Shown: positions 1 through 64,000 of the stretch, piece after piece
How the letters are laid out: every line of letters starts with the position of its first letter
Numbering within the stretch: the first letter of the stretch is position 1
Assembly (NCBI GenBank): GCA_025935195.1
Contig: JAICVS010000004.1
Coordinates: 107-64,106 of the forward strand
Length of the DNA: 64,000 nt
Reading direction: 5' to 3'
DNA from: Ktedonobacterales bacterium
GTDB lineage: Bacteria; Chloroflexota; Ktedonobacteria; Ktedonobacterales; JADMIN01
The notes under the pieces: model-generated
Database searches by the model: none
The model's input: the letters and a program-made list of their open reading frames with translations, nothing else
Told to the model about the DNA's origin: nothing
Made by a program: the position numbers and the translations under genes

Positions 1-92
1 ACACCATCCGGCGAGGCGGTGACGCGGGTGACGCCGGCCCAGGTGGCGACGGTGCCTGAGACGAGCGTGCTGGTGAGCGTGGCGACGGCCAT
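1..92 (-). CDS. hypothetical protein, 5' end only (gene runs off the left edge)
   Basis: ATG at 92-90 follows an AGGGAGAGGA Shine-Dalgarno-like run (rc of 98-107). The frame MAVATLTSTLVSGTVATWAGV... stays open to position 1. No family recognised. Confidence 0.35.
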   Translation of the reverse strand, partial: MAVATLTSTLVSGTVATWAGVTRVTASPDG

Positions 93-194
93 GATGATCC
101 TCTCCCTTCGGCATTGGCGGCGCGGGTGCGCGGCTCCATCTGATCATGAAACACCCGCGCGCCCGATCCGGTTGCGCCTCCGGCTCCATCCAGG

Positions 195-1061
195 CTATAT
201 GCCGAGCGCGTCCTTCGCCTGGCGCAGCGCCGCGATGTGCTGGTCCGCGCCGGTGAGGCCGCCGCTCATGGTGTTGACGGTCATATAGCTCGCGCCGAGG
301 CTTTCCCAGTTCGCGACGAATGCGGCCCATTCCGCCTCCGGCATGCGCGTCGTGGTCAGCCGCGCCTCGATGCCCACGGCATCTTCGGGCCGACCCGCCT
401 CGCGCTGGAACTCACGCAGCCGCTCGACCTGCGCCCGCGAGCGCTCATCGGGTGGGGTCTGCGGCAGCCAGCCGTCGCCGAGCGTACCGGCGCGGCGCAG
501 CGCGGCATCCGAGTGGCCGCCGACCCAGATGGGGATGGGCCGCTGGACGGGCAGCGGGTTGATGCCGGCGTCGTTGATATGGTGCCAGCGCCCCGCGAAG
601 GTGACGGTGGGCTGGGTCCAGAGCGCGCGCAGCACGGCGATCTGCTCATCGGCGCGGACGCCGCGCGTATGGAAGTCCTCGTTGAGCGCCTCGTACTCGA
701 CGGCGTTCCAGCCGACGCCGATGCCCAACCGCAGCCGTCCGCCGCTCAGCACATCCACCGCCGCCGCCTGTTTCGCCACCAGCGCGGTCTGGCGCTGCGG
801 CAGGATGACGACGCCCGTTACCAGCCCCACGCGCTGGGTCGCGCCGGCCAGATAGCCGAAGAGGGTGAAGATCTCGTGGAATGATGACTCGCTGGAGTAC
901 GGGCCTTGCCAGCCGGGGCGTGTGGCCGTGCCGGCGCCGAGGACGTGGTCGTAGGCCAGGATGTGTGTGTAGCCCATCTCCTCGACCGCTTGCGCCCAGG
1001 CGCGCACGCCCGCTGGGTCCGCGCCGATCTCTGTCTGAGGGAAGACCGCTCCGATCCGCAT
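195..1061 (-). CDS. LLM-class (luciferase-like) F420-dependent oxidoreductase
   Basis: The translation (MRIGAVFPQTEIG...GRLRLGIGVGW...IPIWVGG) is typical of luciferase-like monooxygenase / F420-dependent oxidoreductases. GAGGAG lies 7 nt upstream of ATG 1061; the track's earlier GTG lies inside this RBS. Confidence 0.85.
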   Translation of the reverse strand: MRIGAVFPQTEIGADPAGVRAWAQAVEEMGYTHILAYDHVLGAGTATRPGWQGPYSSESSFHEIFTLFGYLAGATQRVGLVTGVVILPQRQTALVAKQAAAVDVLSGGRLRLGIGVGWNAVEYEALNEDFHTRGVRADEQIAVLRALWTQPTVTFAGRWHHINDAGINPLPVQRPIPIWVGGHSDAALRRAGTLGDGWLPQTPPDERSRAQVERLREFQREAGRPEDAVGIEARLTTTRMPEAEWAAFVANWESLGASYMTVNTMSGGLTGADQHIAALRQAKDALGI

Positions 1062-1280
1062 GTTGCCGCTCCTCACTTTTCGGGCCTACTGCCCGGTAAT
1101 CCGCTTGACGCCGCTCCCGTCGCGGCGCACACTATGGGCATCGTGAAGCCGCGCCGCGCCGGACGTGTCACGTACAGCATACGGCACGGCGGCCGGCCGA
1201 TGGCATCCCCCCGCGCGTCTCATGCCGGGCGCATGAGCTATGCTGTCGTGCTGATTGTCTGGATCAAAGGAGACCGCTCA

Positions 1281-1514
1281 GTGGACGTTACGATCACCTA
1301 CTGCCACACCTGAAACTACCAGCCACATGCCGTCAGTTTGGCGGATGAGCTTCTGAACACCCTTGGCCGGCGGCTCACGGGTGTGACGCTGCGGATCGGC
1401 CAGCGTGGCGACTTCGAGATCGTCAGTGATGGCGAGCTGATCTTCTCGAAGCAGCAGTTGGACCGCTTCCCCAACGCGGGCGAGATCGTGCATCTGCTGC
1501 GCACGCGCGGCTGA
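1281..1514 (+). CDS. Rdx/SelW-like thioredoxin-fold protein with in-frame TGA (candidate selenocysteine, C-H-T-U motif)
   Basis: GTG 1281 follows AAAGGAGA (1266-1273). The reading is VDVTITYCHT-TGA(1311-1313)-NYQPHAVSLADELL...GDFEIVSDGELIFSKQQLDRFPNAGEIVHLL, ending at TGA 1512-1514. The frame stays open through the TGA, which occupies the second redox position of the CxxC/CxxU motif. Confidence 0.7.
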
Positions 1515-1636
1515 GTGCGGGTGTATGGCCCATACGTGGCGGGAAGCCGGTGCGGCGGTATGGCCGCTTCCCGTCCACACTGGGTATACTGAGGCCCAAA
1601 GGCGGAGCGTTCTCGTGGCGCGAGGAGGCAGACACG

Positions 1637-1891
1637 ATGGGTACGCGCACGATCACCATCGAATACCCGGACGAGCTGCTCCATGAGACCGACGAGCGGC
1701 GGCTGGCCGCGCTGGCGCGTGAGGCGTTCGTGGTGAAGCTGTACGAGCAAGGGCTGATCGGTTCCGGGAAGGGCGGTGGGTTGCTGAGCATCACGCGCTG
1801 GGATTTTCTAGACCTCCTGGGTGCGTACAACGTCTCCTACTTCGACGAGGATATGGACCTGGGCGAGGAGATGCGGATTGCTCAGCCCTAA
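1637..1891 (+). CDS. UPF0175-family antitoxin-like protein
   Basis: GAGGAGG (1622-1628) precedes ATG 1637. The sequence ...ALAREAFVVKLYEQGLIGSGKGGGLL... fits UPF0175 proteins that pair with PIN/DUF3368 toxins. Confidence 0.75.
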   Translation: MGTRTITIEYPDELLHETDERRLAALAREAFVVKLYEQGLIGSGKGGGLLSITRWDFLDLLGAYNVSYFDEDMDLGEEMRIAQP

Positions 1892-2363
1892 TCCGGTCAT
1901 ATCCAACACCACGCCGCTCATATCGCTGGTAGGAGTAGGCTTGCTTGACCTGTTACATTCCCTTTACGCCGAAATCTGGATCCCGCCGCAAGTTCTCAAT
2001 GAGTACAATGCGGGTCGCCAGCGGCACGTGTACGCACCAGACCTTGCCGCGTTGCCGTGGATTTTGGTGCGGCCCGCGCAAACACATCCCGCCGTCCCGC
2101 CCACGCTTGATCCGGGCGAAGCCGCGGCGCTCTCACTTGCTATCTCCTTCCATGCGCGATTCGTGCTTCTCGATGAAGAGAGGGCGCGGAAAGTCGCGGT
2201 TCGGCTGGGCTTGCCCGTCACTGGCTCGCTTGGCGTCTTACTTCAAGCGAAACAGCCTGGTCTCGTCCCACTGGTCGCGCCCATCATAGAGGCGCTGATC
2301 GCCCAGGGGCGGCGCATTGGTCCGCAACTACGTGCGCGCATCCTCGCTCAGGCTGGGGAATGA
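1878..2363 (+). CDS. PIN-like nuclease (DUF3368-type) toxin
   Basis: The N-terminus ...VISNTTPLISLVGVGLLDLL... and LDPGEAAALSLA are typical of DUF3368/PIN. It overlaps the upstream UPF0175 gene by 14 nt. The TTG start at 1878 is uncertain. Confidence 0.7.
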   Translation: MLSPNPVISNTTPLISLVGVGLLDLLHSLYAEIWIPPQVLNEYNAGRQRHVYAPDLAALPWILVRPAQTHPAVPPTLDPGEAAALSLAISFHARFVLLDEERARKVAVRLGLPVTGSLGVLLQAKQPGLVPLVAPIIEALIAQGRRIGPQLRARILAQAGE

Positions 2364-2368
2364 GGCTG

Positions 2369-3481
2369 TCATCCCCACCAGAAGGAGACGGCGAGCAGAC
2401 AGTACAATCCGATCAGCGCCAGTCCTTCCAGCCAGGTGGATTTGCCGTCGTAGGTGATGACCGTTCCCAGGCCGGCGGCCAGCCCCAGCGCCACGACCAA
2501 GAGGGCCGGCAGCACCAGCAGCAGATGGGTCGGCGCGATCACGAAGCTGAGCAGCACCAACACCGGGATCAGCCCCAGTGCCACCTGGAGCGAGCTGTTC
2601 AGGATGACACTGATCGCGTAGTCCATCTTGTCGCGGGCAGCGAGCTGGATGCCGACGACGTTCTCGACGGCGTTGCCGGCCAGCGCCACCACCACCAGGC
2701 CGGTGAAGGCCTGGGAGATGTTGAGCGCGGTGATCGCCGGGCCGAGCGCGTTGACGAACCAGTCTGAGACGAGCGCCGAGCCGAGGCCGGCGCCGATCAG
2801 GATGGCGATTGCCAGCCAGAGCGGCCAGGGTCGCTCTTTCGCCTCGATCTCCTGCATGGTCTCGCGCGGTACGCTGTTCGGGCCGCCGGCGAGCGCGACG
2901 GGGATGCTGGCGGCGAAGACGGCCAGCAGCACGACAGCGCCAGCGATGCTCAGGATATCCTCGTGGCCGGCGGCGGGCGTATGCAGTCCAGCGGTGAGCG
3001 TGGGGACGACCAGCGCCGCGACGGCGAGCAGGGTCAGCGTCGCCATCGTACGCGGAGCCTCGGCCGGGAACTTCTGCGTGCCGTGGCGCAGGCCGCCGAT
3101 CAGGAACGCCAGCCCCAACACCAGCAGGCTGTTGCCCAGAATCGAGCCGACCAGCGCCGCCTGCACGACCTGCACCAGCCCGGCTCTGAGGGCGAAGATG
3201 CCGACGAAGAGCTCCGGCAGGTTGCCCAGCGCGGACTGGAGCACGCCGGTGGCGCCGGCGCCAAGATAGGCGCCGAGCTGCTCCGTCGCCTCGCCGACCA
3301 GCGCGGCCAGCGTGGCGAGCGCGGCGGCGGCGACGACGAAGGTGAGAATGGCATTGGCGCCGGCGGCGTTGAGGATGCCGGTAACGACCGCGGCAACGAG
3401 CGCGATCAGCAGCAGGATGCGGGCGCGCACCGCGATCGTGGCGATCTGCTCCATCACTCCAGTTGGCTTCTGCCGTGTCAT
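2369..3481 (-). CDS. Ca2+/H+ antiporter (CaCA family, Cax/ChaA-like)
   Basis: Polytopic membrane protein carrying the two alpha-repeat signatures GNLPELFVGI... and GNAVENVVGI... GGAGAAG precedes ATG 3481. Confidence 0.9.
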   Translation of the reverse strand: MTRQKPTGVMEQIATIAVRARILLLIALVAAVVTGILNAAGANAILTFVVAAAALATLAALVGEATEQLGAYLGAGATGVLQSALGNLPELFVGIFALRAGLVQVVQAALVGSILGNSLLVLGLAFLIGGLRHGTQKFPAEAPRTMATLTLLAVAALVVPTLTAGLHTPAAGHEDILSIAGAVVLLAVFAASIPVALAGGPNSVPRETMQEIEAKERPWPLWLAIAILIGAGLGSALVSDWFVNALGPAITALNISQAFTGLVVVALAGNAVENVVGIQLAARDKMDYAISVILNSSLQVALGLIPVLVLLSFVIAPTHLLLVLPALLVVALGLAAGLGTVITYDGKSTWLEGLALIGLYCLLAVSFWWG

Positions 3482-3748
3482 CTCACTTCTCCGTTCACCG
3501 GCAGGCTATCCGGCTCCTCGCCGTGTCGCTGGTCTCTCGCCGCCACATGAGGGATAGCATACGACAACGCCGGCTCGCCCGCACGACGTGTGCCGGGGCC
3601 GACGTGATCGAGCAGACGATGGATGCATGCGCTGGCACATACTCTGCGCCGATACGTCGTGATGTGAGGGCTATCGAATACGTTGAGCGAGTACCCGCGC
3701 TCGGCTCGCGCTGGTGCGTGGGCGCGCTCATACAGAAGGAGCAATGCG

Positions 3749-4060
3749 ATGGCGATCAACCTCTATGAAGATAACGGCGGCAACCTGTACATCCACCAGG
3801 AGGGAGCGCCGACGGCGTGGTGTGTGCGGCCGGGCAAGGGGTCATTCCCACGCGACGCGGAGGCGATCAGCCGGGGCGACGTGGCGAGTTGGACGGTGCC
3901 AGAGGTGGAATGGGGCGCGGTGGAGCCGAAGGTGGATGAATCGTCGCTGCGCCATATCGCCTGTTGGTCCGGGCCGGATCAGTGGGAGGTGGTGCGGCGG
4001 CCGAGCGGCGAGAACGGTGGGTACGTCGGTGTGGGTCCAGCGCGGGAGCTGCATGGATAG
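3749..4060 (+). CDS. hypothetical protein
   Basis: GAAGGAG (3735-3741) precedes ATG 3749. Codon usage looks coding. No family recognised. Confidence 0.5.
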   Translation: MAINLYEDNGGNLYIHQEGAPTAWCVRPGKGSFPRDAEAISRGDVASWTVPEVEWGAVEPKVDESSLRHIACWSGPDQWEVVRRPSGENGGYVGVGPARELHG

Positions 4061-4193
4061 CTGAGCGCCATGATCGAGGCCGGCGATTGCACCCCAGCCT
4101 GACGGCCGCCGGCCACAACATCCGCGCGGTGCGGACGGGGGATGCGGAACGGCAAGCGGCGGCGCTGGGCATGTCATGTGGGGCATATCGCTA

Positions 4194-6119
4194 TCAGGCG
4201 GCGGGGGAGTCGAGCTGACGCAGGGCGTCGTCCACGGCGTCGCGCAGGGCGCTGACCTCACGGTGGGCGATGGGGTCGGCGGCGGGGGTGTAGTGAGTGA
4301 GTGCGCAACGGGCATGGCGCCGCGCCTCGCGCAGGTGGGCGCCGGCGATGAGCGTCTCGCCGGCGAAGAGGGCGTCGGCGGCGCGATTCTGGAAGAGCAC
4401 GGCCAGCCCGTGATGCGCCAGCGCCCACAGGGCGGGATTGGAAGGGTAGGCGAAGACATCCAGGGCGGCGCGATAGGCGGCGAGCGCCTGTCGCCAGATG
4501 TCCGCGCGCAAAAGCCCTTCGCTGACCGTGGCGCGCGCGGAGAGGGCATGGCCCAGCTCGTACTGCGCGCGCGCCCACTCGTACGGCGCGGCGCGTAGCG
4601 AGCAGCTCTCCAGCGCGGCGCGGAAGCAAAGCACGCCGTGCTGCTTCTCGTTGCGCAGACTGTAAGGCAAGAGCGGGCCAAAGCCTTTGCTCTCCTCTGT
4701 GAAGGTGACACCCAGGTCGGTGAGCGCGCCGACATCGCCGCTACGCTCTAGACACGCGAGCAGCCAGGGCCAATCGTCGCTCAGCTCGGCGTTGGCGTTG
4801 AGGTGCGGCGGGATGGCGGCGATGTAGGCGTTGGCGGTGGGCACGAGCTGGCGCATGCCGCCGGTGGCGGGAGTGTGGACGCGGATGAAGCCGGCCGCGA
4901 CCAGCTCCGCGCGCGCGGCGGGCCACGCGGCGGGGTCGAGGCCCAACAGCGAGGCGGCGACCGCGACGACGCGCGTCTCCGGATAGGTGTAGATATGGGC
5001 CGAGCGCAACAGCTTGATGGCGTGCAGCGCGTGGCGCGCGTCCGCGCTCAGGCGCCGGAAGACGGTCGTGCGCATCTCACGGATTCCCAGCAGCAGCGAG
5101 CCGGGAGTGCCGTCGAACGCATCGCGGCGGGCGACAACGCCCTGCTTGGCGAGCGCGGCGACGAGCTGGTCGGCCTCGGGCGCGGTGACGGCGGCGAGGC
5201 GGATTGGGGTGAGGCGGGCGAGCAAGCTGCCAAGGTGGCGGCGGGCGCGCAGCTCGTCCTGCCCATCGGGGCAGGTGGCGACGACGACGCAGCGCGCGCC
5301 CGCGCGGGCGAGGCGGCGTGGCAGGTCGGCCACGAGCGCGCCATCGGTAGGAGTGGCCCAAGTGTGGATATCGTCGAGCCAGAGCACGACTCGGCGCCCG
5401 CGCAGGCGCGCGAAATGTAGGTGAGTGGCGGGGTCGCGCGGCCAGCGCAGCAGGGTCCAGCCGGGCAGCTCGGCGCGGATCACCTCGAAGGCGAGCCGCG
5501 TCTTGCCGGAGGCCGTCGCTCCATAGACACAGACGCCGAGCGCGGCGGCGTGTGAGGCGCGGCGTACGCTGGATGCAGCGGCATGGATGGCGGCATGGAT
5601 GGCGGCGCGGGTGGCGGCGTCGGCATCGCTGCCGCTGGCCGCGTCGCGGCGGGGCAGATAGACCGGGCCGAGGTAGCGTGGCACATAGTCACAGGGGGCG
5701 AGGCGCCGTACCGGGCACAGATCGTAGTTGTCAGCCAGATGGAGACGCTCGCGCTGCCGCAGATAGCGGTTGGCGGCAAACGCATACCATGACACGACCA
5801 GCAGTGCGAGCGCGGGAGCGGCGGCGACAGCGGTTTGCGTCGCGTTCAGCGCCAACGACCGGAGCGGAGGAGATGCGGTGATGCCCGCCAGCGCGAGGCC
5901 AAGCGCGGCGCCGAGGCCGAGTGCGGCGGCCAGCCATATCCAGCGCAACACGCGCCATAGCGCCGCGAAGACGCGCAGCACACGCTCGCGCGCGGAAGCA
6001 CGAGGCGGCGGGCAGGTGAGCGAATCTTCGCCATCGGCGGGATCAGCGAAAGCAGCGGGATCAGTTGGAGCGGTCTGGGAGCGGTCCGCGCTGAGTATAG
6101 TGAGCGTGGCGCCGGGCAT
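4194..6119 (-). CDS. membrane-anchored P-loop NTPase with C-terminal TPR-like repeats (STAND-like architecture)
   Basis: GAGGGAGGA precedes ATG 6119. Two hydrophobic helices lie near the N-terminus. A Walker A motif (GATASGKT) is followed by VVLWLDD (Walker B-like). The C-terminal third is alpha-helical repeat. Confidence 0.75.
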   Translation of the reverse strand: MPGATLTILSADRSQTAPTDPAAFADPADGEDSLTCPPPRASARERVLRVFAALWRVLRWIWLAAALGLGAALGLALAGITASPPLRSLALNATQTAVAAAPALALLVVSWYAFAANRYLRQRERLHLADNYDLCPVRRLAPCDYVPRYLGPVYLPRRDAASGSDADAATRAAIHAAIHAAASSVRRASHAAALGVCVYGATASGKTRLAFEVIRAELPGWTLLRWPRDPATHLHFARLRGRRVVLWLDDIHTWATPTDGALVADLPRRLARAGARCVVVATCPDGQDELRARRHLGSLLARLTPIRLAAVTAPEADQLVAALAKQGVVARRDAFDGTPGSLLLGIREMRTTVFRRLSADARHALHAIKLLRSAHIYTYPETRVVAVAASLLGLDPAAWPAARAELVAAGFIRVHTPATGGMRQLVPTANAYIAAIPPHLNANAELSDDWPWLLACLERSGDVGALTDLGVTFTEESKGFGPLLPYSLRNEKQHGVLCFRAALESCSLRAAPYEWARAQYELGHALSARATVSEGLLRADIWRQALAAYRAALDVFAYPSNPALWALAHHGLAVLFQNRAADALFAGETLIAGAHLREARRHARCALTHYTPAADPIAHREVSALRDAVDDALRQLDSPAA

Positions 6120-6230
6120 GCTGTCCTCCCTCTGCGGATGGCCGCGTTCCCCGGTCGTATCTCAGGGCAGAGCGAGCGGCAAGCCGGACCCAAGCAATAT
6201 CCCGGCCAGAATGGCAAGGGTCGTGGCGGC

Positions 6231-6293
6231 GACACAGACGCGACACAGACGCGACACAGACGCGACACAGACGCGACACAGACGCGACACAGA
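6231..6293. repeat. 11-bp tandem repeat (GACACAGACGC) x about 5.7
   Basis: Read directly: five perfect 11-nt units plus a partial unit. Confidence 0.95.
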
Positions 6294-6324
6294 TATGGAG
6301 CGCGGGTCTGGAGTGGATGTGGGC

Positions 6325-6479
6325 GGAACTGGCCGGTGCTGCAGGATCGCGCGTTGTACCTGCCCAAAGAATGGGCCGACGCCCCCGCTCGACGGGCGGA
6401 AGTGGGGGTGCCAGCCGCCGCCACCCGCATGCCCAAGCCGACGCGCGGCAAGCGGCTGCTTGAAGTTGCCTCGCTTTGA
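6325..6479 (+). pseudogene. IS701-family transposase fragment
   Basis: ...VLQDRALYLPKEWADAPARRAEVGVP... matches the LYLP(E/K)xWaxDxxRrxxaGVP signature of IS701-type DDE transposases. Only about 50 codons are present. Confidence 0.5.
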
Positions 6480-6493
6480 TGGAGACAACATCA

Positions 6494-6610
6494 TTAGGCG
6501 ACGACCGGTGTTTGCGTAGCCCACCTCCTCTCATAGGCATCCGGCGAGCGGTAGCCGAGCGCGGAATAGCGCCGCTGGCGGTTGGAGAAGACCTCGATGT
6601 ATTCACCGCC
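6494..6610 (-). pseudogene. IS3-family transposase C-terminal remnant (integrase-core tail)
   Basis: The rc reads GGEYIEVFSNRQRRYSALGYRSPDAYERRWATQTPVVA*, matching the IEvFYNrqRrHSaLgY.SP..yE motif. The frame is cut by a stop at its upstream edge (6610). Confidence 0.6.
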
Positions 6611-6632
6611 TCAACGCCATTCGCTCTGCGCC

Positions 6633-6661
6633 TTGACAGCCCACCTACTACATGGTAAATT
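6633..6661 (+). promoter_or_regulatory. sigma70-like promoter of repeat-element copy 1
   Basis: TTGACA (6633-6638), 17 nt, TAAATT (6656-6661), with TG one base upstream of the -10. The same architecture occurs in all four element copies. Confidence 0.6.
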
Positions 6662-7003
6662 AGTTCTATCGACAGGTATGCACCCCGTCACACACACACC
6701 TGAACACCTCCATACGGAAGGCAAACATGGCGCTCCCATTCCGTCGCAGCCCTTGTCCTTGCGGCATGGACCTTGCCACATCACCCCATATCCTTGCCGT
6801 TTTTACCATCTCCCTTGCCACTTCTTGCCGTTTTTGCCATCTCCCTTGCCACTTCTTGCCACTTTTGCCGCCCAGAACGCGCAACATCACGTTGCCAATT
6901 CGCCCCGCACGGCTTGAATTCGGCATCCGCGAGGAGGATGCCCCTGACACATGGCCAAAAAGCGGCAAAAACGGCAATGTTCACCATCCCAGTCAACATT
7001 GCC
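6633..7003 (+). repeat. promoter-led TTGCC-array element, copy 1 of 4 (candidate ncRNA / MITE-like)
   Basis: Shares the promoter, the AGTTCTATC start region, the CCTGAACA box, the TTGCC array, the GGCTTGAATTCGG box and the terminal palindrome GGCAATGTTCAC(6973-6984)/GTCAACATTGCC(6992-7003). A 31-nt unit is duplicated at 6794-6824 and 6825-6855. Confidence 0.75.
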
Positions 7004-7173
7004 ACGGAGATGCGGCTGGTATGATACCGCTTTGGTCTGTGGTGTCGCCCTATTCGCGGCTCGCACGGGGTACGGAATTACCCCCGGCATGTATGCCGGG
7101 AAGCGTACGAACAACAACACCCTTGCCCAAGCGGGTCTGCGAGAGAACGCCAGTGGCTCAGCACGCCTCAGCC

Positions 7174-7665
7174 TCAACCGCCCTCGTAGACCTCGCGCGC
7201 CCGCAGCGCCATCTCGATGAACTCGTAGGGCTTGCCCCGCGCCATGTGCGTAAACGTCCGCACCGTATGGAACCCCGCCCGCTCGTAGACACGAATAGCC
7301 CGCTGGTTGAAGCGCGCCACGTTCAGCCGGTACGCCTCCACGCCCAGCCGCTTGCGCGCGAACTCCAGCCCCGCCCGCACGAACTCCAGCCCGTGCCCCT
7401 GCCCCGTCAGGTCCGGCCGCATCGCCAGCCCGATCTCCACCTCCAGATCGCGCTGCACGAACGAGAACATCCCCACCAACCGCCCGTCTTCATCCAGCAC
7501 CGCATAGTAGACCACCACACCGAAGAGCCGCAGGACTTGCTGTGTGAGGTAGGTCATCGCCAGCACACCGCTAGGCAGATCGTAGAACGCATACTGGCCC
7601 TCATAGCGCCAGCGCGCCGCCGCGCGCACATCGCGCCAGCGCAGCGGCCTGAACCGATAGCTCAT
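7174..7665 (-). CDS. GNAT-family N-acetyltransferase
   Basis: The motif-A-like segment RPDLTGQGHGLEFVRAGLEFA and NQRAIRVYERAGF are GNAT hallmarks. GAAAGAGGGGA precedes ATG 7665. Confidence 0.85.
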   Translation of the reverse strand: MSYRFRPLRWRDVRAAARWRYEGQYAFYDLPSGVLAMTYLTQQVLRLFGVVVYYAVLDEDGRLVGMFSFVQRDLEVEIGLAMRPDLTGQGHGLEFVRAGLEFARKRLGVEAYRLNVARFNQRAIRVYERAGFHTVRTFTHMARGKPYEFIEMALRAREVYEGG

Positions 7666-7737
7666 GCCGCTCCCCTCTTTCCGGCCGGTGGTACGCCGCC
7701 CGCCATGCCGCCGCTCCGCATCCACCGCGAAACCTTT

Positions 7738-7923
7738 TCAGCCGCTTCGCCCGGCATTTCCCCCCATGTCATACGCCGCGATGCCGGCCTCTCGCAACCG
7801 CCCAGGTGCCGGCAAGACACGCGCCAGTCGCGCCCCCTCCCCGCGGCGTATCGTCACCACCGTCGAAGCGATGGTCAGCCTCTTCGTCGAGTCACTGATC
7901 GTCGCCGTCATCACCCAGCGCAT
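7738..7923 (-). CDS. small hypothetical ORF downstream of the methyltransferase
   Basis: Track ORF only. It has a weak resemblance to AbrB/SpoVT-type swapped-hairpin proteins (VVTIRRGEG...). No clear RBS. Confidence 0.25.
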   Translation of the reverse strand: MRWVMTATISDSTKRLTIASTVVTIRRGEGARLARVLPAPGRLREAGIAAYDMGGNAGRSG

Positions 7924-7959
7924 CCTGGGATTGCGCTAGGCAGGCTCTCTATGGTCACA

Positions 7960-10332
7960 TCACCCAGCCCCGCCCATGCGGAACCTGAGATCGTAGCTCA
8001 CAATGAAGTCGAGCTGCTCAGTGCTGAATCCGTAACCATGGGCGAGCGCGCGATCAATCTCGTCAATGATCGGCTTGCAGCGCGCCACGTCGAAGTTGAT
8101 CTCGTCGGTCGCGATGCGCGCGCCGCGCCGCCGGCGCGTCGCCGCTCCGCCACTCAGCGCGACCCCCAGCTCCGACCAGAGCGCGGCAAACGTGCCAGTG
8201 TCCGCGCCGTCAAGATCGAAGACGGGCAGGCCCACCACCTCGCGCGCCACCACATCCATGCAGTTCGAGTGGACGATCCACCACCAATAAAAGAGCTGGC
8301 TGCTCAACAGGCAGCCCACCAATGGGACCAGGCGCGCGGGAACGCGCAACTCTTTGTAGTGCGAGGAGAGCCGGATCGGCAGCGCCTTGCGCCAGTAGCG
8401 CCCGCCAGAGTGGTAGTAGATCGCCGTCCCATCGCTCGTCACATACTCGCCCAGGACATGCCCATGTGCCAACAGACGCCGCAGCAGCTCCACCTCGGCT
8501 GCGCTGCCGATCTTCGGGTAAGGACCGGGCAGACGCCGTGCGTCGTGCGGCACCTGTACGTACGCCAGTCGTTGGAAGAGGGTCGCCCGCTCGGCCGGGT
8601 CCGCGCTACGCCAGCGGTGGTAGGCGGTGCTGAAGATGGAAGCCTCGTCCGTCCGCTTCTCCAGCAGCGTAATGGTCAGGTTCATATCCACGCCCGGAAA
8701 GAGCTTGGCCGGCCGTGTGGCGAAGTGGCTGTGCCACTGCGGATAGCCCGTGTAGAGCGCCCGCAGCGACGCCATCCCCTCGGTCGAGACCGACGCGATA
8801 GGCACGATCATGCCCATCCGCCCGCCGGGTCGCAGCAGGTCCAGCGCGCGCTCGACGACCATCGCGTACAGATTGCCCGCCGCCCGTGTCCGATAGCCGC
8901 GCAGTGGGTCCGCGTCTCGCCTCGCATGGTAGCGAACGTACGGCGGATTACCGATCACCACGTCGAAGCCGCCGCGGTCGCGCATCACCCCTGGAAACAC
9001 CGCAGGCCAATGCAGCGACTGACCCTCCCCGCCAGGCTCCATAGCTCCCACAGGCGGTGTATCATCCGGGCGGACACGGCCGGCCAGCGCATCACCCGTA
9101 TGGATGTTGAGGCGGATGTCTTCGATGCCCGACAGCGCATCCGCAGGGCGGCCCGCCTGTGCGTCACCAGCGCGGACCACGAGCAGCAGGCGCAGGCGCG
9201 CGACCATGGTCGCCTCGCCGTCCAGATCCACCCCATGCAGGTTGCGAGTAACGATCGTGCGCGCGGCGAAGCGCCTCGCGCCGCCCATCCGCTCGCTCTC
9301 GTTCAGGATTGCCTGGAACGCGCCGGAAGGTCCGCCGGATTCCATCTCCGCCATCTCCGCCATACGCCGCGGGCAGGCGGCGTAGAGCGGCGCGAGAACA
9401 CGCAGCGCGCCGGCGAGAAAGGCGCCCGTGCCACAGGTGGGATCCAGGATGGTGATATTCGTCAGCGACCGCCAGAAAGCCAGCAGCAGCGCCGGATCGT
9501 CGCAACGCTCCACCACATCGCGGGCGAGGCCGACGAGATCGAGGTTTGCCGTCACCAGATCGTTGATAGAGTGGTGGTCTGGCGCCTCACGCAACAAGCG
9601 CCATACCAGGCCATCACGTGCGAACGCTGCGGGGTAGGCCTCATGGACGCTGTCCAACAGAGCGGGCACAATCGTATTGGCGGCGATATAGCCGGTGATG
9701 TCATCGGCGGTGTAGTGCGCGCCCAGGTGGCCGCGCGCGCCACCCGGCGCCAGCACGTAGCTGAGCGCAGCGGGTGTGATCGCGTCCACCGCCGGCTGTA
9801 TTTCATCAAGCTGCCAGCGGTAGGCGTCGCAGAACGCGAAGAGCCGGACGAACGCGGCGTCCGCGATATCCAGGTCAACACAATCCCGCTCCACCTGACA
9901 CGCCGCCAGCGGCTCGGCAAGGCTTCGCGGCAACCGGATAGGCGCATCTGTCATCCAGGCGTCCGAACACTCATATATCGAATCGCCCGCGCGGAACAGT
10001 GGCAGCAGCACACGGCGATAGAAGCCGCTGGACGCGGAGCTGTCGCTCTCGTCGTGGATGTGGTCGAGCTGGTGGCGCAGATAGTCCGTATCGCCAGCGA
10101 GCAGCCTCGCTCGCTGCAAGAAATAGCCGACCAGCACGCGCAGCAGCACCAGTGCGCCAACCCGCTCGCGCTCATGGGCCGTCAGCCCGCCGTCAATTGC
10201 TCCGAGCAAGTGGATACGCTCTTCACGCAAACGCGCCGCGAAGTCCCCGCGCGCGCGCGTGCCGCCGCTCGTCGTGCGCGCCGCCGCCCGCGGCCGGCCA
10301 GCGCCGCCGCGTGGCGCGGGAAGAGCTTGCAT
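7960..10332 (-). CDS. Eco57I/type IIG-like N6-adenine DNA methyltransferase
   Basis: Motif I is ILDPTCGTGAFL, motif IV is VIGNPPYVRY, and GAHYTADDI lies upstream. A C-terminal TaqI-like specificity-type region is present. The start is taken at ATG 10332 (MQALPAP...); the longer track ORF would run into the divergent thioesterase gene. Confidence 0.85.
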   Translation of the reverse strand: MQALPAPRGGAGRPRAAARTTSGGTRARGDFAARLREERIHLLGAIDGGLTAHERERVGALVLLRVLVGYFLQRARLLAGDTDYLRHQLDHIHDESDSSASSGFYRRVLLPLFRAGDSIYECSDAWMTDAPIRLPRSLAEPLAACQVERDCVDLDIADAAFVRLFAFCDAYRWQLDEIQPAVDAITPAALSYVLAPGGARGHLGAHYTADDITGYIAANTIVPALLDSVHEAYPAAFARDGLVWRLLREAPDHHSINDLVTANLDLVGLARDVVERCDDPALLLAFWRSLTNITILDPTCGTGAFLAGALRVLAPLYAACPRRMAEMAEMESGGPSGAFQAILNESERMGGARRFAARTIVTRNLHGVDLDGEATMVARLRLLLVVRAGDAQAGRPADALSGIEDIRLNIHTGDALAGRVRPDDTPPVGAMEPGGEGQSLHWPAVFPGVMRDRGGFDVVIGNPPYVRYHARRDADPLRGYRTRAAGNLYAMVVERALDLLRPGGRMGMIVPIASVSTEGMASLRALYTGYPQWHSHFATRPAKLFPGVDMNLTITLLEKRTDEASIFSTAYHRWRSADPAERATLFQRLAYVQVPHDARRLPGPYPKIGSAAEVELLRRLLAHGHVLGEYVTSDGTAIYYHSGGRYWRKALPIRLSSHYKELRVPARLVPLVGCLLSSQLFYWWWIVHSNCMDVVAREVVGLPVFDLDGADTGTFAALWSELGVALSGGAATRRRRGARIATDEINFDVARCKPIIDEIDRALAHGYGFSTEQLDFIVSYDLRFRMGGAG

Positions 10333-10520
10333 GAAGCCTCGCTGGGTGCGGCACCCTATGAGAGACGAACGGCGCGACGCTGGCGGAGCGCGCTGACAAC
10401 TATAGCGGCCGCGCCTGCCACCAGGCAAACGCCCCACATAGTGTACAACGCAACGCATGGTACACTGCCCGCGACGCGGCGATAGTTGGGCCGCACATGT
10501 AGGGTGCGTGACGACGAGGG

Positions 10521-11006
10521 ATGGCGCGAATGGACCAGCGGGCCTTTCAAGACGATCTGGCGGCAACGGGCTTCGAGCACTGCTGGGGCTGCGGCGTAGC
10601 GAACAAGCATGGCCTACGCCTGCGCAGTTTCTGGGAGGGCGACGAGGCGGTCTGCCACTGGCAGCCGCAGCCATACCACATCGCCGCGCCGGGCGCGGTC
10701 AGCGGTGGCATCCTGGCAACGCTGATAGATTGCCACTGCGCCGCCACGGCGGTAGCGACGGCATACCGTGCGGAGGGGCGCACCATCGGTACGGGCGAGC
10801 CGATCCGCTACGTCACCGCCTCGCTGGAAGTGACCTACCTGCGCCCAACACCGCTTGGGCCGCTGACGCTGCGCGCTCGCCCTGGCGAGGTCGCCGGCAG
10901 GAAGATGACCGTCAGTTGCTCAGTCTATGCGGCGACGGGCGAGGAGTGCGCACGCGGCACGGTCGTCGCGGCGCGCGTGCCGGCGACATGGCGAGCCAGC
11001 GCATAG
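10521..11006 (+). CDS. PaaI-family (hotdog-fold) thioesterase
   Basis: ...HWQPQPYHIAAPGAVSGGILATLIDCHCA... and the length of about 160 aa are typical of PaaI/YbdB thioesterases. Confidence 0.8.
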   Translation: MARMDQRAFQDDLAATGFEHCWGCGVANKHGLRLRSFWEGDEAVCHWQPQPYHIAAPGAVSGGILATLIDCHCAATAVATAYRAEGRTIGTGEPIRYVTASLEVTYLRPTPLGPLTLRARPGEVAGRKMTVSCSVYAATGEECARGTVVAARVPATWRASA

Positions 11007-11019
11007 GATGCGTTCTCAG

Positions 11020-11105
11020 TGGTAGGGCGGGCGGGACTCGAACCCGCACGGGGTTGCCCCCAAGGGATTTTAAGTCCCCTGTGTCTGCCATTTCACCACC
11101 GCCCC
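11020..11105 (-). tRNA. tRNA-Leu (anticodon UAA)
   Basis: The rc folds as a cloverleaf. The acceptor is GGGGCGG/CCGCCCT, the anticodon stem-loop is GGGGA-CUUAAAA-UCCCU, the variable arm is long, the T-arm is GCGGG-TTCGAGT-CCCGC, and a 3' CCA is encoded. Confidence 0.9.
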
Positions 11106-11264
11106 GCGAGCATGCGCTGTGGCGAGCCGCGAGCACCCCCCACCGTCCCGTTATACGCCCGCGCCCGCCCAGGTGACAAGTCCATCGCGCGGGATACTCT
11201 GGGGAAGACGCGGCGGGGTCCGGGAGCGCACCCCCGGACCCTTGGGACAGCTCGCCGTGGCACG

Positions 11265-11573
11265 CTACTTCTTCGCGGCGCCCGCAGCCTTGACCTTGGC
11301 GACGGCGTCGTTGAGGTCTTTGCCCGGCGCGAACTTCACACGCTTGCGCGCCGGCACGGTGATCTTCTCGCGCGTCTGCGGGTTGACACGCACGCTCTCC
11401 GCCGTGTCCTTCACTGAGAAGACGCCGAAGCCGACGAGGCGCACGGTGTCGCCTTTCTCCAGCGACTCCTTGATGGCTTCCAGCGTCGCATCCACGAACT
11501 CGGTGGTCTCTTTGGCGCTCTTACCCGCCTTGCCTGCCACCAGCTTGATCAGGTCTGACTTGCCGACCGGCAT
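11265..11573 (-). CDS. hup: HU-family nucleoid-associated DNA-binding protein
   Basis: MPVGKSDLIKLVA...FGVFSVKDTAESVRVNPQTREKITVPARKRVKFAPGKDL is a canonical HU/IHF fold sequence. Confidence 0.95.
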   Translation of the reverse strand: MPVGKSDLIKLVAGKAGKSAKETTEFVDATLEAIKESLEKGDTVRLVGFGVFSVKDTAESVRVNPQTREKITVPARKRVKFAPGKDLNDAVAKVKAAGAAKK

Positions 11574-11700
11574 GGTGCTTGCCTCCTCATTCTGTGCGAG
11601 TGCCTGATCTCAGCACTCGCCCCTCCGCGCACCCCAGGCGCGTCGGCAACAATCCCGCCGCGCCTCCCCGGTACGCTTGAACAAACATCTATCGGGCGCG

Positions 11701-11729
11701 AGTATATCATACTCCCGCCCTTAGAACAA
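11701..11729 (-). promoter_or_regulatory. candidate promoter for the HU gene
   Basis: On the minus strand: TTGTTC (rc of 11724-11729), 17 nt, TATACT (rc of 11701-11706). This implies a leader of about 120 nt that contains the hairpin GCGAGTGC...GCACTCGC. Confidence 0.4.
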
Positions 11730-12077
11730 CCGTGCCTATCCTGACGCTGCGCGGCTCCGGCGGCAGACCCTCGGCAGGTGATGCACGGCTCAACCGTGGA
11801 ACCCTGAATTTTTCAGGGTCCGCGCCGTATTCTACCCAACGCATTCCCGCGCCGTCAAAGGCCGCGAAAAACGCTTATCGAGTGGTACTTTATGGCTACA
11901 AATCCCGGCGCTGCGCGGAGTGAGAACAAGCGAGCACAAGATTAGGCTCGCGTGTTTTCTCAGCTCGCGCCGCCCCGCGCGAGTGGCAGATGTACAAGTG
12001 GCGCTCGCGTATTGCAGAGCCACATGGCCGCCCACAAGGCGAGCGGGCGGCCATAACACGTTCCTAGATCGCTGAGG

Positions 12078-12665
12078 CTAGCGCGCTTTGATGCTCACCT
12101 CACCGAAGGTGGCCGTCGCCTCGATGCGCAGCCAGCTCCCCGCGTCCGCTGAACCGAGCGTGAACGAATCCTGCCCGGTGATGCCGCCGACGTGGTGGCC
12201 CGGCACCGCAACCTCGCCAAAGCGGGCCGAGCTATCCACATAGACCCGCAGCCCCTCTGGCACGATCACCGTCACCTCGCCGAAGAGCGCCGTCACGCGC
12301 AGCACGTTCTCGCCCTCACTCAGCCGCGCCATGCGCACGTCGACCTTTGCAGAGCCGAAGGTCGCCGAGACGTGCGTTTCCGGCCCCAGCTCCCAGAGCG
12401 ATCCGCTGCGGTCCACCTCGCCAAAGAAGGCCGAGACGCGATGCACCTTGCCGCCGCTGGACGCCGGCCGCGTGCGGATGCGCGTCGCCGGCAGATCCGC
12501 GAGCATATGCGGCGGCTCCGGTGGCAGTTGCGCCAGGATGGCCGCGCGCTCGGCGGGATCGGTCGTCACCATCAGCGTGCCCATCAGCCGGCGGAACTCT
12601 TCCAGCGGCAAGCCGCCGCGCGCGTATCGCTCGCGTAGCTCTTCGAGCGCCGTCTCGTGGTCCAT
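12078..12665 (-). CDS. LiaF-like / DUF2154-type cell-envelope stress domain protein with an N-terminal SHOCT-like helix
   Basis: Repeated ...FGEV... beta-strand motifs (SAFFGEVD, ALFGEVTV, ARFGEVAV, ATFGEVSI) are typical of LiaF C-terminal domains. GGGAGAA precedes ATG 12665. Confidence 0.6.
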   Translation of the reverse strand: MDHETALEELRERYARGGLPLEEFRRLMGTLMVTTDPAERAAILAQLPPEPPHMLADLPATRIRTRPASSGGKVHRVSAFFGEVDRSGSLWELGPETHVSATFGSAKVDVRMARLSEGENVLRVTALFGEVTVIVPEGLRVYVDSSARFGEVAVPGHHVGGITGQDSFTLGSADAGSWLRIEATATFGEVSIKAR

Positions 12666-12888
12666 GCTGTTCTCCCATCCCGCGCGCTGGAGCGCGCGCT
12701 CATTCGCGAAGCCCATCAGCTCATCCCTCCGACTCGCACATCCCGATTCGCGCACCGATTGCCTGCGATTTGCCTGCGATTTGCCTGCGATCCACACCTC
12801 GATGGGCTGTACAGGCCCATAGCGACCCGTTCCACCTGTACCCTCAGCCCCATGTATGGCGGATAGTGACTGAGATCACTCCCACTTC

Positions 12889-13506
12889 CTATCCGCTGCT
12901 GTAGCGCCAGCCGGCCACGAGCAATTGCCAGATGCGCGGCGCCACCGCTCGCGGGAAGAAGGTCTCCGGCACGAGCAGCCAGGCGCGCACCAGCCCGTTG
13001 CCCACGCCCACGAAACTGAGCACCGCCGCTTCCACGTCCAGCGCCCGCGGGAGCTCGCCCGCCGCCACCGCCGCCAGCAGCTTCTCCGTCACGAACGCCT
13101 GCGCGCGCCGCTCCTCCGCCCGGCGCGCGTCCATCGCCTCGCGCGGCTCATCGGCTACCTCGATGCGCAGGTGCGCCAGCCGCACGTACGCCTGGTAGCC
13201 CTCGTCGGTTTCGAGCGCCTCCATCCAGCGCAGCCACATCGCCTCCAAGGCGGCCAGCGGGCTGGGCGCCTGCCGGGCGGCGTCCTCCAGAATCTCGGAG
13301 AAGATGCTGGCCCGCTCCCCCAGCAGCGCGGCAAAGAGGGCGGCTTTGCTGTCGAAGTACCAGTAGATGGCGCCTTTGCTCAGATTCGCCGCCGCCGTGA
13401 TGTCGTCCAGCGTGGTGCCGGCGTACCCCTGGCGGCTGAAGACGTTGGTCGCCGCCGCGAGAATCTGCCGCCGCGCCAGCGGGTCGGCTTGCTTCGGTCT
13501 GGGCAT
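12889..13506 (-). CDS. TetR/AcrR-family transcriptional regulator
   Basis: The N-terminal HTH is ILAAATNVFSRQGYAGTTLDDITAAANLSKGAIYWYFDSK. GAGGTG precedes ATG 13506. Confidence 0.9.
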   Translation of the reverse strand: MPRPKQADPLARRQILAAATNVFSRQGYAGTTLDDITAAANLSKGAIYWYFDSKAALFAALLGERASIFSEILEDAARQAPSPLAALEAMWLRWMEALETDEGYQAYVRLAHLRIEVADEPREAMDARRAEERRAQAFVTEKLLAAVAAGELPRALDVEAAVLSFVGVGNGLVRAWLLVPETFFPRAVAPRIWQLLVAGWRYSSG

Positions 13507-13595
13507 CGCGCACCTCGACATGTTCACATACTATCCAGTCGGTATTCAAATCATACCCGCAAATCGCGCGCGCGTCAAGAGGGTGTGATCTCAGT

Positions 13596-14387
13596 CTAGT
13601 CCGAGACCGTCGTTTCGTTGTGCAGGGCGAAGACGCCGGGCACGTGCCAGATGTCTTGCTCGGCTGAGGCGCGGTGGCGCGGGGAGGGCAGTGTGCCGAA
13701 GAGGCGCACGTCGCCGTCATGCACGATGCAGCGCAGCCCGCCGGTGTATGGCGCGATGGCTGGGTTGGCGTCCAGGATCGCCCAGATGTCGGCGGCGACC
13801 TCTTCGTCGCGGCGCAGCACTGTCGAGGATGCCAGTTGCTCGGCGGTCGCATCCAGATGCAGCGCCAGCTCGCCGCCCCGTGAGAGCAGCCCACCGTCTT
13901 CGGACTTGGTCGCCGTTGCCCAGGCCGGCGAGACCAGAATGCGCCGACCGCTCATGGCGACCAGCGGCATCATTGGGCTTGTGGGCAGATCCACCTCGGC
14001 GAGCACGTCATTGCGCACGCGCACGACCAGTTCGATCACCAGCCCGGTGCGGGTGTCCACCGTCAGCCCGTGCAGGCGACCAACGTAGCCTTCGTGACAG
14101 TGGACACGCATGCCGCTACGTAGCTCGATGGCGTCGGGTGTCGGCACCGGCGACTGCGCGGTTGTCAGCGGCACCGTTGTGACCGCGCGCTTGCCCCATC
14201 TCCCCGTGCGCAGCCGCAGCCATCCCTCACCTGTGCTGGCGCGCAGCCGCGCGCCTACGAGGCGTCCCGTGAGGCCGTCTATGCCGCGGAACTTCGCGGG
14301 CACTGTGGGCAGCTCCTCGCCCGCCATACGCGCGTCGAAGCGCAATGTCTGCCGCACCGACCGATCTCCGTTCATCGCTGCCGCCAT
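13596..14387 (-). CDS. PRC-barrel-like plus BON-domain protein
   Basis: MRVHCHEGYVGRLHGLTVDTRTGLVIELVV is PRC-barrel-like. The C-terminal ...CIVHDGDVRLFGTLPSPRHRASAEQDIWHVPGV is BON-like. The start codon is uncertain. Confidence 0.55.
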   Translation of the reverse strand: MAAAMNGDRSVRQTLRFDARMAGEELPTVPAKFRGIDGLTGRLVGARLRASTGEGWLRLRTGRWGKRAVTTVPLTTAQSPVPTPDAIELRSGMRVHCHEGYVGRLHGLTVDTRTGLVIELVVRVRNDVLAEVDLPTSPMMPLVAMSGRRILVSPAWATATKSEDGGLLSRGGELALHLDATAEQLASSTVLRRDEEVAADIWAILDANPAIAPYTGGLRCIVHDGDVRLFGTLPSPRHRASAEQDIWHVPGVFALHNETTVSD

Positions 14388-14656
14388 GTACTGTGTGTAC
14401 GTCGCGTTGCCAGCGCCTGTCAATCCCGTCACGTCCACAACCACTGCTTCCGCCTCCAGGTGTCTGGCCGGCCCAGGTGGCGCTCGCGCGCATGCGGAGT
14501 CAACCGAGACTATTCTATCCGTCCGCTCGCGTCGCCGCAACCACGGTGCGCATCGCCGGCTCGCATATCCAGACGACTTGGGCGCGCTCCGCGCCACCAG
14601 GCGCGCCAATTGCCCATAACAGGCTGTCCGCGGCACATCGCATGCCACTCCGGAAG

Positions 14657-14718
14657 GACGACGAGAACGACCACAGAGGACACGGAGGATACGGAGGAAC
14701 AGAGGAGGAGGAGAAAGG
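14657..14718. repeat. GGAGG-rich short-period repeat (family C, copy 1)
   Basis: GACGACGAGAACGACCACAGAGGACACGGAGGATACGGAGGAACAGAGGAGG... is closely similar to 58821-58873. Confidence 0.7.
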
Positions 14719-14866
14719 ATGCGACTCCATCTCTGTGTGGCGGCGGCTGGCACGCCGCGGCGCGCACGAGTACAATATCACCGGCATCTTTGCCATTTTC
14801 ATCTGGCTCGGCTCCTCGCGCATCCGGGCGCTTCACAACTGCTACGCCCTGTTCAGGAGGACTTTC

Positions 14867-15184
14867 ATGGATACCCAGACGATGCTGATTCTGCTGATCA
14901 TCGCCACGGTGCTGGCGTTGCCTGGCGGGCTCTTTGTGGCGGGGATGCTGGCGCGGGCCCGCACGCGCTGGGCGGCGCTGCTCGGCGGCCTGATCGGCGC
15001 CGTTGTGGTGGCGGCGGCTGTCTTCGCGTACGTCTCCAGCGCGCCGAACCTCAGCCTGGATGGTCTCACCTACTTTCTCGGCGCCTTCTTCGCCGTCTCC
15101 GTGGGGGCTTTCAGCGGCGCGCTGCTCATCAACTTTCTCTTTGGCCTGGGCGGCCGCACCCCTGACATCAGCTCTGAATTCTGA
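14867..15184 (+). CDS. small integral membrane protein
   Basis: AGGAGG (14855-14860) precedes ATG 14867. There are three predicted hydrophobic helices. Confidence 0.7.
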   Translation: MDTQTMLILLIIATVLALPGGLFVAGMLARARTRWAALLGGLIGAVVVAAAVFAYVSSAPNLSLDGLTYFLGAFFAVSVGAFSGALLINFLFGLGGRTPDISSEF

Positions 15185-15257
15185 TCGCGATACCGATCAC
15201 GGAGCCGAGACCTGGCGGGCGCGCAATGCGAGTGGCGCTCACCCTAGCCGGTCGCGC

Positions 15258-15616
15258 GGCAATGTTGACCTGTTCAGTCAACATTGCCGTTTTTGCCACT
15301 TTTCAACTGTGTGCCAGGAGTGTCACCTTCTCAACCCCCGAATTCAAGCCATGTGGCGTGGATTGGCAACTTGACGTTTCGTGTTATGGGTGGCAAAAGT
15401 GGCACGATCGCGGCAAGAAGTGGCAACGGATGGCAAGATGGGCGGCAAAAACGGCAACGTTTGAGCGGGTACGGCCATTTCCACGCGATCATACTCGCGG
15501 CTGCCATCGGGTGAGATGAGCAACTACAGTCCGCTATGCGATTGTTCAGGTGCCGACGGAGCTAGATGACTCCGCATTGATAGAACTAAATTACCACGAA
15601 ACTGGCGGGGTGTCAA
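15258..15616 (-). repeat. promoter-led TTGCC-array element, copy 2 of 4 (best preserved; candidate ncRNA / MITE-like)
   Basis: The minus strand carries the promoter, AGTTCTATC, the hairpin CGGAG-N8-CTCCG, CCTGAACAATCGCATA, seven phased TTGCC/GTGCC motifs, GGCTTGAATTCGG, and a perfect palindrome GGCAATGTTGAC/GTCAACATTGCC (15258-15269 / 15277-15288). Confidence 0.8.
15588..15616 (-). promoter_or_regulatory. sigma70-like promoter of repeat-element copy 2
   Basis: Minus strand: TTGACA (rc of 15611-15616), 17 nt, TAATTT (rc of 15588-15593). Confidence 0.6.
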
Positions 15617-15930
15617 GGTGGATGGGGCGCGACCTCACTCCCAGCCTCGCAACGCTGGGGAAGGAAAGGGGTACGCGGCCGAAGGGCTGTGGCGAAGGCA
15701 GATGGGGAATCGCGGCCACCGTCCTGAAGTCCGCGACGGCCACGCAGGACGCGGCGGAGGCGACGGAGGAGACGGTGGCAGCGGAGGTGGCTGATCGCCG
15801 AGAGGAGCAAGTGGAGATCTGCGCTTAGCCTGTACGCGCCGGCCATCAGCTCCAATCCCATTAGCCGATCATTGGCGAGCGGTGCGGACACGGATGAGGC
15901 CGGCAACGAGGTTTCGGTGAAGCATGGCGA

Positions 15931-15971
15931 TACAACGAAACGGCGCGATCCCGTGGCGGGATCGCGCCGTT
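15931..15971 (-). terminator. intrinsic terminator downstream of the 15996-16214 gene
   Basis: A 15-bp perfect stem, AACGGCGCGATCCCG/CGGGATCGCGCCGTT (15939-15971), is followed on the minus strand by TTTCGTTGT. Confidence 0.7.
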
Positions 15972-15995
15972 GGCACGCCATCGTGCCGATGAGCG

Positions 15996-16214
15996 TTACG
16001 CTTCGGTGCTCGTGCTGGTTCCACCCGCGTGGCCGTGGCCGCCGTAGCTCACGTTGCTGATACGCGCCATCCATTGCGCGAACCGGCGGCGTTCCTCTTC
16101 TTCGCGCCGCTCGCGCTCGACGCGCTCCTGCACGACGATCAGGCGCACCGCCTCTTCGACGGTGAAGCCGCGATCGAGCAGGGCATCAATCAGCAGATCC
16201 TCGTACTGACTCAT
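15996..16214 (-). CDS. small hypothetical protein (charged helical, E/R-rich)
   Basis: GGGAGG lies 7 nt upstream of ATG 16214, and a terminator follows the stop. Confidence 0.6.
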   Translation of the reverse strand: MSQYEDLLIDALLDRGFTVEEAVRLIVVQERVERERREEEERRRFAQWMARISNVSYGGHGHAGGTSTSTEA

Positions 16215-16550
16215 TGCCGCACCTCCCGCTGACTATGGAACACCACAGGGCGGATGCGGGTGAGGCCGCGAGAACCGCACGCTCAACCGGCGAAGATCAG
16301 GGACCGATGGATCGCCGCCGGCGGATCGCTCGCTCGACTGGCCGCCCGCTGCCGCTGGGCGCCTGGAAGTGGCATCTCGTGTACTTTCGTCCCGACCAGA
16401 ACATGTCCATCTGTACACATATACGTCATTGACACATAGCAGGTGACGTGCCAAGGCCGCTCGCAGCGTTTGCGAGACCGCTACAAGCTATGACGAGCAC
16501 GCGGCGTGAAGGTTGTCAGGCATAGCCCGGAGAGGATGGTGGTGCGGGCT

Positions 16551-16610
16551 GGCGGGTGAACCCGCACCTGAGGACGTGCCGCCACGAAGTCCGGCCAAGC
16601 CGGACCGGGA
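16551..16610 (+). repeat. REP-like element, family B, copy 1
   Basis: GGCGGGTGAACCCGCACCTGAGGACGTGCCGCCACGAAGTCCGGCCAAGCCGGACCGGGA. It shares consensus with 27865, 40478, 50023 and 53308 (rc). Confidence 0.8.
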
Positions 16611-16626
16611 AGAGAGGCGCTCTAAC

Positions 16627-17466
16627 CTATGGGATGAGGAGACGGCGCGGCGTGGTGGGGGAGACGCCGACGCGGCGCAGCATGGCGTCGTGCGCCTGCC
16701 ATTCGAGGGTGTCGTCGAGGGGGGGAAGGAGACGCGCCGCTTCTGACGCGCCGTAGCGGCGGGCGAGCGCGAGCGCGAGCAGGTGATCGGCCAGATGGGG
16801 GTTCTTGGGCAGCAGCGAGCCGTGCAGGTAGGTGCCGTAGGCGTTGTGGACGACGCATCCCTCGCGGGCGTCTTCGCCGTTGTTGCCGAAGCCGGAGAGG
16901 ACAGCGCCGAGCGGCCGCGCATTCGCGCCCAGGTAGGTGCGGCCGCCGTGATTCTCGAAGCCGATCAGGGTCGTTTCGTTCCAGCGCAAGGCGACGTTGC
17001 CGACGCAGCGCGCGACACGCTTGCCGGGGTGGATCGTCCAGGCGTCGAAGATGGCGGCGCCTTGTAGCTCCGGCCCCTCGGCGGGGCGATAGAAGCGAGC
17101 GAGCAGTTGGTAGCCGCCACAGACGGCCAGCAGCGGCACGCCGGCCTCCACGGCGGCGCGCAGTGCCGGGCCTTTGCGCTCGCGCAGGTCGCGGGCGATG
17201 TCTTCCTGTTCGCGGTCCTGGCCGCCGCCGATGAAGAGCAGGTCGTAGGCGGCGGGGTCGAGCTGGTCGCTGGCGCCGATGGGGGCGATCTCCAGGGCGA
17301 TGCCGCGCCAGGCGCAGCGGCGCTGGAAGGTGAGAATGTTGCCGCGGTCGCCGTAGACGTTGAGCTGATCGGGGTAGAGGTGGCCTAAGCGCAGGGTCGC
17401 GGCCGGATGCGCGGCGGTTTCGCCCGCCGTGCTTGGTTCATGGTTTGTCTCGCCCGTCTCACACAT
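16627..17466 (-). CDS. gatD: lipid II isoglutaminyl synthase, glutaminase subunit GatD (CobQ-type GATase)
   Basis: LRLGHLYPDQLNVYGDRGN..., VCGGYQLL (catalytic Cys) and ...GFENHGGRT... are typical GatD motifs. It is linked to murT. The ATG 17466 start has a weak RBS. Confidence 0.85.
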   Translation of the reverse strand: MCETGETNHEPSTAGETAAHPAATLRLGHLYPDQLNVYGDRGNILTFQRRCAWRGIALEIAPIGASDQLDPAAYDLLFIGGGQDREQEDIARDLRERKGPALRAAVEAGVPLLAVCGGYQLLARFYRPAEGPELQGAAIFDAWTIHPGKRVARCVGNVALRWNETTLIGFENHGGRTYLGANARPLGAVLSGFGNNGEDAREGCVVHNAYGTYLHGSLLPKNPHLADHLLALALARRYGASEAARLLPPLDDTLEWQAHDAMLRRVGVSPTTPRRLLIP

Positions 17467-17594
17467 CTTGCTTGCCTTATACCGAATCGGGTTGATCGCC
17501 CGCGCGGCCGTGAATGGCCGGCGAACGGGGCGGGTGGGCAGGAATGCCCGTGCCGGACGCCAACGCTTCAGCAACGCTTCAGACGAATCCGTTG

Positions 17595-18071
17595 TCAGAT
17601 GGGCACTGGCGCATTCACCAGGCGATGGAGTGTCTCCCAAAAGGAGGTTCCATTGGGCGCTTGCCAGGAAAAGCCATCATGCCCGCCATCGGAGTAGGTA
17701 AGTTCAAGCGCCTGGCAGCCTATCGCATCGCTGGTCGCCACCGCTGTCTGGATTCCCAGACGGGAGCAGGTGAGCTCGTACCGGTAGTAGGGTGCATTCG
17801 ATGGAATAGACGGACACGATGATATTGCGCCCTCAGGAATGTGCGTTCCCGACACCAGTTGCGCATAAATCTGGCCGGCCACGTCCCCAACATGTTGATC
17901 GAAGACGATGGTCTGGCTGCCAGCCGGTGGTTGGATGCGCGTCACCACGATATGGGCATGATCCGGCGCACGGCGAAAGACCGCCGCGCCCGCCTTGCCC
18001 GCGCCCACGAGGACGGCCGCCAGCGCAACCAACCCCACGATTGTAACGATCACACGCCGTTTCCGCGTCAT
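17595..18071 (-). CDS. hypothetical exported/membrane-anchored protein
   Basis: GAGG precedes ATG 18071. The N-terminus has an RKRR motif followed by a hydrophobic helix (signal/anchor). No family recognised. Confidence 0.7.
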   Translation of the reverse strand: MTRKRRVIVTIVGLVALAAVLVGAGKAGAAVFRRAPDHAHIVVTRIQPPAGSQTIVFDQHVGDVAGQIYAQLVSGTHIPEGAISSCPSIPSNAPYYRYELTCSRLGIQTAVATSDAIGCQALELTYSDGGHDGFSWQAPNGTSFWETLHRLVNAPVPI

Positions 18072-18120
18072 GGAGATACCTCAGGTTCAGCAACGATTTC
18101 AGAATCAGACCAATCCGGTG

Positions 18121-19632
18121 TCATACATCGCGCTGCTCCCAGTAGTGGGGCGCGTAGCCGCGCCGCTCCAGCGCGCCGCGCACGGCCAACATCGCCGTGT
18201 AGGTCGGCACGATGTAGAGAGTTTCGCCGGCTGGCGTCGCCTGGACGGCGTGCCAGAGCGCGGCGGCGATCTCCGGCTCGATGTGGGTGGCGCTGGCTCC
18301 TGCATATTTGAGGCGCAGGCCCAGATCGAAAGCGCGCGTGCCGGTGGCGGTGATCTGGGCGCCTGTGCCGGCGAGCCGCTCCAGGTCGGCGTCCCAGATC
18401 CACGAGACATCTTCGCCGTCGGCGGGCAGATCGCTGAGCGCCAGCAGCAGGTGGGCCGCGCGGGTGTGCGTGCCGAGGGTGCGCAATACCTCGTTCAGCC
18501 CGGTGGGGTTCTTGGCGAGCAGGATGCGCACCGTGCGCCCGTCCACGTCTATGCGCTCCGCGCGGCCGAAGGCGGGGGCGAACGCGCCGAGCGCCGAGGT
18601 GATCGCATCGGCGCCGATGCCCATCGCCAGCGCGGCGGTGCTGGCGGCGAGCGCGTTGTAGACGTTGTAGAGGCCGGGCAGGGCGATGCGCGCCTCACGC
18701 TCGCCATCCGGCAGACCGAGCAGGAAGCGCGTGCCGTCCAGTCCGTCCGGCACGATTGCGCGCGCCGTCACCTGGGGCGCGGGGCGGGCGTAGCCGCAGG
18801 CGGGGCAGGCCCAGTGGCCGATGTGGCTGTAGTAGCGCTGAGTGAAGGTGAGTGGGGCGCGGCAGCGCGGGCACGAGCGGGCATCCATCACGTCCACGCG
18901 CTCGCGGTCGTCCTCGCTGTTGTCGGTGTCGCCGTCCGCTGTATCCTGTACGCCGAAATAGCGCACGGGGCCGGCGCGGAAGCCGTCGCCCAGCGCCGCC
19001 ACCGAGGGGTCGTCGGCGTTGAGCGCCAGCGTGGTGGCGCCACGCAGCGTGGCGAGAGCGGTGCGCCAGCGTTCCGCGACGGTGTCCACTTCGCCGTAGC
19101 GGTCGAGCTGGTCGCGGAAGAGGTTGGTGATGGCGATCACGCGCGGCTGGAGCGCGGCCACGACGTGCGGGAAAGCCGCCTCGTCCACCTCGAAGACGGC
19201 CGCCGCGTCGCCGCGGCGGCGCAGATTGCCATGCGGGCGCGCGCGGATCACCAGCGCGGCCGTCACACCGCGCAGCAGGTTCGCGCCCTCGCGGTTGCGC
19301 CAGACGCGCAGCCCGCCCGCGCGCAGGGCATAGGCCGTCAGCCCGCTGGTGGTGGTCTTACCGTTGGTGCCGGTGATGACGACGCTGCCGTGACGGAGCT
19401 GCGCGCCGAGGCGCGCGGTGATGGCGGGGTCTATGCGGCCGGCGACCAGCCCCGGCAGGCTCGTGCCGGCGCCCAGCCGCAGCCGCCGCGCCAGCGCGCC
19501 CGCTCCACGGCCGCCGATTACGGCGAGCGCGGCCCGCCCACGGCTGAGGGCGCCGCGCTCGGTCACAACTGCCTGGTCTGATGCGCTCATCGTGTCCGCT
19601 ATGTTTGGTGATGTGCGACTGGATGTGCTCAT
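18121..19632 (-). CDS. murT: lipid II isoglutaminyl synthase, ligase subunit MurT (Mur ligase family with Cys4 ribbon)
   Basis: ITGTNGKTTT is a Mur-ligase P-loop. CPRC...CPAC is the zinc ribbon typical of MurT, and a DUF1727-like C-terminus is present. The ATG overlaps the cheA stop (ATGA at 19629-19632). Confidence 0.9.
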   Translation of the reverse strand: MSTSSRTSPNIADTMSASDQAVVTERGALSRGRAALAVIGGRGAGALARRLRLGAGTSLPGLVAGRIDPAITARLGAQLRHGSVVITGTNGKTTTSGLTAYALRAGGLRVWRNREGANLLRGVTAALVIRARPHGNLRRRGDAAAVFEVDEAAFPHVVAALQPRVIAITNLFRDQLDRYGEVDTVAERWRTALATLRGATTLALNADDPSVAALGDGFRAGPVRYFGVQDTADGDTDNSEDDRERVDVMDARSCPRCRAPLTFTQRYYSHIGHWACPACGYARPAPQVTARAIVPDGLDGTRFLLGLPDGEREARIALPGLYNVYNALAASTAALAMGIGADAITSALGAFAPAFGRAERIDVDGRTVRILLAKNPTGLNEVLRTLGTHTRAAHLLLALSDLPADGEDVSWIWDADLERLAGTGAQITATGTRAFDLGLRLKYAGASATHIEPEIAAALWHAVQATPAGETLYIVPTYTAMLAVRGALERRGYAPHYWEQRDV

Positions 19633-22600
19633 GGAACGCTCGCTGGCTCCGCTATGAGCGCGCGCACCGTCTCGATCAGTGTTTCCGAGGGGCAGGGCTT
19701 GATCAGATACGCCGCGGCGCCCAGTTGGCGCGCGTGCTCGCGGTGCTGTTCGCCGGCGCGCGAGGTGAGCATCACCACACGGGTTCCGGCGAATTGCGGC
19801 GAGCCGCGCAGCACCGACAACAGCTCGAAGCCGTCCAGCCGGGGCATCTCGATATCCAGCACCAGCACGCGCGGCGGCCGCTCCAGCATTTTGCCGAGCG
19901 CCTCGATGCCGTCGGACGCCAGCTCGACGTCGAAGCCAGCGCGACCCAGCGCGAGGTCGAGCGAGCGGCGGATCGAGACGGAATCATCCACGACCAGCAC
20001 GTGCGGGGCCAATGGAGCGGCCAGCCGCGGCAGCGGGCGCAAGCGCGGTGCGTGTGTGGGCCGGCGGCCTTCGAGTTCGCTGGTGACCAGCTCTACCAGA
20101 TCCAAGAGGAGCAACAGCCGCCCATCGGGTGTGACGGTCGCGCCGCGGACGGCGTGGCGGCGCAGGTGCGGCGGCAGCGTGCGCACGATCACCTCGGAAT
20201 CCTCGGCTACCGCATCCACCAACACAGCCGCGCGCCCGCGCCCGGCCTCCACCAGCAGCGCGAGCTGTGGATCGCGCAACTCCTGCTCGAAGCCGAGCAG
20301 CTCGGCCAGCGGCAGCACGGGAATCTCCTCGTATGCCGCGCGCTCACCACTGAGGGCAAGCCCGCCCGGCGCCTCGACACGGGTGCGCAGCGCCGTGCGC
20401 TCCCCCACTCCGCGCGCGCCGTCCACACGCTCGACCGAGGCCAGCAGTTCGGTGGATGCGAGCGAGAGCGTCTGGCGCACGGACGAGAATGGCACGGCGT
20501 ACTCCTGGCCGCCCGCGTACACGTGCAGCGCATGCGCCCCACTGAGCGAGATCGGCACGCGGATGCGGAAGACGCTGCCTCGCCCGCTCTCGCTACGCAC
20601 GTGGATGGCGCCTTTCATGTGCGTGATGTCCGTGCGCACGGCATCCAGGCCGATGCCGCGGCCGCGCCGCGCGTCGGCCACGTCCACGGTGGTGATACCT
20701 GGCAGAAACATGAGGTCGAGGGCGGCCATCACGCTCAGCGCGTGCGCTTCCTCCGCCGTATAGAGGCGCTGTCTCACGGCTGCCGCCGCCAGCGCGTGCG
20801 GATTCACGCCGCGGCCGTCGTCACCGATCTCGATGGTCACTTCATTGCCAGCGTAATAGGCATGCATCCAGATCGCGCCCGCGGCCGGCTTGCCGGCCTC
20901 TAGGCGCTCTTGGGAGGACTCGATCCCATGCAGGATGGCGTTGCGCACGAGCTGCAGCAGCGGCTCCGCCAGCGCCTCGCTGATGTTGCGGTCGATCTCC
21001 GTGCGCTCGCCACGCACCGTGAAGGTGATCCGCTTGCCTTCGTCGTGCGCCAGGCGGCGAACTTCGAGCTGAAGCCGCGGCACCAGCGTGTCGAGCGGCA
21101 CCAGCCGTAGCTGCATCAGGTCGTGCTGCATCGCCAGCGCGACAGACACTTGATCATCGCTGGCGCGATCCAGCCGGCCCAGCACGCCGCCCATGGCGCG
21201 GCTCGTGGTGCTGACGTCGTCCGTCACCTCGCCCAGCGCGCGGATCGCAGAGTCCAGCTCGCTGATGCGCTCCAGGCGCAGCGCGTCGCGCGGGGTGCCG
21301 TTCGTGAGCGAATCCTGGCCCGGCACGCGGCCGAAGAGCCGGCCCGCGAGCGAGGGCGCGGATGGGGAGCCACTTGCCGGCCAGGCGCCGCCGTTCGTCG
21401 CCGTATGCCCGCCACCGGAGAGCGGGTGCAGGTCCGCGATGCTGTGGCTCAGGTCCGTCAGGCGGGTGATGGATTGTTCCAATTCAGCGCGCAGCCGCGT
21501 CAGCTCGTCGCGTGTCCGCGCCAGTGTCGCCCGCGCGAGCGCGAGCGCGCTGACACGGCCCACGAGGGCGTCCAGGCGATGCACGTCCACACGCAAAATG
21601 GCGTCCGCTTCGGCGGCCACACGCGGATGGCGCGGTGAGGTGTCCGCCTCGGCCGGCGTGAGCGGCTGGGGGAGCGGCGGCGAGCTAGACGGCGCAGTGT
21701 GCTGGATGGCGGGTGCGGGCCGCGTGGGCGCGGCCGCTTCTTCCAGCAGGATGTCACGATACGCGCCGGCCTGTTCTACCAGGGCAGGATCGGCGGGGCG
21801 CTCGGCGGCGGCGGCGTCGAGCGCGAGGCGCAGTAGCTCTTCCAGATGCAGCAAGGTCGAGGTGGCGAGGCTACCCGCGCTCACATGCGGCCATCGCAGT
21901 GCCTTCAGCACATCCTCGAATACCAGCGTCACCGCCGCCAGCACGTCGAAGCCGAGCGTCGCGGCAGTGCCCTTGATTTTGTGGGCGATGTGGGCCATCA
22001 CCTCCAGCGCCGCGCTCTCCTCGGGATGATCCTCGTACTGGAGAAGCCATCGGCGCAGCTCCTTCATATCCTCGGCCGTCTCGACGACAAACAGGCGCTT
22101 CATCTCTGGCGGAATCTCGTCCAGCTCCGCCGCCGTGGGCGCACGCGCTGGAGCGCTCTCCGCTACTGCCGCGCTGGCCGGCGGCTGATAGCTGACGCCG
22201 CTCTCCGCGCCTGCGTCGCTCTCCGCCGCGGGGGCTTCTGTCTCCGCCACCCGCTGTCGCAGGTGTGTGCTCCCGAAGGCAGCGATCAGCGCGCGCTCGT
22301 CCGCGGTCAATACCGGCTCACCCGGCTCCGTATCGGCGGGTGGCGCCACGTTCTCGGTGGCAGGCGTCTGGGTGTGGCGCTCGTCCGCGACTTCCCTGTC
22401 ACTGGCTGGAGCCAGCGACCCAGCCGGTTCGGGTTGATCTGAGACGGCTTGGCCCGGCTGTGGGGCGTCCGCGGAGAAGGCGGCGGCGGTCGGGTGGATG
22501 TACGACGCTATCAGCGGCGCATCCGGCGTGAGCAGCAGCCCGCGCAGGCGTGCCGCCGCCGCGCGCTCGGTCTCGCTGGCGGCCAGCACTTGCTGGTGCC

Positions 22601-22916
22601 GGCCCATCTGGCGCACGCGCCTATTCAGGTAGGTCAGCGCATCGGTGGCGGCGGCCAGCAGCGCCGGCGGCGGGTCGGCGGCGCCCGGATCATCGAAGGC
22701 GCGCGAGAGGGCATGCGCGACCTGGGCGCAATCGGCGGCGCGGAAGCCGGCGCTCAGATCGGCCATTGCCGTCGCCAGCCGCGCCAGCTCGCCAGCGGCC
22801 AGCGCGCGTCGCTCGACGCCGGGCGGGCCGCCCAGGGTGTTGAGGTGACGCTGCGCGACGGGCAGGAGCGCGTGCATCTCGGCAATGTACAGCCCGGCCA
22901 CATCACGGTCATCCAT
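19629..22916 (-). CDS. cheA: hybrid CheA-type histidine kinase with C-terminal receiver domain
   Basis: Domains in order: HPt (AHKIKGTAATLGF), dimerisation region, HATPase_c (HGIES...EIGDDGRGV), CheW-like domain, and REC (VLVVDDS...VLDIEMPRLDGFEL). ATG 22916 overlaps the cheW stop. Confidence 0.9.
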   Translation of the reverse strand: MDDRDVAGLYIAEMHALLPVAQRHLNTLGGPPGVERRALAAGELARLATAMADLSAGFRAADCAQVAHALSRAFDDPGAADPPPALLAAATDALTYLNRRVRQMGRHQQVLAASETERAAAARLRGLLLTPDAPLIASYIHPTAAAFSADAPQPGQAVSDQPEPAGSLAPASDREVADERHTQTPATENVAPPADTEPGEPVLTADERALIAAFGSTHLRQRVAETEAPAAESDAGAESGVSYQPPASAAVAESAPARAPTAAELDEIPPEMKRLFVVETAEDMKELRRWLLQYEDHPEESAALEVMAHIAHKIKGTAATLGFDVLAAVTLVFEDVLKALRWPHVSAGSLATSTLLHLEELLRLALDAAAAERPADPALVEQAGAYRDILLEEAAAPTRPAPAIQHTAPSSSPPLPQPLTPAEADTSPRHPRVAAEADAILRVDVHRLDALVGRVSALALARATLARTRDELTRLRAELEQSITRLTDLSHSIADLHPLSGGGHTATNGGAWPASGSPSAPSLAGRLFGRVPGQDSLTNGTPRDALRLERISELDSAIRALGEVTDDVSTTSRAMGGVLGRLDRASDDQVSVALAMQHDLMQLRLVPLDTLVPRLQLEVRRLAHDEGKRITFTVRGERTEIDRNISEALAEPLLQLVRNAILHGIESSQERLEAGKPAAGAIWMHAYYAGNEVTIEIGDDGRGVNPHALAAAAVRQRLYTAEEAHALSVMAALDLMFLPGITTVDVADARRGRGIGLDAVRTDITHMKGAIHVRSESGRGSVFRIRVPISLSGAHALHVYAGGQEYAVPFSSVRQTLSLASTELLASVERVDGARGVGERTALRTRVEAPGGLALSGERAAYEEIPVLPLAELLGFEQELRDPQLALLVEAGRGRAAVLVDAVAEDSEVIVRTLPPHLRRHAVRGATVTPDGRLLLLLDLVELVTSELEGRRPTHAPRLRPLPRLAAPLAPHVLVVDDSVSIRRSLDLALGRAGFDVELASDGIEALGKMLERPPRVLVLDIEMPRLDGFELLSVLRGSPQFAGTRVVMLTSRAGEQHREHARQLGAAAYLIKPCPSETLIETVRALIAEPASVP

Positions 22917-23559
22917 GGTCGGAGCCGCCTTCCGCAATCGCGTCGAGCAGATCATCCAGTAGCCGCTCGGCATCCAACAGCGCATAGCGCGTGCCGGTGT
23001 GGGCGTGCGCGTAGACGCCCGTCATGTATCGCGCGCGTGGCAGTAGGTTCGCGTCGCTCGCCGCGGGCACGTCCCGCACGTCCTTCGCTTCGACCGCGGC
23101 GATGTCGCCCACTGTGTCCACCACCCAGGTGAGTGAGCGCTCGCCATCGCCCACGACCAGCGCCGTGGTGGCAGCGCGCGCGCCAACCGGTCTGGCTGGT
23201 ACGTCCACCGCCGCCAGATGTTGCCGCCCCAGCAGCATTGGCGCGGGGTCCACCAGCGCCATGATCTCGGATTGCCAGGGGAATACGCCGTGCATCCATG
23301 GCGGGCTGTGTGGCAGGGGAATGGTCTCCGGAGTCGCGCGCATCACCTCGCGCAGCGCCGTGAGCGGCAGCGCGCACGGCACATCCGCGCAGGCAAATAG
23401 CAGGTGTTCGACACCGGCGGCGGGTGCGGGCGAGGCGCTGGCGGTGCGCAGCAGGCGCTCCATCGCCTCGGGCGTGTCGTCCCGCGCCGCGGCAAGCAGC
23501 TCCGCAAGCCCGGACGGCGGCGAGGGAGTTGTCGCGCCGTCCGCCGGCTGATCGCGCAT
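22909..23559 (-). CDS. cheW: CheW-like coupling protein
   Basis: ...LLFACADVPCALPLTALREVM...IPLPHSPPWMHGVFPWQSEIMALVD is a CheW-fold signature. GAGAGGTGA precedes ATG 23559. Confidence 0.8.
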   Translation of the reverse strand: MRDQPADGATTPSPPSGLAELLAAARDDTPEAMERLLRTASASPAPAAGVEHLLFACADVPCALPLTALREVMRATPETIPLPHSPPWMHGVFPWQSEIMALVDPAPMLLGRQHLAAVDVPARPVGARAATTALVVGDGERSLTWVVDTVGDIAAVEAKDVRDVPAASDANLLPRARYMTGVYAHAHTGTRYALLDAERLLDDLLDAIAEGGSDHG

Positions 23560-23685
23560 GCCTATCACCTCTCGGCCTGGATGGCTCGCGGCCATTCATG
23601 GCCGGCGAACGTACGAATGGGGCATACATGCCCAGGTGGCTCGCGGACTGTGAACGTGCCGCTGTGATGGCGCGCTAGCGGCTAG

Positions 23686-24192
23686 CTAGCGCGATGGGCC
23701 ATCTGGCGACGGCAGGCGCAGGTGCGTGCGGACGATGGAGACGACGTGTGAGACGCGGAATGGCTTGGAAATGAAGTCACGCGCGCCCACTATGCGGCTA
23801 CGGACGCGATCGACCATGCCGTCGTGGCTGGTGAGCATGATCACGATCGTGTTGCGGAAGGCGTCGTTGTTGCGCAGGATGCCGGCAACCTGATAGCCAT
23901 CCATCTTGGGCAGCTCGATGTCCAGCAGCACGAGATCGGGCACTTCCACCTCGCCGCGCGAGAGTGCCTGGATGGCGGCGATGCCGTCGGGATACGCACT
24001 GACCGGTAGACCAATGCGCGCGAAGCTGGCCTCGATTACCTTGCGCACGGCCAGCGAATCGTCGATCACCATGATCGAGCGTGGGCCGCTGTGCAGCCCG
24101 TTCGCCCGTGGTACACCCGGCATGCTCAGCAGGCCTGTAGTGGCAGCGGATGGAGCGACGGGTTGATCTCCCGGCGGCATTAGCGAGGACAT
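23686..24192 (-). CDS. single-domain response regulator (CheY/PatA-like receiver)
   Basis: IMVIDDS...DLVLLDIELPKMDG...IVIMLTS...FISKPF are canonical REC motifs. Confidence 0.85.
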   Translation of the reverse strand: MSSLMPPGDQPVAPSAATTGLLSMPGVPRANGLHSGPRSIMVIDDSLAVRKVIEASFARIGLPVSAYPDGIAAIQALSRGEVEVPDLVLLDIELPKMDGYQVAGILRNNDAFRNTIVIMLTSHDGMVDRVRSRIVGARDFISKPFRVSHVVSIVRTHLRLPSPDGPSR

Positions 24193-24288
24193 GGCGCCAT
24201 CCTTTCTACTCGTAACATGCGAGTAACATGCGAGCCGCCGCCGGAAAGCCACCTGTGCGCGAGTGAAGCGGGCGGCGACGTGGCGGGA

Positions 24289-25560
24289 TCAGGTCGTCCC
24301 AGAGGGCTCGCCGCGGAAGGTCAGGAACAGGGCCTCCCACGCCTCTTGATTCTGCGACCGCTCAATCGGTAAGGCCACGCGCGCGTTGATCGCCTGGAAC
24401 GCGGCGGCGAGCGCGCGCTCCAGTACCTCGCCGTAGCGCTCGTAGAATTGCTTGGTCGCGCCGATGCTGTTGCGCGCCGAGCCGTCCAGCGCGCGCCGGC
24501 AATGCGTGGCAAAGTCGTCTACGTCCAGGCGGTTCTGCCCCACACGGAAGCGATAATTATCTACGCCGAGCAGCCCTTCGCGCTGGAGAATGCCGCTGAG
24601 GGTGTCGGGCGCCAGGCTGAGGCCGTTGAGCTGGCAGGCCTGTTCGAGGGACTGCATGGTGGTGTTGATGAAGCCGGCCAGCGCGGTAAGCTGATCGGCC
24701 GGCGTCTTCTTCTTCAGCCACTCCTGCTCCATCGAGATCAGCAGCGTGAACAGGTCGAAATTGCCCATGCTCAGGCGTGCCGCTTCCTCCGGCAGCCCCG
24801 GCACGCCCGCGCCGCCGACTGGCACCAACAGCCCTTCTTGTACCAGCGGGCCAATCATGCGGGCGACGTCTACCTCTGGCAGCCGCAGCGCCGTGGCGAT
24901 ACGCCGCACCGTCTGGTGCGCGTTCACGCGCGCGATCACGCGCCAGGCGGCGGCGTGGAACAGGAGCGGGTGCTCGCCTGGCGGCTCGACCGTCATCGTC
25001 ACGCGCGTGCGCATGCCTTGCGGCAGGACCGGATAGAGGCTCTCCCATTCGTGCTCATAGCGCAGCACCTCCATGAGCACGCGGGTGGAGTCAATGCGTA
25101 GCGCGCTCGTGTCGGTCGGCTGGCGCTCTTCGGCATGGAACTCGTAGGTGCCTTCGCGCCAGAGCGCCAGCTCGCGCGCCGTCCAGAGCGATTGCGTCTT
25201 GAGGGCCTGGGTGAGCTGGTCGTCGGAGAGGATGCCGAGATCCACCAGCCGCTCGCCGATGCGCTTGCCCAGCGGATCCTGTGTCTGGAGCTGGAAGGCG
25301 TGGTTGAGCTGCTCGCCGGTGGCGAGGCCAAGCTGCTGGAGTACGTGGCCCAGCGTCAGCGCCTCGGTATCCAGCTCGTTGGCGCTGACCAGCGCGCCGC
25401 CCTCGAAAAAGATCAGTCCCGTGCGCCCATTGTCCTGGTGCAGATGCAGCGCGCCGGTGTTCGCGCCCAGCCCCATCATCTGGAGCAGCTCGACCAGCCG
25501 GAACTCTTCAAGCCTGCCGCTGAAAACACTGGCGTTCGACACGAGCCTTCCCTCATCCAC
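24289..25560 (-). CDS. DUF4388 (PatA-N-like) domain protein
   Basis: The N-terminal FSGRLEEFRLVELLQMMGLGANTGALHL...GLIFFEGGALV matches the DUF4388 signature. It is the first gene of the chemosensory cassette. The GTG start is uncertain. Confidence 0.75.
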   Translation of the reverse strand: MDEGRLVSNASVFSGRLEEFRLVELLQMMGLGANTGALHLHQDNGRTGLIFFEGGALVSANELDTEALTLGHVLQQLGLATGEQLNHAFQLQTQDPLGKRIGERLVDLGILSDDQLTQALKTQSLWTARELALWREGTYEFHAEERQPTDTSALRIDSTRVLMEVLRYEHEWESLYPVLPQGMRTRVTMTVEPPGEHPLLFHAAAWRVIARVNAHQTVRRIATALRLPEVDVARMIGPLVQEGLLVPVGGAGVPGLPEEAARLSMGNFDLFTLLISMEQEWLKKKTPADQLTALAGFINTTMQSLEQACQLNGLSLAPDTLSGILQREGLLGVDNYRFRVGQNRLDVDDFATHCRRALDGSARNSIGATKQFYERYGEVLERALAAAFQAINARVALPIERSQNQEAWEALFLTFRGEPSGTT

Positions 25561-25625
25561 GGTCGCCCCGCGCCGGCTCTACTCGACCGGGCAGGCGGAC
25601 CGCCAGCCGCCCGCGCAATTATACT

Positions 25626-26171
25626 CTAGCTGTCCGGTGTGAACAAGGCCCCGGCGCGTCGCGCATCCTGGCCGCGCAGCGTGCCCGCGAGCGCGCGGAC
25701 ATCGGCTCCCAGCAGTGGATGGCGCAGATCGGGCGCGATCTCGGCTAGTGGCAGCAGCACGAAGGCGCGCTCGGCGATGCCTGGATGCGGCAGCGTCAGT
25801 TCCGGCGTTCGCAGGATCAGGTCGTCGTAGAAGAGGATGTCTATGTCGAGCGGGCGCGGGCCGTAGCGCGGGCCGCCCGCGCGCCCTTGCGCGCGCTCGA
25901 TGCGCTTGACCAATCGCAGCAGCGCCTCCGGCGCGAGCGCGGTTCGCCCCATACAGACGATGTTGTGGAAGCGGGGCTGTTCAGTCAGGAGCAGCGGCGC
26001 TGTGTCGTAGACGGACGAGACGCGCTCGATGGCGACGGCGGGGCTGAGCGCGCGCAGCCCGGCACGTAGATGCTGGTCGCGGTTGCCGAGGTTGCTGCCC
26101 AGGCCAAGATAGACCACGCGGTCCGGCGGTCCGGCGTCCGGCCGGCGCTCGTCTGGCTCGCCATCTCGCAT
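25626..26171 (-). CDS. folK: 2-amino-4-hydroxy-6-hydroxymethyldihydropteridine diphosphokinase
   Basis: VYLGLGSNLGNR..., ...RPLDIDILFY..., LTLPHP and RAFVLLPLAEI are classic HPPK motifs. GGGAGGG precedes ATG 26171. Confidence 0.85.
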   Translation of the reverse strand: MRDGEPDERRPDAGPPDRVVYLGLGSNLGNRDQHLRAGLRALSPAVAIERVSSVYDTAPLLLTEQPRFHNIVCMGRTALAPEALLRLVKRIERAQGRAGGPRYGPRPLDIDILFYDDLILRTPELTLPHPGIAERAFVLLPLAEIAPDLRHPLLGADVRALAGTLRGQDARRAGALFTPDS

Positions 26172-26415
26172 CTCGCCCTCCCTTCCGTGAGGGATGTTCG
26201 CCATGTCACACTCTACCCTCAGTGGCGTGATCACCGCTCGGCGTGGGACATCCGGTGCGCGCCTGATGCACGGTTTGGACCGGCGCGGTACTATTGATGG
26301 TAAGCGTATGCCCACGCCCGCGCGCGGATGGATGTTTGGATGCCGGCGAGCGGGCCTGCGGGCGCTGTCTGCCGGTGGATGGCGGATGGCGGAGCGGAAC
26401 AGGCGGCGGTGCTGG

Positions 26416-27870
26416 ATGATTGGATTGGTCGGCCTCGATCACACGAATGCGGGTGTGGAGCTGCGTGGGCGGCTGGTGTTTTCCGCGGAGCGCCTGCCGG
26501 AGGCGCTGCGTGAGCTGGCGGCGCGGCCGTCGCTCGGCGAGGTGGTGATCGTCTCCACCTGTAACCGCACGGAGGTCTACGCCGCCGCGTCGGACTGGGC
26601 CGAGGCCCGCGCTGATATCCGCGCGTTTTTGGCGGCAACGCTCGCCGCCGCCGAGCCAGTGGAGCCCATCGAGGCCGCGGAGGCCGCCACGATTCAGCAC
26701 GACGCATCCACCAACGGGCGAGCGCACGCGCAGCGGGCCAGTGTGACGCGCACAGCCGCCGCACGCGCGCCACGCGGCTCTGCCCATACCCTGCCCGACG
26801 AGCTTGCGCGCTCGCTCTACGAATTCGAGAGCCTGGACGCCGCGGGGCATATTCTGCGTGTGGCCTGCGGGCTGCGCTCGATGGTGGTGGGCGAGGCGCA
26901 GATTCTTGGACAGGTGAAAGAGGCGCTGGCCGCCGCGGAGTCGGCCGGCACCGCCGGCGAGGAACTGCGCGCGCTCTTTACGCAGGCCATCAAGACGGGC
27001 AAGCGCGCGCGCGCGGAGACCGAGATCGGCCGCGCCGATGTTTCTGTCGGCGCGCTGGCGGTCCGTGTCGCGGCGGACCTGCGCGGCGATCTGGCCGGCG
27101 CGTGCGCGCTGGTGATCGGCGCCGGGCGCACCAGTCAGCTCTGCGCCAGCCTCCTGCGTGAGGCCGGCATCGGCCGTTTGATCCTCGCCAACCGCACTCT
27201 GCCGGCGGCGGGCGAGCTGGCGGAGGCGGTGGGCGGTGAGGCGATTGCGCTGGCGGATATGGCGGTGGCGCTGCCGGATGTGGATCTGGTTATCAGCGCG
27301 ACGGCGGCGCCGCACATCGTGCTCAAGGCCTCGATTGTGGCGGCCGCGGTGGCCGGGCGGAGCGCGCCGCTGCTCGTCATTGACCTCGCCGTACCGCCGG
27401 ATGTGGACGAGAGCGTGGCGACTATCCCCAGCGTCACGCTGCGCACGCTGGACAGCCTGCGTGTCGCGGACAGCCCGGATGGGCTCGCGGCCGGGGATCG
27501 CGAGGTCGAGCTGGCGCGTGTCGAGGCCATCGCGGAAGATGGGGTGCGCGAGTACAGCCGTGCCCGCGCGGTGCGCCTGGCCGTTCCCGGCATCGCCGCG
27601 CTGCGCCGCCATGTGGATGCCTCGGAGCGCGCCGAGCTGGACCGCGCGCTCGCCCAGCTCGACCAGCTTTCCGCGGCCGACCGTGCGGTCGTCGAACGCT
27701 TCGGCCAACGGCTGGTGGATAAGATGTTTCATCACCTCGTTTCGCGCATCCGCTCGCTCGCCGAGTACGACGAAGTGCCGCTCGACCTCACGATGCGGGT
27801 GCTCGCGCGCCTCTTTGCCGATCCAGAGATGCCACAGCCGCCGCGGGATGGCGAACGAGCCAGCGGGTGA
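26416..27870 (+). CDS. hemA: glutamyl-tRNA reductase
   Basis: MIGLVGLDHTNAGVELR, STCNRTEVY (catalytic Cys) and VVGEAQILGQVK are HemA signatures. The start is chosen at the conserved N-terminus. Confidence 0.9.
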   Translation: MIGLVGLDHTNAGVELRGRLVFSAERLPEALRELAARPSLGEVVIVSTCNRTEVYAAASDWAEARADIRAFLAATLAAAEPVEPIEAAEAATIQHDASTNGRAHAQRASVTRTAAARAPRGSAHTLPDELARSLYEFESLDAAGHILRVACGLRSMVVGEAQILGQVKEALAAAESAGTAGEELRALFTQAIKTGKRARAETEIGRADVSVGALAVRVAADLRGDLAGACALVIGAGRTSQLCASLLREAGIGRLILANRTLPAAGELAEAVGGEAIALADMAVALPDVDLVISATAAPHIVLKASIVAAAVAGRSAPLLVIDLAVPPDVDESVATIPSVTLRTLDSLRVADSPDGLAAGDREVELARVEAIAEDGVREYSRARAVRLAVPGIAALRRHVDASERAELDRALAQLDQLSAADRAVVERFGQRLVDKMFHHLVSRIRSLAEYDEVPLDLTMRVLARLFADPEMPQPPRDGERASG

Positions 27871-27920
27871 AACCGCGCCTGAGGGCGTGCCGCCACGAAA
27901 CCGGCCCGCGCCGGTTGGGA
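27865..27920 (+). repeat. REP-like element, family B, copy 2
   Basis: GGGTGAAACCGCGCCTGAGGGCGTGCCGCCACGAAACCGGCCCGCGCCGGTTGGGA. It overlaps the hemA stop codon. Confidence 0.7.
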
Positions 27921-28061
27921 ACCAAGCCCCGCATGTCGCTCCATGGATGGGAAGCATGGGCACGCTCCGCGCCATTTGGGTTGGCCGCGTTGACGCCTTT
28001 TGCCGCATGGGTTTATACTCGCGCCCGCGATGCTGTGGCTGGAGAGAGTGAGGAACAACGC

Positions 28062-28661
28062 ATGCGGGCGGGCGCCAGGCTGAGGATGGAACGATCCGCG
28101 TTCGCGCTCACCCATTTGCCCGCGCTCGCCGGTGTGGTGATGGTCGCCGGGCTGCTCCTGGTGGCGTGCCGCGCGAGCGTGGCCGCACCCAATCCGCCGG
28201 CCGGGGCGTATAAGAGCGCCCAGTTCCACTTCAGCGTCACCTATCCCACTGGCTGGCAGGCCGCCCCGACGCCGGCGGACCAATCATCTCCCGCTGTGCC
28301 GCTGACGCTGGTGATCACGCGCTCCGGCGACACGGCGGCCACCGGTTCTGTCTCATCGTTCACGCTCACGGTCTTCGATCTACGGGTGGGCGCCGTCGCC
28401 ACGTCGGCGGCGCAGCTCAAGCAGAAGGCGTTGGCTCCCAACTCGCCGCTGCGGGTGGTCACGCTGGCGGGGCAGACGGCCTACCAGGACGCGCCCGCGC
28501 AGCGCCCGCTCCCCGGCGGCGCCAACCTCACCATCTCACATACCGACTACTATCTGTTCACCGCCAGCTATGAATACCAGATCAGCGTCGAGTCCGTCTC
28601 CGGCGAGCATGCGGACGCCGATCTTGCCAGCATGCTCAAGAGCTTTGCGCTTACATCGTAG
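28062..28661 (+). CDS. putative lipoprotein
   Basis: A signal peptide ends in the lipobox-like LLVAC. GAGG precedes ATG 28062. No family recognised. Confidence 0.65.
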   Translation: MRAGARLRMERSAFALTHLPALAGVVMVAGLLLVACRASVAAPNPPAGAYKSAQFHFSVTYPTGWQAAPTPADQSSPAVPLTLVITRSGDTAATGSVSSFTLTVFDLRVGAVATSAAQLKQKALAPNSPLRVVTLAGQTAYQDAPAQRPLPGGANLTISHTDYYLFTASYEYQISVESVSGEHADADLASMLKSFALTS

Positions 28662-28878
28662 TGGGCCGGTCTGGTGCGATAGTTTGATCGGCTGACGAGT
28701 ATGCTACGGTCGTCCCATCACGCTTGCGCACGAGATTGATGTGTCCGCGCCGATAGGTGGGATGGTGCTTGCCGCGGACGCCGCGCGAGAAGTCGTACTC
28801 GTCTCGCGTCTCTTCATTCAGGTCTTCGCTATGTCCGCTCACCTGATCATCGTTCATATGCGAGCCTGTTCCCATCAT
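28651..28878 (-). CDS. small hypothetical protein, translationally coupled to the upstream HicB-like gene
   Basis: The ATG overlaps the upstream stop (ATGA at 28875-28878). The protein contains EYDFSRGVRGKH. Confidence 0.45.
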   Translation of the reverse strand: MMGTGSHMNDDQVSGHSEDLNEETRDEYDFSRGVRGKHHPTYRRGHINLVRKRDGTTVAYSSADQTIAPDRPTTM

Positions 28879-29507
28879 ACTCTGCGCAGCGCCTCCGCTT
28901 GTTCGCGCGCCAGCAATACGCTCCGGCGCAGCACTTTGCGCAGCGACCAGCGCTCGCCTTCATGCTCCCAGACGCGCGCACGCTCTTCGTCGGTCGCGGC
29001 GCGCAGCCGGGCGAGGCTCGCCTGCCATATCTGACGCAGGTGGTCCGCCGGTGTTCCCGGTAGTTGCGCGATGGGCGGCACGAGCGGCCGCGCGTCCATC
29101 CGCGCGGTCAGCCAGAGCTGCGCTTGCGCGACGGCATCCAGCAGCGCGCCGGCTTCCGGCCGGGCGGCGAGATCGCTGTAGGACCAGTCGAGCAGGGCGA
29201 GATACCAGTCGAGGTCTTCGTTCGAGGTCGGCTCGGCGTCTGAGGCGAAGAAGGCGCCGATGTGGTCGGCGCTCAGGCGGACGATTTCACGGGGTGTCAC
29301 GGCGTATGGCCCATGCATCACGGGTGTGTATTCGTCGTGCGCGCTCAGCCAGGCGTAATAGCCGGGGATGGCGGCCACGAGCGCGGCCAGCGCGGCCTCC
29401 TGCCCCATGCCGCGCCCGAAGCAGCCCGGTAGATCGGCGATCTGGGCGAGGCAGGAGCCATCCGGCCGCACCTCTAGAGAGCCGTCGTAGACCGCGCCAT
29501 CGCCCAT
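28875..29507 (-). CDS. HicB-like (UPF0150) N-terminal domain fused to a DinB/YfiT-like helical domain
   Basis: YDGSLEVRPDGSCLAQIADLPGCFGRGMGQEAAL is a HicB/UPF0150-type fold signature. The C-terminal half is a helical bundle (…ERWSLRKVLRR…). Confidence 0.6.
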   Translation of the reverse strand: MGDGAVYDGSLEVRPDGSCLAQIADLPGCFGRGMGQEAALAALVAAIPGYYAWLSAHDEYTPVMHGPYAVTPREIVRLSADHIGAFFASDAEPTSNEDLDWYLALLDWSYSDLAARPEAGALLDAVAQAQLWLTARMDARPLVPPIAQLPGTPADHLRQIWQASLARLRAATDEERARVWEHEGERWSLRKVLRRSVLLAREQAEALRRV

Positions 29508-29533
29508 GCCGCGCCTCGCTCTTCTGTTTGGGG

Positions 29534-29586
29534 AGTCCTCACCCCCCGGCCCCTCTCCCCGCGGGGAGAAGGGGAGAGGGGGAGCC
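29534..29586 (+). repeat. REP-like palindromic element, family A, copy 1
   Basis: AGTCCTCACCCCCCGGCCCCTCTCCCCGCGGGGAGAAGGGGAGAGGGGGAGCC. The hairpin core is CCCCTCTCCCC-GCG-GGGGAGA(A)GGGG. Confidence 0.85.
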
Positions 29587-29616
29587 AGAGCATGCCAGGC
29601 AGGCAACGTCTCTGGG

Positions 29617-31599
<1,983 letters not shown>

Positions 31600-31880
31600 G
31601 CGCGCCTCACTCGCGGGGGGAACGGGACGAGAGCACTACGACGGGGGATGGTTGGTGATGGATGATGGCGGGCGAGCCGCAGGGCAGACGCCCCACGTTC
31701 TTTCGCATTCTTTATGGGCATGGTGAAAGCGGAACGGACACTTCCCGGCACGCTCCCTGGCATGCATGCCGGGAGGACTCTCCTACGGACGCTTCCCGGG
31801 ATGCATGCCGGGGGTGATTCTGTCATCGTGGCGGGTGCGTGGGCGGGCGCTGGCGCTCCAGTATACCACTCCGGCGCGGG

Positions 31881-31920
31881 GTTCCTCACCCCCGGCCCCC
31901 TCTCCTTGTGGGAAGAGGGG
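31881..31920 (+). repeat. REP-like element, family A, copy 2 (nested inside repeat-element copy 3)
   Basis: GTTCCTCACCCCCGGCCCCCTCTCCTTGTGGGAAGAGGGG. Confidence 0.75.
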
Positions 31921-31955
31921 CGTCGCGGCGTCGTAGCCGGCGATCAGCCGGGGCT

Positions 31956-32315
31956 GCAATGTTCACCAGCGCAGTCAACATTGCCGTTTTTGCCGCTTTT
32001 CGGTTTTGTATCGGTCGTGTCCTCCTCTCGAACGCCGAATTCAAGCCGCATGGCGTGGATCGGGAACTTGACATGTGGCGTTATGGGCGGCAAAAGTGGC
32101 AAGAAACGGCAATGAAGTGGCAACGGATGGCACGGTCGGTGGCAAAACGGCAAGGTTTGCGCAGGGGTGTGGGTGCATCCTGGTCGTCATGCCGGCGGCT
32201 GCCGTTGGGGGCGAGGAGCGTATTCGCGTCTGTATGCGGTTGTTCAGGGTGCTGGCGGTGTGGAGTGGCGCCAGGTCAATAGAACTAATTTACTACAGAA
32301 GATGAGGGATGTCAA
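31956..32315 (-). repeat. promoter-led TTGCC-array element, copy 3 of 4
   Basis: The minus strand carries the promoter, AGTTCTATT, the hairpin CTGGCG-N11-CGCCAG, CCTGAACAACCGCATA, the TTGCC array, GGCTTGAATTCGG, and the terminal palindrome (31956-31966 / 31974-31985). Confidence 0.75.
32287..32315 (-). promoter_or_regulatory. sigma70-like promoter of repeat-element copy 3
   Basis: Minus strand: TTGACA (rc of 32310-32315), 17 nt, TAAATT (rc of 32287-32292). Confidence 0.6.
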
Positions 32316-32615
32316 GGCGGTGAGATGGGCGCCATCGGTAGATTTACCGGTTCGCCAGGGCTGGCGGCGCGTACACAAACTTGGTATACTGCGCATCGCC
32401 CCCTCCGCGCGGATGTTTCGCGCCTCGCCGCGATGATGCGGCCCCCAAGGGGCGATTCCCCAAGGATGCTCAAGCGCCGGCGGCGCCGCTGGCATGGCCT
32501 GATCTTTCTCTGCCCGCTCGGCGCGTCGCCCGCCTCACGCTGCCCGAGGCCTCACGGCACGGCGGCAGACTCGCTACGTCCCGCGGCATCCCGATCTCGA
32601 CGGGAGGATTCGCTC

Positions 32616-34382
32616 ATGTCGCATACGCTGCCGCTCGCTCTATCTGCCCTGACTCCTGGCTCATCCAGCCCTGCCCTATCCCGCTCCAGCCTATCACGTG
32701 GCGCTGTCGCGCCCTTCACGCTCGCGGCCAGTGGTTTTCCCGCTTACCCCACTGCCTCGCGCCTGCCGCTCGTTCCCGCGCTCGCCGGTCCGCCGAAAGA
32801 CGCCGACGAGCTGACCCCGGCCGCCGTCCCGCTCGATGTCGAAGCCGCCTTGCACGGCGAGCCGCTGCGGATCATGGTCGTCGCGTCGGAAGGCGTGCCG
32901 TTCGTCAAGACGGGTGGGCTGGCCGACGTGATCGGCGCGCTGCCGCGCGCACTGCGCCGTCTCGGCCACGATGTGCGCGTCTTTTTGCCGCGCTATAGCA
33001 GCATTGATCCCGTGCGCTGGCAGCTCGAAACCGTCGCTACTGGTCTCTGCGTTCCGATGGATCAATCCACTGAGCCGGTGGACGTGCTGCGCGCGCCCGC
33101 CGCGCCCGCCACGGCCTCCGGCTCCGACGGTCCCGGCCGCGACGTTCCCTTCTACTTCATCGATTCGGCCCACTATCTCCAGCGCGAAAAGCCCTACGGC
33201 TACCCCGACGACGGTGAGCGCTTCATCCTCTTCTGCCGCGGTGCGCTCGAATACGCGCGTTCGGTTGGCTGGGCGCCGGACATCATCCATTGCCACGACT
33301 GGCATACGGCGATCATTCCCAACTGGACGCGCACCATCTACCGCGACGATCCCTGTTTCAAAGACAGCGCCACCGTTTTCACCATTCACAACCTTGCTTA
33401 CCAGGGTATCTTCGGCTACCGCATCCTCGAAGTGGCGGGGGTCGCGCAGGAAGGCTTTCTTTTTCCTGAAGTGCCGGAGTTTGCCAACGTGGTGGACCTG
33501 ATGGGTCGGGGCATTCTCTTCTCCGATGTGGTCAGCACGGTCAGCCCGCGTTACGCTCGCGAGATTCTCACCAGCGATTTCGGCGAGCGCCTCGATCCTA
33601 TCCTGCGCGAGCGCCGCGACCACCTCTATGGCATTCTCAATGGTGTGGATACTGAGGAATTCGATCCCGCCACTGATCCGCACATCGCGCGCAACTACGA
33701 CGCCTTCTCGCTGGACGACCGTCCGGCCAACAAGCGCGCGCTGCAACAGCAGATGCGCCTGCCGGTGGATGAGAGCATCCCGCTGATCGGTATCATCTCG
33801 CGCCTGACCGACCAGAAGGGCTTTGACTTGCTGGATCAGGTCGCCATCCCGCTGATCGAGCAGGGCATCCAACTCGTGGTCGCGGGCACCGGCGATCAGC
33901 ACTACCATACGATGTTCCAGCGCCTCGCCGCGCGCTATCCGACGCAGGTTTCGATCAATCTGACGTTCGGGCAGGAGATCAGCCAGCGCATCTACGCCGG
34001 CTCCGATATGATCCTGATGCCCTCGCGCTTCGAGCCGTGCGGCCTGACGCAGATGCTGGCGATGCGCTACGGCAGCATCCCCATCGTGCATGCGGTGGGC
34101 GGGCTGGCCGATACCGTGCAGGAATTCGACCCGGCCGCCAACAGCGGCAACGGCTTCCGCTTCGCCAGCCCCGACGCCTTCCAGCTTCCGTTCCATCTCT
34201 TCGCCGCCGTGGTGCGCGCCCTCGAGGCCTATCGCTTTCCCGATCCCTGGCGCGATCTGATGCAGCGCGCGATGCTTGCGGATTACTCGTGGGACGCATC
34301 CGCCGAGCAGTACGTGGCGTTGTACCGCCGCGCCCACGAGCTGCATCAGTTGGGCAAGCCGCGCGCGGCGGCGGCCGAGTGA
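32616..34382 (+). CDS. glgA: glycogen synthase (ADP-glucose type) with an extended N-terminus
   Basis: MVVASEGVPFVKTGGLADVIGALP is the KTGGL motif. …HCHDWHTA… and the C-terminal …PSRFEPCGLTQM… are also present. GGGAGGA precedes ATG 32616. Confidence 0.9.
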   Translation: MSHTLPLALSALTPGSSSPALSRSSLSRGAVAPFTLAASGFPAYPTASRLPLVPALAGPPKDADELTPAAVPLDVEAALHGEPLRIMVVASEGVPFVKTGGLADVIGALPRALRRLGHDVRVFLPRYSSIDPVRWQLETVATGLCVPMDQSTEPVDVLRAPAAPATASGSDGPGRDVPFYFIDSAHYLQREKPYGYPDDGERFILFCRGALEYARSVGWAPDIIHCHDWHTAIIPNWTRTIYRDDPCFKDSATVFTIHNLAYQGIFGYRILEVAGVAQEGFLFPEVPEFANVVDLMGRGILFSDVVSTVSPRYAREILTSDFGERLDPILRERRDHLYGILNGVDTEEFDPATDPHIARNYDAFSLDDRPANKRALQQQMRLPVDESIPLIGIISRLTDQKGFDLLDQVAIPLIEQGIQLVVAGTGDQHYHTMFQRLAARYPTQVSINLTFGQEISQRIYAGSDMILMPSRFEPCGLTQMLAMRYGSIPIVHAVGGLADTVQEFDPAANSGNGFRFASPDAFQLPFHLFAAVVRALEAYRFPDPWRDLMQRAMLADYSWDASAEQYVALYRRAHELHQLGKPRAAAAE

Positions 34383-34506
34383 TGATGTGATGGGGCAGAC
34401 AGGTGCCAGTACCTCGACACGGCATCGTTCCGCGCTCGCGGCAGTGAAGTGCCGGCGCATGGTCGGTGAGGGCTGAGGCTGTTTCTTGTTTGGGTGGACG
34501 GCGCGG

Positions 34507-34551
34507 AGTCCTCACCCCCCGGCCCCCTCTCCCCGCGAGGAGAGGGGGGCC
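34507..34551 (+). repeat. REP-like element, family A, copy 3
   Basis: AGTCCTCACCCCCCGGCCCCCTCTCCCCGCGAGGAGAGGGGGGCC, located between convergent genes. Confidence 0.85.
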
Positions 34552-34563
34552 AGTGCGCGACCG

Positions 34564-35472
34564 CTAGGATAAGCGGCGCCCATAGGCGATGTGGAACGGC
34601 GAGACGCACGGTGCGTTGGGAGCGGCCACCGCCGCGCGCGCCTCAGCCACGACGCGCTCGAACTCGGCGGCCGTAGCGATGCCCTGTGCCTCCATCAGGC
34701 CGCCGTACGCCTGCACGCCGTTGAAGAAATCGGCCATCAGCAGCTTGCCGGTGCGGCCGCCGTAGTCGCCGAAGGGCAAGGTGACACGCTGGCTGACGAT
34801 GTCGGACAGCCGCGCCGCCCGCAGCAGCTCGCCGACGCGCCCGCCATCGGGGAAGTTGATGCCGCGCCGCGCCAGCAGCGTCACGATCCAGCGCATGAAG
34901 AGGTCCATCTCCGGGCCGCCGTTCTCCAATGTCGTGGCCTCAACGGATTCGACCCAGCCGCCGGGCCGTGTCACGCGCGCCAGCTCGCCGACGACGAACG
35001 GCCAGCGGTCGTGCGGGATCGCCAGCACGAGCAGGCGCATATGGACGAAGTCGAAGCTGGCATCGGGGAAGGGCAGGCCCTCCAGGACGTTGCCGGCCAC
35101 GAAGGTGTAGTTCGGTGGGCGGACTTCGCGGCCGCCCGCCTCGGCGCGCTCGTCGGCCGGAGGCACGGTGACATCCAGGCCTACGACACGCGCGGTGGGG
35201 AAGAGGGTTGCCATCTCGCGGGCCCACTGCCCGGTGCCGGCGCCCACGTCTAGGATGTCACGCGGCTGTTGGATGGGGGCGGCATAGTTGCCATGGAACA
35301 CCTGGCGCAGCAGGTAATGCTGGAAATCCAGCCGGTTCATCTCCTCCAGGTCGGCCGGCAGCACGTAGGGGATGCCAATCTTGCGCAGCCGCCCGCCGAT
35401 CACGGCGACGGATGCTCCCTCCGCCGCCGACTCCGCCGCCGAGCGCCGGCGCACCCATCCAAACCATCGCAT
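34564..35472 (-). CDS. class I SAM-dependent methyltransferase
   Basis: Motif I is ILDVGAGTGQWA. …VVGLDV… and …FDFVHMRLL… follow. GGAGGGTGA precedes ATG 35472. Confidence 0.85.
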   Translation of the reverse strand: MRWFGWVRRRSAAESAAEGASVAVIGGRLRKIGIPYVLPADLEEMNRLDFQHYLLRQVFHGNYAAPIQQPRDILDVGAGTGQWAREMATLFPTARVVGLDVTVPPADERAEAGGREVRPPNYTFVAGNVLEGLPFPDASFDFVHMRLLVLAIPHDRWPFVVGELARVTRPGGWVESVEATTLENGGPEMDLFMRWIVTLLARRGINFPDGGRVGELLRAARLSDIVSQRVTLPFGDYGGRTGKLLMADFFNGVQAYGGLMEAQGIATAAEFERVVAEARAAVAAPNAPCVSPFHIAYGRRLS

Positions 35473-35527
35473 ACGCTCACCCTCCGGTTCATTGCTGTCA
35501 CGTCTGTTGCTCACATACGCCGCGGGA

Positions 35528-35573
35528 AGTCCTCACTCCCCGATCCCCCTCTCCCTGTGGGGAGAGGGGAGCC
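35528..35573 (+). repeat. REP-like element, family A, copy 4
   Basis: AGTCCTCACTCCCCGATCCCCCTCTCCCTGTGGGGAGAGGGGAGCC. Confidence 0.85.
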
Positions 35574-35625
35574 AGAGCCACGCCGCACCGACCGGGTGGG
35601 CAGTGGTTCCGTGAAGAATCCGGGC

Positions 35626-35973
35626 TTAGATCGGGTAGAAGGGGATGCCAGGACAGAACTGGTCGGGATGGTAGCCCGGCGGCAGCTCGATCAGCACCGC
35701 GACCATACCCGTCTTCGTCGGCGAGGCGAGCGTCAGCCGTCCGCCGACGCTTTCGACGACTGGCCGCGCCGCCCGCACGCGGGCGACGTTCTGTGGATTG
35801 CCCAGCAGGGCTTGATACGGCATCAGTCCCATGCCCACGTTGCGCTTCGCCCCAGATCCATCGCGCACCAGCGCGGCGCGCGTCTCGGACGCGCGGCCAT
35901 CTGGCACGCCGCGAGGCCAGGGCAAATCCTTCGTCGAGCGATCGGCCGGCCAGCCACGGGCGTGTCCGCGCAC
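35626..35973 (-). CDS. hypothetical protein (uncertain gene call)
   Basis: Track ORF with a GTG start. The C-terminal part (…VGGRLTLASPTKTGMVAVLIELPPGYHPDQ…) looks protein-like, but no family or RBS is recognised, and a competing ORF occupies another frame. Confidence 0.35.
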   Translation of the reverse strand: MRGHARGWPADRSTKDLPWPRGVPDGRASETRAALVRDGSGAKRNVGMGLMPYQALLGNPQNVARVRAARPVVESVGGRLTLASPTKTGMVAVLIELPPGYHPDQFCPGIPFYPI

Positions 35974-36275
35974 GCGCGAGATATGGGGCCGGCCGGGGCA
36001 CGATCCTGCGCCCTGGCCGGCCGAGCCGATCCACCCCCCTTAGTGTTCGTTGCTCATGATCCCAAGCTGGTGATCCCAGGCTCGCGGCCTGAGTCGCGGT
36101 TTGGATTCCTCCCCGTCGTTCCTCGTTACGCTCCTACTGATATGTCGTCCATGTTGCGCCAGGCTATAGGCAACAGGTATCGCTCCCTTTTGCCGGTCGC
36201 CAGGTGTGGTCGGCGACCGGATAGGGAAGCGATACCTAGCGTACAGCACGTGTCAAGCCGACGGCAGGCGGCAAG

Positions 36276-36332
36276 GTTCCTCACCCCTAGCCCCCTCTCC
36301 CCGCGGGGAGAGGGGGAGCCAGAGGGGGAGCC
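36276..36332 (+). repeat. REP-like element, family A, copy 5
   Basis: GGTTCCTCACCCCTAGCCCCCTCTCCCCGCGGGGAGAGGGGGAGCCAGAGGGGGAGCC. Confidence 0.85.
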
Positions 36333-36400
36333 ATGACACACCGGATGGGCAGCGTTTGCATGACACACCGGATGGGCAGCGTTTGCATGACGCATTCGGG
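36333..36400. repeat. 27-bp tandem repeat x about 2.5 (ATGACACACCGGATGGGCAGCGTTTGC)
   Basis: Two perfect units (36333-36359, 36360-36386) plus a diverged partial unit. The array abuts the TIR gene stop. Confidence 0.9.
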
Positions 36401-37990
36401 CTAGGGCGCGGGCGTGTCGAGCGCGGGCAGCTCGATGTAGGCGAAGTGCAGATCGGCCAGCTCCAGCGGCGGGCGGATCAACGGCTGCTCCCAATAGACC
36501 GGCCGGATGAAGCCGGAACCGTGACGCTGGCGCATGGGCGACAGCGCGTAGAGCCACTCTTTGCGCACCGCCGGAGAGCGCGCCGCGTGTGACGACCAGA
36601 AGAGCTGGAAGATGTCTGAGGCGTCAATCAGCTCCATCAGCCGCGGCCCCCAGTAGTCGCCGGAGCGCAGCGAGTCAATGTCCAGGTTGACCGTCAGGCC
36701 CAGCGCGCGGTAGGCGTTGCGGCAGGCCGTCACCACGCGCGTGTCGTCGTGGCTGTAGGAGGCGAAGACCGCGCGCGGCAGCGCCGTCTCGCGCTCGGTG
36801 GCCGGGCGGTGCGCGGCAGGCGACTGCTCGTCCACGGCGCGCTCGTCTACCAGCAGGGCGAACTTGAGGATGGCGACGATCAGCGGGCCGGCGTAGATGG
36901 TGATCTCGCCGGTGGCCGCCGCGCCGGCCAGCTCCGCCTGTGGCCGGAAGCGGAAGTCGGCGCGGTGCAGGTCTTCATCCCAGGAGAGCGAGACGCGCTC
37001 CGGGTTGAAGCGCACGGCGGCGCAGCGTGGCACGATGGTGAGCGCCGTGCCGCGCTCTACGCGCACCTGGGCGGGGGCGCTGGCGGTGCGCGGCCGCTCG
37101 CCCAGCTCGGGGGCGAAGCGCGCGGCATCGGCACGGACGGCGGCCAGGACGGTGTCGAGGTGGGCGTAGACCAGGAGTGTCTGCCAGGTTTCGGCGGGGA
37201 CTTCACGCGGATAGTAGGCGGTGAAGGAGAGATGTTCTCGCTCCTGAGTGACGGGAGCGGGTGGAGGTGAGCCTGGCGTGCGGCGGGGGATCACGATCCC
37301 GCGCACGCGCTCGTCGGCCTCGGCCTCAACCGCGGGGGCCGGCTCTGGTGGGGCCATCGAAGCGGCGCCTCCCAGCGGCGGGAAGTCCGGCGTGCCATAT
37401 ACCGCCACCTCATCAGGAGCGCGTTCCTCCTCGCGGGCGGGCCGCGGGGCGGGCGGTGCGGGCGGTGGCGCCCCGCGGCTGGCCCACTCCCCAGATGCGG
37501 GCTGTGGAGCGGGTTGCGCCTGTGGATAGGGTTGATCCCGGCTCTCACCTGGCGGTTGGTCGAATGCTGGATAGCTGCCCCCTCCTGGCGGTGTGGAGGC
37601 CGCTGGATATTCGCCCCATGGTGATGTCGGTGGAGGCGGTGGTGGCGCTCCAGGCTCGGCCCAGGCGGGCGACGTAGCCGGAGGGAGCGGCGGCGCGGCG
37701 GTGCGGACGGCGGCATCGTGCGCCTGGGCCTCGGCGTCGAACGTTCTGGGTGGGGCCGGTGGTGCGCCCCATCCAGTCATCGGTGCGCCCCATTCACCGC
37801 CTCTGGCTTCTTTCGCCGCCGGTTTCCCAGTCGAGGGAGGTGGCGCCGCCTTCCTCGCGCTCGATTGCCGCATCGCCACCAGCAGCAGTGTGGCGATGAG
37901 CAGCAGCGCGAGCACACCCACTATGATCAAGCCAACGAGCAGCGGCAGTGCGAAGTCCGCCAGGGTCGGCCGCGATAGCGCAATCCCCAT
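36401..37990 (-). CDS. membrane-anchored, proline-rich protein with a C-terminal TIR domain
   Basis: GAAAGGGGG precedes ATG 37990. An N-terminal TM helix is followed by about 150 aa of P/A-rich linker and a beta-rich middle domain. The C-terminal VFASYSHDD...DIFQLFWS...SPAVRKEWLYAL matches bacterial TIR motifs. Confidence 0.8.
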   Translation of the reverse strand: MGIALSRPTLADFALPLLVGLIIVGVLALLLIATLLLVAMRQSSARKAAPPPSTGKPAAKEARGGEWGAPMTGWGAPPAPPRTFDAEAQAHDAAVRTAAPPLPPATSPAWAEPGAPPPPPPTSPWGEYPAASTPPGGGSYPAFDQPPGESRDQPYPQAQPAPQPASGEWASRGAPPPAPPAPRPAREEERAPDEVAVYGTPDFPPLGGAASMAPPEPAPAVEAEADERVRGIVIPRRTPGSPPPAPVTQEREHLSFTAYYPREVPAETWQTLLVYAHLDTVLAAVRADAARFAPELGERPRTASAPAQVRVERGTALTIVPRCAAVRFNPERVSLSWDEDLHRADFRFRPQAELAGAAATGEITIYAGPLIVAILKFALLVDERAVDEQSPAAHRPATERETALPRAVFASYSHDDTRVVTACRNAYRALGLTVNLDIDSLRSGDYWGPRLMELIDASDIFQLFWSSHAARSPAVRKEWLYALSPMRQRHGSGFIRPVYWEQPLIRPPLELADLHFAYIELPALDTPAP

Positions 37991-38300
37991 AGATGCCCCC
38001 TTTCGCGCGCGTGCGGATGGGTGATGCGGGTCGCCTGCCCGACCACCCGCGGCAGCATAGCAGGTCGCGCCGGGGAGAGCAAGCACGAGAGGCAGAGGCA
38101 GGCTGGCGCGTGATGGGGTTTTCCACATGGGGACGGACACGCGCCCGCGCGGGGCGGCCGGCGATTGCAATCGCGCCTGGAGGGCCGCGAGGGCCGCGCG
38201 TCGCGGACTGGGAGACGCGACGCGCGGATGGGAACCATTTACAAGCTCTGTGGACGGAGACGTGATCACGTCCCCACTACGTCCCGGCGTCCTCCGCGGT

Positions 38301-40391
38301 TCAATTCCGCGCCTCACGCAGCGCCGCGAACCAGGCGCGGTTCATGGCGATGGCGCCGGCCGGGGTGGGATGGATGCCGTCGGGCAGCAGGTAGTTCGGG
38401 TGGGCCGAGAAGAGGGCGTAGAAGTCCGGCCCAGCGGTCAGCCCATCCGCCGCCGTCACCTGATCGATCACGGTGTTCAGCGCGCGCACTTCGGCGTCCA
38501 GCCGCTGGCCGTCCGGCCCGTCGCGGTGGATGTAGGGGATGCGCGCCAGCACCGGCACATGCCCCGCGTGGCGGATCGCCGTCACTATCGCCTCTAGATT
38601 GGCGCGGAAGGCCGTGGGCGCGACCATCTCGAAGGCGTCGTTCGTGCCCCAGCCGAGCAGCCAGTAGTTGAAGTCTGGCGTCAGCTCCAGCAGTTGCCCG
38701 ATCACCCGCGCGCCGCCCGCGGAGTCCCAGCCGCCGAAGCCCTCGTCCAGCATGGCGGGGAAACGGTTCGCGTCCGCCGCGTGGGCGAGCGCCGCGAGGT
38801 CCGGTTGATTCTCGGCGAAGCGGTTGTAGGCCATGACGGTGATCGAATCGCCCATGAAGACGAAGGTGTCCGGCGTGCCACGCGAGGCGTCGTACACGTC
38901 AATCTGGTCGATCTGGATCGCGGGCTGGCTGGCGTGCGGCTGTCCCTGGGTGACTGTCATCTTCACCCACGCCTGGCCGGTGAACGGCAGCAGGTGCTCG
39001 CGCCCGCGCGCCGTGTTCTCCGTGACCGCCGCCACGGTGCGCCAGGTGCCGTCGGCGCCATTGGTGCTGTTCGATGAGACGGAAAGGGTGTAGTCACGCG
39101 GCTCCAGGCCGGTGTCGCTGAGGTAGTCGAAGACGTAATCGCTCACCCAGGTCAGCAGCACGCTCGACGGTCCGACGCCCACGCGGATGGCGCACCACGC
39201 CGGCAGCCCACCCATGCCGGCCTGCCAGAACGACCAGCCGCCGTAGCGCCCGCTGACGATGGCCTCGGCGCCGCCCGCGCCGGTGTTGTTATCCGAGCAG
39301 ACCACCGGCTTGCCGCGCGAGAGCAGCGCGCCGTTCGCGCTGGCCACGGCCGCCGGCCGGTACTGGCGGATCAGGTCACGCAGGGCGGTGTACTGCGGCT
39401 TCGGCTGCCCGTTGGTGACATCCAGCATGTCCAGCCGGCCGTAGCCGGAGTAGCTGGCGGCGTCGAACTGGCAGGCGAAGGCCACGCCGGCTTGCATCAT
39501 CGCGCGCATGGCTGTGGTGGTGAACGCGGTGATGAACGCGGCGTCTTCGCCGTAGACCGGCGGTGGGTTGTTGGGATCGTAGTTCCACTCCGAGACGCCC
39601 ACCGGCAGCGCGTGGCCGAGGGTTTGTCGCGTGAGCCGCTCCACCCCTTGGGCTATTTCGGCGTAGGTGCCGGCCTTCGCCAGGCAGGCGTCTTTCGTGT
39701 CGTTCCAACAGGGATACCAGTGGAAGCTGACGGCGTCTGGCAGCACGCCGGAGTCGCGCACGCCTTGCAGGAACGCTTGCATGTAGTCATGCTGGCCCGC
39801 CGGGGTCGAGGTGGCTGGGCCGATGAACTTCGCGTGCGGGTTGAGCTGGCGCAGCGCCGGGATGGTGGCGTTCCAGAGGCGCACGTAGTCCGCGCTCGAC
39901 ATGTTCGTCAGGTCTGGCTCGTTGCCGAACTCGTAGAGCAGGCAGCGGTCGCTCAGATAGGTCACGACATGGCGCAGGTAGGCGGTATCGCGGATGTCCG
40001 TCAGCACGGCGAGGCAGCGCGCGCCGCTCTGCGTCACCGTGCGCATGCGCTGGTCGAGGGTGTCGTCGGACGCGCCGTCGGGGATGAAGGTGCGGATCAA
40101 TGTGAAGCCGGCGCTGCGCAGCGCGGATTGCAGCGTGGGGTCGGTCTGGAGGTTGCGCGCGGACCATTCATAGGTGTCGTTGGTGCCGAACAGAAAGGAC
40201 GACACGCCGTCGCGCCAGGTCTGCTGGCCTGGCAGCGCGGGAGCGATGAGCGGCGTCGCGGGCGCGGGAGGCTGACTGTAGAGCGGGCGGAACGAGAGCA
40301 CGCCGACCGTGAGCAGCCCGGCCGCACCGATCACGCGCACCAGCCAGTACCCTAGCGATCGCGTGCGCGTCTGGCGTATCTTCTGGCTCAT
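38301..40391 (-). CDS. secreted multidomain carbohydrate-active enzyme (GH-like TIM-barrel region, carbohydrate-binding-like middle, C-terminal SGNH/GDSL hydrolase)
   Basis: An N-terminal signal/anchor is present. YEFGNEPD is a retaining-GH NEP motif. The C-terminal FMGDSIT, GWGTNDA and DGIHPT are SGNH blocks I, III and V. Confidence 0.8.
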   Translation of the reverse strand: MSQKIRQTRTRSLGYWLVRVIGAAGLLTVGVLSFRPLYSQPPAPATPLIAPALPGQQTWRDGVSSFLFGTNDTYEWSARNLQTDPTLQSALRSAGFTLIRTFIPDGASDDTLDQRMRTVTQSGARCLAVLTDIRDTAYLRHVVTYLSDRCLLYEFGNEPDLTNMSSADYVRLWNATIPALRQLNPHAKFIGPATSTPAGQHDYMQAFLQGVRDSGVLPDAVSFHWYPCWNDTKDACLAKAGTYAEIAQGVERLTRQTLGHALPVGVSEWNYDPNNPPPVYGEDAAFITAFTTTAMRAMMQAGVAFACQFDAASYSGYGRLDMLDVTNGQPKPQYTALRDLIRQYRPAAVASANGALLSRGKPVVCSDNNTGAGGAEAIVSGRYGGWSFWQAGMGGLPAWCAIRVGVGPSSVLLTWVSDYVFDYLSDTGLEPRDYTLSVSSNSTNGADGTWRTVAAVTENTARGREHLLPFTGQAWVKMTVTQGQPHASQPAIQIDQIDVYDASRGTPDTFVFMGDSITVMAYNRFAENQPDLAALAHAADANRFPAMLDEGFGGWDSAGGARVIGQLLELTPDFNYWLLGWGTNDAFEMVAPTAFRANLEAIVTAIRHAGHVPVLARIPYIHRDGPDGQRLDAEVRALNTVIDQVTAADGLTAGPDFYALFSAHPNYLLPDGIHPTPAGAIAMNRAWFAALREARN

Positions 40392-40477
40392 CCTCGCCCG
40401 TACCCTTTCCTCTCTGATGGAGGTCGGATGGTGTCTCGTTGAGGTCACAGTCCGCGCGGGCAGGCCGGCGAATGAAT

Positions 40478-40526
40478 TCGCGCCTGGGGGCATGCCGCCG
40501 CGACGTCCGCCTACGCGGACTGGGAT
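40478..40526 (+). repeat. REP-like element, family B, copy 3 (partial)
   Basis: TCGCGCCTGGGGGCATGCCGCCGCGACGTCCGCCTACGCGGACTGGGAT. Confidence 0.7.
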
Positions 40527-40579
40527 CAGAGATGATCGTCAGTGCCGCGACTCGTGCGCCACCTTCCGTCTGCCCGCTG

Positions 40580-41257
40580 TTACGCGCCGCCGCGCGCCGC
40601 TACCATCACCGGGACGGTCAGCGCCATGAGCTTGATGTCTTCCAGCAGCGATTGCCGCTCCAGGTAGGCGATGTCCATCTCGACCATCTCGCGGAAGGGC
40701 ACGCGGCTGCGCCCGTAGACCTGCCATGGCCCGGTCAGCCCCGGCTTGGAGGCCAGGCGCAGCCAGTCGCGCGGGCTATACATGCGGATCTCGTAGGGCA
40801 GCGGCGGGCGCGGGCCAACCAGCGTCATCTCGCCGCGCAGCACGTTGAAGAGCTGCGGCAGCTCGTCCAGACTGGTCTTGCGGATGAAGCGCCCGACTGG
40901 CGTGATGCGCGGGTCGTGGCCGAGCTTGAAGGCGTTCGGTCCGCTGCCGTCGCCGTTGAGCGCCTGCCCTTGCATGTAGCGCTCGATGGCCTTGCGGTGC
41001 GTCTCGTCGTCGTTGTTGACGCACATCGAGCGGAACTTGAGCATCTCGAACTCGGCGCCGTTCTCGCCCACGCGCCGCTGCCGGTACAGGATCGGCCCCT
41101 CCGATGTCAACATGACGCTGAGCGCGACCAGCGCCATGACGAGGCCGAAGGGCACGAGCAGCACGAGCGTGAAGGCGACATCCAGCAGCCGCTTCACGCG
41201 CAGGTAGCCCGAATCGAACGCGACCGCCACCTGCGCCTGCGCCAGTTGAACCGCCAT
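40580..41257 (-). CDS. polyprenyl-phosphate sugar phosphotransferase (bacterial sugar transferase family, small WbaP/EpsL-like)
   Basis: KRLLDVAF..., ...[45 protein letters not shown]..., [10 protein letters not shown]. Confidence 0.9.
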
Positions 41258-41642
41258 CCGGTGTTCCCCTTTCCAGCCCACCCCCAAAGAAAGCATTGCT
41301 CCATGCGGAGCTACCTTCGTAGTATCCCGCCCGCTGGTGTGCGCGGGGTGCGTGGGGCGATGGAGAAATGGGGGAAAACGGCCCCGCGCGCGTGAGCATC
41401 CTGCCACCAGGCGCGGGGATGGCATGCTTCCCAAAGGACGACCCGTCGCGCGTTCGTCACGCGCGTTCCGTGGCGCAACCGCATCACAACCGCGCGCCAA
41501 TCCGCTACGCAGGGAGGGTCCGGTACGCTGTCTTCACCGGGCATCGAGGCGCCGAACGCCGAGTGGCGCGACGCGCCGGAACAATTGTGACGCCGGAACA
41601 AGCAAACGTGACATGGGTGCTGGAATGGGAGATGGTGCGCGT

Positions 41643-42656
41643 ATGAAAGACCTGACGTTCGGCCTGATCGGATGGGGGTATTGGGGACCGAAGCTGGCAC
41701 GCAATCTGGATACGCTGCCGCAGAGCGCGCTGGCGATGGTGGCTGACATGGACGCCGGGCGGCTGGCCCAGGTAGCGGCGCAGCAGCCGTGGGTCAAGAC
41801 GACGACGAGCGCGGAAGACATCTTTCGTGCGGATGTGGACGGCGTGGTGATCGCGACGCCGGTGCGCACGCACTACCGACTCGCGCGCGAGGCGCTGCTG
41901 CACGGCAAGCATGTGCTGGTGGAGAAGCCGCTGACAGATAATGTCGCGGACGCTGAGGAGCTGGTCGAGCTGGCGCGCGAGCGCGGCCTGACGCTGATGG
42001 TCGGGCATACCTTCGAGTACAGCCCGGCCGTCAACGAGCTGCGCAAGATCGTGCGCGCCGGCGACCTGGGCAACATCCTCTGTGTCGAGACCGAGCGCGT
42101 GAATCTGGGGCTGTATCGCAGCGACATCAATGTCATCTGGGACCTGGCCCCGCACGACGTCTCCATCCTGCTCTACATCCTGGGCGAGACGCCAACCTCC
42201 GTGCGCGCGCAGGCGCATGCGCACCTGACGCCGCGCATCTTCGACATCGCGCATCTGGATCTGGGCTTCGGCGGCCACATGACGGCGCACGTCCACGTGA
42301 GCTGGCTGCACCCGTGCAAGATTCGCCGCGTCACGGTAATCGGCGACCAGCGCATGGCCGTCTACGATGACACCAATCCGGCGGAGATGCTCAAAATCTT
42401 CAACAAGGGCGCGGATGTGCATGCCGACCCGGTCGTCTCGTACCGCTACGGCGCTATCACGATCCCGCATATCGAGTGGGTCGAGCCGTTGCGTCTGGAG
42501 TGCGCGGACTTCGCCAACGCGATCCGGACGGGCGCGCAGCCGCGGGCGCACGGCGGTGTGGGCCTGGAGGTCGTGCGTATCCTGGCGGCGGCGCAGGAGA
42601 CCGTCGGGTCCGCCCGCGAGACGCACGCGGCGGAGCTGGTCATGGCCGGCAGTTAG
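41643..42656 (+). CDS. Gfo/Idh/MocA-family NAD(P)-dependent oxidoreductase
   Basis: The Rossmann start is FGLIGWGYWG. …HVLVEKPL… is the EKP motif. The length is typical. Confidence 0.9.
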   Translation: MKDLTFGLIGWGYWGPKLARNLDTLPQSALAMVADMDAGRLAQVAAQQPWVKTTTSAEDIFRADVDGVVIATPVRTHYRLAREALLHGKHVLVEKPLTDNVADAEELVELARERGLTLMVGHTFEYSPAVNELRKIVRAGDLGNILCVETERVNLGLYRSDINVIWDLAPHDVSILLYILGETPTSVRAQAHAHLTPRIFDIAHLDLGFGGHMTAHVHVSWLHPCKIRRVTVIGDQRMAVYDDTNPAEMLKIFNKGADVHADPVVSYRYGAITIPHIEWVEPLRLECADFANAIRTGAQPRAHGGVGLEVVRILAAAQETVGSARETHAAELVMAGS

Positions 42657-42660
42657 GGGA

Positions 42661-42706
42661 GTTCCTCACCGCCCAACCCCCTCTCCCCGCGGGGAGAGGG
42701 GGAGCC
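42661..42706 (+). repeat. REP-like element, family A, copy 6
   Basis: GTTCCTCACCGCCCAACCCCCTCTCCCCGCGGGGAGAGGGGGAGCC, located between convergent genes. Confidence 0.85.
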
Positions 42707-42746
42707 GGCGATGGCGCCACCATGGGATGAGCTGGCGTCAGGCGCC

Positions 42747-43466
42747 CTACTCATCCGTGTCGATCTCCGCATCCCTGCCCATCTCGTCCGGCCCATCATC
42801 CCCATCCTCGTCGTCCTCGGCCGCCGCTTCGCCGCGCAGTTCTTCCCATACCTGCTGTACCGTCGTCCGCGCGACTCCATAGCTGAAGCCGCGCCGCAGC
42901 AGGAACTGTCCGAGTCGCGTACGGAACGCCTCGTACTCCAGACCACGCAGAGCATGCAGGCGTTGGCGGGCGGCGGTCAGGGCGCGATCTTCGTCGCGCT
43001 CCGGATCGCTGACCTGCTCCGCCGTCTCGCGCGCGACGCCCTTCTGCCGCAGTTCCTGCCCCAGCGCGCGGGCTGAGCGCGGGCTGAAGCGCTCGCGGTT
43101 CTCTACCCAGAAGTCGGCGAAATCGCGGTCGTTCAGGAGCTCCATGTTCTCCAGTCGATCCAGGATGCGTTCGATGCCCTCACGCGAGGGGATCGGATGA
43201 TTGGGGCGGGGCGCGAGCAGGCGGCGGCGCACCTCGGCGCGGCTGCGCGGCCGCGGCGCCAGGAAGCGCAGCGCGGCGTCGAACAGCCAGCGCTCCTCCT
43301 CGCGCCCGGTTAGCCGCTCGACGTCGGCCGCGTTCAGCTCCTGGCCGACGCACAGCCCCTCCGCTACGACCAGCGCGCCATCCATCCCCAGCGCGAAGCG
43401 GCCATCCAGCGCGATGTTGTAGCGGTCGGGATGGCGCTGCTGTGGCTCAATCGCGGTAATTTTCAT
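42747..43466 (-). CDS. recX: RecX-like regulatory protein with an acidic C-terminal tail
   Basis: …RSRAEVRRRLL…, LLNDRDFADFWVENR…SPRSARALGQELRQKGV…, LLRRGFSY: three-helix RecX repeats. The start is taken at ATG 43466; the upstream part of the 636-aa track ORF is antisense to IS607. Confidence 0.8.
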   Translation of the reverse strand: MKITAIEPQQRHPDRYNIALDGRFALGMDGALVVAEGLCVGQELNAADVERLTGREEERWLFDAALRFLAPRPRSRAEVRRRLLAPRPNHPIPSREGIERILDRLENMELLNDRDFADFWVENRERFSPRSARALGQELRQKGVARETAEQVSDPERDEDRALTAARQRLHALRGLEYEAFRTRLGQFLLRRGFSYGVARTTVQQVWEELRGEAAAEDDEDGDDGPDEMGRDAEIDTDE

Positions 43467-43580
43467 GGTGATCCCCGGTGATTCCGTGTTGTTTCGCCAT
43501 GATATCATTCCGCGGGCGACGGCTACACACGGAAGGTATACTAAACGTTCGCAGGCGTGGTAGCGTATTGGCTCCTTTTC

Positions 43581-43610
43581 TTGACAACTCTCGTGACAAC
43601 CTGCTAGAAT
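43581..43610 (+). promoter_or_regulatory. promoter of IS607 tnpA (predicts a leaderless or near-leaderless mRNA)
   Basis: TTGACA (43581-43586), 18 nt, TAGAAT (43605-43610). The ATG lies 7 nt downstream at 43617. Confidence 0.6.
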
Positions 43611-43616
43611 GGGAGC

Positions 43617-44222
43617 ATGAAGCTCTCTGACTACGCCAAGCAGATGGGCGTGCGCTATGAGACCGCCTGGCGCTGGTATCGGGACGGCAAAATCCAGGGC
43701 CGTCGCGTTGGGCCACGCACCATCATTATTACCGAGGGGCAAGAGGCGCCAGCCGCTCCCGCGCCTCAGCAGGTGGCGATCTATGCGCGCGTGTCCTCGG
43801 CCGAGAACAGGAGCAATCTGGACAGCCAGGCGGAGCGGCTTGCCGCGTACTGTATGGCACGGGGCTATCAGGTGGCGAAGGTGGTCAAAGAAGTCGGGTC
43901 TGGTGTGAACGACGGCCGCCCGAAGCTCCTGGCGCTGCTTGAAGAGCAAAGTATCGGCCTGATCGTGGTGGAGCACCAGGACCGCTTGACCCGCTTCGGC
44001 TTCCGCTACCTGGATACGCTGCTCAAAACGCAGGGCCGTGCCATCGAAGTGGTAAACCAGGCTGAGAATGGGACGGAAGACCTGCTGGCGGACCTGACGG
44101 CCATCGTCTACTCGTTCTGTGCCCGGCTCTATGGGCAGCGCCGGGCCAAGCGCAAGACGGAGGTGATCGTGCGCGAGTTGGAGGCAAAAGAGGCGAAGGG
44201 AGACGGCGATGCAACTGGTTGA
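43617..44222 (+). CDS. tnpA: IS607-family serine recombinase transposase (MerR-like HTH + resolvase catalytic domain)
   Basis: MKLSDYAKQMGVRYETAWRWYRDGKI is the HTH. VAIYARVSSAENRSNLDSQ contains the catalytic Ser. …VVEHQDRLTRFG… is also present. Confidence 0.9.
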   Translation: MKLSDYAKQMGVRYETAWRWYRDGKIQGRRVGPRTIIITEGQEAPAAPAPQQVAIYARVSSAENRSNLDSQAERLAAYCMARGYQVAKVVKEVGSGVNDGRPKLLALLEEQSIGLIVVEHQDRLTRFGFRYLDTLLKTQGRAIEVVNQAENGTEDLLADLTAIVYSFCARLYGQRRAKRKTEVIVRELEAKEAKGDGDATG

Positions 44223-45425
44223 GCGCCACGTCATCAAGCCGGCTGATCCCCGCTTTGCCGCCCCATTGACTCCGCCGCCTTCGCCTCCAAGAACCTCTAC
44301 AACGCCGCCAACTATGTGGTCCGGCAGTCCTACATCCACGAGGGTGCCTACCTGAACTACCACGAGATGCACCGCCGCATGCAGGACCACGACGCCTACA
44401 AAGCCTTGCCGGCCAAAGTCGCGCAGTGGGTGCTGCGCCTGCTCGACAAGAACTGGCACAGCTACTTCGCCGCCTGCGCGGCCTGGAAAACGGACCCATC
44501 CCAGTTTCTGGGACACCCCAGGTTGCCCGGCTACAAGGACAAACAGCAGGGGCGAAACCTCTTCGTCTACACCATGCAGGCGCTCAGCCTGCCGGCGTTG
44601 CGCGCTGGCCTGATTGTCCCCTCCATGCTGGGCATCACCGTGCGGACCAAGCAGCACAACGTCCAGCAGGTGCGCATCATTCCCCGCATCGGCTTCTATG
44701 TGGTGGAGGTGGTCTATGCGCGTGAGCCGGTCCCGCTAGCCGTGGACCCCGCCCTGCATGCGGGCGTAGATATTGGCTTGAACAATCTGGCGACGCTAAC
44801 TTCAGACAAGCCGGGCTTCGTGCCTCGCATCGTCAACGGGCGGCCAGTGAAGTCCATCAACCAGTTCTACAACAAGCGGCAGGCGGAGGTGCAAAGCCAA
44901 CTGGGAGAGACGCATACGAGCCGGCGCTTGGAGCGCCTCACCACCCGGCGCACCCGGCGGATCGACTGGTATCTGCACACTGCCAGCCGGCGCCTGATTG
45001 ATCTGTTGGTAGCCGAGGGCATCGGCACGCTGGTCATTGGCAAGAACCCGCTCTGGAAGCAGCACGCGCGGCTGGGCCGACGGGGCAACCACAACTTCGT
45101 GAGCGTGCCCCACGCCCGCTTCATCGAGATGCTGACCTACAAAGCCGAATTGGTGGGCATTCAGGTGATCGTGACCGAGGAGAGCTACACCAGCAAGGCC
45201 AGCTTCCTCGATGCGGACCCGCTCCCCGTCTACAACGCCGCCCGTTCCGATCAACCACGTTTTAGCGGGCGGCGAGTGAAGCGTGGGCTGTACCGGGCGG
45301 CGGATAGGCGGCCCATCAATGCCGATGTCAACGGCGCCTACAACATCATCCGCAAAGTAGCTCCTGAGGCGTTCGCGCAAGGGAGTAGAGGGTGCGTAGT
45401 TCCCCCGGTGCGGCTCGCCGCATAA
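44209..45425 (+). pseudogene. tnpB: tnpB (RNA-guided-nuclease family OrfB), disrupted by a frameshift near 44257-44264
   Basis: ATG 44209 reads MQLVERHVIKPADPRFAA and then stops at 44353-44355. The conserved continuation IDSAAFASKNLYNAANYVVRQ…(RuvC-like, zinc-finger region)… lies in the -1 frame (track ORF 44316-45425). Confidence 0.8.
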
Positions 45426-45544
45426 ACCGATCAATAGTTCGCTAGAGATTGGGAACTATCGGGCCCATGTCGCCGCCGTTCCAGCATGCCGAGGAGTCCC
45501 AGGAGCCTAACATGCCGCGCATTGTTGGAGCGCCTGGGCATTGA

Positions 45545-46621
45545 GCCGCGCTGAGGCTGATCGCGCTGGTTATCCTGTCGGAAGCGCTCGACGCCAACGG
45601 CTTCTTCACATGGGCGGCGCTCCGCCTTGCCCGCGCGGCCGGCGGCTCCGGCCCGCGCTGCTCGCCAACGACGGCGCGGTGCTGATGCTGACGCCGATCT
45701 TCGCCACGCTGCTGCTACGTATCTACCCGGACCGGCGCCACCGCCTGCCCTTCATTTTCGCGGCTGGCTTCTTTGCCGATGCCATGAGTGGTCTCTTCAT
45801 CCCCAGCAACCTGACCAACATCATCCTCGCTGACGCCACGCATCTCTCCTTCGCGCGCGCCGCGGTCTGGATGGCGCTACCGACCATCGCGGCTTTCCTT
45901 GTGGGGGCCGGCGCCTTTGGCTGGCGCTTCCGCCGCGATATTCGTAAGCTGTACGATCCGTCGGCTGTGGCTGATCCCGCCGGCGCGATCCGCGATCCGC
46001 TCGTCTTCCGCGCGGGCTGGGTCATTCTCGGCATGATGGTCATCGGCTACATCATCGGCAGCGAGCCGCGGCTGCCGGTTTCGCTCGTCGCGGGCGGCGC
46101 GGCGATCCTGCTGCTCGCGCTCGTGCAGGTGCGGGGGCTGCGCTCGGCCGGTGAGGCACTGCGGGCGGCGCCGTGGAATATCCTGATCTATGCGCTGGGC
46201 ATGTTCGTGGTGATCACCGCCGCGTACAAGGCGCACCTGCTCGGCTTCCTGACCGCGCCGCTGCGCGCTGGTGTCGCGCCCGCCGCTGGAGCCGGCAGGG
46301 GCGTTGCGCGCGGGGGGCATTCTGGCCTTGCTGACGGCGGCCGTCAACAACCTGCCCGCCACGCTCACCGGCGTGCTGGCGCTGCACACGGCGCCCGTTA
46401 CGTCGTCGCTCGCCACCTATGCGATCATGCTCGGTGTGGATATCGGCGCGAAGCTCACGCCGTTCGGCTCGCTGGCGACGCTGCTCTGGCTGGGCATACT
46501 GCGCCGCCACGGCATCGCGATCTCGTGGGGCCGCTATCTGCGTGAGAACTGGTGGGTGACGATGCTGACGTTGGCCGCCGCTTTCGGCGCGCTACTCGCG
46601 GCCAATGCCGTCCTTGGATGA
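45545..46621 (+). pseudogene. ArsB/NhaD-superfamily permease, 5'-truncated with at least two frame disruptions
   Basis: Three frames each carry consecutive family-like segments: LIALVILSEALDANGFFTWAALRLARAAGGSGPR, then LANDGAVLMLTPIF…, then …LTAAVNNLPATLTGVLAL…FGSLATLLWLGILRRHGI. Confidence 0.7.
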
Positions 46622-47109
46622 GGTTTGCACGTCGCCAGCTTATCATACTGGGTTGGCGCGGAGCGTTGTACTCTGCGCGCTCGCGGCACGGCAAGTGCCG
46701 GCGCACGGGGACGGGGACTGAAGTCCCTGGATTCCGCCGAGCATCCGGCCCAACTGGTATCATGCGGCGACGGTGAGCAAGAACGCGACGTGCGCCGCGC
46801 CCAGGATGAAGTTGCCGCGCCGCAGAGCATGCCGAGCAGCGCGCCGGGAGCGTGCGCGGTTCTCCATGCGCCATGACGCGGAGCGGTGATGCCCAGGATG
46901 ACCGCGGCGAGGCCGAGCAGCGTGATGAGCGCGGCCAGCGCGACGTGGAACTGGAACGGGTCGATCCAGCGGACGCGCGGAGCCAGGGAGGTGCCGCTGC
47001 CGAAGAACACGAGACGGCCCGCGTAGAGCGACAGCATCCCCAGGAAAAAACTGATAAGCGGGTAATAGCGGCGGAGGGCGAGTGTATCACGAAGGTGAGT
47101 GGATCGCAT
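46534..47109 (-). CDS. small membrane protein (3' end uncertain, possible frameshift)
   Basis: GAGGGAG precedes ATG 47109. The first 110 aa contain three hydrophobic helices. The remainder is R/S/P-rich and overlaps the convergent pseudogene. An alternative frame gives a fourth helix and a stop at 46760-46762. Confidence 0.45.
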   Translation of the reverse strand: MRSTHLRDTLALRRYYPLISFFLGMLSLYAGRLVFFGSGTSLAPRVRWIDPFQFHVALAALITLLGLAAVILGITAPRHGAWRTAHAPGALLGMLCGAATSSWARRTSRSCSPSPHDTSWAGCSAESRDFSPRPRAPALAVPRARRVQRSAPTQYDKLATCKPHPRTALAASSAPKAAANVSIVTHQFSRR

Positions 47110-47378
47110 GATGGCTCCCTCACTGGACTCGACAAGCGGCGCCGGTCGCTCGTAGTATACCCTGCTCGCTCGCCTAGGTCGGTCCGTCACCTCGCGAGAT
47201 GTGCCACTGGCTCGCTCGTGTCAGACTTTACACGGTTGTCAATGGGGCATCTCCATTCGGCATGCAATGTGCGGGCTTGTGACGGTGTGGCAGATGCCGC
47301 GTGCCGGGCGCGTGCTCCGGCGTGCGGCCACCCTTGGCGCCACGCTCTGAACTGCGTTCCGAACAGGAGGGTCCGTGC

Positions 47379-47894
47379 ATGTCGAATCAGGACTACGACC
47401 AGAATCAGTCGCCAGACCAGACCGCGCAGGGGCAGGATCAGCTCGGCCAGCAGCAGCAATATGATCCCGCGTCCGGGCAGACGGATCAGGGGCAGAGCGG
47501 CCAGGGCTATGGCGGCTCGTTCGATCCGGCTACGCAGCAGCAGGGCCAGTACGGGCAGTCGGGCGGCATGGGTACGACCGACCAGAGCGGCATGGGCGGC
47601 CAGGGATACGACCAGTCCGGCCAGATGGGGCAGTCCGGCCAGTCGGGGCAGGATCAATTCGGCGGCGCGCGCCAGGCGGCGCAGGGGCAGGTGGACAACG
47701 CGATTGACCAGTTCGCCAACCGCATCCCCGGCGGCGCGGCGCACGCCCAGCAGGCCAAGGACGCGGCGAACCAGGGGATTGACAACTTAGAGCAGGAGGC
47801 TGAGAACCGCATGGGCAACGCCGGTGGCGGCATCGGCGGGACGCTCGGCGGCATGTTTGGCGGCAATTCAGGCGACCAGGGCGGCCAGCCGTAA
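47379..47894 (+). CDS. Q/G-rich low-complexity protein
   Basis: AGGAGG (47365-47370) precedes ATG 47379. Most of the protein is G/Q/S/D repeats (QGQ, GQSGQ), with a helical C-terminal segment. Confidence 0.65.
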   Translation: MSNQDYDQNQSPDQTAQGQDQLGQQQQYDPASGQTDQGQSGQGYGGSFDPATQQQGQYGQSGGMGTTDQSGMGGQGYDQSGQMGQSGQSGQDQFGGARQAAQGQVDNAIDQFANRIPGGAAHAQQAKDAANQGIDNLEQEAENRMGNAGGGIGGTLGGMFGGNSGDQGGQP

Positions 47895-47937
47895 CCCCGC
47901 TGACGGTCTTCACCTTTCAGCCTCCAGGAAACGGGCA

Positions 47938-48402
47938 TCATCCGCCCACTTCCTGGAGGCGTTGCGTCTCGGCGGCGCGCGCCGGCTTCGCCCGTGCTGT
48001 GGCCCACCGCATCACCAGCCCGACCCCCAGCGCGAGCATCGCCATTCCCAGTGCCACCGTTTCCCATCCCTGCGCCGCCGCCGCATCCGCCGCCTGTTGA
48101 ACGGGCGGCAGCACGTTCCGCTGGAAAATCGTCTCGTTCGCCGGGGGGAACGTGCGCGTGTAGAACACGACGTAGCTGTGCCAGTAGAGGTATGCGGTTT
48201 GCGCCTGCCGCGCGACCGTCAGCGTCCAGAAGCACGCCGTCACGGGTGCCAGGGCAATCAGTCGCTCGACCGCCGGACGCTCCTTCACGTACGCGACTAC
48301 GAACAGCAGCGGACCCTCCAGGCCAAATGCCACGGCGTAGGCCAGCGGCATTGTATGCCACATGCCCAACTGCGCCACCAGCACGTCCGCCCGCGCCGTC
48401 AT
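47938..48402 (-). CDS. hypothetical integral membrane protein
   Basis: ACGGAGG precedes ATG 48402. There are four predicted hydrophobic helices. Confidence 0.6.
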   Translation of the reverse strand: MTARADVLVAQLGMWHTMPLAYAVAFGLEGPLLFVVAYVKERPAVERLIALAPVTACFWTLTVARQAQTAYLYWHSYVVFYTRTFPPANETIFQRNVLPPVQQAADAAAAQGWETVALGMAMLALGVGLVMRWATARAKPARAAETQRLQEVGG

Positions 48403-48635
48403 GCCGCGCCTCCGTACCGAGTGCAGCCATCGCCCGCTCGATGTCTCCGCAGTGCATAACACCTCGGTATGTCTCCGAATGTCTCCGATCCTTGGTGGTG
48501 TCGCGGGTGGTGTCGCGACGTTGACATCGCGTGGCGACGCGGTACACTACCACAGGCGGCAGGCGACGAGCGACACATTCGCGCAGCGCGGCCGCTAGCG
48601 ATCTTCCGCTCCCAGACTGAAGGAGACGGCCCAGC

Positions 48636-49712
48636 ATGATCCTCGACACACTCGACCTCGACGACGCGGAGTTTGCCCGCCGGACGGGCTGGGAGATCAA
48701 GCCGGAGGGCGCGTGCCGGGACGACCGCTGCGTGCCGCTGCCGGCGATGCCGGACGTGGCAGTGGGACACGTGGATGTGCGGGTGTTCGCCGAACGGCTG
48801 GGGATGCCGCTGTTACATGACGAGGCGCACGGGTTGTGGAGCCTGGGGCCGGAGGCGGGCGGGCGGATGCTCGCTTCCGCCGCGCTCCCCGACATTGAGC
48901 TGCCCGACCTGGACGGCAACCTCTTCGCGCTGCGCGTGTTGCGTGGGCAGAAGGTGCTGCTGTTGGCGTGGGCGTCGTGGTGAGGCTGCCGCTTCGATCT
49001 GCCCGTGTGGCAGACTTTGCGCGCCGAGCTGCATCCCCATGGTCTCGAAGTCGTCACCGTCGCGCTGGATACGGGCGGCGCGGAGGCCGCGCGCCGCTGG
49101 ATTGACGCCGCTCACCCTGAGCATCCCGCGTTGATCGATCAGGCGCACCAACTCGATGCGCTGCTGGGCATCGTCAACGTGCCGAGCGGAGTGTGGATTG
49201 ACGAGCGGGGCATGATTGTGCGCCCACCGGAGCCGGCGTTTCCGCAGCGGCCCGCCTTTCAGAACGTCGATCCGGACAACCCGGCGCTGATCGAACGCTA
49301 CCGCGACAATCCGCGCGGGCTGGAGGTGGTGCGCGAGGTGCTGAAGCTGCGCATCGAGCCGGAGGCGTATGTGGCGGCGCTGCGCGATTGGGTGGCAAAC
49401 GGCGCGGCCAGCCGCTACGCGCTGGCGCCGGATGAGGTCGTGCGCCGCTCGCGCCCGCGCCCGCCTGAGGTCGCCGAGGCGGCGGCCAGCTTCGAGCTGG
49501 GGCAGCATGTGTATCGCCTGGGTGATCAGGCGGGGGCCGTCGGCTGGTTCCGTCGCGCGCACCGCCTCCAGCCCGACAACTGGACGTACAAGCGCCAGGC
49601 GTGGTCGTTCGCCGATCCGCGCCAGGGGCCGACCGAGCTCTATGAGGGCGACTGGCTCAGCGATGTGCGCGCGAGTGGCGCGGAGAACTACTATCCGCCG
49701 CTCGATCTGTAG
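48636..49712 (+). CDS. ResA/TlpA-like thioredoxin-fold protein with in-frame TGA (candidate selenocysteine, W-A-S-W-U-G-C motif)
   Basis: GAAGGAGA precedes ATG 48636. Track ORFs 48636-48983 and 49005-49712 share one frame with no other stop between them. TGA 48981-48983 falls at the first redox position of the motif: ...VLLLAWASW-U-GCRFDLPVWQTLRAELHPHGLEVVTVALD. Confidence 0.7.
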
Positions 49713-49764
49713 TTTCAGGAGCATCACGCGCGGTGGCGCTACGCCGCCATGGGGGAGCATACAG

Positions 49765-50007
49765 ATGCCCACGCTCGCGGACGCGCTCGCCGCCGGACAG
49801 TTCGCCCGCCTACGGGCCGGGATGGCGACGGTGGATGCGCATGAGGACATTACCGGAGAGTACAGCGTTACCCTCCGCTATGGCATGGGGCCGACGCGGC
49901 TGATGGGCCGCTTCACCAGCTTCGCCGAGGTGGAAGCCTATCTGGGTACGGGCGCCATCTCTGGCGTGACGGGCGATGAAGCGGCCTGGGAGCCGATGCC
50001 GGCGTAA
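49765..50007 (+). CDS. small hypothetical protein
   Basis: GGGGGAG lies 7 nt upstream of ATG 49765. No family recognised. Confidence 0.5.
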   Translation: MPTLADALAAGQFARLRAGMATVDAHEDITGEYSVTLRYGMGPTRLMGRFTSFAEVEAYLGTGAISGVTGDEAAWEPMPA

Positions 50008-50022
50008 GGGCGCGGGCGGGCC

Positions 50023-50081
50023 GGCGGGTACACCCGCGCCTAGGGGCTGCGCCGCGAAGTCCGGCCAAGCCGGACTGGGAT
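50023..50081 (+). repeat. REP-like element, family B, copy 4
   Basis: GGCGGGTACACCCGCGCCTAGGGGCTGCGCCGCGAAGTCCGGCCAAGCCGGACTGGGAT. Confidence 0.8.
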
Positions 50082-50331
50082 CAGGGGGGTACGCGCCGCA
50101 AGCGGCGCTGTTGAGCTTGTGCCCGCCTGGTTGATCTACGTACACTGAGTGCCGGTCTGCTCATGCCCGCGCTGGTTCCTGACGGCCTATGTATGGGTGG
50201 ATAGCCAGCGCGCCGCGGCATGGCGCCGGCAACCAATCCTGGCCTACGCTATGCGGAGAACATGCGCGGACTGGCACGGGCCACAGGTCTGGCGACCGAC
50301 GATACTCTATAGATAAGCGGAGGCAGAGCAC

Positions 50332-53283
50332 ATGGCAGCGCATCGGCTAGCGGCGGTCTCAGAGCTGGGGCAGAGCATCTGGTACGACAACATCCGCCGC
50401 GGCCTCATCCAATCGGGCGAGCTGCAACGCCTCATTGACGAGGATTCGATTACCGGCATTACCTCGAATCCGACGATCTTCGAGAAGGCGATTGACGGCA
50501 GCGACGATTACGATGAGACGATCCGCGCGCTGGTCAGCCGCGGCGTGAATGACGCTCAGCAGGTCTTCGAGACGCTGGCAATCGAGGATATTCAAGCCGC
50601 CGCCGATATGCTGCGCCCGATCTACGACCGCACCCACGGCGGTGACGGCTTCATCAGCCTGGAGGTCTCGCCCGCCGCCGCCAACGATACACAGCGCACT
50701 ATCGCCGAGGCACGCCACCTCTTTCAGCGCGCGGACCGCCCCAACGTCATGATCAAGATTCCCGCGACCGCCGAGGGACTGCCCGCTATCGAGCAGATGG
50801 TCTACGAGGGCGTCAATATCAACATCACGCTGATCTTCGCACTGGAGGTCTACGAGAAGGTCGCCGAGGCGTTCATTCGTGGGCTGCGCCACCGCCAGGC
50901 CGACGGCCAATTTGTCTCGGGCATCGCCTCCGTCGCCAGCTTTTTCGTCAGCCGCGTGGACACGCTGGTGGATAAGCAGCTTCAGGAGCGGATTGACGCC
51001 GCGAGCGACGACGCCAAGAAAGAGGAACTGCGCGCGCTGCTCGGCACGGCCGCCATCGCCAACGCGCGCATCGCGTACGAGTCGTATCAGCGCCTCTTCC
51101 ACGGCGACCATTTCGCGGCGCTGCGTGAGCGCGGCGCGGCGCCGCAACGCTGCCTCTGGGCCAGCACGAGCACCAAGAATCCCAGCTACCGCGATGTGCT
51201 CTACGTCGAGCAGCTGATCGGCCCGGAGACGGTGGACACGATGCCTCCGGCGACCATCCAGGCGTTCCAAGATCACGGCGTGGCCGAGCGTACGCTGGAC
51301 ACTGGCGACGCCTTCGCCGCCGCGCACGAGACGGTGCGCCGCCTCGCCGAGGCCGGCATTGAGATGCGCCAGGTGACAAAACAGCTCGAGATTGAAGGCG
51401 TCAAGACCTTCGCCGACGCTTACCCCCAGATGATTGACCGTACTGGTGACAAGATCGCGCGGCTGCGGAGTGAGATGGAGGCTCAGGGCGACGGGGCTGG
51501 GGTACGTGCGGCTACTGACACCAGCGCGGCGGGGGCAAGCGCGGGAGCGGGTGCCGCCGGCGGCGAGCATGACGAGCTGGGCGAGCTACAGGCCGAGGTG
51601 GATCGCGCGCTCACGCGCGCCGAGACGGAACAGTTCGCGCGGCGTGTCTGGGAGAAAGATCCGGCGTTGTGGAAGCCGAACCCCAGCGAGCAGAGTGAGA
51701 TCACCGACCGCCTGGGCTGGCTGACCGTCACGGAGACGATGCGCGAGGCGCTGCCGCGGCTGCGCGCGCTACGCAACGACGTGCGCGCCGCGGGGATGAC
51801 GCATGCCGTCTTACTGGGCATGGGCGGCAGCAGCCTCGCCCCGGAGGTGCTGCGCGAGACGTTCGGCACGGCGGAGGGCCAGCCTCAACTGATCGTGCTC
51901 GATACGACCGATCCGGCGACGATCCTGGATGCCGAGCGCGAGATCGATCTGGTACACACGATCTTCATCGTCGCCTCGAAGTCCGGCGGCACCATCGAGA
52001 CGCTTACCCAGTTCGCCTACTTCTACGAGAAGGTGCAGGCCATCGCCGGCGACCAGGCGGGGCGCCAGTTCCTCGCCATCACCGATCCCGGCACCAAGCT
52101 GGAGACGATGGGCCACGACCACCACTTCCGCGAGGTTTTTCTGAACCCGCCCGACATTGGCGGCCGCTATTCGGCGCTCTCTTTCTTCGGGCTGGTGCCG
52201 GCGGCGATCATCGGTGTGGATGTGGAGAAGCTGCTGGACCGCGCCGACGCCATGCGCGCGGCCTGCGCGCCCGACCGCCCGGCGCACGAGAACCCCGGCC
52301 TGCGGCTCGGCGCGATTCTGGGCACGCTCGCCAACGGCGGGCGCGACAAGGTGACGCTGGTGATGTCGCCGCCGATCAGCACCTTCGGCTACTGGATCGA
52401 GCAGTTGATCGCGGAAAGCACCGGCAAGGAGGGCAAGGGCATTCTGCCGGTCGAGGGCGAGCGGCTCGGCCCGCCGGAGGTGTATGGCAGCGACCGCCTC
52501 TTCGTCTCGTGCCGGACCGAGCAGGGCTTCGATGCGGGGCAAGATGAGGCGCTGCGCGCGCTGGCGGCGGCCGGGCAGCCAGTGGTGGCGCTGCCGCTGC
52601 GCGACCGCTACGACCTGGGGGCCGAGTTCTTCCGCTGGGAGTTCGCTACGGCCATCGCGGGCGCGCTGCTGGGCATCAACGCCTTCGATCAGCCCAATGT
52701 GCAAGAGGCCAAGGACCGCACCGACGCGATTCTGAAGCAGTATGCCGCGGAGAAGGCGCTGCCGCGGCCGCCGGCTATCCTGCGCACCGAACAGGTCGCT
52801 ATCGTGGCCGGGGAGGACGAGGCGCACCGTCTGGCGGAGGCTGTCTCGCTGCAAGCCGCACTCGAAGCCTATCTGCGCCAGGTGCGCCCCGGCGATTACG
52901 TCGCGTTGCTGGCGTACGTGCGGCGCGGCGCGGCCACCCAGGAGGCGCTGGAACGCATCCGCCTGCGCATCCGCGATCTGTGCCACGTCGCCACCACGCT
53001 TGGCTACGGCCCACGCTTCCAGCACTCGACCGGCCAGCTCCACAAGGGCGGCGCCAACAACGGCGTCTTCATTCAGTTCGTCGCCGACGACCACGAGGAC
53101 GCGCCGATCCCCGGCCGGCCGTTCACCTTCGGCACGCTCAAACAGGCGCAGGCGCTCGGCGATCTGCAAGCATTGGAGGCGCATGAGCGCCGCGCCATCC
53201 GCATCAATCTTGGCGCGAGCATCGCGGGGGGCCTGGGCGAGGTCGGCCAAGCGCTCGACGCGGCACAGCTTCAACGGGGATAA
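50332..53283 (+). CDS. tal-pgi: bifunctional transaldolase / glucose-6-phosphate isomerase fusion
   Basis: The N-terminal SIWYDNIRR…ITGITSNPTIFEKAI…MIKIPAT is transaldolase. The C-terminal half (…LLGMGGSSLAPEV…IVASKSGGTIET…) is a PGI SIS domain. Confidence 0.93.
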   Translation: MAAHRLAAVSELGQSIWYDNIRRGLIQSGELQRLIDEDSITGITSNPTIFEKAIDGSDDYDETIRALVSRGVNDAQQVFETLAIEDIQAAADMLRPIYDRTHGGDGFISLEVSPAAANDTQRTIAEARHLFQRADRPNVMIKIPATAEGLPAIEQMVYEGVNINITLIFALEVYEKVAEAFIRGLRHRQADGQFVSGIASVASFFVSRVDTLVDKQLQERIDAASDDAKKEELRALLGTAAIANARIAYESYQRLFHGDHFAALRERGAAPQRCLWASTSTKNPSYRDVLYVEQLIGPETVDTMPPATIQAFQDHGVAERTLDTGDAFAAAHETVRRLAEAGIEMRQVTKQLEIEGVKTFADAYPQMIDRTGDKIARLRSEMEAQGDGAGVRAATDTSAAGASAGAGAAGGEHDELGELQAEVDRALTRAETEQFARRVWEKDPALWKPNPSEQSEITDRLGWLTVTETMREALPRLRALRNDVRAAGMTHAVLLGMGGSSLAPEVLRETFGTAEGQPQLIVLDTTDPATILDAEREIDLVHTIFIVASKSGGTIETLTQFAYFYEKVQAIAGDQAGRQFLAITDPGTKLETMGHDHHFREVFLNPPDIGGRYSALSFFGLVPAAIIGVDVEKLLDRADAMRAACAPDRPAHENPGLRLGAILGTLANGGRDKVTLVMSPPISTFGYWIEQLIAESTGKEGKGILPVEGERLGPPEVYGSDRLFVSCRTEQGFDAGQDEALRALAAAGQPVVALPLRDRYDLGAEFFRWEFATAIAGALLGINAFDQPNVQEAKDRTDAILKQYAAEKALPRPPAILRTEQVAIVAGEDEAHRLAEAVSLQAALEAYLRQVRPGDYVALLAYVRRGAATQEALERIRLRIRDLCHVATTLGYGPRFQHSTGQLHKGGANNGVFIQFVADDHEDAPIPGRPFTFGTLKQAQALGDLQALEAHERRAIRINLGASIAGGLGEVGQALDAAQLQRG

Positions 53284-53307
53284 TGCCTGTAGAGGGTGGT
53301 TTAAAGA

Positions 53308-53368
53308 ATCCCAGTCCGCGCAGGCGGACTTCGCGGCGGCACGCCCCTGGGTGCGGGTGTACCCGCCG
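53308..53368 (-). repeat. REP-like element, family B, copy 5 (inverted relative to copy 4)
   Basis: The rc reads GGCGGGTACACCCGCACCCAGGGGCGTGCCGCCGCGAAGTCCGCCTGCGCGGACTGGGAT. Confidence 0.8.
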
Positions 53369-53429
53369 GCCCGCTCCGCCAGCGCGCATACGCAAGCCCT
53401 GACGAGAGAGAAGAGGGAGAGACAAGACG

Positions 53430-54362
53430 ATGGAAGTGGGACTCTACGGCCTCGGCCGCATGGGCGGCAATATGGTCATTCGCTTGCTGCGCGGCGGCCA
53501 CCGCGTCGTCGCCTCGAACCGCAGCCGCGGTCCGGTGGATGAGGCGGCGGGGCAGGGCGCCGTCCCGGCCTACACGCTGGACGAGCTGGTGCAGACGCTG
53601 CAATCCAGCCCCAAGATCGTCTGGCTGATGGTGCCATCTGGCAAGGTGACGGACGATACCATTCACTACGTGATGAAGCTGCTCAAGCCCGGCGACATCA
53701 TCATTGACGGCGGCAACTCCAACTGGAAGGACACCGTGCGGCACGCCGAAGAGGTGAAGGGCGCGGGCATCCACTTCCTCGACGTCGGCACCAGCGGCGG
53801 CATCTGGGGCCTCAAAGTCGGCTACAGCCTGATGATCGGCGGCGAGCGCGAGGCCTTCGAGCAGTGTGAGCCGATCTTCAAGACGCTCGCGCCGGAGAAC
53901 GGCTATGGCTATATGGGCGCCAGCGGCGCCGGCCACTTCGTCAAGATGGTTCACAACGGCGTTGAGTACGGCATGCTCCAGGCGTACGGCGAGGGTTTCG
54001 AGATCATCGAGAAGTCGCAGTTCAAGCCCGATCTGCGCGAGGTGACGCGCGTCTGGCAGAATGGCAGCGTCGTGCGCTCCTGGCTGCTGGACCTGGCGGC
54101 GCTGGCCTTCGCCGACGATCCGGAGTTGGAGAAGATTCGCGGCTACGTCGAGGACTCCGGCGAGGGGCGCTGGACCGTGCAGGCCGCCATAGACGAGAAC
54201 GTGCCGGCGCCGGTGATCACGCTCTCGCTCTTGCAGCGCTTCGTCTCGCGGCAGGATGAATCGTTCTCGGCGAAGGTGATCGCGGCGCTGCGCAACCAGT
54301 TCGGCGGCCACGCCGTCACCTTCGAGACGGGCGAGACCGGCGGCGTGCGGCACCAGGCATAG
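53430..54362 (+). CDS. gnd: 6-phosphogluconate dehydrogenase, decarboxylating (short, about 300-aa form)
   Basis: MEVGLYGLGRMGGNMV is the Rossmann start. …IIIDGGNS… and …GTSGGIWG…GYSLMIGG… follow. GAGGGAGAG precedes the ATG. Confidence 0.9.
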   Translation: MEVGLYGLGRMGGNMVIRLLRGGHRVVASNRSRGPVDEAAGQGAVPAYTLDELVQTLQSSPKIVWLMVPSGKVTDDTIHYVMKLLKPGDIIIDGGNSNWKDTVRHAEEVKGAGIHFLDVGTSGGIWGLKVGYSLMIGGEREAFEQCEPIFKTLAPENGYGYMGASGAGHFVKMVHNGVEYGMLQAYGEGFEIIEKSQFKPDLREVTRVWQNGSVVRSWLLDLAALAFADDPELEKIRGYVEDSGEGRWTVQAAIDENVPAPVITLSLLQRFVSRQDESFSAKVIAALRNQFGGHAVTFETGETGGVRHQA

Positions 54363-54455
54363 GGACAACCGGCGCGCTCTCTGACGCCCGCTCCGCGCGG
54401 AGCGGGCGTCGAGGGTAAGGAACTTCGGCGGCAGGTTAGAGAAAGGGGCAGGTTG

Positions 54456-56015
54456 ATGGACATCGCGACCGTCCAGCCGAATCCGCTGCGCGCGGGCATG
54501 CGGCACGCGCGCAGCGTGCAGCCGTGCGTGATGGTGATCTTCGGCGCCACCGGCGACCTCACGCATCGCAAGCTGCTGCCCGCGCTCTACAACCTGGCGC
54601 TGGAGCAGCCGCTGCCGCCGCAGTTCAGCGTGGTCGGCGTCGCACGCCGCCCGTTCTCGAACGATGACTTTCGCCAGCAGGCGCTGGATTCCATCAACCA
54701 GTTCTCACGCCGCCGGCCCGTCAACCAGGCTGTCTGGGAGACGTTCTCCAAGGGGCTGTATTACCATCAGTCGCAGTTCGACGACCCGGAAGGCTACGAG
54801 AGCCTGGTGGAGCTGCTCAAGCAGATTGACGAGGAGCGCGGCACCCTGGGCAACCACATTTTCTACCTGGCGACGCCGCCCAGCTTCTACCCCATCATCG
54901 CCGACCATCTCAGCGCCGCCGGCCTCGCGCGCCGCCGCCGCGCTGAGGATGACTCCAAGGGCTACGCGCGCATCATCGTCGAGAAGCCGTTCGGCCACGA
55001 CCTGCAATCGGCGCTGGCGCTCAACAAGGAGCTGAACAAAGCGTTCTCCGAGCGGCAGATCTACCGCATTGACCACTATCTCGGCAAAGAGACCGTGCAG
55101 AACATCATGGTGCTGCGCTTCGGCAACGGCATCTTCGAGCCGATCTGGAACCGGCGCTACGTGGACAACGTGCAGATCACCGTCGCGGAGACGCTGGGTG
55201 TGGAGGGGCGCGGCGACTACTATGAGGAAGCGGGCGCGATGCGCGACATGGTGCAGAACCATATGATGCAGCTGCTCACGCTGGTGGGCATGGAGCCGCC
55301 GGTCAACTTCGACGCGGACGCCGTGCGCGACGAGAAGGTGAAGGTGCTGCGCGCCATCCCGCCGCTGATGGAGAACGAGATCGCCGCCGATACGGTACGC
55401 GGGCAGTACGGCCTTGGCATGATCGGCGGCCAGCCGGTCAAGGGCTATTGCGAGGAGAAGAACGTCGCGCCCGCGTCGAAGACGGAGACGTTCGTCGCGC
55501 TCAAGCTGTTCATCGAGAACTGGCGTTGGGCCGGCGTGCCGTTCTACCTGCGCACCGGCAAGCGGCTCGCCAAGCGCACCACCGAGATCGCCATCCAGTT
55601 CAAGCGTCCGCCGTACATGCTCTTCCGCGGCACCGGCGCCGATCAGCTTCAGCCGAACGTGCTGTCGCTGCGCATCCAGCCGAACGAGGGTATCTCGCTG
55701 TTCTTCGAGGCCAAGGTTCCCGGCCAGGAGATGCACCTGCGCGGCGTGAACATGGACTTTCTTTACGGCAGCTCCTTCGGCGTCGAGCCGCCTGAGGCGT
55801 ACGAGCGGCTTCTGCTCGAATGTATGCTCGGCGACTCCACCCTTTTCACGCGCATTGACGAGACGGAGTATTCCTGGACGCTCGTGGACAGCATCGAGCG
55901 CGCGTGGGCCAAACTGCCCGCCTCGGCGATCCCGCAGTACGAGCCGGGTACGTGGGGCCCGAAGGAAGCGGACGCCTTGATCGAACGCGACGGCCGAACC
56001 TGGAGGCGGTTATGA
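54456..56015 (+). CDS. zwf: glucose-6-phosphate 1-dehydrogenase
   Basis: IFGATGDLTHRKLLPAL, RIDHYLGKE and EKPFG are canonical Zwf motifs. GAAAGGGG precedes ATG 54456. Confidence 0.95.
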   Translation: MDIATVQPNPLRAGMRHARSVQPCVMVIFGATGDLTHRKLLPALYNLALEQPLPPQFSVVGVARRPFSNDDFRQQALDSINQFSRRRPVNQAVWETFSKGLYYHQSQFDDPEGYESLVELLKQIDEERGTLGNHIFYLATPPSFYPIIADHLSAAGLARRRRAEDDSKGYARIIVEKPFGHDLQSALALNKELNKAFSERQIYRIDHYLGKETVQNIMVLRFGNGIFEPIWNRRYVDNVQITVAETLGVEGRGDYYEEAGAMRDMVQNHMMQLLTLVGMEPPVNFDADAVRDEKVKVLRAIPPLMENEIAADTVRGQYGLGMIGGQPVKGYCEEKNVAPASKTETFVALKLFIENWRWAGVPFYLRTGKRLAKRTTEIAIQFKRPPYMLFRGTGADQLQPNVLSLRIQPNEGISLFFEAKVPGQEMHLRGVNMDFLYGSSFGVEPPEAYERLLLECMLGDSTLFTRIDETEYSWTLVDSIERAWAKLPASAIPQYEPGTWGPKEADALIERDGRTWRRL

Positions 56016-57340
56016 GCGAGACCCAAGAGACCCAGCAAACGCATCAGGCAGAGGCGGGCGCATCCGGCGTGCGGGGCATGCGCCCGGTGGCGCTGGATGC
56101 CGTCGAGAGCGAGCTGGATAATATGTGGCGCGACGCCAACGCGCGTATCGCGGCGACCGGCGGCCACGCCATCGCGCGCAACAGCGTGCTCACGCTCGTC
56201 GCCTTCACGCACGGTGAGGACGATGCCCGCCACCTGCTCAGGCGCATCCACGCCCTGAGCACGCAGCACCCCTCGCGGGCGATCATTGTCGCCGCCGACC
56301 CACATGATCGCGGCCATGACATGCGCGCCTACATCTCCACCTATACCTCCACAGACCTCGCCTCCTACGGTGAGGACATCGTCGTCGTCGCGCAGAGCGA
56401 GGCCATCCGCCACCTGCCGGGGCTGGTGCTGCCGCTGATCGTCTCCGGTCTGCCCGCCTTTCTCTGGTGGACCGGCGAGCCGCCCTGGGGCAGCGAACTG
56501 CTCGAAGCGCTCGTAGATGGCAGCGACCGCCTGATCGTGGACACGACCGAGATGGCGCATGCGGCGCAGAGCGTCGGCGCGCTGGATGACCTGATGCGCC
56601 GCAAAGCTGGCCGCTGCGCCGTCAGTGACATCAGTTGGACCGCGCAGACGCCGTGGCGCGAAGTGATCGCCCAGTTCTTCGACGCACCCGCCGCGCGCCC
56701 CTATCTCGATACGATCGAGCGGGTCACCATCGAGTATGCCGCCGGCGAGGAGGACGCCCCAACCAACAGCAGCCAGGCGTACCTCTTTGCCGGTTGGCTG
56801 GCCTCGCGGCTGGGTTGGCGTGCCGCCACGTCACAGCCGTCGGGCGTCGGCGCGAGTCGCGAGCATGCGTTGCGCGACGGCGGCGGCCGGACCATCAATC
56901 TGGAGATCAGCGCGCGCTACGGCGTGCCACAGCGCATCTGGTGGCAGAGCGATGAGGCTGGCAGCGAGGTGGATGACACTCCCCCCGACAACGGCGCCTC
57001 ATCCCAGAACGGCCGCGCGCAATCGTCCGCTCAACCCGCCGCCACTGCCGCCGCGTGGGTGCGGCCCGGCGCGCTGATGCTCGTCCACCTGACCGCGCGC
57101 CTCAATGGGGCACGAGCTACCTTCGCGCTGGCGCGCGAGCAAGACCTCGCCCACGCCACTACCCTCTGCCAGATTCCCCACACCGCCACCCCGTCGCAGA
57201 CCATTCACCTGCAATCGCTCGGCGAGCGCAGCCCCCTCGCCGCCCAGCTTCAGGAATTGGGGCACGACAGCGTCTTCGAGGAGGCGCTCGACGCCGCGGC
57301 CCAGCTCATGGGTGCCGGGCCGCGCAGGGGGGTCAGATGA
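56012..57340 (+). CDS. opcA: glucose-6-phosphate dehydrogenase assembly protein OpcA
   Basis: It follows zwf with an ATGA overlap. …NSVLTLVAF…, …SRAIIV… and …LPAFLWWTGEPP… are OpcA-type motifs. Confidence 0.8.
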   Translation: MSETQETQQTHQAEAGASGVRGMRPVALDAVESELDNMWRDANARIAATGGHAIARNSVLTLVAFTHGEDDARHLLRRIHALSTQHPSRAIIVAADPHDRGHDMRAYISTYTSTDLASYGEDIVVVAQSEAIRHLPGLVLPLIVSGLPAFLWWTGEPPWGSELLEALVDGSDRLIVDTTEMAHAAQSVGALDDLMRRKAGRCAVSDISWTAQTPWREVIAQFFDAPAARPYLDTIERVTIEYAAGEEDAPTNSSQAYLFAGWLASRLGWRAATSQPSGVGASREHALRDGGGRTINLEISARYGVPQRIWWQSDEAGSEVDDTPPDNGASSQNGRAQSSAQPAATAAAWVRPGALMLVHLTARLNGARATFALAREQDLAHATTLCQIPHTATPSQTIHLQSLGERSPLAAQLQELGHDSVFEEALDAAAQLMGAGPRRGVR

Positions 57341-58101
57341 TGTCATCGCCAGATGAGCGCATCCATCTCGTCGTCGCCGAGGACTTGAACGGCGTCGCTC
57401 GGCTCGGCGCGGACCTCTTCGTCGCGTTGGCGCGCAAGGCCGCGGCGGTCGGCCATGAGTTCGCCGTCGCGCTCTCCGGCGGCTCCACGCCCAAACTGAT
57501 GCACCGGCTGCTGGCCGGCGATCCCTACCGCACGGAGGTGGAGTGGTCGCGCGTACAGTTTTACTGGGGCGACGACCGCCACGTCGCGCCCGACGACCCC
57601 GACTCCAACTTCCGTATGGCGCGCGAGACACTGCTCGACGCGGTGCCACTGCGCGAGGAGCAGATCCATCGCATGCACACCGAGGAGGCGGACGCGCGCG
57701 TCGCGGCCGACCTCTATGAGCAGGAGCTACGGCAATACTTCGGACTGGCGCCCGGCCAGCTCCCGCGTTTCGACCTGATCTACCTGGGCATGGGACCGGA
57801 CGGCCATACCGCTTCGCTCTTCCCGCACACGCCCGCGCTGCATGTCGCGGATCGTCTGACGGTGGCGAACCCGGTGGCGAAGCTCAACACCGACCGCATC
57901 ACGCTCACCGCGCCGGTTATCAACAACGCCGCCGCCGTCGCCTTCCTGGTCGCCGGGGCGGACAAGGCGCCCGCCCTCGCCGCCGTCCTCGACGGCCCGC
58001 GCGATCCCGATGAGTATCCGTCGCAGCGCATCCATCCGTCCGACGGCGAGCTGTACTGGTATGTGGACCGCGCGGCGGCGTCACAACCGCGCGCCCGCTA
58101 G
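57337..58101 (+). CDS. pgl: 6-phosphogluconolactonase
   Basis: ALSGGSTP, FYWGDDR, FDLIYLGMGPDGHTASLFP. It overlaps opcA by ATGA. Confidence 0.9.
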   Translation: MMSSPDERIHLVVAEDLNGVARLGADLFVALARKAAAVGHEFAVALSGGSTPKLMHRLLAGDPYRTEVEWSRVQFYWGDDRHVAPDDPDSNFRMARETLLDAVPLREEQIHRMHTEEADARVAADLYEQELRQYFGLAPGQLPRFDLIYLGMGPDGHTASLFPHTPALHVADRLTVANPVAKLNTDRITLTAPVINNAAAVAFLVAGADKAPALAAVLDGPRDPDEYPSQRIHPSDGELYWYVDRAAASQPRAR

Positions 58102-58129
58102 CGCGGGGGGATTGGGAAGGAGCAGGGGC

Positions 58130-58786
58130 ATGACGTTGGTGGTGCCGTCAATTCTCTCGGCGGATTTCGCTCGCCTGGGCGAGCAGGTGCGCGAAGCGGC
58201 GGCGGCGGGGGCCGATCGGCTCCAGATTGACGTGATGGACGGCCGTTTTGTGCCGAATATCACCGTTGGGCCGCTCGTCGTGGAAGCGGTACGCCGCCAC
58301 ACCACGCTGCCGCTCGAAGCGCATCTGATGATTGTCGAGCCGGAACGCTATCTGAGTGACTTCGCCAGCGCCGGCGCCGACGTGATCATCGTCCACCAGG
58401 AGGCCTCGCCCCACCTCCACCGCACCATCGAGCAGATACGCCGCCTCGGCAAGCGCACGGGCGTTGCCATCAATCCCGCCACCCCGCTCGTCGTGCTTCA
58501 GGAGGTGCTGAACGAGCTCGACCTTGTGCTGTGCATGACGGTGGACCCAGGCTTCGGCGGTCAGGAGTTCATTCGCGCCACGCTGCCCAAAATCGAGCGG
58601 CTGCGCGGCATGATCACGCAGCACGGTGCGGGCTGTGACCTCGAAGTGGACGGGGGCATATCCGCCGCCACCGCCCCGCTCGCCGTGCGCGCGGGCGCAA
58701 ACGTGCTGGTCGCCGGCTCCGCTGTCTATGGCGATCCGGAAGGCGTGGCCGCTGGCATCGCCCGGCTGCGCGCCGCGCTGGCGTGA
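58130..58786 (+). CDS. rpe: ribulose-phosphate 3-epimerase
   Basis: PSILSADFARLGEQV…, QIDVMDGRFVPNIT, HLMIVEPERY, MTVDPGFGGQ. GGAAGGA precedes ATG 58130. Confidence 0.95.
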   Translation: MTLVVPSILSADFARLGEQVREAAAAGADRLQIDVMDGRFVPNITVGPLVVEAVRRHTTLPLEAHLMIVEPERYLSDFASAGADVIIVHQEASPHLHRTIEQIRRLGKRTGVAINPATPLVVLQEVLNELDLVLCMTVDPGFGGQEFIRATLPKIERLRGMITQHGAGCDLEVDGGISAATAPLAVRAGANVLVAGSAVYGDPEGVAAGIARLRAALA

Positions 58787-58787
58787 T

Positions 58788-58828
58788 GAGGAATCCTCTC
58801 CCCCAACACCCTCTTCCCGCGACAGAGA
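58788..58828 (+). repeat. degenerate REP family A-like sequence (copy 7, hairpin lost)
   Basis: GAGGAATCCTCTCCCCCAACACCCTCTTCCCGCGACAGAG resembles the family A 5' half but no longer forms the palindrome. Confidence 0.4.
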
Positions 58829-58873
58829 CGAGAACCACCACGGAGGCAACGGAGGCAACGGAGGGGTGGGAGG
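58821..58873. repeat. GGAGG-rich short-period repeat (family C, copy 2)
   Basis: GACAGAGACGAGAACCACCACGGAGGCAACGGAGGCAACGGAGGGGTGGGAGG parallels 14657-14718. Confidence 0.7.
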
Positions 58874-59386
58874 CGGCGGCGGAGCTACGGATGCTATACG
58901 GGTTCAGAAACCGTCTGAGAAATCAGGATCGGGGAGACGAGACGATGACGCGCTGTCGGTGGGAGCCGCTACCGAACCCGCTCATCTTGGACACCCGACG
59001 CCCCTCAGGGCCCCAGGCACCGATGACCCTCCCCTGGCATTTGTCGCTCGTTCAGCGTCATATCCCGATTGCTCAGAATTGCTCAGACGGTCTCTCAACC
59101 CCTACAGCGCCAATTTGAGGGCAGGTGTATCGCCTGCCCTCACGGCATGTCCCACGTTGCCGACCCCCATGGCGACTGCCTGCCACCCCTGGTCACTGAG
59201 CCAGCCAGACGCTCACTATCCTACGCCTCACCGTCAGCCGGCGCCATCCCGTCGCATGTACCGCTTGACGAGCGAGCCGCGACGGCCTATGCTAGCGCAG
59301 CGATATGTGCCAAGCAGCAGCTATGAGTCGGGCTGGCTCAGTATCGAGCGCCCGCCGTCGAGGTAGCGGGCAGAAAGGCACTGCAC

Positions 59387-60775
59387 GTGCAGCGACTCAC
59401 GATGACACCGTCCCGCTGGCGCTTCCTGTTCACCCTCTCCGTGCTGGCGACTCTGCTGGTAGGGCTATCTGCCGCCGCCCGCCCTCCGAAAGCCGCCGAC
59501 CCCGCCCCCGCCCAGCCGACTGGCTCAGTCGGACCTATCGACCCGCGCACGCTCCAGCCAGACGACACGCACACCCTAGCCGTGCCGGATGGTGGCTACA
59601 CCTTCTACATAGACACCCACGGCGAGACCGTGACCGGCGCGGTGCCCGATGACGCGCTGATGGGCTTCACGCCCGCGGCCACGGGCGAGTCCACCAGCCC
59701 AGCGCACCAACTGATCCCCTGCGAGCAGCCCACACCGCAGGGCCTGCGCGACCACGCCACCTTCACCGATGAGGAACTGGACCGCTTTGGCCTGCCCCAT
59801 CTCAATCAGGTCGGCAATGGCAATCTTGAGGAGTGGCAGAACATCGTGCGCCTCGCCACTGAGCGCTCCTGCTCGTGGACAGACAGCTATCACGATGGAC
59901 ACGTGGATACGGCGGCAAACGTCGGACGCGGCAGCACGGGCGTGAAGGCGACGATGCCCGGCCACAGTCTCGCGCCGCGCCACAACACCACGTCCGATTA
60001 CCAGTCCAACTTTCGCTGGCAGGGCATGACAGGCGTCAATTCCTGGGGTGCCTGGGCAGATGATGCCGTGAACTTCAGCTTCCCTGGCTACTATTACGCA
60101 TCGGAAGGCTACACTCACGCGATCAATCCTAATGGCAACCCCAACAATGGCCTCGATGTTCGTGCGCGGGCGGCTGCTGTGTGGCTGGGCATTGGTGGCT
60201 TTCAGAACAACCAATGTACCGGCGCGCCTTCACTGGTGCAGACCGGCGAAGAATCAACATGGTCCGTCCCGGCCCCGGACCATACCTTCGGCTTCATCGA
60301 CAACACTGGCTCCACGCAGAACTGTGGCGTGCGGAACGTGTTGCCGTATGTCGTCAAAGGCGACCTGATGTACATGAACACGGGTTGCGAGTATGCTTCA
60401 GCGCCCTGCACCCACGTATTCGTGCAAGACCAGACCCAGCCCTCGCCTAATTACTACGGCGGCTACATGGATGGGCCTGCGCCGAACACCCAGTCGGCTG
60501 AGTGTGCTGTCGAGAACCCGATCCCAGACTGGATTCTGCCGTGGTTCGGCACCCTGGACTTCCAGTTTTGCCGTGTCTCCTTTAGTGAGTTCGGCCTAAA
60601 CTACGGCGAGACGGGCATGGGGAACGTCATCCCCAACGGCCACTACTCCGTGTTTGAGCAGCAGGATAAGTACACGCACTATAATTGCTACGTTGTCACC
60701 AACTTCACGGACGCCAACAACTGGACGTTCAACATCGTCCGGGATACGTCAGTGAACACCCAGGACTGCGACTAG
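59387..60775 (+). CDS. secreted protein, possibly peptidase G1 (eqolisin)-like / concanavalin-like fold
   Basis: A signal peptide is present (RWRFLFTLSVLATLLVGLSAAA). The segment AAVWLGIGGFQ…SLVQTGEE resembles the W-x-G-I-(D/G)-G … Q-x-G block of G1 peptidases. The family assignment is tentative. Confidence 0.6.
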   Translation: MQRLTMTPSRWRFLFTLSVLATLLVGLSAAARPPKAADPAPAQPTGSVGPIDPRTLQPDDTHTLAVPDGGYTFYIDTHGETVTGAVPDDALMGFTPAATGESTSPAHQLIPCEQPTPQGLRDHATFTDEELDRFGLPHLNQVGNGNLEEWQNIVRLATERSCSWTDSYHDGHVDTAANVGRGSTGVKATMPGHSLAPRHNTTSDYQSNFRWQGMTGVNSWGAWADDAVNFSFPGYYYASEGYTHAINPNGNPNNGLDVRARAAAVWLGIGGFQNNQCTGAPSLVQTGEESTWSVPAPDHTFGFIDNTGSTQNCGVRNVLPYVVKGDLMYMNTGCEYASAPCTHVFVQDQTQPSPNYYGGYMDGPAPNTQSAECAVENPIPDWILPWFGTLDFQFCRVSFSEFGLNYGETGMGNVIPNGHYSVFEQQDKYTHYNCYVVTNFTDANNWTFNIVRDTSVNTQDCD

Positions 60776-60811
60776 GCAGGCCGGGTAGCGGTACGGAAAG
60801 GGAGCAGCGTT

Positions 60812-61021
60812 GTGGCAGTGTCAGCCGGCAACAGGCGTCGTCTGCGTCGCGTCTTGGTGACGACGGGCAAAGTCCTCGCGGTACTCGTGATCCTGTATGG
60901 GCTGTACGTCCTGCTCTATCCCGACATATACCTCGCGCTAAACGGGCAAGGCGGCAACCTTGGTCACCCCATCCCCGCCCGGTTCCCGATCCCTAGACCG
61001 TGGCCGCTGAACACACGCTGA
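60812..61021 (+). CDS. short membrane-anchored ORF (possibly the 5' remnant of a larger gene)
   Basis: GTG start. An RRRLRR motif is followed by a hydrophobic helix, resembling N-termini of sortase-like or other anchored enzymes, but the ORF is only 69 aa. A terminator hairpin follows. Confidence 0.35.
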   Translation: MAVSAGNRRRLRRVLVTTGKVLAVLVILYGLYVLLYPDIYLALNGQGGNLGHPIPARFPIPRPWPLNTR

Positions 61022-61063
61022 CCACACTGATGCTGAGCAAGTAGCGCGACCACACGAGCACAC

Positions 61064-61097
61064 AAGCCCTCGCGGGAGGCTCCTCCCGCGAGGGCTT
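61064..61097 (+). terminator. strong hairpin, probable (bidirectional) terminator
   Basis: A 16-bp perfect stem, AAGCCCTCGCGGGAGG/CCTCCCGCGAGGGCTT, is followed by TTCATGTTGTGTG. Confidence 0.6.
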
Positions 61098-61152
61098 TCA
61101 TGTTGTGTGCAGCCTGCTGGTAGCTGGTAGTTGACCGGCTCGCAGCGAGGCA

Positions 61153-61402
61153 CTATGCGTTCCCAGGTCCCATCCCGCCACCATGTGCGGAACGAGTGGA
61201 AGACCGTCTGCCACGGCGGCAGGTCGCGGGGCAGCAGGCGCCAGGCACAGCCACTGCGCACCAGGGAGCGGATCGCGTTGCGGATGCGGCGCGGCGGGTG
61301 CGGACGGGGCCGCCCGCGCCGGGTCGCCGGTGTCCAACCAGCGGTTCGAGGACGTGCCATTACCTGACGACCCGTCATCTCCCCTGGCAAACCGCTCCCC
61401 AT
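61153..61402 (-). pseudogene. IS5-family transposase remnant (N-terminal DUF4096-type domain only)
   Basis: …RRGRPRPHPPRRIRNAIRSLVRSGCAWRLLPRDLPPWQTVFHSFRTWWRDGTWERI matches the GRPr…R.ilnai.yvlrtGcaWR.LP.dfppw.tvy..Fr.W..dG.we motif. No DDE domain follows. Confidence 0.6.
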
Positions 61403-61406
61403 CCCC

Positions 61407-61435
61407 TTGACTTCCCGACTTCTTCATGGTATATT
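61407..61435 (+). promoter_or_regulatory. sigma70-like promoter of repeat-element copy 4
   Basis: TTGACT (61407-61412), 17 nt, TATATT (61430-61435), with TG one base upstream of the -10. Confidence 0.55.
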
Positions 61436-61757
61436 CGTTCTATCATCATGGCGCCATCTGACGCCGCTGGCACCTGAACAATCGCATACCGCGAGCAAAC
61501 GCGCCATCCGCGCTCGAGGGCGGGCGTTCGCATAGGAGCATGGATGTGGCCGCACCCGCACCACATCATGCCGTTTTTGCCGCCCACCTTGCCAGATCGT
61601 TGCCGTATCTTGCCGCTTTTGCCACCCATAACACCACATGTCACGTGGCGACAAACGGCAAAGCGGCTTGAATTGCGGATTCGAAAGGAGGACGCGCCCG
61701 GCGCAAGATCAAAAAGCGGCAAAAACGGCAATGTTGACCATCCCGGTCAACTTTGCC
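61407..61757 (+). repeat. promoter-led TTGCC-array element, copy 4 of 4
   Basis: It carries the promoter, CGTTCTATC, the hairpin GGCG-N8-CGCC, CCTGAACAATCGCATA, the TTGCC array, GGCTTGAATTGCGG, and the terminal palindrome GGCAATGTTGAC(61727-61738)/GTCAACTTTGCC(61746-61757). Confidence 0.75.
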
Positions 61758-61970
61758 GCCTGGGAATGCGCAGAGGAGGTGAGACTGATGTGGCCTGAGT
61801 CGTTGTCGTATTGTCTCCCGTACGAGACCGGGATTACCCCCGGCATTCATGCCGGCAGGCCAACGAACGACAACAGCGCACACCAATGCGGTGTCATACG
61901 TGATGGGGCATAGGATATAATAGCGAAAATGCGCCGGGCGAATGGACGGACAGCGAGAGGATGAAGATCA

Positions 61971-63869
61971 GTGGCGGCTAGCAACGCGGGCAACCTGCGC
62001 GCCGACGCGCGCATGAACGGGGCGACGGGCGGCGAAGTGGAGAACGAGGACGCGCTGGAAGGGCGGCACGAGGCTGGCAAGCGCGAAGTCGAGATGTACA
62101 TCCGCACGTACCAGACGCTCCTGCGCAGCTCCGGCGAGGTGGGCCTGAAGGCGCTCGTGCAGGCGCACTACAACATTGACTCCGTGCTACACCCGGAGGC
62201 CCGCTCCAGCAATCCCGATATGTCCGCCTTCATCTACACCGTCCTGCGCCTGCCGCTCGCCGTCCTCCAGTCCTCGCGCGTGCTGCTCGGCCAGTCCGAA
62301 GAGGTCTTCGCGCAGCACGGCTTCCAGGTCGAACAGTGGCAGGCCGCCAGCGCCTCCGCCCGCCGCCGCAAGTGGTTCTTCGACGGCAAGAATACGCTCG
62401 CCGCCTTCATCGCCAGCGTCAGCGACACCGACGACATCGTTCCCACGCTCGTCGCGCTCCAGATCGAGTGGAACAAGTTTCACTGGCTGCTCAACGCCGA
62501 TCCCACGACGATGCAACTGCTCGAAAGCCGGGTGGACCGCTCCTCGCCCGTCTATGCCGAGATCACGAAGGTGGTGCGCGAGCGGCTACATGTGACGCCG
62601 GAGGACTGGCGCCGCCTCGAAGTCATCTGGGGCGACTCGGTGTGGACGAATCTGCTGGCGATCGGCCGCGAGCGCAAGAATTTCACGCTGCGCATGCTCG
62701 GCGGCTCGCACGTCGGCTTCGTGCGCGCTACGCGCAAGTGGTGGAACCCGGTCGGCAAGCTGCTCGACGATATGCGCCTGAGCCGGCGGCCGATCTACTT
62801 CGTTTCCAGCAACACCCACAGCCTCGCCAACCTGCTCTCCGGCACCGCCGCGCGCCGTGAGGACGAGCTGGTGCGCTTCGCCACCGCCGGCGCGGACGCC
62901 TTCCTCGCGGATGAGTATCGCAAGATCAAGGAGGGCCGCTCCACCGGCAACTGGCAGAACTTCCTCTACTACGCCGCGCGTGAGTATCAGAAGACCTCGG
63001 CGGGCCAGGGCTTCACGCGCAGCCGGCCGGTGGAGGAGCAGGAGCGCGGCATCTGGTACATCGGCGCGCGCTACGGCCTCGAATTGGATGTGCAGGTCTT
63101 CGATCTCTCGAAGCTGCACCCCGCCGATCTCGATCCGCGCGTGCGCGTGCCGGGCATCGAGCGCATCGCCGAGAGCCGCGGCGTGATCGTCAACATTGAT
63201 TACCCGCTCGGCATGGCGGCGTACCGCGTGCTGCGTGAGGTGCAGGAGAACAACGCCGCCGTCAAGGGCATCTACATTCTCGGCAAGGCGGCGACGCTCA
63301 ACGGCAGCATCGGCGATGTGATGATCGCCAACGTCGTGCTGGACGAGCATAGCTCCAACACGTACTGGCTCGACAACTGCTTCAACGCCGCCGATGTCAA
63401 CAAGAATCTGGTCTTCGGCGCCGTGCTCGACAACCAGAAGGCCGTCTCTACCAAAGGCACCTTCCTGCAGAACCGCGCCTACCTGGACTTCTATTACCGC
63501 GCCAACTACAGCGTGGTGGAGATGGAGGCTGGCCCGTATCTGGACGCGGTGTACGAGAGCCTCTACATGACGCGCTACCCGATGGGCGACAACATCAACT
63601 TCGCCAAGCTGCCCTTCGACCTCGGCATCATCCACTACGCCTCGGACACGCCCTATACGCGCGGCAAGAACCTGGGCGCGGGCAGCCTGAGCTACTACGG
63701 CATGGACTCGACCTATGCCGCCACCATCGCCATTGCCCGGCGCATCCTGGAGAACGAGCTGGGCGGGACGCGCGGCGAGGCGGTGGCGCGCGCCGAGGCG
63801 CTCAAGCTGCGCCGCTCCGGCCAAGAGGGCGGCCGGCCACAACAGCCAGCGCCGGCCGGGCGCGGATGA
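61971..63869 (+). CDS. large protein with a C-terminal nucleoside phosphorylase-superfamily (PNP_UDP_1/AMP nucleosidase-like) domain
   Basis: The C-terminal region carries VIVNIDYPLGMAAY…, GIYILGKAATLNGSIGDVMI… and VVEMEAGPY, which are typical PNP/UDP-fold blocks. The N-terminal domain of about 380 aa is unassigned. GTG 61971 follows GAGAGGA. Confidence 0.75.
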   Translation: MAASNAGNLRADARMNGATGGEVENEDALEGRHEAGKREVEMYIRTYQTLLRSSGEVGLKALVQAHYNIDSVLHPEARSSNPDMSAFIYTVLRLPLAVLQSSRVLLGQSEEVFAQHGFQVEQWQAASASARRRKWFFDGKNTLAAFIASVSDTDDIVPTLVALQIEWNKFHWLLNADPTTMQLLESRVDRSSPVYAEITKVVRERLHVTPEDWRRLEVIWGDSVWTNLLAIGRERKNFTLRMLGGSHVGFVRATRKWWNPVGKLLDDMRLSRRPIYFVSSNTHSLANLLSGTAARREDELVRFATAGADAFLADEYRKIKEGRSTGNWQNFLYYAAREYQKTSAGQGFTRSRPVEEQERGIWYIGARYGLELDVQVFDLSKLHPADLDPRVRVPGIERIAESRGVIVNIDYPLGMAAYRVLREVQENNAAVKGIYILGKAATLNGSIGDVMIANVVLDEHSSNTYWLDNCFNAADVNKNLVFGAVLDNQKAVSTKGTFLQNRAYLDFYYRANYSVVEMEAGPYLDAVYESLYMTRYPMGDNINFAKLPFDLGIIHYASDTPYTRGKNLGAGSLSYYGMDSTYAATIAIARRILENELGGTRGEAVARAEALKLRRSGQEGGRPQQPAPAGRG

Positions 63870-63881
63870 GCGGGTTAGTCC

Positions 63882-64000
63882 TCACGCCGGCTCGATGGTG
63901 CTGGTCAGCCCGTAGCCTTCCAGCCGCTCGCGGTAATGCTCCGCCTGTTCCTTCAGGCAGATGATCACCTGCGCCATGCCCTCGGTGTGGGCTTCCAGCA
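63882..64000 (-). CDS. hypothetical protein, 3' end only (gene runs off the right edge)
   Basis: The rc reads …LEAHTEGMAQVIICLKEQAEHYRERLEGYGLTSTIEPA* with the stop at 63882-63884. Confidence 0.45.
   Translation of the reverse strand, partial: LEAHTEGMAQVIICLKEQAEHYRERLEGYGLTSTIEPA

What the first reader, a model, noticed from the sequence alone, without database searches (positions are those of the whole stretch)
1281..1514. In-frame TGA at the CxxU position of an Rdx/SelW-like gene: candidate selenoprotein missed by ORF calling
The ORF track ends a frame at TGA 1311-1313 after ...VDVTITYCHT. The same frame continues without another stop for 66 more codons. The joined product, (V)DVTITYCHT-U-NYQPHAVSLADELL...GDFEIVSDGELIFSKQQLDRFPNAGEIV, has the layout of Rdx-family (SelW/SelT/SelH-like) proteins. 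In that family the N-terminal beta-strand is followed by CxxC or CxxU, and G-x-F-E-V...DGELI(F/W)SK...RFP follows later. A good RBS (AAAGGAGA) precedes GTG 1281. A second TGA-at-redox-site gene at 48981 shows this is unlikely to be a chance pseudogene. I could not confidently identify a bacterial SECIS hairpin by eye downstream of this TGA.
Basis: partly seen in the sequence, partly recalled or inferred. Interest (0 to 1): 0.65.

Follow-up and report, generated by a model that had tools for sequence, protein, structure and literature searches.

The report
SelW-like selenoprotein gene, miscalled as truncated
This is an ordinary member of the well-known bacterial selenoprotein-W-like family: its in-frame TGA encodes selenocysteine and is followed by the expected RNA hairpin, and gene callers cut the gene short, as they often do with selenoproteins.

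Summary
GTG 1281 follows a good RBS (1266-1273). TGA 1311-1313 is in frame, and 66 more codons run to TGA 1512-1514. The 77-residue read-through product matches Pfam Rdx (73 bits, cutoff 22.6) and TIGR02174 "CXXU_selWTH" on both sides of the TGA. The TGA sits in the second-Cys column of CxxC.

It has a CCGUC/GGCGG stem and an AGUUU loop 21 nt after the UGA, and folds at -8.8 kcal/mol. It meets all four published bacterial SECIS constraints.

The same TGA and hairpin occur in at least 120 genomes from many phyla, with compensatory base changes. The hairpin is largely absent from TGC (Cys) versions of the gene.

A second gene on the contig (48636-49712, TGA 48981) belongs to NCBI's curated "WAxxUGC" selenoprotein family and carries an almost identical hairpin.

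Gene callers report only a 58-aa fragment starting after the TGA.

One test could not be done.

Verdict: a genuine selenoprotein gene of a family known since 2004-2005. It is useful as an annotation fix but not surprising.

The parts
1266..1273 (+). Ribosome-binding site AAAGGAGA, 7 nt upstream of the GTG start
   Evidence: Read directly. It is invariant in all seven related copies, while bases further upstream vary.
1281..1514 (+). Full SelW-like (Rdx family) selenoprotein gene: 77 codons plus stop. Product is fMet-DVTITYCHT-U-NYQPHAVSLADELL...GDFEIVSDGELIFSKQQLDRFPNAGEIVHLLRTRG.
   Evidence: Pfam PF10262 scores 73.1 bits (cutoff 22.6) over residues 3-74. TIGR02174 scores 55 bits (cutoff 34.2). 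There are no frameshifts or stops in relatives.
1302..1304 (+). TGC, Cys8: the first residue of the C-x-x-U redox motif
   Evidence: Nearly invariant Cys column in homologues. It is present upstream of the TGA in essentially all 120 genomic homologues, although the search pattern did not require it.
1311..1313 (+). In-frame TGA read as selenocysteine (residue 11)
   Evidence: It aligns with the second Cys of CxxC in 16 of 29 full-length homologues (W in 11, S in 2) and in PDB 3DEX and 2OKA. It is conserved in close relatives and in at least 120 genomes.
1326..1347 (+). Bacterial SECIS hairpin: CAU(1326-1328), bulged G1329, CCGUC(1330-1334), loop AGUUU(1335-1339), GGCGG(1340-1344), AUG(1345-1347). 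The loop starts 21 nt after the UGA, and G1336-U1337 are the conserved loop G-U.
   Evidence: The fold gives -8.8 kcal/mol, z = -2.99, with 2 of 200 shuffles as good. The family-wide core stem (1329-1334 with 1340-1345) shows covariation and is depleted in Cys-codon homologues. The region is invariant in relatives.
1338..1514 (+). The truncated 58-aa ORF (TTG start) that public gene callers report instead of the full gene. It is an annotation artefact and lacks beta-strand 1 and the redox motif.
1512..1514 (+). True stop codon (TGA) of the gene
   Evidence: Read directly. The stop position is conserved in all relatives.

Best explanation
Window 1281-1514 encodes a 77-residue bacterial selenoprotein-W-like (Rdx family) protein with a Cys8-x-x-Sec11 redox centre.

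Proposed mechanism: translation starts at GTG 1281, guided by the RBS at 1266-1273. When UGA 1311 enters the A site, the hairpin at 1326-1347 of the same mRNA (loop AGUUU, G1336-U1337 exposed) tethers SelB-GTP-Sec-tRNA(Sec). Selenocysteine is then inserted instead of termination, and translation continues to the real stop at 1512. The product is a small thioredoxin-fold protein. Its CxxU motif, at the end of beta-strand 1 and the start of helix 1, cycles between selenol/thiol and selenenylsulfide, so it acts as a thiol-dependent oxidoreductase whose physiological substrate is unknown.

Shown here: the gene structure, family membership, the position of the TGA in the redox Cys column, the presence, conservation and covariation of the hairpin, and its association with TGA rather than TGC.

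Inferred: actual Sec insertion, SelB binding, the redox chemistry, and the presence of selA/selB/selC/selD elsewhere in the genome.
For: Family: Pfam Rdx scores 73.1 bits against a cutoff of 22.6, spanning both sides of the TGA. TIGR02174 'CXXU_selWTH' scores 55 bits against 34.2. PDB Rdx-fold proteins 3DEX and 2OKA align over about 74 residues, with CxxC on C8 and U11.

TGA column: 16 Cys, 11 Trp (probably TGA mistranslated under another genetic code) and 2 Ser among 29 full-length homologues.

Conservation: the TGA is retained in six other assemblies representing three haplotypes. Only 1 variable site occurs in codons 1-25, against 25 of 156 sites downstream (Fisher p = 5e-4). A divergent contig from an independent run has 13 or more differences, all after 1361.

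Family-wide: a DNA pattern fixing TGA-N-Y plus downstream motifs hit at least 120 genomes across many phyla. Essentially all (one apparent exception, L085) show [IV]-x-[YF]-C-x-x upstream, although this was not part of the pattern.

SECIS: the hairpin satisfies loop 3-9 nt (it is 5), stem 4-16 bp (5+3), G in the first two loop positions (AGUUU), spacing 16-37 nt (21), and MFE no higher than -7.5 (-8.8) (model as given in PMC13188914).

Covariation across 117 distinct sequences: 75.3% paired, against 27-50% when the partner is slid; 130 double-sided changes against 44.9 +/- 5.8 in shuffles (0 of 500 reach it).

Cys-codon control: 3.2 of 6 stem pairs form, against 5.3 of 6 with TGA; at least 5 pairs in 23% against 92%; loop U in 27% against 86%; Mann-Whitney p = 5e-14.

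Organism-level support: a second gene on the contig matches the NCBIfam equivalog NF041054 'WAxxUGC' at 377.7 bits (cutoff 300), with its TGA at the U. It has a hairpin of nearly the same geometry: 20-nt spacing, loop CGUGU, -8.5 kcal/mol, z = -2.95.

TGA is also the commonest ordinary stop of the window's genes, so the code is not reassigned.
Against: No selA, selB, selD or tRNA-Sec is found in the window or in sibling contigs. The window is 64,000 of a 64,232-bp contig, so Sec-decoding capacity in this organism is inferred, not shown.

In the window, the family's outermost core pair is a G-A mismatch (1329/1345). The stem reaches -8.8 kcal/mol only with a bulged G, and a wider 71-nt fold is no better than shuffles (z = +0.5).

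Synonymous and non-synonymous counts among close relatives are too few to prove purifying selection (8:5 and 5:7).

The covariation and Sec/Cys comparisons are not phylogenetically corrected, and most of the Cys forms come from other subclades.

The recent review lists prokaryotic SelW-like proteins as 'predicted with high confidence', not experimentally verified (PMC13188914).
Confidence: 0.9

Rival explanations
1. Relic or pseudogene: the lineage once decoded Sec but lost the machinery, or a Cys codon TGC mutated to TGA. The TGA would now terminate translation after 10 residues and the gene would be dead.
For: No Sec machinery could be found in the accessible sequence. Loss of selenoproteins is documented in bacterial lineages (PMC1794560).
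Against: The TGA, the RBS and the hairpin are invariant across three diverged haplotypes, while the rest of the gene accumulates substitutions without any stop or indel. A second, unrelated selenoprotein gene on the same contig is equally intact and has its own SECIS-type hairpin. The TGA state is ancestral and widespread in the family, not a private mutation.
Confidence: 0.04
2. The public gene call is right: the real product is the 58-aa protein from TTG 1338, or nothing is made upstream. The in-frame upstream codons would be non-coding leader that happens to be open.
For: Several pipelines call exactly this 58-aa ORF. Open frames are common at this GC content.
Against: The 58-aa fragment lacks beta-strand 1 and the redox motif that the Pfam profile and the solved structures place at the N-terminus. 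The ten upstream codons match the family consensus [IV]-x-[YF]-C-x-x in at least 120 genomes. A strong RBS precedes GTG 1281 and none precedes TTG 1338, which lies inside the hairpin loop and 3' stem.
Confidence: 0.03
3. The UGA is read through without selenocysteine. This could happen by near-cognate Trp or Cys insertion, or through a lineage-specific reassignment of UGA, and would give a CxxW or CxxC protein.
For: Many database homologues show Trp at this column. Low-level UGA read-through exists in bacteria (general knowledge).
Against: TGA is the commonest normal stop among the window's Pfam-supported genes, so it is not reassigned. Trp at a redox Cys position is chemically pointless, and the W calls are best explained by gene callers switching genetic code on short contigs. 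A conserved, covarying hairpin with a G-U loop at fixed spacing is the signature of SelB-dependent decoding.
Confidence: 0.03

Closest known systems
Bacterial SelW-like (SELENOW-like) selenoproteins, PF10262 / TIGR02174, CxxU motif (PMC1088965, PMC1794560; Table 1 of PMC13188914)
   Same: Same Pfam and TIGRFAM family, same size (about 75-90 aa), same CxxU motif right after beta-strand 1, and Sec encoded by an in-frame UGA with a SECIS hairpin immediately downstream in the coding sequence. The window's gene shares U-N-Y-x-P, G-x-F-E, L-I-F-S-K and R-F-P with at least 120 genomic members.
   Different: Nothing essential differs. The linker between helix 1 and strand 2 is 6-7 residues longer than in most members found (161-nt against 152-nt pattern span). 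One core stem pair is mismatched and compensated by a bulged extension. It falls just below the narrower NCBIfam equivalog SelTWH_Campy (87.4 bits against a cutoff of 88). Host is an uncultured high-GC soil bacterium.
Cys-containing bacterial Rdx proteins with solved structures (PDB 3DEX SAV_2001, 2OKA, 2P0G 'Selenoprotein W-related protein', 2OBK, 2FA8 Atu0228)
   Same: Homologous over about 74 of 77 residues (E = 2e-7 to 1e-5). The CxxC aligns with C8 and U11. They have a thioredoxin-like fold.
   Different: They carry Cys, not Sec, at the second position. Cys-codon family members mostly lack the hairpin. They are longer (103-108 aa as crystallised).
Mammalian selenoprotein W and the Rdx family (SelW, SelT, SelH, Rdx12) (own knowledge; PMC1088965 for the bacterial-eukaryotic comparison)
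   Same: Same fold family and CxxU redox motif, with a presumed thiol-dependent redox role. SelW binds glutathione (PMC1088965).
   Different: Eukaryotic genes use a kink-turn SECIS in the 3' UTR with SBP2 and eEFSec. Here the SECIS is a simple hairpin inside the coding region, about 20 nt after the UGA, as in bacteria.
E. coli fdhF/fdnG SECIS and the general bacterial SECIS model (bSECISearch; PMC13188914 Fig. 2)
   Same: A hairpin directly downstream of the UGA, with a small apical loop exposing G-U and 16-37 nt spacing. All four model constraints are met.
   Different: There is no sequence similarity to the E. coli elements. The SelW-family element is shorter (6-bp core) and its sequence is partly dictated by the conserved A-x-x-L-A codons.

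Membership tests
Rdx / SelW-like family (PF10262, TIGR02174) | Profile match above the curated cutoff over the whole domain | tested here: met
   PF10262 scores 73.1 bits (cutoff 22.6), residues 3-74 on profile positions 2-73 of 74. TIGR02174 scores 55 bits (cutoff 34.2).
Rdx / SelW-like family (PF10262, TIGR02174) | CxxC or CxxU motif directly after the N-terminal beta-strand | tested here: met
   The sequence reads T-I-T-Y-C8-H-T-U11. Cys8 is in a nearly invariant column, and U11 is in the column holding C (16), W (11) or S (2) in 29 homologues. It aligns to CxxC in 3DEX and 2OKA.
Rdx / SelW-like family (PF10262, TIGR02174) | Thioredoxin-like fold | tested here: inconclusive
   Only sequence homology to solved Rdx-fold structures is available (E = 2.3e-7, 74 residues).
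NCBIfam NF041051 SelTWH_Campy (equivalog) | Score at or above the curated cutoff of 88 bits | tested here: not met
   It scores 87.4 bits, just under the cutoff, so I do not file it under this narrower equivalog.
Bacterial selenoprotein gene (SelB-dependent UGA decoding) | In-frame UGA aligned with a catalytic or redox Cys of homologues, with conserved coding sequence on both sides | tested here: met
Bacterial selenoprotein gene (SelB-dependent UGA decoding) | bSECIS model: 3-9 nt apical loop, 4-16 bp upper stem, G in the first two loop positions, 16-37 nt from UGA to loop, MFE no higher than -7.5 kcal/mol (PMC13188914) | tested here: met
   Loop AGUUU (5 nt, G at position 2 followed by U); stem of 5 bp plus 3 bp past a one-base bulge; spacing 21 nt; -8.8 kcal/mol.
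Bacterial selenoprotein gene (SelB-dependent UGA decoding) | Hairpin conserved by compensatory change among orthologues and tied to TGA rather than to Cys codons | tested here: met
   Covariation 0.378 against 0.129 in shuffles, with 130 double-sided changes. Sec forms have 5.3 of 6 pairs and Cys forms 3.2 of 6. Neither test is phylogenetically corrected.
Bacterial selenoprotein gene (SelB-dependent UGA decoding) | selA, selB, selD and tRNA-Sec present in the same genome | not testable with these tools
   They are absent from the 64-kb window and from sibling contigs. The window is nearly the whole contig, and the rest of the assembly could not be reached.
Bacterial selenoprotein gene (SelB-dependent UGA decoding) | Selenium actually incorporated at the UGA position | not testable with these tools
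   This needs 75Se labelling or mass spectrometry.
NCBIfam NF041054 ResA-like WAxxUGC motif-containing protein (second gene, 48636-49712) | Equivalog score at or above 300 bits, and a W-A-x-x-U-G-C motif with U encoded by TGA | tested here: met
   It scores 377.7 bits on the first 255 residues. The motif W-A-S-W-TGA-G-C is read directly.

The most novel reading that the evidence does not exclude
The SelW-like genes of at least ten bacterial phyla share one tightly defined SECIS. It has a 6-bp stem starting 19 nt from the U of UGA and an N-G-U-N-U loop. An unrelated WAxxUGC selenoprotein gene in the same genome uses nearly the same geometry. If this compact element is a general, portable SelB-recognition module across phyla, it could be turned into a covariance model. 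No Rfam family covers it. Such a model could automatically rescue thousands of selenoprotein genes that metagenome pipelines currently truncate or mistranslate as Trp. It would also mark this uncultured soil lineage as a Sec user.
Probability: 0.35. Interest if true: 0.3.

Novelty: new member of a known kind. Interest (0 to 1): 0.15.

Why it matters
The main value is as an annotation correction. The public gene calls for this locus and its relatives report a 58-aa fragment without its active site. In the large protein libraries, many family members are either truncated or carry a spurious Trp at the Sec position. Recognising the full gene, together with the WAxxUGC gene on the same contig, marks this uncultured soil bacterium as a probable selenocysteine user. 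It adds nothing new about how selenoproteins work. The function of bacterial SelW-like proteins remains unknown, and this locus gives no new handle on it.

Tried and rejected
- A fold of 71 nt after the TGA gave no signal (z = +0.5). The MFE picked a competing long-range pairing, and the hairpin only stands out when folded locally or seen comparatively.
- The word-indexed homologue search found only three near-identical truncated calls.
I replaced them with hand-built degenerate DNA patterns.
- My strict no-bulge SECIS scan of all TGAs recovered the 48981 site but missed the SelW hairpin itself. It also gave three weak extras (3665, 13665, 47280), which I judge spurious because of low upstream GC3 or overlap with a gene on the other strand.
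- The Rfam gathering and permissive searches found nothing relevant.
- The promoter and terminator scan of 1000-1700 found nothing.
- I searched for Sec machinery in all sizeable ORFs of the window and for tRNA-Sec in the window and sibling contigs, and found none.
- I tried to learn the organism's identity from cluster metadata, but accessions are not shown. I learned only that the source is a 64,232-bp NCBI MAG contig from soil-type samples.
- I considered and rejected a genome-wide TGA reassignment, because TGA is the commonest ordinary stop here.

Full report
**Observation.** The sequence is as described. The RBS AAAGGAGA lies at 1266-1273 and GTG at 1281. Codons 2-10 encode DVTITYCHT. TGA at 1311-1313 is in frame. 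The frame then stays open for 66 codons to TGA 1512-1514. The ORF lister splits this into a frame ending at 1313 and a 58-aa ORF from TTG 1338. An open frame behind a TGA means little in this 67% GC window. Of 1,478 TGAs, 480 have open frames on both sides. The signal comes from what the frame encodes.

**Family.** With Cys substituted at the TGA, the 77-residue product matches Pfam Rdx (PF10262) at 73.1 bits against a cutoff of 22.6. Residues 3-74 align to profile positions 2-73 of 74, so the ten codons before the TGA are part of the match. NCBIfam TIGR02174 'CXXU_selWTH' scores 55 bits against 34.2. The narrower equivalog SelTWH_Campy just misses (87.4 against 88). Solved bacterial Rdx-fold proteins (3DEX, 2OKA, 2P0G, 2OBK, 2FA8) align over about 74 residues, with their CxxC on C8 and U11.

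**What sits in the TGA column.** An exhaustive HMMER search with the post-TGA part found 93 relatives. I aligned 29 full-length ones with the read-through product. The TGA column holds Cys in 16, Trp in 11 and Ser in 2. Trp exactly at a redox Cys position is best explained as TGA translated under genetic code 4 or 25 by gene callers. That would make those sequences further CxxU genes. This is an inference, but it fits the DNA evidence below.

**Close relatives.** Six contigs from other soil and forest metagenomes carry the same gene in three haplotypes. All keep the TGA, the RBS and the stop, and none has a frameshift or extra stop. Every one was called as the 58-aa fragment. IMG names one sibling fragment 'selenoprotein W-related protein'. 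Variation is strikingly uneven. Only 1 variable site falls in codons 1-25, against 25 of 156 sites downstream (Fisher p = 5e-4). At third codon positions the counts are 1 of 25 against 14 of 52 (p = 0.03). Contigs from independent runs agree. A divergent contig has 13 or more differences, all after position 1361, and there are no indels. Synonymous-to-non-synonymous counts (8:5 and 5:7) are too small to say more.

**Family-wide DNA evidence.** These come from Acidobacteriota, Myxococcota, Desulfobulbia, Planctomycetota, Dormibacterota, Eisenbacteria, SAR324, Alpha- and Gammaproteobacteria and others. In essentially all of them the unconstrained upstream frame reads [IV]-x-[YF]-C-x-x just before the TGA; the one apparent exception is L085. 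So CxxU is the normal, ancient state of this subfamily. This agrees with the literature, which finds few Cys homologues and proposes Sec as the original form (PMC1794560).

**The SECIS element.** Folds of individual homologues show a hairpin at a fixed position. An ungapped alignment of 117 distinct sequences was scored for a stem at alignment columns 23-30 with 36-43.
- 75.3% of cells pair, against 61.4 +/- 0.8% in shuffles and 27-50% when the 3' partner is slid by 1-3 columns.
- There are 130 double-sided compensatory cells, against 44.9 +/- 5.8 in shuffles (0 of 500 reach the observed value).
- The covariation score is 0.378, against 0.129.
- Four pairs show 10-31 sequences changed on both sides.
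- The supported core is six pairs, at positions +19 to +24 with +30 to +35 counted from the T of TGA. The outermost tested pair is not supported.
- The loop is N-G-U-N-U, with G in 99% and U in 86% of sequences.

In the window the element is CAU, bulged G1329, CCGUC, loop AGUUU, GGCGG, AUG, at 1326-1347. It folds at -8.8 kcal/mol with z = -2.99. It meets all four constraints of the published bacterial SECIS model as given in PMC13188914:
- loop of 3-9 nt (here 5);
- upper stem of 4-16 bp (here 5+3);
- G in the first two loop positions (AGUUU);
- 16-37 nt from UGA to loop (here 21), with MFE no higher than -7.5 kcal/mol.

**Control with Cys-codon genes.** The stem lies in conserved A-x-x-L-A codons, so amino-acid conservation could mimic pairing. 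I therefore fetched TGC versions of the same pattern from metagenomes (37 loci, 30 distinct).

| Measure (same register) | TGA forms | TGC forms |
|---|---|---|
| Core pairs formed (of 6) | 5.3 | 3.2 |
| Genes with at least 5 pairs | 92% | 23% |
| Local MFE (kcal/mol) | -10.0 | -5.0 |
| Loop U present | 86% | 27% |

The Mann-Whitney test gives p = 5e-14. The comparison is not phylogenetically corrected, and most Cys forms belong to other subclades. A few Cys forms closest to the Sec subfamily keep the hairpin. Such 'fossil' SECIS elements have been described before (PMC1794560).

**Does this organism decode Sec?** The window holds one tRNA (Leu) and no tRNA-Sec. None of the sizeable ORFs is SelA, SelB or SelD. 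Sibling contigs have no tRNA genes. The window is 64,000 of a 64,232-bp MAG contig, and I could not reach the rest of the genome, so this criterion is untested.

The indirect evidence is good. A second gene at 48636-49712 has TGA 48981-48983 in W-A-S-W-U-G-C. Read through, it passes AhpC-TSA and Redoxin across the TGA. It also matches the NCBIfam equivalog NF041054 'ResA-like WAxxUGC motif-containing protein' at 377.7 bits against a cutoff of 300. [quoted passage not shown] Its TGA is followed by UCUGCC-CGUGU-GGCAGA at 48998-49014. The spacing is 20 nt, the fold is -8.5 kcal/mol and z = -2.95, which is nearly the same geometry as the SelW hairpin. Two intact selenoprotein genes with matching hairpins, both conserved, are hard to reconcile with a lineage that cannot insert Sec. 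TGA is also the commonest ordinary stop among the window's genes, which excludes a reassigned code.

**Mechanism.** I propose standard bacterial Sec insertion. SelB-GTP-Sec-tRNA(Sec) binds the hairpin loop while the ribosome is at UGA 1311. Sec becomes residue 11, forming a Cys8-x-x-Sec11 redox pair at the start of helix 1 of a thioredoxin-like fold. The biochemical role of bacterial SelW-like proteins is unknown beyond a presumed thiol-dependent redox function (PMC1088965). The neighbours give no functional lead. They are a divergent F420-type luciferase-like oxidoreductase and a UPF0175/DUF3368 pair, and synteny holds only among close relatives.

**Comparison with what is known, and novelty.** Bacterial SelW-like proteins with CxxU were the most abundant selenoprotein family in the Sargasso Sea data, with 48 genes (PMC1088965). 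They are one of the 25 families of the 2006 survey (PMC1794560). The 2026 review lists them under 'predicted with high confidence' (PMC13188914) and also stresses that pipelines routinely truncate such genes. This locus is a typical new member. Its only peculiarities are a slightly longer linker and a mismatched outer stem pair. Rfam has no model for the element.

**Verdict.** The finding is real and correctly interpreted, but ordinary. Confidence that this is a functional Sec-encoding SelW-like gene is about 0.9. The remainder covers a relic gene in a genome without Sec machinery, a true stop, or non-Sec read-through.

Noticed in passing
window 48636-49712 (+); TGA 48981-48983; hairpin 48998-49014: A second selenoprotein gene, a ResA/TlpA-like thioredoxin-fold protein with motif W-A-S-W-U-G-C. 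It matches the NCBIfam equivalog NF041054 'WAxxUGC_long' at 377.7 bits (cutoff 300). It passes AhpC-TSA and Redoxin across the TGA, and the C-terminal part has weak TPR hits. A bSECIS-type hairpin UCUGCC-CGUGU-GGCAGA lies 20 nt after the UGA. ORF calling splits it into 115-aa and about 242-aa pieces.
   Followed up: partly
proteins P0005, P0010, P0012, P0017, P0019, P0022, P0042, P0064, P0075, P0077, P0088: Eleven of 29 full-length SelW-like homologues in the large protein library carry Trp exactly at the Sec column. This is most likely TGA translated as Trp by gene callers using code 4 or 25 on short contigs, which would be a systematic mistranslation of selenoproteins in metagenome-derived protein sets. 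I did not verify it at the DNA level for these entries.
   Followed up: no
loci L140, L150, L159 (Cys-codon SelW-like genes): A few TGC (Cys) family members still have the SECIS-type hairpin in register (for example GCTGCC-AGTAT-GGCGG). This suggests recent Sec-to-Cys conversions with a fossil SECIS, a phenomenon already described for other families in PMC1794560.
   Followed up: no
window 47280-47340 (+): The TGA at 47280 immediately precedes ORF 47283-47894 (no Pfam hit) and is followed 26 nt later by a very stable 13-bp hairpin (-22 kcal/mol). The upstream frame has low GC3 (0.59), so this is probably a 5' leader structure rather than a Sec site.
   Followed up: no
window 50317-58101 (+): A compact oxidative pentose-phosphate cluster: a fused transaldolase/phosphoglucose isomerase (988 aa), then 6-phosphogluconate dehydrogenase, G6PD, OpcA and 6-phosphogluconolactonase.
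   Followed up: no
window 1637-2363 (+), 7960-10698 (-), 36401-38341 (-), 44247-45425 (+): Mobile-element and defence-type genes are scattered on the contig. They include a UPF0175/DUF3368 (PIN-like) pair right after the SelW-like gene, an MmeI/Eco57I-type restriction-modification enzyme, a TIR-domain protein of about 645 aa, and a TnpB (OrfB_IS605/Cas12f-like TNB) gene. In some sibling contigs an IS66 transposase replaces the neighbourhood of the antiporter.
   Followed up: no
window 16627-19983 (-), 19629-23595 (-): A MurT/GatD (lipid II isoglutaminyl synthase) pair and a CheA-CheW chemotaxis pair. Together with OpcA, an F420-type oxidoreductase and DUF1707/LiaF, they suggest a high-GC Gram-positive-like or Chloroflexota-like soil lineage. 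Taxonomy could not be determined with the tools.
   Followed up: partly

What the first reader, a model, noticed from the sequence alone, without database searches (positions are those of the whole stretch)
15258..15616. Four-copy, promoter-led structured element of about 360 nt: candidate novel multicopy ncRNA or promoter-carrying mobile element
Four related elements lie at 6633-7003 (+), 15258-15616 (-), 31956-32315 (-) and 61407-61757 (+). Read in the promoter direction, each has these parts in order:
1. TTGACA/TTGACT, exactly 17 nt, then TAAATT/TAATTT/TATATT. The hexamers and spacing are conserved, but the 17-nt spacer differs in all four copies, which is the pattern expected of a selected promoter.
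2. A conserved (A/C)GTTCTAT(C/T) at the expected transcription start.
3. A short hairpin whose stem sequence differs while pairing is kept: CGGAG/CTCCG in copy 2, CTGGCG/CGCCAG in copy 3, GGCG/CGCC in copy 4.
4. A nearly invariant CCTGAACAA(T/C)CGCATA box.
5. A variable segment.
6. A conserved core of about 200 nt carrying the TTGCC array and a GGCTTGAATT(C)G box. The core is bracketed by TTGCCGTTTTTGCC(G/A)C and its complement G(C/T)GGCAAAAACGGCAA, with a G-U pair in copy 2.
7. A 12-bp palindrome, GGCAATGTTGAC-N7/8-GTCAACATTGCC.

The elements are visibly AT-richer than their surroundings. The only recurring ORF (MPFLPLF...GGKSGK...) is antisense to the promoter, has a stop in copy 3, and loses all conservation after about 45 codons, so I read the element as non-coding. 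I do not recognise it as any named RNA family or IS end.
Basis: seen in the sequence. Interest (0 to 1): 0.85.

Follow-up and report, generated by a model that had tools for sequence, protein, structure and literature searches.

The report
Dispersed promoter-led TTGCC-repeat non-coding elements
A soil Ktedonobacterales bacterium carries many diverged copies of a ~360-bp non-coding unit with its own strong promoter, a phased TTGCC repeat array and a terminal hairpin; it matches no described RNA or mobile-element family, is kept by selection, and its function is still unknown.

Summary
Four ~360-bp copies (70-75% identical) share one architecture: a near-consensus sigma-70 promoter, GTTCTAT, a 5' hairpin, a 20-nt box, a variable spacer, a phased TTGCC array, a fixed-length core and a terminal palindrome. 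The family is large, with at least 84 distinct copies in soil metagenomes. It belongs to a narrow ~68%-GC Ktedonobacterales clade and was absent from about 145 kb sampled in relatives. It has no Rfam, plasmid, phage or literature match.

Orthologous copies are islands of conservation between unalignable flanks, so each copy is old and under purifying selection. It is not coding, and it has no target-site duplication, transposase neighbour or near-identical copies.

Only the 5' hairpin shows significant covariation. The 3' core is conserved as sequence motifs, not helices. A forward promoter persists even where the 5' module is replaced, so transcription into the core is what is selected.

Best reading (about 0.4): autonomous non-coding transcription units whose C-rich RNA carries a periodic UUGCC platform with the geometry of a Rho loading site. 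The palindrome plus U-tract on the other strand terminates convergent genes.

Rivals: a domesticated mobile promoter element, a DNA-binding array, or a cis-acting leader.

The parts
15258..15616 (-). Copy 2, whole element from the -35 to the end of the terminal palindrome
   Evidence: Alignment of the four copies. The orthologue L085 is alignable from exactly the -35 to about 7 nt past the palindrome, and its upstream flank is unrelated.
15588..15616 (-). Copy 2 promoter: TTGACA (15611-15616), 17-nt spacer ending in TGG, TAATTT (15588-15593)
   Evidence: Read from the sequence. The hexamers are kept and the spacer has diverged in orthologue L085. The same layout appears in about 55 of 88 family members. 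This copy is just under the scan tool's threshold.
15580..15586 (-). Invariant GTTCTAT in the discriminator / start-site region
   Evidence: Invariant columns in A1 and A2. It occurs only 4 times in the window, once per copy.
15554..15579 (-). 5' hairpin (CGGAG / CTCCG in this copy), the only helix with covariation
   Evidence: Across 45 copies: 251 Watson-Crick pairs, 13 G.T, 23 A.C, 4 other. Energy is -9.1 against -5.3 kcal/mol for shuffles. There are 26 double-change cells against 12.6+-2.8, and the covariation score is 0.241 against 0.149, both 0/500 shuffles.
15535..15550 (-). Conserved box CCTGAACAATCGCATA, the core of GCACC(U)UGAACAACCGCAUA
   Evidence: 4 hits against 0.41 expected. Nearly invariant columns in A2. 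It never occurs without the 3' core in held sequence; the one apparent exception among 54 modules has an expanded array.
15458..15534 (-). Variable spacer (~78 nt)
   Evidence: Diverged between paralogues and in orthologue L085. No self-structure (mean z -0.05) and no co-evolution with the array (p=0.67).
15392..15457 (-). TTGCC array (7 units, two of them as GTGCC / TTTGCC), 9-12-nt period
   Evidence: Read from the sequence. TTGCC clusters in the window coincide with the four elements, with one 3-unit exception. Family spacing is 9:142, 10:94, 11:60, 12:54, with 3-10 units per copy. About 97% identical to orthologue L085, higher than the adjacent coding gene.
15304..15391 (-). Central core with conserved boxes CCCATAAC, GTCAAGTTGCC and GGCTTGAATT (15341-15350)
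   Evidence: Consensus and conservation. The distance from the last array unit to the 3' inverted repeat is exactly 101 nt in 73/94 copies. No covarying pairs were found.
15284..15303 (-). 3' inverted repeat AAAAGTGGCAAAAACGGCAA, an inverted copy of two array units
   Evidence: Exact in all 4 window copies and used as the metagenome anchor. Inverted repeats to array units of 15-18 nt. 80/88 copies keep a 14-nt partner with at most 1 mismatch, against 3/88 in the control orientation.
15258..15288 (-). Terminal palindrome GGCAATGTTGAC-N7-GTCAACATTGCC. Read on the + strand it is followed by GTTTTTGCCACTTTT, an intrinsic-terminator shape facing the convergent gene that ends at 15184.
   Evidence: 13-nt arms, 100% complementary. 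The + strand hairpin folds at -22.7 kcal/mol, z -6.4. The convergent ORF ends 74 nt away.
6633..7003 (+). Copy 1: -35 6633-6638, -10 6656-6661, GTTCTAT 6663-6669, box 6699-6714 (degenerate), array 6773-6871, GGCTTGAATT 6911-6920, 3' inverted repeat 6958-6977, palindrome 6973-7003
   Evidence: The reverse-strand hairpin folds at -17.1 kcal/mol. The downstream gene 7960-10674 is convergent.
31955..32315 (-). Copy 3: -35 32310-32315, -10 32287-32292, GTTCTAT 32279-32285, hairpin 32252-32278, box 32233-32248, array 32089-32153, GGCTTGAATT 32038-32047, 3' inverted repeat 31981-32000, palindrome 31955-31985 (imperfect)
   Evidence: It lies between a glgA-like gene and uvrB. uvrB has its own TGGTATACT promoter about 90 nt downstream of the element.
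61407..61757 (+). Copy 4: -35 61407-61412, -10 61430-61435, GTTCTAT 61437-61443, hairpin 61444-61469, box 61473-61488, array 61547-61623, GGCTTGAATT 61665-61674, 3' inverted repeat 61712-61731, palindrome 61727-61757
   Evidence: It lies upstream of a DUF6909 gene. No orthologous copy was found upstream of that gene in 8 relatives.

Best explanation
Each element is an autonomous, non-coding transcription unit. The units belong to a large, old, lineage-specific family in a ~68%-GC clade of soil Ktedonobacterales.

Proposed working:
- A near-consensus sigma-70 promoter, often with an extended -10, starts an RNA of about 320-340 nt just after the invariant GTTCTAT.
- The RNA opens with a hairpin whose pairing, not its sequence, is selected. 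This is most simply a 5' protective or recognition stem.
- Next come a conserved single-stranded 20-nt box and an unconstrained ~78-nt spacer.
- The payload is the constant 3' core: 3-10 UUGCC pentamers separated by 4-7-nt linkers in C-rich, G-poor RNA, then a fixed-length segment with conserved boxes, then an inverted copy of two array units and a 12-bp terminal hairpin.

I propose that the pentamer array is a multivalent docking platform for an oligomeric RNA-binding protein. The best candidate is the Rho hexamer, whose primary binding site takes 5-nt segments separated by 4-5-nt linkers on C>G RNA of 60-90 nt. The unit would then recruit Rho to end its own transcript, and any read-through from upstream, near the terminal hairpin. 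On the other strand the same palindrome followed by GUUUUUGCCRCUUUU acts as an intrinsic terminator for genes that converge on the element.

Shown: the family, its architecture, promoter conservation and orientation, hairpin covariation, non-coding status, purifying selection at orthologous sites, and the array's periodicity and composition.

Inferred: that the promoter fires, where the RNA ends, that the array is read as RNA, and that Rho is the partner.
For: - Family size and common architecture.
- Promoter: hexamers and 17-nt spacing are conserved while the spacer is free, among paralogues and between orthologues. The tool promoters for 3 of the 4 window copies.
- A forward promoter persists when the 5' module is different: 13 forward against 3 reverse of 37, plus about 8 TGGTACACT-type promoters seen by eye; in the standard class 34 against 1. 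Transcription into the core in one direction is therefore the conserved feature.
- 5' hairpin covariation is significant against both controls.
- Orthologous pairs show an island of conservation from the -35 to the palindrome with unalignable flanks. The array is about 97% identical where the neighbouring gene is less conserved by eye, roughly 85-90%.
- Downstream genes keep their own conserved promoters, so the unit is independent.
- Not coding.
- Array geometry: pentamer plus 4-7-nt linker, period 9-12 nt with a mean of 10.1, and 3-10 units.
- Composition: C 0.37 and G 0.20 in the array; C 0.33-0.45 against G 0.17-0.30 along the transcript.
- Rho's primary binding site takes 5 nt plus 4-5-nt linkers, in C>G-biased RNA, with 60-90 nt optimal (PMC12360218).
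- Reverse-strand hairpins of -17 to -23 kcal/mol followed by a U-tract in 3 of 4 copies. Convergent genes end a median of 95 nt from the palindrome.
Against: - No expression data of any kind.
- In predicted folds of the nascent RNA the array is not more accessible than the upstream sequence (unpaired 0.44 against 0.49), whereas rut sites are expected to be poorly structured.
- Rho needs little sequence specificity. Strict UUGCC conservation, and 97% identity of linkers between orthologues, are more than a rut site should need.
- The same pentamer sits at a fixed position upstream of the -35, outside the transcript, in 9 of 33 copies. The ~10.1-nt period also equals the DNA helical repeat. Both points favour a DNA-binding reader.
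- Mismatches in every candidate helix are of the kind that would be G.U on the non-transcribed strand (A.C 23 against G.T 13; 18 against 2; 37 against 0).
- The terminator scan tool did not flag the reverse-strand hairpins.
- A self-terminating unit leaves unexplained why it carries a strong promoter at all.
Confidence: 0.4

Rival explanations
1. A domesticated, non-autonomous mobile element (MITE-like 'mobile promoter'). An ancestral ~360-bp element carrying an outward-reading promoter spread through intergenic DNA of one Ktedonobacterales clade. It was mobilised in trans by an enzyme encoded elsewhere, possibly through a single-stranded DNA intermediate that uses the hairpins and inverted repeats. 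The copies have since decayed or been co-opted.
For: - Many dispersed copies next to unrelated genes.
- Restricted to a narrow clade: none in about 145 kb from 8 relatives, against 4 in 64 kb here.
- Contigs of related strains end at the element.
- A 99%-identical strain carries a different variant and different neighbouring DNA at the copy 2 site.
- A short terminal inverted repeat CGGCAAT...ATTGCCG in a subset.
- The mismatch spectrum fits G.T-tolerant hairpins on the bottom strand, as in ssDNA-mobilised elements.
- Modular 5' ends.
Against: - No target-site duplication.
- No long terminal inverted repeat.
- No transposase, recombinase or reverse transcriptase among neighbours in 120 loci.
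- Window copies are only 70-75% identical, and the family median is 58%, so there has been no recent burst.
- Orthologous copies are retained across species with a mosaic pattern of purifying selection, which decaying insertions would not show.
- The 5' hairpin stem varies in sequence, so a sequence-specific transposase could not read it.
- No clean filled-versus-empty orthologous site was found.
Confidence: 0.2
2. A DNA-level protein-binding platform. The helically phased TTGCC units, the inverted units and the palindrome are operators for a DNA-binding protein (a response-regulator-like, ribbon-helix-helix-like or nucleoid-associated factor). The promoter is regulated by, or merely linked to, this platform.
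For: - Mean spacing of 10.1 bp equals one helical turn.
- Direct units followed by inverted units and a palindrome whose two arms drift independently (18 C.C, 0 compensated), as expected for half-sites and not for an RNA stem.
- No RNA covariation in the core.
- GGCAA at a fixed position 21 nt upstream of the -35 in 9 of 33 copies, outside the transcript.
- A fixed 101-bp distance between the left and right inverted repeats.
- The units resemble -35 hexamers (TTGCCA against TTGACA; read from the sequence).
Against: - Promoter orientation relative to the array is constant even where the promoter module has been replaced. A DNA site alone would not require that.
- The 5' hairpin shows RNA-type covariation.
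- The strong C>G skew of the transcribed strand extends beyond the repeat units.
- No candidate binding-protein gene is linked to the elements.
- Phased TTGCC clusters do not occur at other promoters in the window.
Confidence: 0.15
3. A cis-acting promoter-plus-leader cassette. The element supplies an extra promoter and a long regulatory leader to the gene downstream. The leader would combine a BoxB-like hairpin, a BoxA-like box, a rut-like array, and a 3' GGCAA that can pair either with an array unit or within the terminal hairpin. Read-through would be decided by Rho and Nus factors.
For: - The nearest downstream gene is co-directional in 49 of 75 loci.
- The layout of hairpin then conserved box mirrors rrn BoxB-BoxA leaders, and the box matches E. 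coli BoxA GCUCUUUAACAA at 9/12 and the gamma-proteobacterial consensus GYTCTTTAANA at 7/10 (PMC5725501).
- The 3' GGCAA can pair alternatively with an array unit or within the terminal hairpin.
- Some variants have SOS-type GAAC-N4-GTTC boxes on their promoters.
Against: - 26 of 75 downstream genes are convergent, including at window copies 1 and 2.
- Co-directional downstream genes have their own conserved promoters between the element and the start codon.
- Downstream genes share no function.
- The BoxA resemblance could be chance (my estimate is about 0.1) and could not be compared with this lineage's rRNA leader.
- The terminal hairpin has no U-tract in the forward direction.
Confidence: 0.15
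4. A small protein gene or a type I toxin-antitoxin locus hidden in the element.
For: - One forward frame reads open through the consensus core (...LPLLPPITRNVKLPI...RLEFGIREE...KSGKNGNV...), and the central core has a fixed length.
- A few variants have a Shine-Dalgarno sequence plus ATG upstream in that frame (L099).
- Size and multicopy nature resemble type I toxin mRNAs (my own knowledge).
Against: - Stops in 24/73 copies in the best frame.
- Entropy by codon position is 0.80/0.82/0.90, barely periodic.
- Array indels are 9-12 nt and not multiples of three.
- A 1-nt indel between orthologues L065 and L073 shifts the frame.
- Standard copies have no Shine-Dalgarno or start codon.
- No conserved hydrophobic peptide.
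- The array is more conserved between orthologues than a coding gene, with no third-position pattern.
Confidence: 0.03

Closest known systems
REP/BIME mosaic elements of enterobacteria (and REPINs)
   Same: Abundant, intergenic, modular or mosaic elements found next to unrelated genes. They have roles at transcript ends (termination, including Rho-dependent attenuation, and mRNA stabilisation) and in protein binding; that functional comparison rests on my own knowledge. They break assemblies.
   Different: REP units are 20-40-nt imperfect palindromes without promoters, and they are mobilised by RAYT transposases. Here the unit is about 360 bp, carries a near-consensus promoter, a phased pentamer array and a fixed-length core, and no RAYT link was seen.
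Correia elements (CREE/NEMIS) of Neisseria and other promoter-bearing MITEs
   Same: Dispersed intergenic repeats that can supply promoters and terminators to neighbouring genes.
   Different: Correia elements are 100-160 bp, with 26-bp terminal inverted repeats, a TA target duplication and high copy identity. Here there is no TSD, at most a 7-bp terminal repeat in a subset, and 58-75% identity between copies with orthologous conservation.
Rho utilisation (rut) sites / Rho-dependent terminators
   Same: C>G-skewed RNA of about 40-90 nt. Conserved 5-nt units with 4-7-nt linkers match the 5-nt-plus-4-5-nt-linker footprint of Rho's primary binding site (PMC12360218).
   Different: Natural rut sites are sequence-degenerate and not recognisably periodic. 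This array is a sequence-defined repeat conserved at single-nucleotide level, it is not predicted to be unstructured, and Rho dependence is untested.
rRNA-operon / lambda nut antitermination leaders (BoxB hairpin + BoxA)
   Same: A strong promoter, then a hairpin conserved in pairing but not in sequence, then a conserved single-stranded box containing CUUGAACAA (compare CUUUAACAA).
   Different: Only 7/10 matches to the published gamma-proteobacterial consensus. The box is 20 nt long. No rRNA follows. Variants of the family lack the box altogether.
Multicopy bacterial ncRNA families in Rfam (e.g. HEARO/omega RNA, Chloroflexi-1, Yfr2)
   Same: Multiple diverged intergenic copies per genome, non-coding, lineage-restricted.
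   Different: No match to any of 4227 Rfam models, even at E<=10 for copy 2. No associated nuclease or transposase gene. Most of the element lacks conserved secondary structure.

Membership tests
Any Rfam 15 family | Covariance-model score at or above the family's gathering threshold | tested here: not met
   Whole window at the gathering threshold: only a tRNA at 11023-11105. Copy 2 +-150 nt at E<=10: only two chance-level hits.
MITE / IS-derived non-autonomous transposon | Terminal inverted repeats at both ends | tested here: inconclusive
   Only a 7-nt CGGCAAT...ATTGCCG repeat, in 9 of 33 copies with enough upstream sequence. The strong inverted repeats are internal, between array units and the 3' segment.
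MITE / IS-derived non-autonomous transposon | Target-site duplication flanking the element | tested here: not met
   Flanks of 8 copies with defined GGCAAT...ATTGCC ends show no direct repeat. No duplication appears at the boundaries defined by orthologous alignments.
MITE / IS-derived non-autonomous transposon | Near-identical copies and insertion polymorphism (filled and empty sites) | tested here: not met
   Copies are 70-75% identical in the window, and the family median is 58%. No clean empty site was found: L087 is a synteny break, and relatives lack synteny upstream of the DUF6909 gene.
MITE / IS-derived non-autonomous transposon | A cognate transposase in the genome whose element ends match | not testable with these tools
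   No transposase among neighbours in 120 loci.
Rho-dependent terminator (rut site) | C>G-biased RNA segment of about 60-90 nt | tested here: met
   Array composition is C 0.37 and G 0.20. With 3-10 units (mostly 4-8) at ~10 nt each, the array is about 40-80 nt.
Rho-dependent terminator (rut site) | Segments of ~5 nt spaced by 4-5-nt linkers to fit the six primary binding sites | tested here: met
   Unit spacing is 9 (142), 10 (94), 11 (60) and 12 (54), against the geometry quoted in PMC12360218. This shows geometric fit only.
Rho-dependent terminator (rut site) | Little secondary structure in the nascent RNA | tested here: inconclusive
   Predicted unpaired probability is 0.44 in the array against 0.49 upstream. 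There is no conserved or co-evolving pairing with the spacer.
Rho-dependent terminator (rut site) | Termination depends on Rho | not testable with these tools
   Needs bicyclomycin treatment, Rho depletion or in-vitro assays.
Nus-factor antitermination leader (BoxB-BoxA) | BoxA matching the consensus (GYTCTTTAANA in gamma-proteobacteria) | tested here: inconclusive
   GCACCTGAACA matches 7 of 10 specified positions, and the box matches E. coli rrn BoxA at 9/12. This lineage's own rRNA BoxA is unknown and could not be fetched.
Nus-factor antitermination leader (BoxB-BoxA) | A hairpin of conserved pairing next to the box, downstream of a strong promoter | tested here: met
Intrinsic terminator (read on the strand opposite to the promoter) | GC-containing hairpin immediately followed by a U-tract | tested here: inconclusive
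   Hairpins fold at -22.7, -17.1 and -23.0 kcal/mol (copies 2, 1, 4) and -11.4 (copy 3), each followed by GUUUUUGCCRCUUUU. The consensus scan tool did not flag them.
Type I toxin-antitoxin / small ORF | A conserved short ORF with a start signal | tested here: not met
LexA (SOS)-controlled promoter, Gram-positive/Chloroflexi type | GAAC-N4-GTTC box overlapping the promoter | tested here: not met
   The window has zero such boxes. A minority of family members elsewhere do carry one (L066, L079, L092, L093, L165).

The most novel reading that the evidence does not exclude
The elements are genes for a new class of abundant regulatory RNA whose business end is a sequence-defined, periodic (UUGCC-N4-7)n ligand for a ring-shaped RNA-binding machine, most plausibly Rho. 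Each unit would act as a chromosomal Rho-loading or Rho-titrating module and as a bidirectional transcription insulator with its own promoter. That would make it the first natural, idealised rut site with one pentamer per Rho subunit. A second, less likely novel reading is a scaffold-guide-scaffold RNA, in which the copy-specific ~78-nt spacer between the constant 5' and 3' handles carries target specificity.
Probability: 0.15. Interest if true: 0.85.

Novelty: new variant of a known kind. Interest (0 to 1): 0.6.

Why it matters
Ktedonobacteria are large-genome, filamentous soil Chloroflexota with essentially no described non-coding RNA or repeat biology.

If the density seen here (4 units per 64 kb) holds across the genome, a family of promoter-bearing non-coding units maintained by selection would amount to a few hundred extra transcription start sites per genome. 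It would also be a major organiser of intergenic transcription.

If the periodic UUGCC array is indeed read by Rho or another oligomeric RNA-binding protein, it offers a rare sequence-defined natural ligand. That would make directly testable how such machines recognise RNA, something that has been hard to define for rut sites.

In practical terms, the element breaks metagenome assemblies of this clade, and it could serve as a lineage marker.

Tried and rejected
- **Genome-collection scan.** No genome-wide copy count or taxonomic survey was therefore possible by that route.
- **RNAalifold on the MAFFT alignment of the 5' module.** It predicted nothing because stems shift register. I replaced it with per-sequence folding and explicit pair counting.
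- **Strand assignment from G.U against A.C counts.** Inconclusive or contrary to the promoter direction.
- **Long-range RNA helices in the core.** A mutual-information scan, swap-control duplex tests and explicit counts for P1a, P1b, P2 and the palindrome were all negative for compensation.
- **Coding potential.** Rejected.
- **LexA/SOS control of the window copies.** Rejected, as the window has no GAAC-N4-GTTC box.
- **Cyanobacterial origin (HIP1).** Rejected: 1 GCGATCGC site against about 10 expected. The organism is Ktedonobacterales.
- **Recurrent neighbour gene, transposase or recombinase.** None.
- **Filled-versus-empty site search.** Tried through L087 and through nine look-ups of DUF6909 homologues (eight gave sequence, from eight relatives). 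Synteny is not conserved, so there was no clean test.
- **Orthologous uvrB spacers from related strains.** The contigs end before the element.
- **Plasmid and phage similarity.** None. Viral contigs: none.
- **Literature searches** for the MAG accession, TTGCC repeats, and Ktedonobacteria ncRNAs or repeats. Nothing relevant.
- **CCCGGCATGCATGCCGGG palindrome as part of the element.** The association is only weak.
Full report
**Observation.** Pairwise identity is only 70-75%, so these are diverged paralogues and not fresh repeats.

The signature pieces are far beyond chance. The 18-mer GGCAAAAACGGCAATGTT occurs four times against 0.01 expected. The CCTGAACAAYCGCATA box occurs four times against 0.41 expected. 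GTTCTAT occurs exactly four times in 64 kb, once per copy. The repeat tool finds the array-to-3' inverted repeats (14-18 nt, 88-100%) and the terminal palindrome in all four copies. GC drops to 0.56-0.60 at the elements. Copy 1 has a degenerate hairpin and box, and copy 3 has an imperfect palindrome.

**Organism and family size.** UvrB of the window falls in a 90% cluster that includes a Ktedonobacterales protein, and the window is a whole 64,232-bp contig. DUF6909 homologues are also Ktedonobacterales and Thermogemmatispora.

Of 88 copies with full upstream sequence, 84 are below 90% identity.

About 145 kb sampled around DUF6909 orthologues in eight relatives (69-88% protein identity, GC 0.60-0.67) contains no copy, against four in 64 kb here. 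The family is therefore confined to a narrow, ~68%-GC clade.

There is no match in Rfam, plasmids or phages, or the literature searched.

**Anatomy.** The family is modular. The constant part is the ~200-nt 3' core, which has these pieces in order:
- 3-10 TTGCC units at 9-12-nt spacing, mean 10.1.
- A central segment with the boxes CCCATAAC, GTCAAGTTGCC and GGCTTGAATTC. A sub-type has three GGCAA units here instead. The length is exactly 101 nt from the last unit to the 3' repeat in 73 of 94 copies.
- The near-invariant AAAAAGCGGCAAAAACGGCAA, which is an inverted copy of two array units.
- The palindrome GGCAATGTTGAC-N7-GTCAACATTGCC.

About 55 of 88 copies carry the standard 5' module: TTGACA, a 17-nt spacer often ending in TGn, TAAATT, AGTTCTATCA, a hairpin, then GCACC(T)TGAACAACCGCATA. 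In the sequence I hold, that module is never found without the core; the one apparent exception among 54 has an expanded array.

The remaining copies have other 5' modules. Some have promoters overlapped by GAAC-N4-GTTC boxes, and some have SD+ATG. Even so, a forward-facing promoter is still found far more often than a reverse one: 13 against 3 of 37 by the strict scan, plus about 8 of the TGGTACACT type by eye; in the standard class, 34 against 1. Transcription into the core in one direction is thus the persistent feature.

**Selection.** Four orthologous pairs were compared: window copy 2/L085, L095/L131, L119/L140 and L065/L073. All show the same picture. Similarity starts at the -35 (or at a GGCAATCC motif about 20 nt upstream) and ends at or a few nucleotides past the palindrome. 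The sequence immediately outside is unalignable even though the neighbouring genes align well.

Within the element:
- The promoter hexamers are kept and the spacer is free.
- The hairpin changes by compensation.
- The ~78-nt spacer is the least conserved part.
- The TTGCC array, linkers included, is about 97% identical in copy 2/L085, which is above the adjacent coding gene.

This is the signature of old, vertically inherited, functional units. Downstream genes keep their own conserved promoters, so the element is not simply their promoter.

**Context.** No protein family recurs next to the element, and the neighbours are housekeeping genes. The nearest downstream gene is co-directional in 49 loci and convergent in 26. 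The upstream gene is co-directional in 30 and divergent in 28. Contigs of related strains stop just short of the element. One contig that is 99% identical up to window position 14713 carries a different variant there and lacks the small membrane-protein gene.

**RNA structure.** The 5' hairpin is the only helix with statistical support:
- 251 Watson-Crick pairs, 13 G.T, 23 A.C and 4 others over 45 copies.
- -9.1 against -5.3 kcal/mol for shuffles.
- 26 double-change cells against 12.6+-2.8, and a covariation score of 0.241 against 0.149, both 0 of 500 shuffles and better than every slid register.

Whole elements fold better than shuffles on both strands, with z -3.2 and -2.4. In the core, however, no helix is compensated:
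- An all-pairs mutual-information scan finds only register shifts among the repeat units.
- Own-versus-swapped duplex tests are flat.
- Explicit counts show uncompensated variation. At the G/C position of the palindrome there are 18 C.C, 2 G.G and no C-G pairs, and the 3' arm carries A-to-T in 20 of 73 copies.

The inverted repeat itself is nonetheless universal. 80 of 88 copies keep a 14-nt partner of GGCAAAAACGGCAA with at most one mismatch, against 3 of 88 in the control orientation. The core is therefore conserved as sequence, not as pairing.

One point remains unexplained. Mismatches in all candidate helices are of the kind that would be G.U on the strand opposite to the promoter. This could reflect selection for low G on the transcript.

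**Not coding.** The best frame has stops in 24 of 73 copies. Variability by codon position is 0.80/0.82/0.90. Array indels are 9-12 nt, and orthologues differ by a 1-nt indel.

**Not demonstrably mobile.** There is no target-site duplication. At most there is a 7-nt terminal repeat in a subset. There is no transposase neighbour and no near-identical copy.

**Mechanism.** The transcript would be C-rich (C 0.33-0.45, G 0.17-0.30). Its array consists of conserved pentamers separated by 4-7-nt linkers.

[quoted passage not shown] The array fits that geometry unusually well, so I commit to this as the most likely reading: an autonomous non-coding unit whose RNA loads Rho, or another oligomeric RNA-binding protein.

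On the opposite strand, the palindrome followed by GUUUUUGCCRCUUUU has the shape of an intrinsic terminator. It folds at -17 to -23 kcal/mol in copies 1, 2 and 4, and two of those face convergent genes that end within about 100 nt.

Caveats are real:
- The array is not predicted to be especially unpaired.
- Conservation is stricter than Rho should need.
- The period equals the DNA helical repeat.
- The pentamer also occurs at a fixed place upstream of the -35 in a subset. A DNA-binding reader therefore cannot be excluded.

The layout of hairpin followed by box also recalls rrn BoxB-BoxA leaders, with 9/12 matches to E. coli BoxA and 7/10 to the published consensus (PMC5725501). That could be chance, and I could not compare it with this lineage's rRNA leader.

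**Verdict.** This is a real, large, previously undescribed family of promoter-bearing non-coding intergenic units in one Ktedonobacterales clade.
- The general claim (functional, transcribed in one direction, non-coding, vertically maintained) is well supported; I put it at about 0.8.
- The specific Rho-platform mechanism is a hypothesis at about 0.4.
- It is not a member of any known RNA or mobile-element family tested here.
- In kind it is closest to mosaic intergenic repeats such as BIMEs and to promoter-bearing MITEs, but it differs from both in size, promoter, array and mode of conservation.

Noticed in passing
window 29534-29576, 31881-31920, 34507-34548, 35528-35577, 36276-36325, 42661-42704 (all read on the - strand): A ~50-nt repeat family made of a GC-rich hairpin CCCCTCTCCCC-N4-GGGGAGAGGGG followed by CCGGGGGGTGAGGAAC. 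Six copies sit in intergenic regions. The G-rich tail also lies just upstream of the -35 of many family members in the metagenome loci, and similar hairpins occur in the distant relative L181.
   Followed up: partly
window 16548-16616, 38108-38186, 40450-40523, 50010-50078; also L181 ~9580-9660 and L184 ~2880-2960: A second dispersed repeat of about 75 nt with two hairpins (GGCGGGTGAACCCGCGCCTGG ... AAGTCCGGCCAAGCCGGACTGGGA). Unlike the TTGCC element it is also present in 60-62%-GC relatives, and it often lies next to the 5' edge of TTGCC elements.
   Followed up: partly
window 7083-7100, 31756-31773, 31795-31812, 61839-61856: The 18-nt palindrome CCCGGCATGCATGCCGGG occurs only four times in the window, always 80-200 nt downstream of an element (copies 1, 3 and 4). 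Across the metagenome loci the association is weak: 8 of 105 within 100 nt, against 1-3% in other bins. The same hairpin is embedded in some variant 5' modules (L065, L073, L078, L112).
   Followed up: yes
window 14713-15258 compared with L155 1888-1976: A contig 99% identical to window 12835-14713 lacks the 545-nt segment that holds a small three-helix membrane-protein ORF (about 14866-15184, + strand). At the same place it carries a different variant of the element, followed by a Fur-family gene not present in the window. This is either strain-level structural variation or chimeric assembly at the repeat.
   Followed up: partly
window 14670-14720 (+); L130, L155 and other loci just downstream of the palindrome: Tandem CACGGAGGA / CCTCCGTG-type motifs (ACAGAGGACACGGAGGATACGGAGGAACAGAGGAGGAGGAG) lie upstream of the gene at 13596-14500(-). 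Similar CU-rich CCTCCGTG runs follow the palindrome in several variant loci.
   Followed up: no
L066, L079, L092, L093, L147, L165 (5' modules); L077, L099, L142, L159: A minority of family members have promoters overlapped by AGAAC-N4-GTTCT, or by GAAAY-N4-GTTCKATAAT. These look like Gram-positive/Chloroflexi-type LexA operators and would make those copies SOS-inducible. No such box exists in the window.
   Followed up: partly
L156, about 90 to at least 150 nt into the 380-nt stretch upstream of its 3' anchor: The TTGCC array has expanded into a perfect tandem run of at least 8 copies of the 9-nt unit TTGCCACCC, showing that the array can grow by slippage.
   Followed up: no
L174 and L175 (contig ends 131-208 nt upstream of uvrB); the P0012 contig (starts 260 nt upstream of the DUF6909 gene): Contigs from related strains end close to where an element sits in the window, and many metagenome loci have the anchor within 30 nt of a contig end. 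The element appears to be a systematic assembly breakpoint for this clade.
   Followed up: partly
window 11023-11105 (-): This tRNA gene is the only Rfam hit in the window. Its upstream region has a TTGTCA...TATAAC promoter-like sequence but none of the element's motifs.
   Followed up: no
window 15376-15386 and 15592-15602: In copy 2, the promoter spacer (TACCACGAAAC) is 91% complementary over 11 nt to a stretch of the central core (GTTTCGTGTTA). This was seen only in this copy and is probably coincidence.
   Followed up: no

What the first reader, a model, noticed from the sequence alone, without database searches (positions are those of the whole stretch)
48636..49712. ResA/TlpA-like redoxin with TGA in a W-A-x-x-U-G-C active-site motif: second candidate selenoprotein
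Track ORFs 48636-48983 and 49005-49712 are in one frame, separated only by TGA 48981-48983. Read through, the sequence is ...GQKVLLLAWASW-U-GCRFDLPVWQTLRAELHPHGLEVVTVALD..., a thiol-disulfide oxidoreductase (TlpA/ResA/redoxin) signature with Sec at the position of the first active-site Cys. I recall that a 'ResA-like WAxxUGC motif' selenoprotein family has been named in protein-family databases; this needs verification. A candidate hairpin starts 3 nt after the TGA: CTGCCGC (48986-48992) pairs with GTGGCAG (49007-49013), giving 7 bp including one G-U and a 14-nt loop. The redoxin core is flanked by an N-terminal domain of about 80 aa and a C-terminal extension of about 130 aa.
Basis: partly seen in the sequence, partly recalled or inferred. 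Interest (0 to 1): 0.65.

Follow-up and report, generated by a model that had tools for sequence, protein, structure and literature searches.

The report
Known UGC-motif redoxin selenoprotein gene
This is one gene whose internal TGA very probably encodes selenocysteine in the active site of a thioredoxin-fold redox protein; the gene family is already catalogued, so the call is correct but ordinary, and what the protein does is still unknown.

Summary
ORFs 48636-48983 and 49005-49712 form one frame interrupted only by TGA 48981-48983. The 358-aa read-through matches NCBIfam NF041054 ("ResA-like WAxxUGC motif-containing protein") end to end at 560 bits (cutoff 300). [quoted passage not shown]

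- **TGA position:** it aligns with an invariant Cys in 117 of 117 full-length homologues.
- **Sec forms elsewhere:** 115 of 120 genome loci carrying the TGA version read through into homologues, most of them spanning both sides of the TGA.
- **Close relatives:** two independent assemblies keep the TGA and show mostly synonymous changes on both sides of it.
- **TGA is a normal stop here:** it ends 14 of 29 genes in the window.

The real bSECIS is a 6-bp stem with a 5-nt N-G-[G/U]-N-U loop at 48998-49014. It is supported by covariation, by codon bias and by its absence from Cys forms.

Sec machinery could not be checked for this genome, a probable soil Ktedonobacterales MAG.

Added here:
- The motif is UxC, one residue shorter than CxxC.
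- The protein is a soluble three-domain protein.
- The N-terminal domain carries an invariant Cys pair and has no relative among solved structures.
- No gene neighbour is conserved.

The parts
48620..48625 (+). Shine-Dalgarno-like AAGGAG, 10 nt upstream of the ATG
   Evidence: Read directly from the sequence. No comparable site precedes GTG 49005.
48636..49712 (+). Complete selenoprotein CDS of 358 codons (Sec at codon 116) plus a TAG stop; a member of NCBIfam NF041054 (WAxxUGC_long)
   Evidence: 560 bits, cutoff 300, full length. Synonymous versus non-synonymous codon differences against close relatives are 2/0 and 15/3 upstream of the TGA and 10/1 and 23/5 downstream.
48636..48875 (+). N-terminal domain (~80 aa) with the invariant motif G-A-C27-x4-C32-V-P (Cys codons 48714-48716 and 48729-48731)
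   Evidence: Invariant columns G18, W19, G25, C27 and C32 in 48 sequences. AF2 model pLDDT 84.5. No significant match in the PDB; best E = 0.68.
48879..49226 (+). Thioredoxin-fold redoxin domain (residues ~82-197) of the TlpA/ResA/DsbE type
   Evidence: Pfam AhpC-TSA and Redoxin hits. PDB sequence hits 3kcm, 1jfu and 4nmu. Foldseek hits to ResA, target TM 0.72-0.77.
48969..48989 (+). Active-site motif W-A-S-W-U-G-C (residues 112-118)
   Evidence: Invariant in the family. One residue shorter than the CxxC of TlpA/ResA.
48981..48983 (+). TGA read as selenocysteine (residue 116)
   Evidence: Aligned with Cys in 117 of 117 full-length homologues. Conserved as TGA in 115 homologous genome loci and in two close relatives.
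48998..49014 (+). bSECIS core hairpin: 5' arm UCUGCC 48998-49003, loop CGUGU 49004-49008, 3' arm GGCAGA 49009-49014
   Evidence: 97.6% of cells paired in 103 Sec forms, 33 two-sided changes, 0 of 500 shuffles reach it. RNAalifold predicts the same helix. All six pairs form in 88/103 Sec forms against 1/29 Cys forms. Folds at -8.5 kcal/mol, z = -2.95. Meets the published bSECIS criteria.
49227..49709 (+). C-terminal, mainly helical domain (~160 aa) with one weak TPR-like repeat (residues 281-315, nt 49476-49580) and the conserved P-D-N-W-T-Y-K-R-Q-A-W segment
   Evidence: Pfam TPR_2 and TPR_16 hits are below their cutoffs. Secondary structure from the AF2 model. Invariant P313, W316, T317, R320 and W323.

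Best explanation
Positions 48636-49712 are one gene for a soluble, cytoplasmic, three-domain selenoprotein of the known 'ResA-like WAxxUGC' family. The ribosome reads UGA 48981-48983 as selenocysteine. A small stem-loop begins 15 nt after the UGA's last base, and its apical loop begins 20 nt after it (stem 48998-49003 with 49009-49014, loop CGUGU). This stem-loop would recruit SelB carrying Sec-tRNA(Sec). That last step is inferred from the general bacterial mechanism. The stem-loop is written into the codons for D-L-P-V-W-Q, which is why Sec forms are restricted to L-[P/S]-[V/G]-W-[Q/R/E] at those positions. Sec116 sits where the attacking Cys of the thioredoxin-fold CxxC sits, at the start of the first helix. 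Cys118, only one residue away (a UxC spacing), most likely resolves the intermediate by forming a selenenylsulfide. On this reading the protein is a thiol/selenol-disulfide oxidoreductase. Its substrate is unknown. The invariant Cys27/Cys32 pair in the N-terminal domain may be a second redox or metal site. Shown here: one reading frame, family membership, the Cys/Sec column, and the conserved, covarying SECIS. Inferred: actual Sec insertion, the roles of Sec116 and Cys118, and the cytoplasmic location.
For: Family membership. Cys at the TGA column in 117 of 117 full-length homologues. Of 120 TGA-version loci from many phyla, 115 read through into homologues, most spanning both sides of the TGA. 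Two independent assemblies (99.2% and ~93% nt identity) keep the TGA and hairpin, one with a synonymous TGC>TGT next to it. Differences are mostly synonymous on both sides of the TGA. The hairpin is 97.6% paired with 33 two-sided changes, and 0 of 500 shuffles reach it. RNAalifold finds the same helix. The loop is N-G-[G/U]-N-U in 103 of 103 Sec forms, and all six pairs form in 88/103 Sec forms against 1/29 Cys forms (Fisher p = 1e-16). The stem Leu codon is YUG in 99/102 genes against 49.6% elsewhere in the same genes (p = 2e-26); Leu/Gln synonymous covariation has p = 2e-5 and column 18/34 covariation p = 6e-14. The hairpin meets all four criteria of the published bSECIS model (loop 3-9 nt, stem 4-16 bp, G in the first two loop positions, 16-37 nt spacing, MFE <= -7.5). 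TGA ends 14 of 29 genes in the window, so the genetic code is standard. An SD site precedes ATG 48636 and none precedes GTG 49005. There is no hydrophobic segment (max KD 1.13). The UxC versus CxxC alignment. The AF2 model is a compact three-domain protein (pLDDT 92.9, pTM 0.91). Ktedonobacter racemifer, type species of the likely class, is scored SelD+, SelA+, SelB+ with 5 selenoproteins.
Against: No selA, selB, selD or tRNA-Sec was found in the 64-kb window, and the rest of the genome could not be reached. The Sec trait of this organism is therefore unproven. There is no protein-level or selenium-labelling evidence for any member of the family that I could find. The covariation statistics are not corrected for phylogeny. 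The Cys-form control is small (29 sequences) and comes from a different collection. The whole 71-nt region does not fold better than shuffles (z = -0.39); only the 21-nt core does. The catalytic roles are inferred by analogy with CxxC redoxins.
Confidence: 0.9

Rival explanations
1. The TGA is a true stop. The locus is a broken or split gene giving a 115-aa N-terminal fragment, possibly with a separately initiated 235-aa protein from GTG 49005.
For: Gene callers produced exactly this split in public data (P0002 and P0051; called genes). Sec machinery is not shown for this genome.
Against: The break would fall inside the thioredoxin fold at exactly the catalytic residue. The same TGA is kept in 115 homologous loci across phyla and in relatives at 93-99% identity, with mostly synonymous change on both sides. 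A covarying hairpin that Cys forms lack follows the TGA. No SD site precedes GTG 49005.
Confidence: 0.03
2. The TGA is read through without selenocysteine, for example by near-cognate Trp or Cys insertion or under a reassigned genetic code.
For: Low-level UGA read-through occurs in bacteria (general knowledge). Nothing at the protein level is known for this family.
Against: TGA terminates 14 of 29 confident genes in the window, so the code is not reassigned. The conserved element downstream has the specific features of a bSECIS (G-[G/U] in a small loop, 20-nt spacing). The recoded position is a catalytic Cys column, which is the classic Sec/Cys pattern.
Confidence: 0.04
3. The protein is a peroxiredoxin, as JGI annotations of its Cys homologues say, and uses Sec as the peroxidatic residue.
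For: The Pfam AhpC-TSA hit is above its cutoff (42 bits against 26). Many homologues are named 'peroxiredoxin' by JGI. The 2008 paper called the family 'Prx-like (UGC-containing)'.
Against: The Prx signature P-x3-[T/S]-x2-Cp is absent. Position -3 is an invariant Ala and position -7 is L/M/I/V in 48 of 48 sequences. The best sequence and fold matches are TlpA, ResA and DsbE, not Prx. Peroxidase activity of a Sec redoxin is still chemically possible.
Confidence: 0.1

Closest known systems
NCBIfam NF041054 'ResA-like WAxxUGC motif-containing protein' (WAxxUGC_long). Most likely the same family as 'Prx-like (UGC-containing)' of Zhang & Gladyshev 2008 (PMC2398784), 'Prx-like (distant, UGC-containing)' of Peng et al. 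[quoted passage not shown]
   Same: Full-length match to the model (560 bits, profile positions 1-353 of 354). Same W-A-S-W-U-G-C motif, same three-domain layout and same Sec/Cys alternation.
   Different: Nothing of substance; this is an ordinary member. I did not verify sequence by sequence that the literature families equal the NCBIfam model. That equivalence rests on the shared motif, fold and names.
ResA / TlpA / DsbE (CcmG) / StoA extracytoplasmic thiol-disulfide oxidoreductases
   Same: Same thioredoxin-fold redoxin domain (target TM 0.72-0.77 to ResA). Same W-A-x-W lead-in to the active site, and the attacking residue is in the same position.
   Different: The motif is UxC/CxC rather than CxxC, a one-residue deletion. 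There is no membrane anchor or signal peptide. There are extra N- and C-terminal domains. Scores are far below the family cutoffs: ResA 46 against 170, TlpA 42 against 230. No cytochrome-maturation genes lie nearby.
Eukaryotic SELENOF (Sep15), a thioredoxin-like selenoprotein with a CxU motif
   Same: A thioredoxin-like fold whose redox pair is separated by a single residue and includes Sec (motif as stated in the abstract of PMC9304195, listed).
   Different: The order is reversed (C-x-U against U-x-C). It is eukaryotic and ER-resident, uses a 3'-UTR SECIS, and no sequence homology was shown here.
Consensus bacterial SECIS model (Zhang & Gladyshev, as summarised in PMC13188914)
   Same: A 5-nt apical loop with G at position 2 followed by G or U, a 6-bp upper stem, 20 nt between the UGA and the loop, and -8.5 kcal/mol.
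   Different: This is a very short element. No conserved lower stem or bulge was detected in the family. SelB binding is not tested.

Membership tests
NCBIfam NF041054 WAxxUGC_long | Whole-protein HMM score above the curated cutoff (300 bits), end to end | tested here: met
   560.1 bits, protein 1-357 on profile positions 1-353 of 354.
NCBIfam NF041054 WAxxUGC_long | W-A-x-x-U-G-C motif with TGA (or Cys) at the U position | tested here: met
   W112-A-S-W-U116-G-C118. The motif is invariant in 48 aligned members.
Bacterial selenoprotein gene | In-frame UGA aligned with Cys in homologues | tested here: met
   117 of 117 full-length homologues have Cys at that column.
Bacterial selenoprotein gene | [quoted passage not shown] | tested here: met
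   6-bp stem, loop CGUGU, 20-nt spacing, -8.5 kcal/mol.
Bacterial selenoprotein gene | The SECIS is conserved and covaries in Sec forms and is relaxed in Cys forms | tested here: met
Bacterial selenoprotein gene | The genome encodes SelA, SelB, SelD and tRNA-Sec | not testable with these tools
   None is in the 64-kb window, and other contigs of the MAG could not be reached. Indirect support only: Ktedonobacter racemifer is SelD+, SelA+, SelB+.
Bacterial selenoprotein gene | Selenium is incorporated in the protein | not testable with these tools
   Needs 75Se labelling or mass spectrometry.
ResA / TlpA / DsbE cytochrome-maturation redoxins | C-x-x-C active site | tested here: not met
   U-G-C, with a one-residue deletion relative to C-x-P-C.
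ResA / TlpA / DsbE cytochrome-maturation redoxins | N-terminal membrane anchor or signal peptide (extracytoplasmic location) | tested here: not met
   Acidic N-terminus; maximum 19-residue Kyte-Doolittle hydropathy is 1.13.
ResA / TlpA / DsbE cytochrome-maturation redoxins | Score above the family cutoffs | tested here: not met
   ResA 46.2 against 170, TlpA 41.8 against 230, DsbE 24.7 against 123.
Peroxiredoxin (AhpC/TSA) | P-x3-[T/S]-x2-C peroxidatic motif | tested here: not met
   Position -3 is an invariant Ala and position -7 is L/M/I/V. The Pfam AhpC-TSA domain hit itself is above its cutoff.

The most novel reading that the evidence does not exclude
The four invariant Cys/Sec residues are the only ones in the protein: C27 and C32 in a family-specific N-terminal domain with no solved structural relative, and U116 and C118 in the redoxin domain. 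They might form one composite centre, either an internal dithiol-to-selenenylsulfide electron relay or a four-ligand metal or metalloid site. That would make this a mechanistically new kind of cytoplasmic selenoenzyme rather than a simple redoxin. The existence of short relatives that lack the N-domain argues that this domain is an accessory.
Probability: 0.15. Interest if true: 0.5.

Novelty: already known. Interest (0 to 1): 0.25.

Why it matters
For annotation, the two called ORFs (also split in public gene calls P0002 and P0051) should be merged into one selenoprotein CDS. The family is widespread in soil bacteria, occurs in both Sec and Cys forms, and has no known function. Its UxC motif, one residue shorter than the classic CxxC, and its extra domains make it a reasonable target for biochemistry. 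The precisely mapped 17-nt SECIS, which visibly dictates the amino acids L-[P/S]-[V/G]-W-Q, is a clean example of an RNA signal constraining a protein sequence. It could also serve as a family-specific marker for finding Sec forms. None of this changes the picture of selenoprotein biology.

Tried and rejected
It is present in this sequence, but across 103 Sec forms it is no better than shuffled columns. It is a by-product of the Gly-Cys-Arg codons. Rejected as the SECIS.
- **Folding the whole 71-nt region.** Not distinguishable from shuffles in this GC-rich context.
- **Rfam.** No hit near the locus.
- **Sec machinery or tRNA-Sec.** Not found in the window, nor tRNA-Sec in 60 Sec-form loci. 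This is uninformative.
- **A second selenoprotein candidate in the window.** Two GC3-based scans found none that was convincing.
- **Conserved gene neighbours across 146 loci.** None found; the largest real neighbour cluster is an SDR-like gene in 11 loci. The adjacency to the pentose-phosphate cluster and to the ArsB remnant is therefore probably incidental.
- **Fold search of the N-terminal domain.** No significant PDB match.
- **Structure prediction of the window protein with U replaced by C.** The 65%-identical Cys homologue P0001 was folded instead.
- **Literal search for 'WAxxUGC' in papers.** No hits. The family was found under other names.

Full report
**1. The observation**

Translating window 48636-49712 gives 358 codons with one internal stop, TGA at 48981-48983, and a terminal TAG. 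Codon-position GC is typical of real genes in this 67% GC window on both sides of the TGA, with GC3 of 0.90 upstream and 0.84 downstream. An AAGGAG Shine-Dalgarno sequence lies 10 nt before ATG 48636. Nothing comparable precedes GTG 49005.

**2. What the protein is**

With U replaced by C, the protein matches NCBIfam NF041054.1, 'ResA-like WAxxUGC motif-containing protein' (WAxxUGC_long, equivalog). The score is 560 bits against a cutoff of 300, covering profile positions 1-353 of 354.

Pfam finds only the central AhpC-TSA/Redoxin domain (residues ~82-196) and a sub-threshold TPR repeat at 281-315. ResA, TlpA, StoA and DsbE models all score far below their cutoffs.

The family is also in the literature under other names:
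- 'Prx-like (UGC-containing)', with 46 Sec sequences and 855 Cys homologues in the GOS survey (PMC2398784).
- 'Prx-like (distant, UGC-containing)', found in 15 sequenced organisms (PMC5029168 supplement).

I take these to be the same family on the basis of motif, fold and names. I did not verify this sequence by sequence.

**3. Is the TGA decoded?**

Several independent lines say yes.

(a) Of the best 120 database homologues, 117 are full length (316-378 aa) and all carry W-A-S-W-C-G-C. The TGA therefore sits on an invariant Cys column. The three others are not full-length. Two of them, P0002 and P0051, are C-terminal pieces from close relatives, cut by gene callers at the same TGA.

Of these, 115 read through into homologues of the window protein, most spanning both sides of the TGA (29-65% identity). 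They come from Chloroflexota, Actinomycetota, Acidobacteriota, several Proteobacteria classes, Rokubacteria and Firmicutes MAGs.

(c) Two independent metagenome assemblies, at 99.2% and about 93% nucleotide identity, have the same TGA. One has a synonymous TGC>TGT in the next-but-one codon. Synonymous versus non-synonymous codon differences are 2/0 and 15/3 upstream of the TGA, and 10/1 and 23/5 downstream. Both halves are therefore under purifying selection in one frame.

(d) TGA is the ordinary stop of 14 of 29 confident genes in the window. The genetic code is standard and this TGA is a local exception.

**4. The SECIS**

Anchoring 103 Sec-form sequences on the TGA gives an ungapped alignment (A1). 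RNAalifold predicts a single helix, columns 18-23 with 29-34. In the window this is:
- 5' arm UCUGCC, 48998-49003
- loop CGUGU, 49004-49008
- 3' arm GGCAGA, 49009-49014

Pair counts give 97.6% of cells paired and 33 cells changed on both sides. None of 500 column shuffles reaches these values, and every slid register collapses to 28-67% paired.

The loop reads N-G-[G/U]-N-U in all 103 sequences.

All six pairs form in 88 of 103 Sec forms. Only 1 of 29 Cys-form family members does so; these were retrieved with the matching TGY pattern from metagenomes (Fisher p = 1e-16).

The signal is not a side effect of conserved amino acids:
- The stem Leu codon is CUG or UUG in 99 of 102 genes, against 49.6% of Leu codons elsewhere in the same genes (p = 2e-26).
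- The Leu first base (C/U) covaries with the Gln third base (G/A), p = 2e-5.
- The Asp third base covaries with the first base of the codon after Gln, p = 6e-14 (not corrected for phylogeny).
- One genome (L011) has the stem CUCUCC/GGGAGG, with Gln changed to Glu, which preserves the pairing.

At the protein level the RNA leaves a footprint. Sec forms allow only L (one V) - P/S - V/G - W - Q/R/E at these positions. Cys forms also use G, N or Q at the first position, A, N, G, K, R, Y or H at the second, L, I, M, E, Y or H at the third, and A or S at the last.

The element meets all four criteria of the published consensus bSECIS model:
- 3-9 nt loop
- 4-16 bp stem
- G within the first two loop positions, usually followed by G or U
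- 16-37 nt between UGA and loop (20 nt here), with MFE <= -7.5 kcal/mol (-8.5 here, z = -2.95)

Across the family it is 83.9% paired, exactly the shuffle mean, and shows no covariation. It reflects the Gly-Cys-Arg codons and is rejected.

**5. Architecture and likely mechanism**

HMMER aligns W-A-S-W-C-G-.-C-R with W-A-T-W-C-x-P-C-R of TlpA and related structures. Sec116 therefore takes the place of the attacking Cys. The partner Cys118 is one residue closer than in CxxC, giving a UxC motif.

The protein has no hydrophobic segment or signal-like N-terminus. Unlike ResA, TlpA and DsbE, it should be cytoplasmic.

It contains only four Cys/Sec residues: C27, C32, U116 and C118. All are invariant in 48 aligned members.

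An AlphaFold model of the 65%-identical Cys homologue P0001 is confident and compact (pLDDT 92.9, pTM 0.91). Foldseek matches only the central domain, to ResA, TlpA and DsbE (target TM 0.72-0.77, query TM about 0.30). The N-terminal domain modelled from the window's own 115-aa ORF (pLDDT 84.5) has no significant PDB neighbour (best E = 0.68).

The peroxiredoxin signature is absent.

My best reading is a cytoplasmic selenol/thiol-disulfide oxidoreductase. Sec116 attacks the substrate and Cys118 resolves the intermediate as a selenenylsulfide. This step is inferred by analogy, and the substrate is unknown. The N-terminal Cys pair could be a second redox or metal site.

No neighbouring gene is conserved across 146 loci, so genomic context gives no functional lead.

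**6. Organism and Sec trait**

The window is part of a 64,232-nt NCBI contig. A protein more than 90% identical to its tal-pgi fusion protein is annotated in a Ktedonobacterales MAG. The locus recurs in soil and rhizosphere metagenomes from about ten studies.

No selA, selB, selD or tRNA-Sec lies in the window, and the rest of the genome was out of reach. The Sec machinery of this particular organism therefore remains untested.

Indirectly, Ktedonobacter racemifer is scored SelD+, SelA+, SelB+ with 5 selenoproteins in Peng et al. 2016.

**7. Verdict**

It describes a member of an already catalogued selenoprotein family, so novelty is low.

The added value here is:
- the precise, comparatively validated SECIS;
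- the recognition that the motif is a shortened UxC in a soluble three-domain protein;
- the family-specific N-terminal Cys-pair domain;
- the lack of any conserved gene neighbourhood.

Noticed in passing
window 44316-46621: The ArsB-like permease is a remnant. Pfam ArsB profile positions 105-309 lie in ORF 45541-46545, and positions 317-414 lie in a different frame (ORF 46271-46621). The first ~104 profile positions are missing. A TnpB gene (OrfB_IS605 plus Cas12f1-like TNB domain) lies directly upstream at 44316-45425 (+), which suggests disruption by an IS605-family element.
   Followed up: partly
window 50332-58786: An oxidative pentose-phosphate cluster lies immediately downstream of the selenoprotein gene: a 983-aa transaldolase/phosphoglucose-isomerase fusion, a 6PGDH-like gene, G6PD, OpcA and ribulose-phosphate 3-epimerase. 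The adjacency is kept in the 99%-identical relative L240 but is not seen next to the family in other lineages.
   Followed up: partly
loci L032, L066, L067, L071, L098, L105 (Dehalococcoidia/Chloroflexota MAGs): A short (~230 aa) TGA-containing relative lacks the N-terminal Cys-pair domain. It keeps W-A-S-W-U-G-C-R..L-P-[V/G]-W-Q and the C-terminal E-P-D-N-Y..R-K-Q-x-W-A domain. Two of them were tested and score only 144-171 bits on NF041054 (cutoff 300), with no other NCBIfam model above its cutoff. This appears to be a sibling family without its own model in that release.
   Followed up: partly
window 49765-50007 (+): An 80-aa ORF just downstream of the selenoprotein gene is called as a gene in both close relatives (L240, L241). 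It has no Pfam or NCBIfam hit.
   Followed up: partly
window 19629-25560 (-): A chemotaxis-like signalling cluster: a CheA-type hybrid histidine kinase with Hpt, CheW and receiver domains (1118 aa), a CheW gene, a response regulator and a DUF4388 protein.
   Followed up: no
window 7960-10674 (-) and 36401-38317 (-): Candidate defence-type genes: an Eco57I/MmeI-type restriction-modification methylase (904 aa) and a 638-aa protein with a C-terminal TIR domain.
   Followed up: no
window 47301-47894 (+): A 197-aa Gln/Gly/Asp-rich, low-complexity ORF about 740 nt upstream of the selenoprotein gene, with no family hit.
   Followed up: no
Two scans for in-frame TGAs with coding signal on both sides found no other convincing candidate.
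   Followed up: partly
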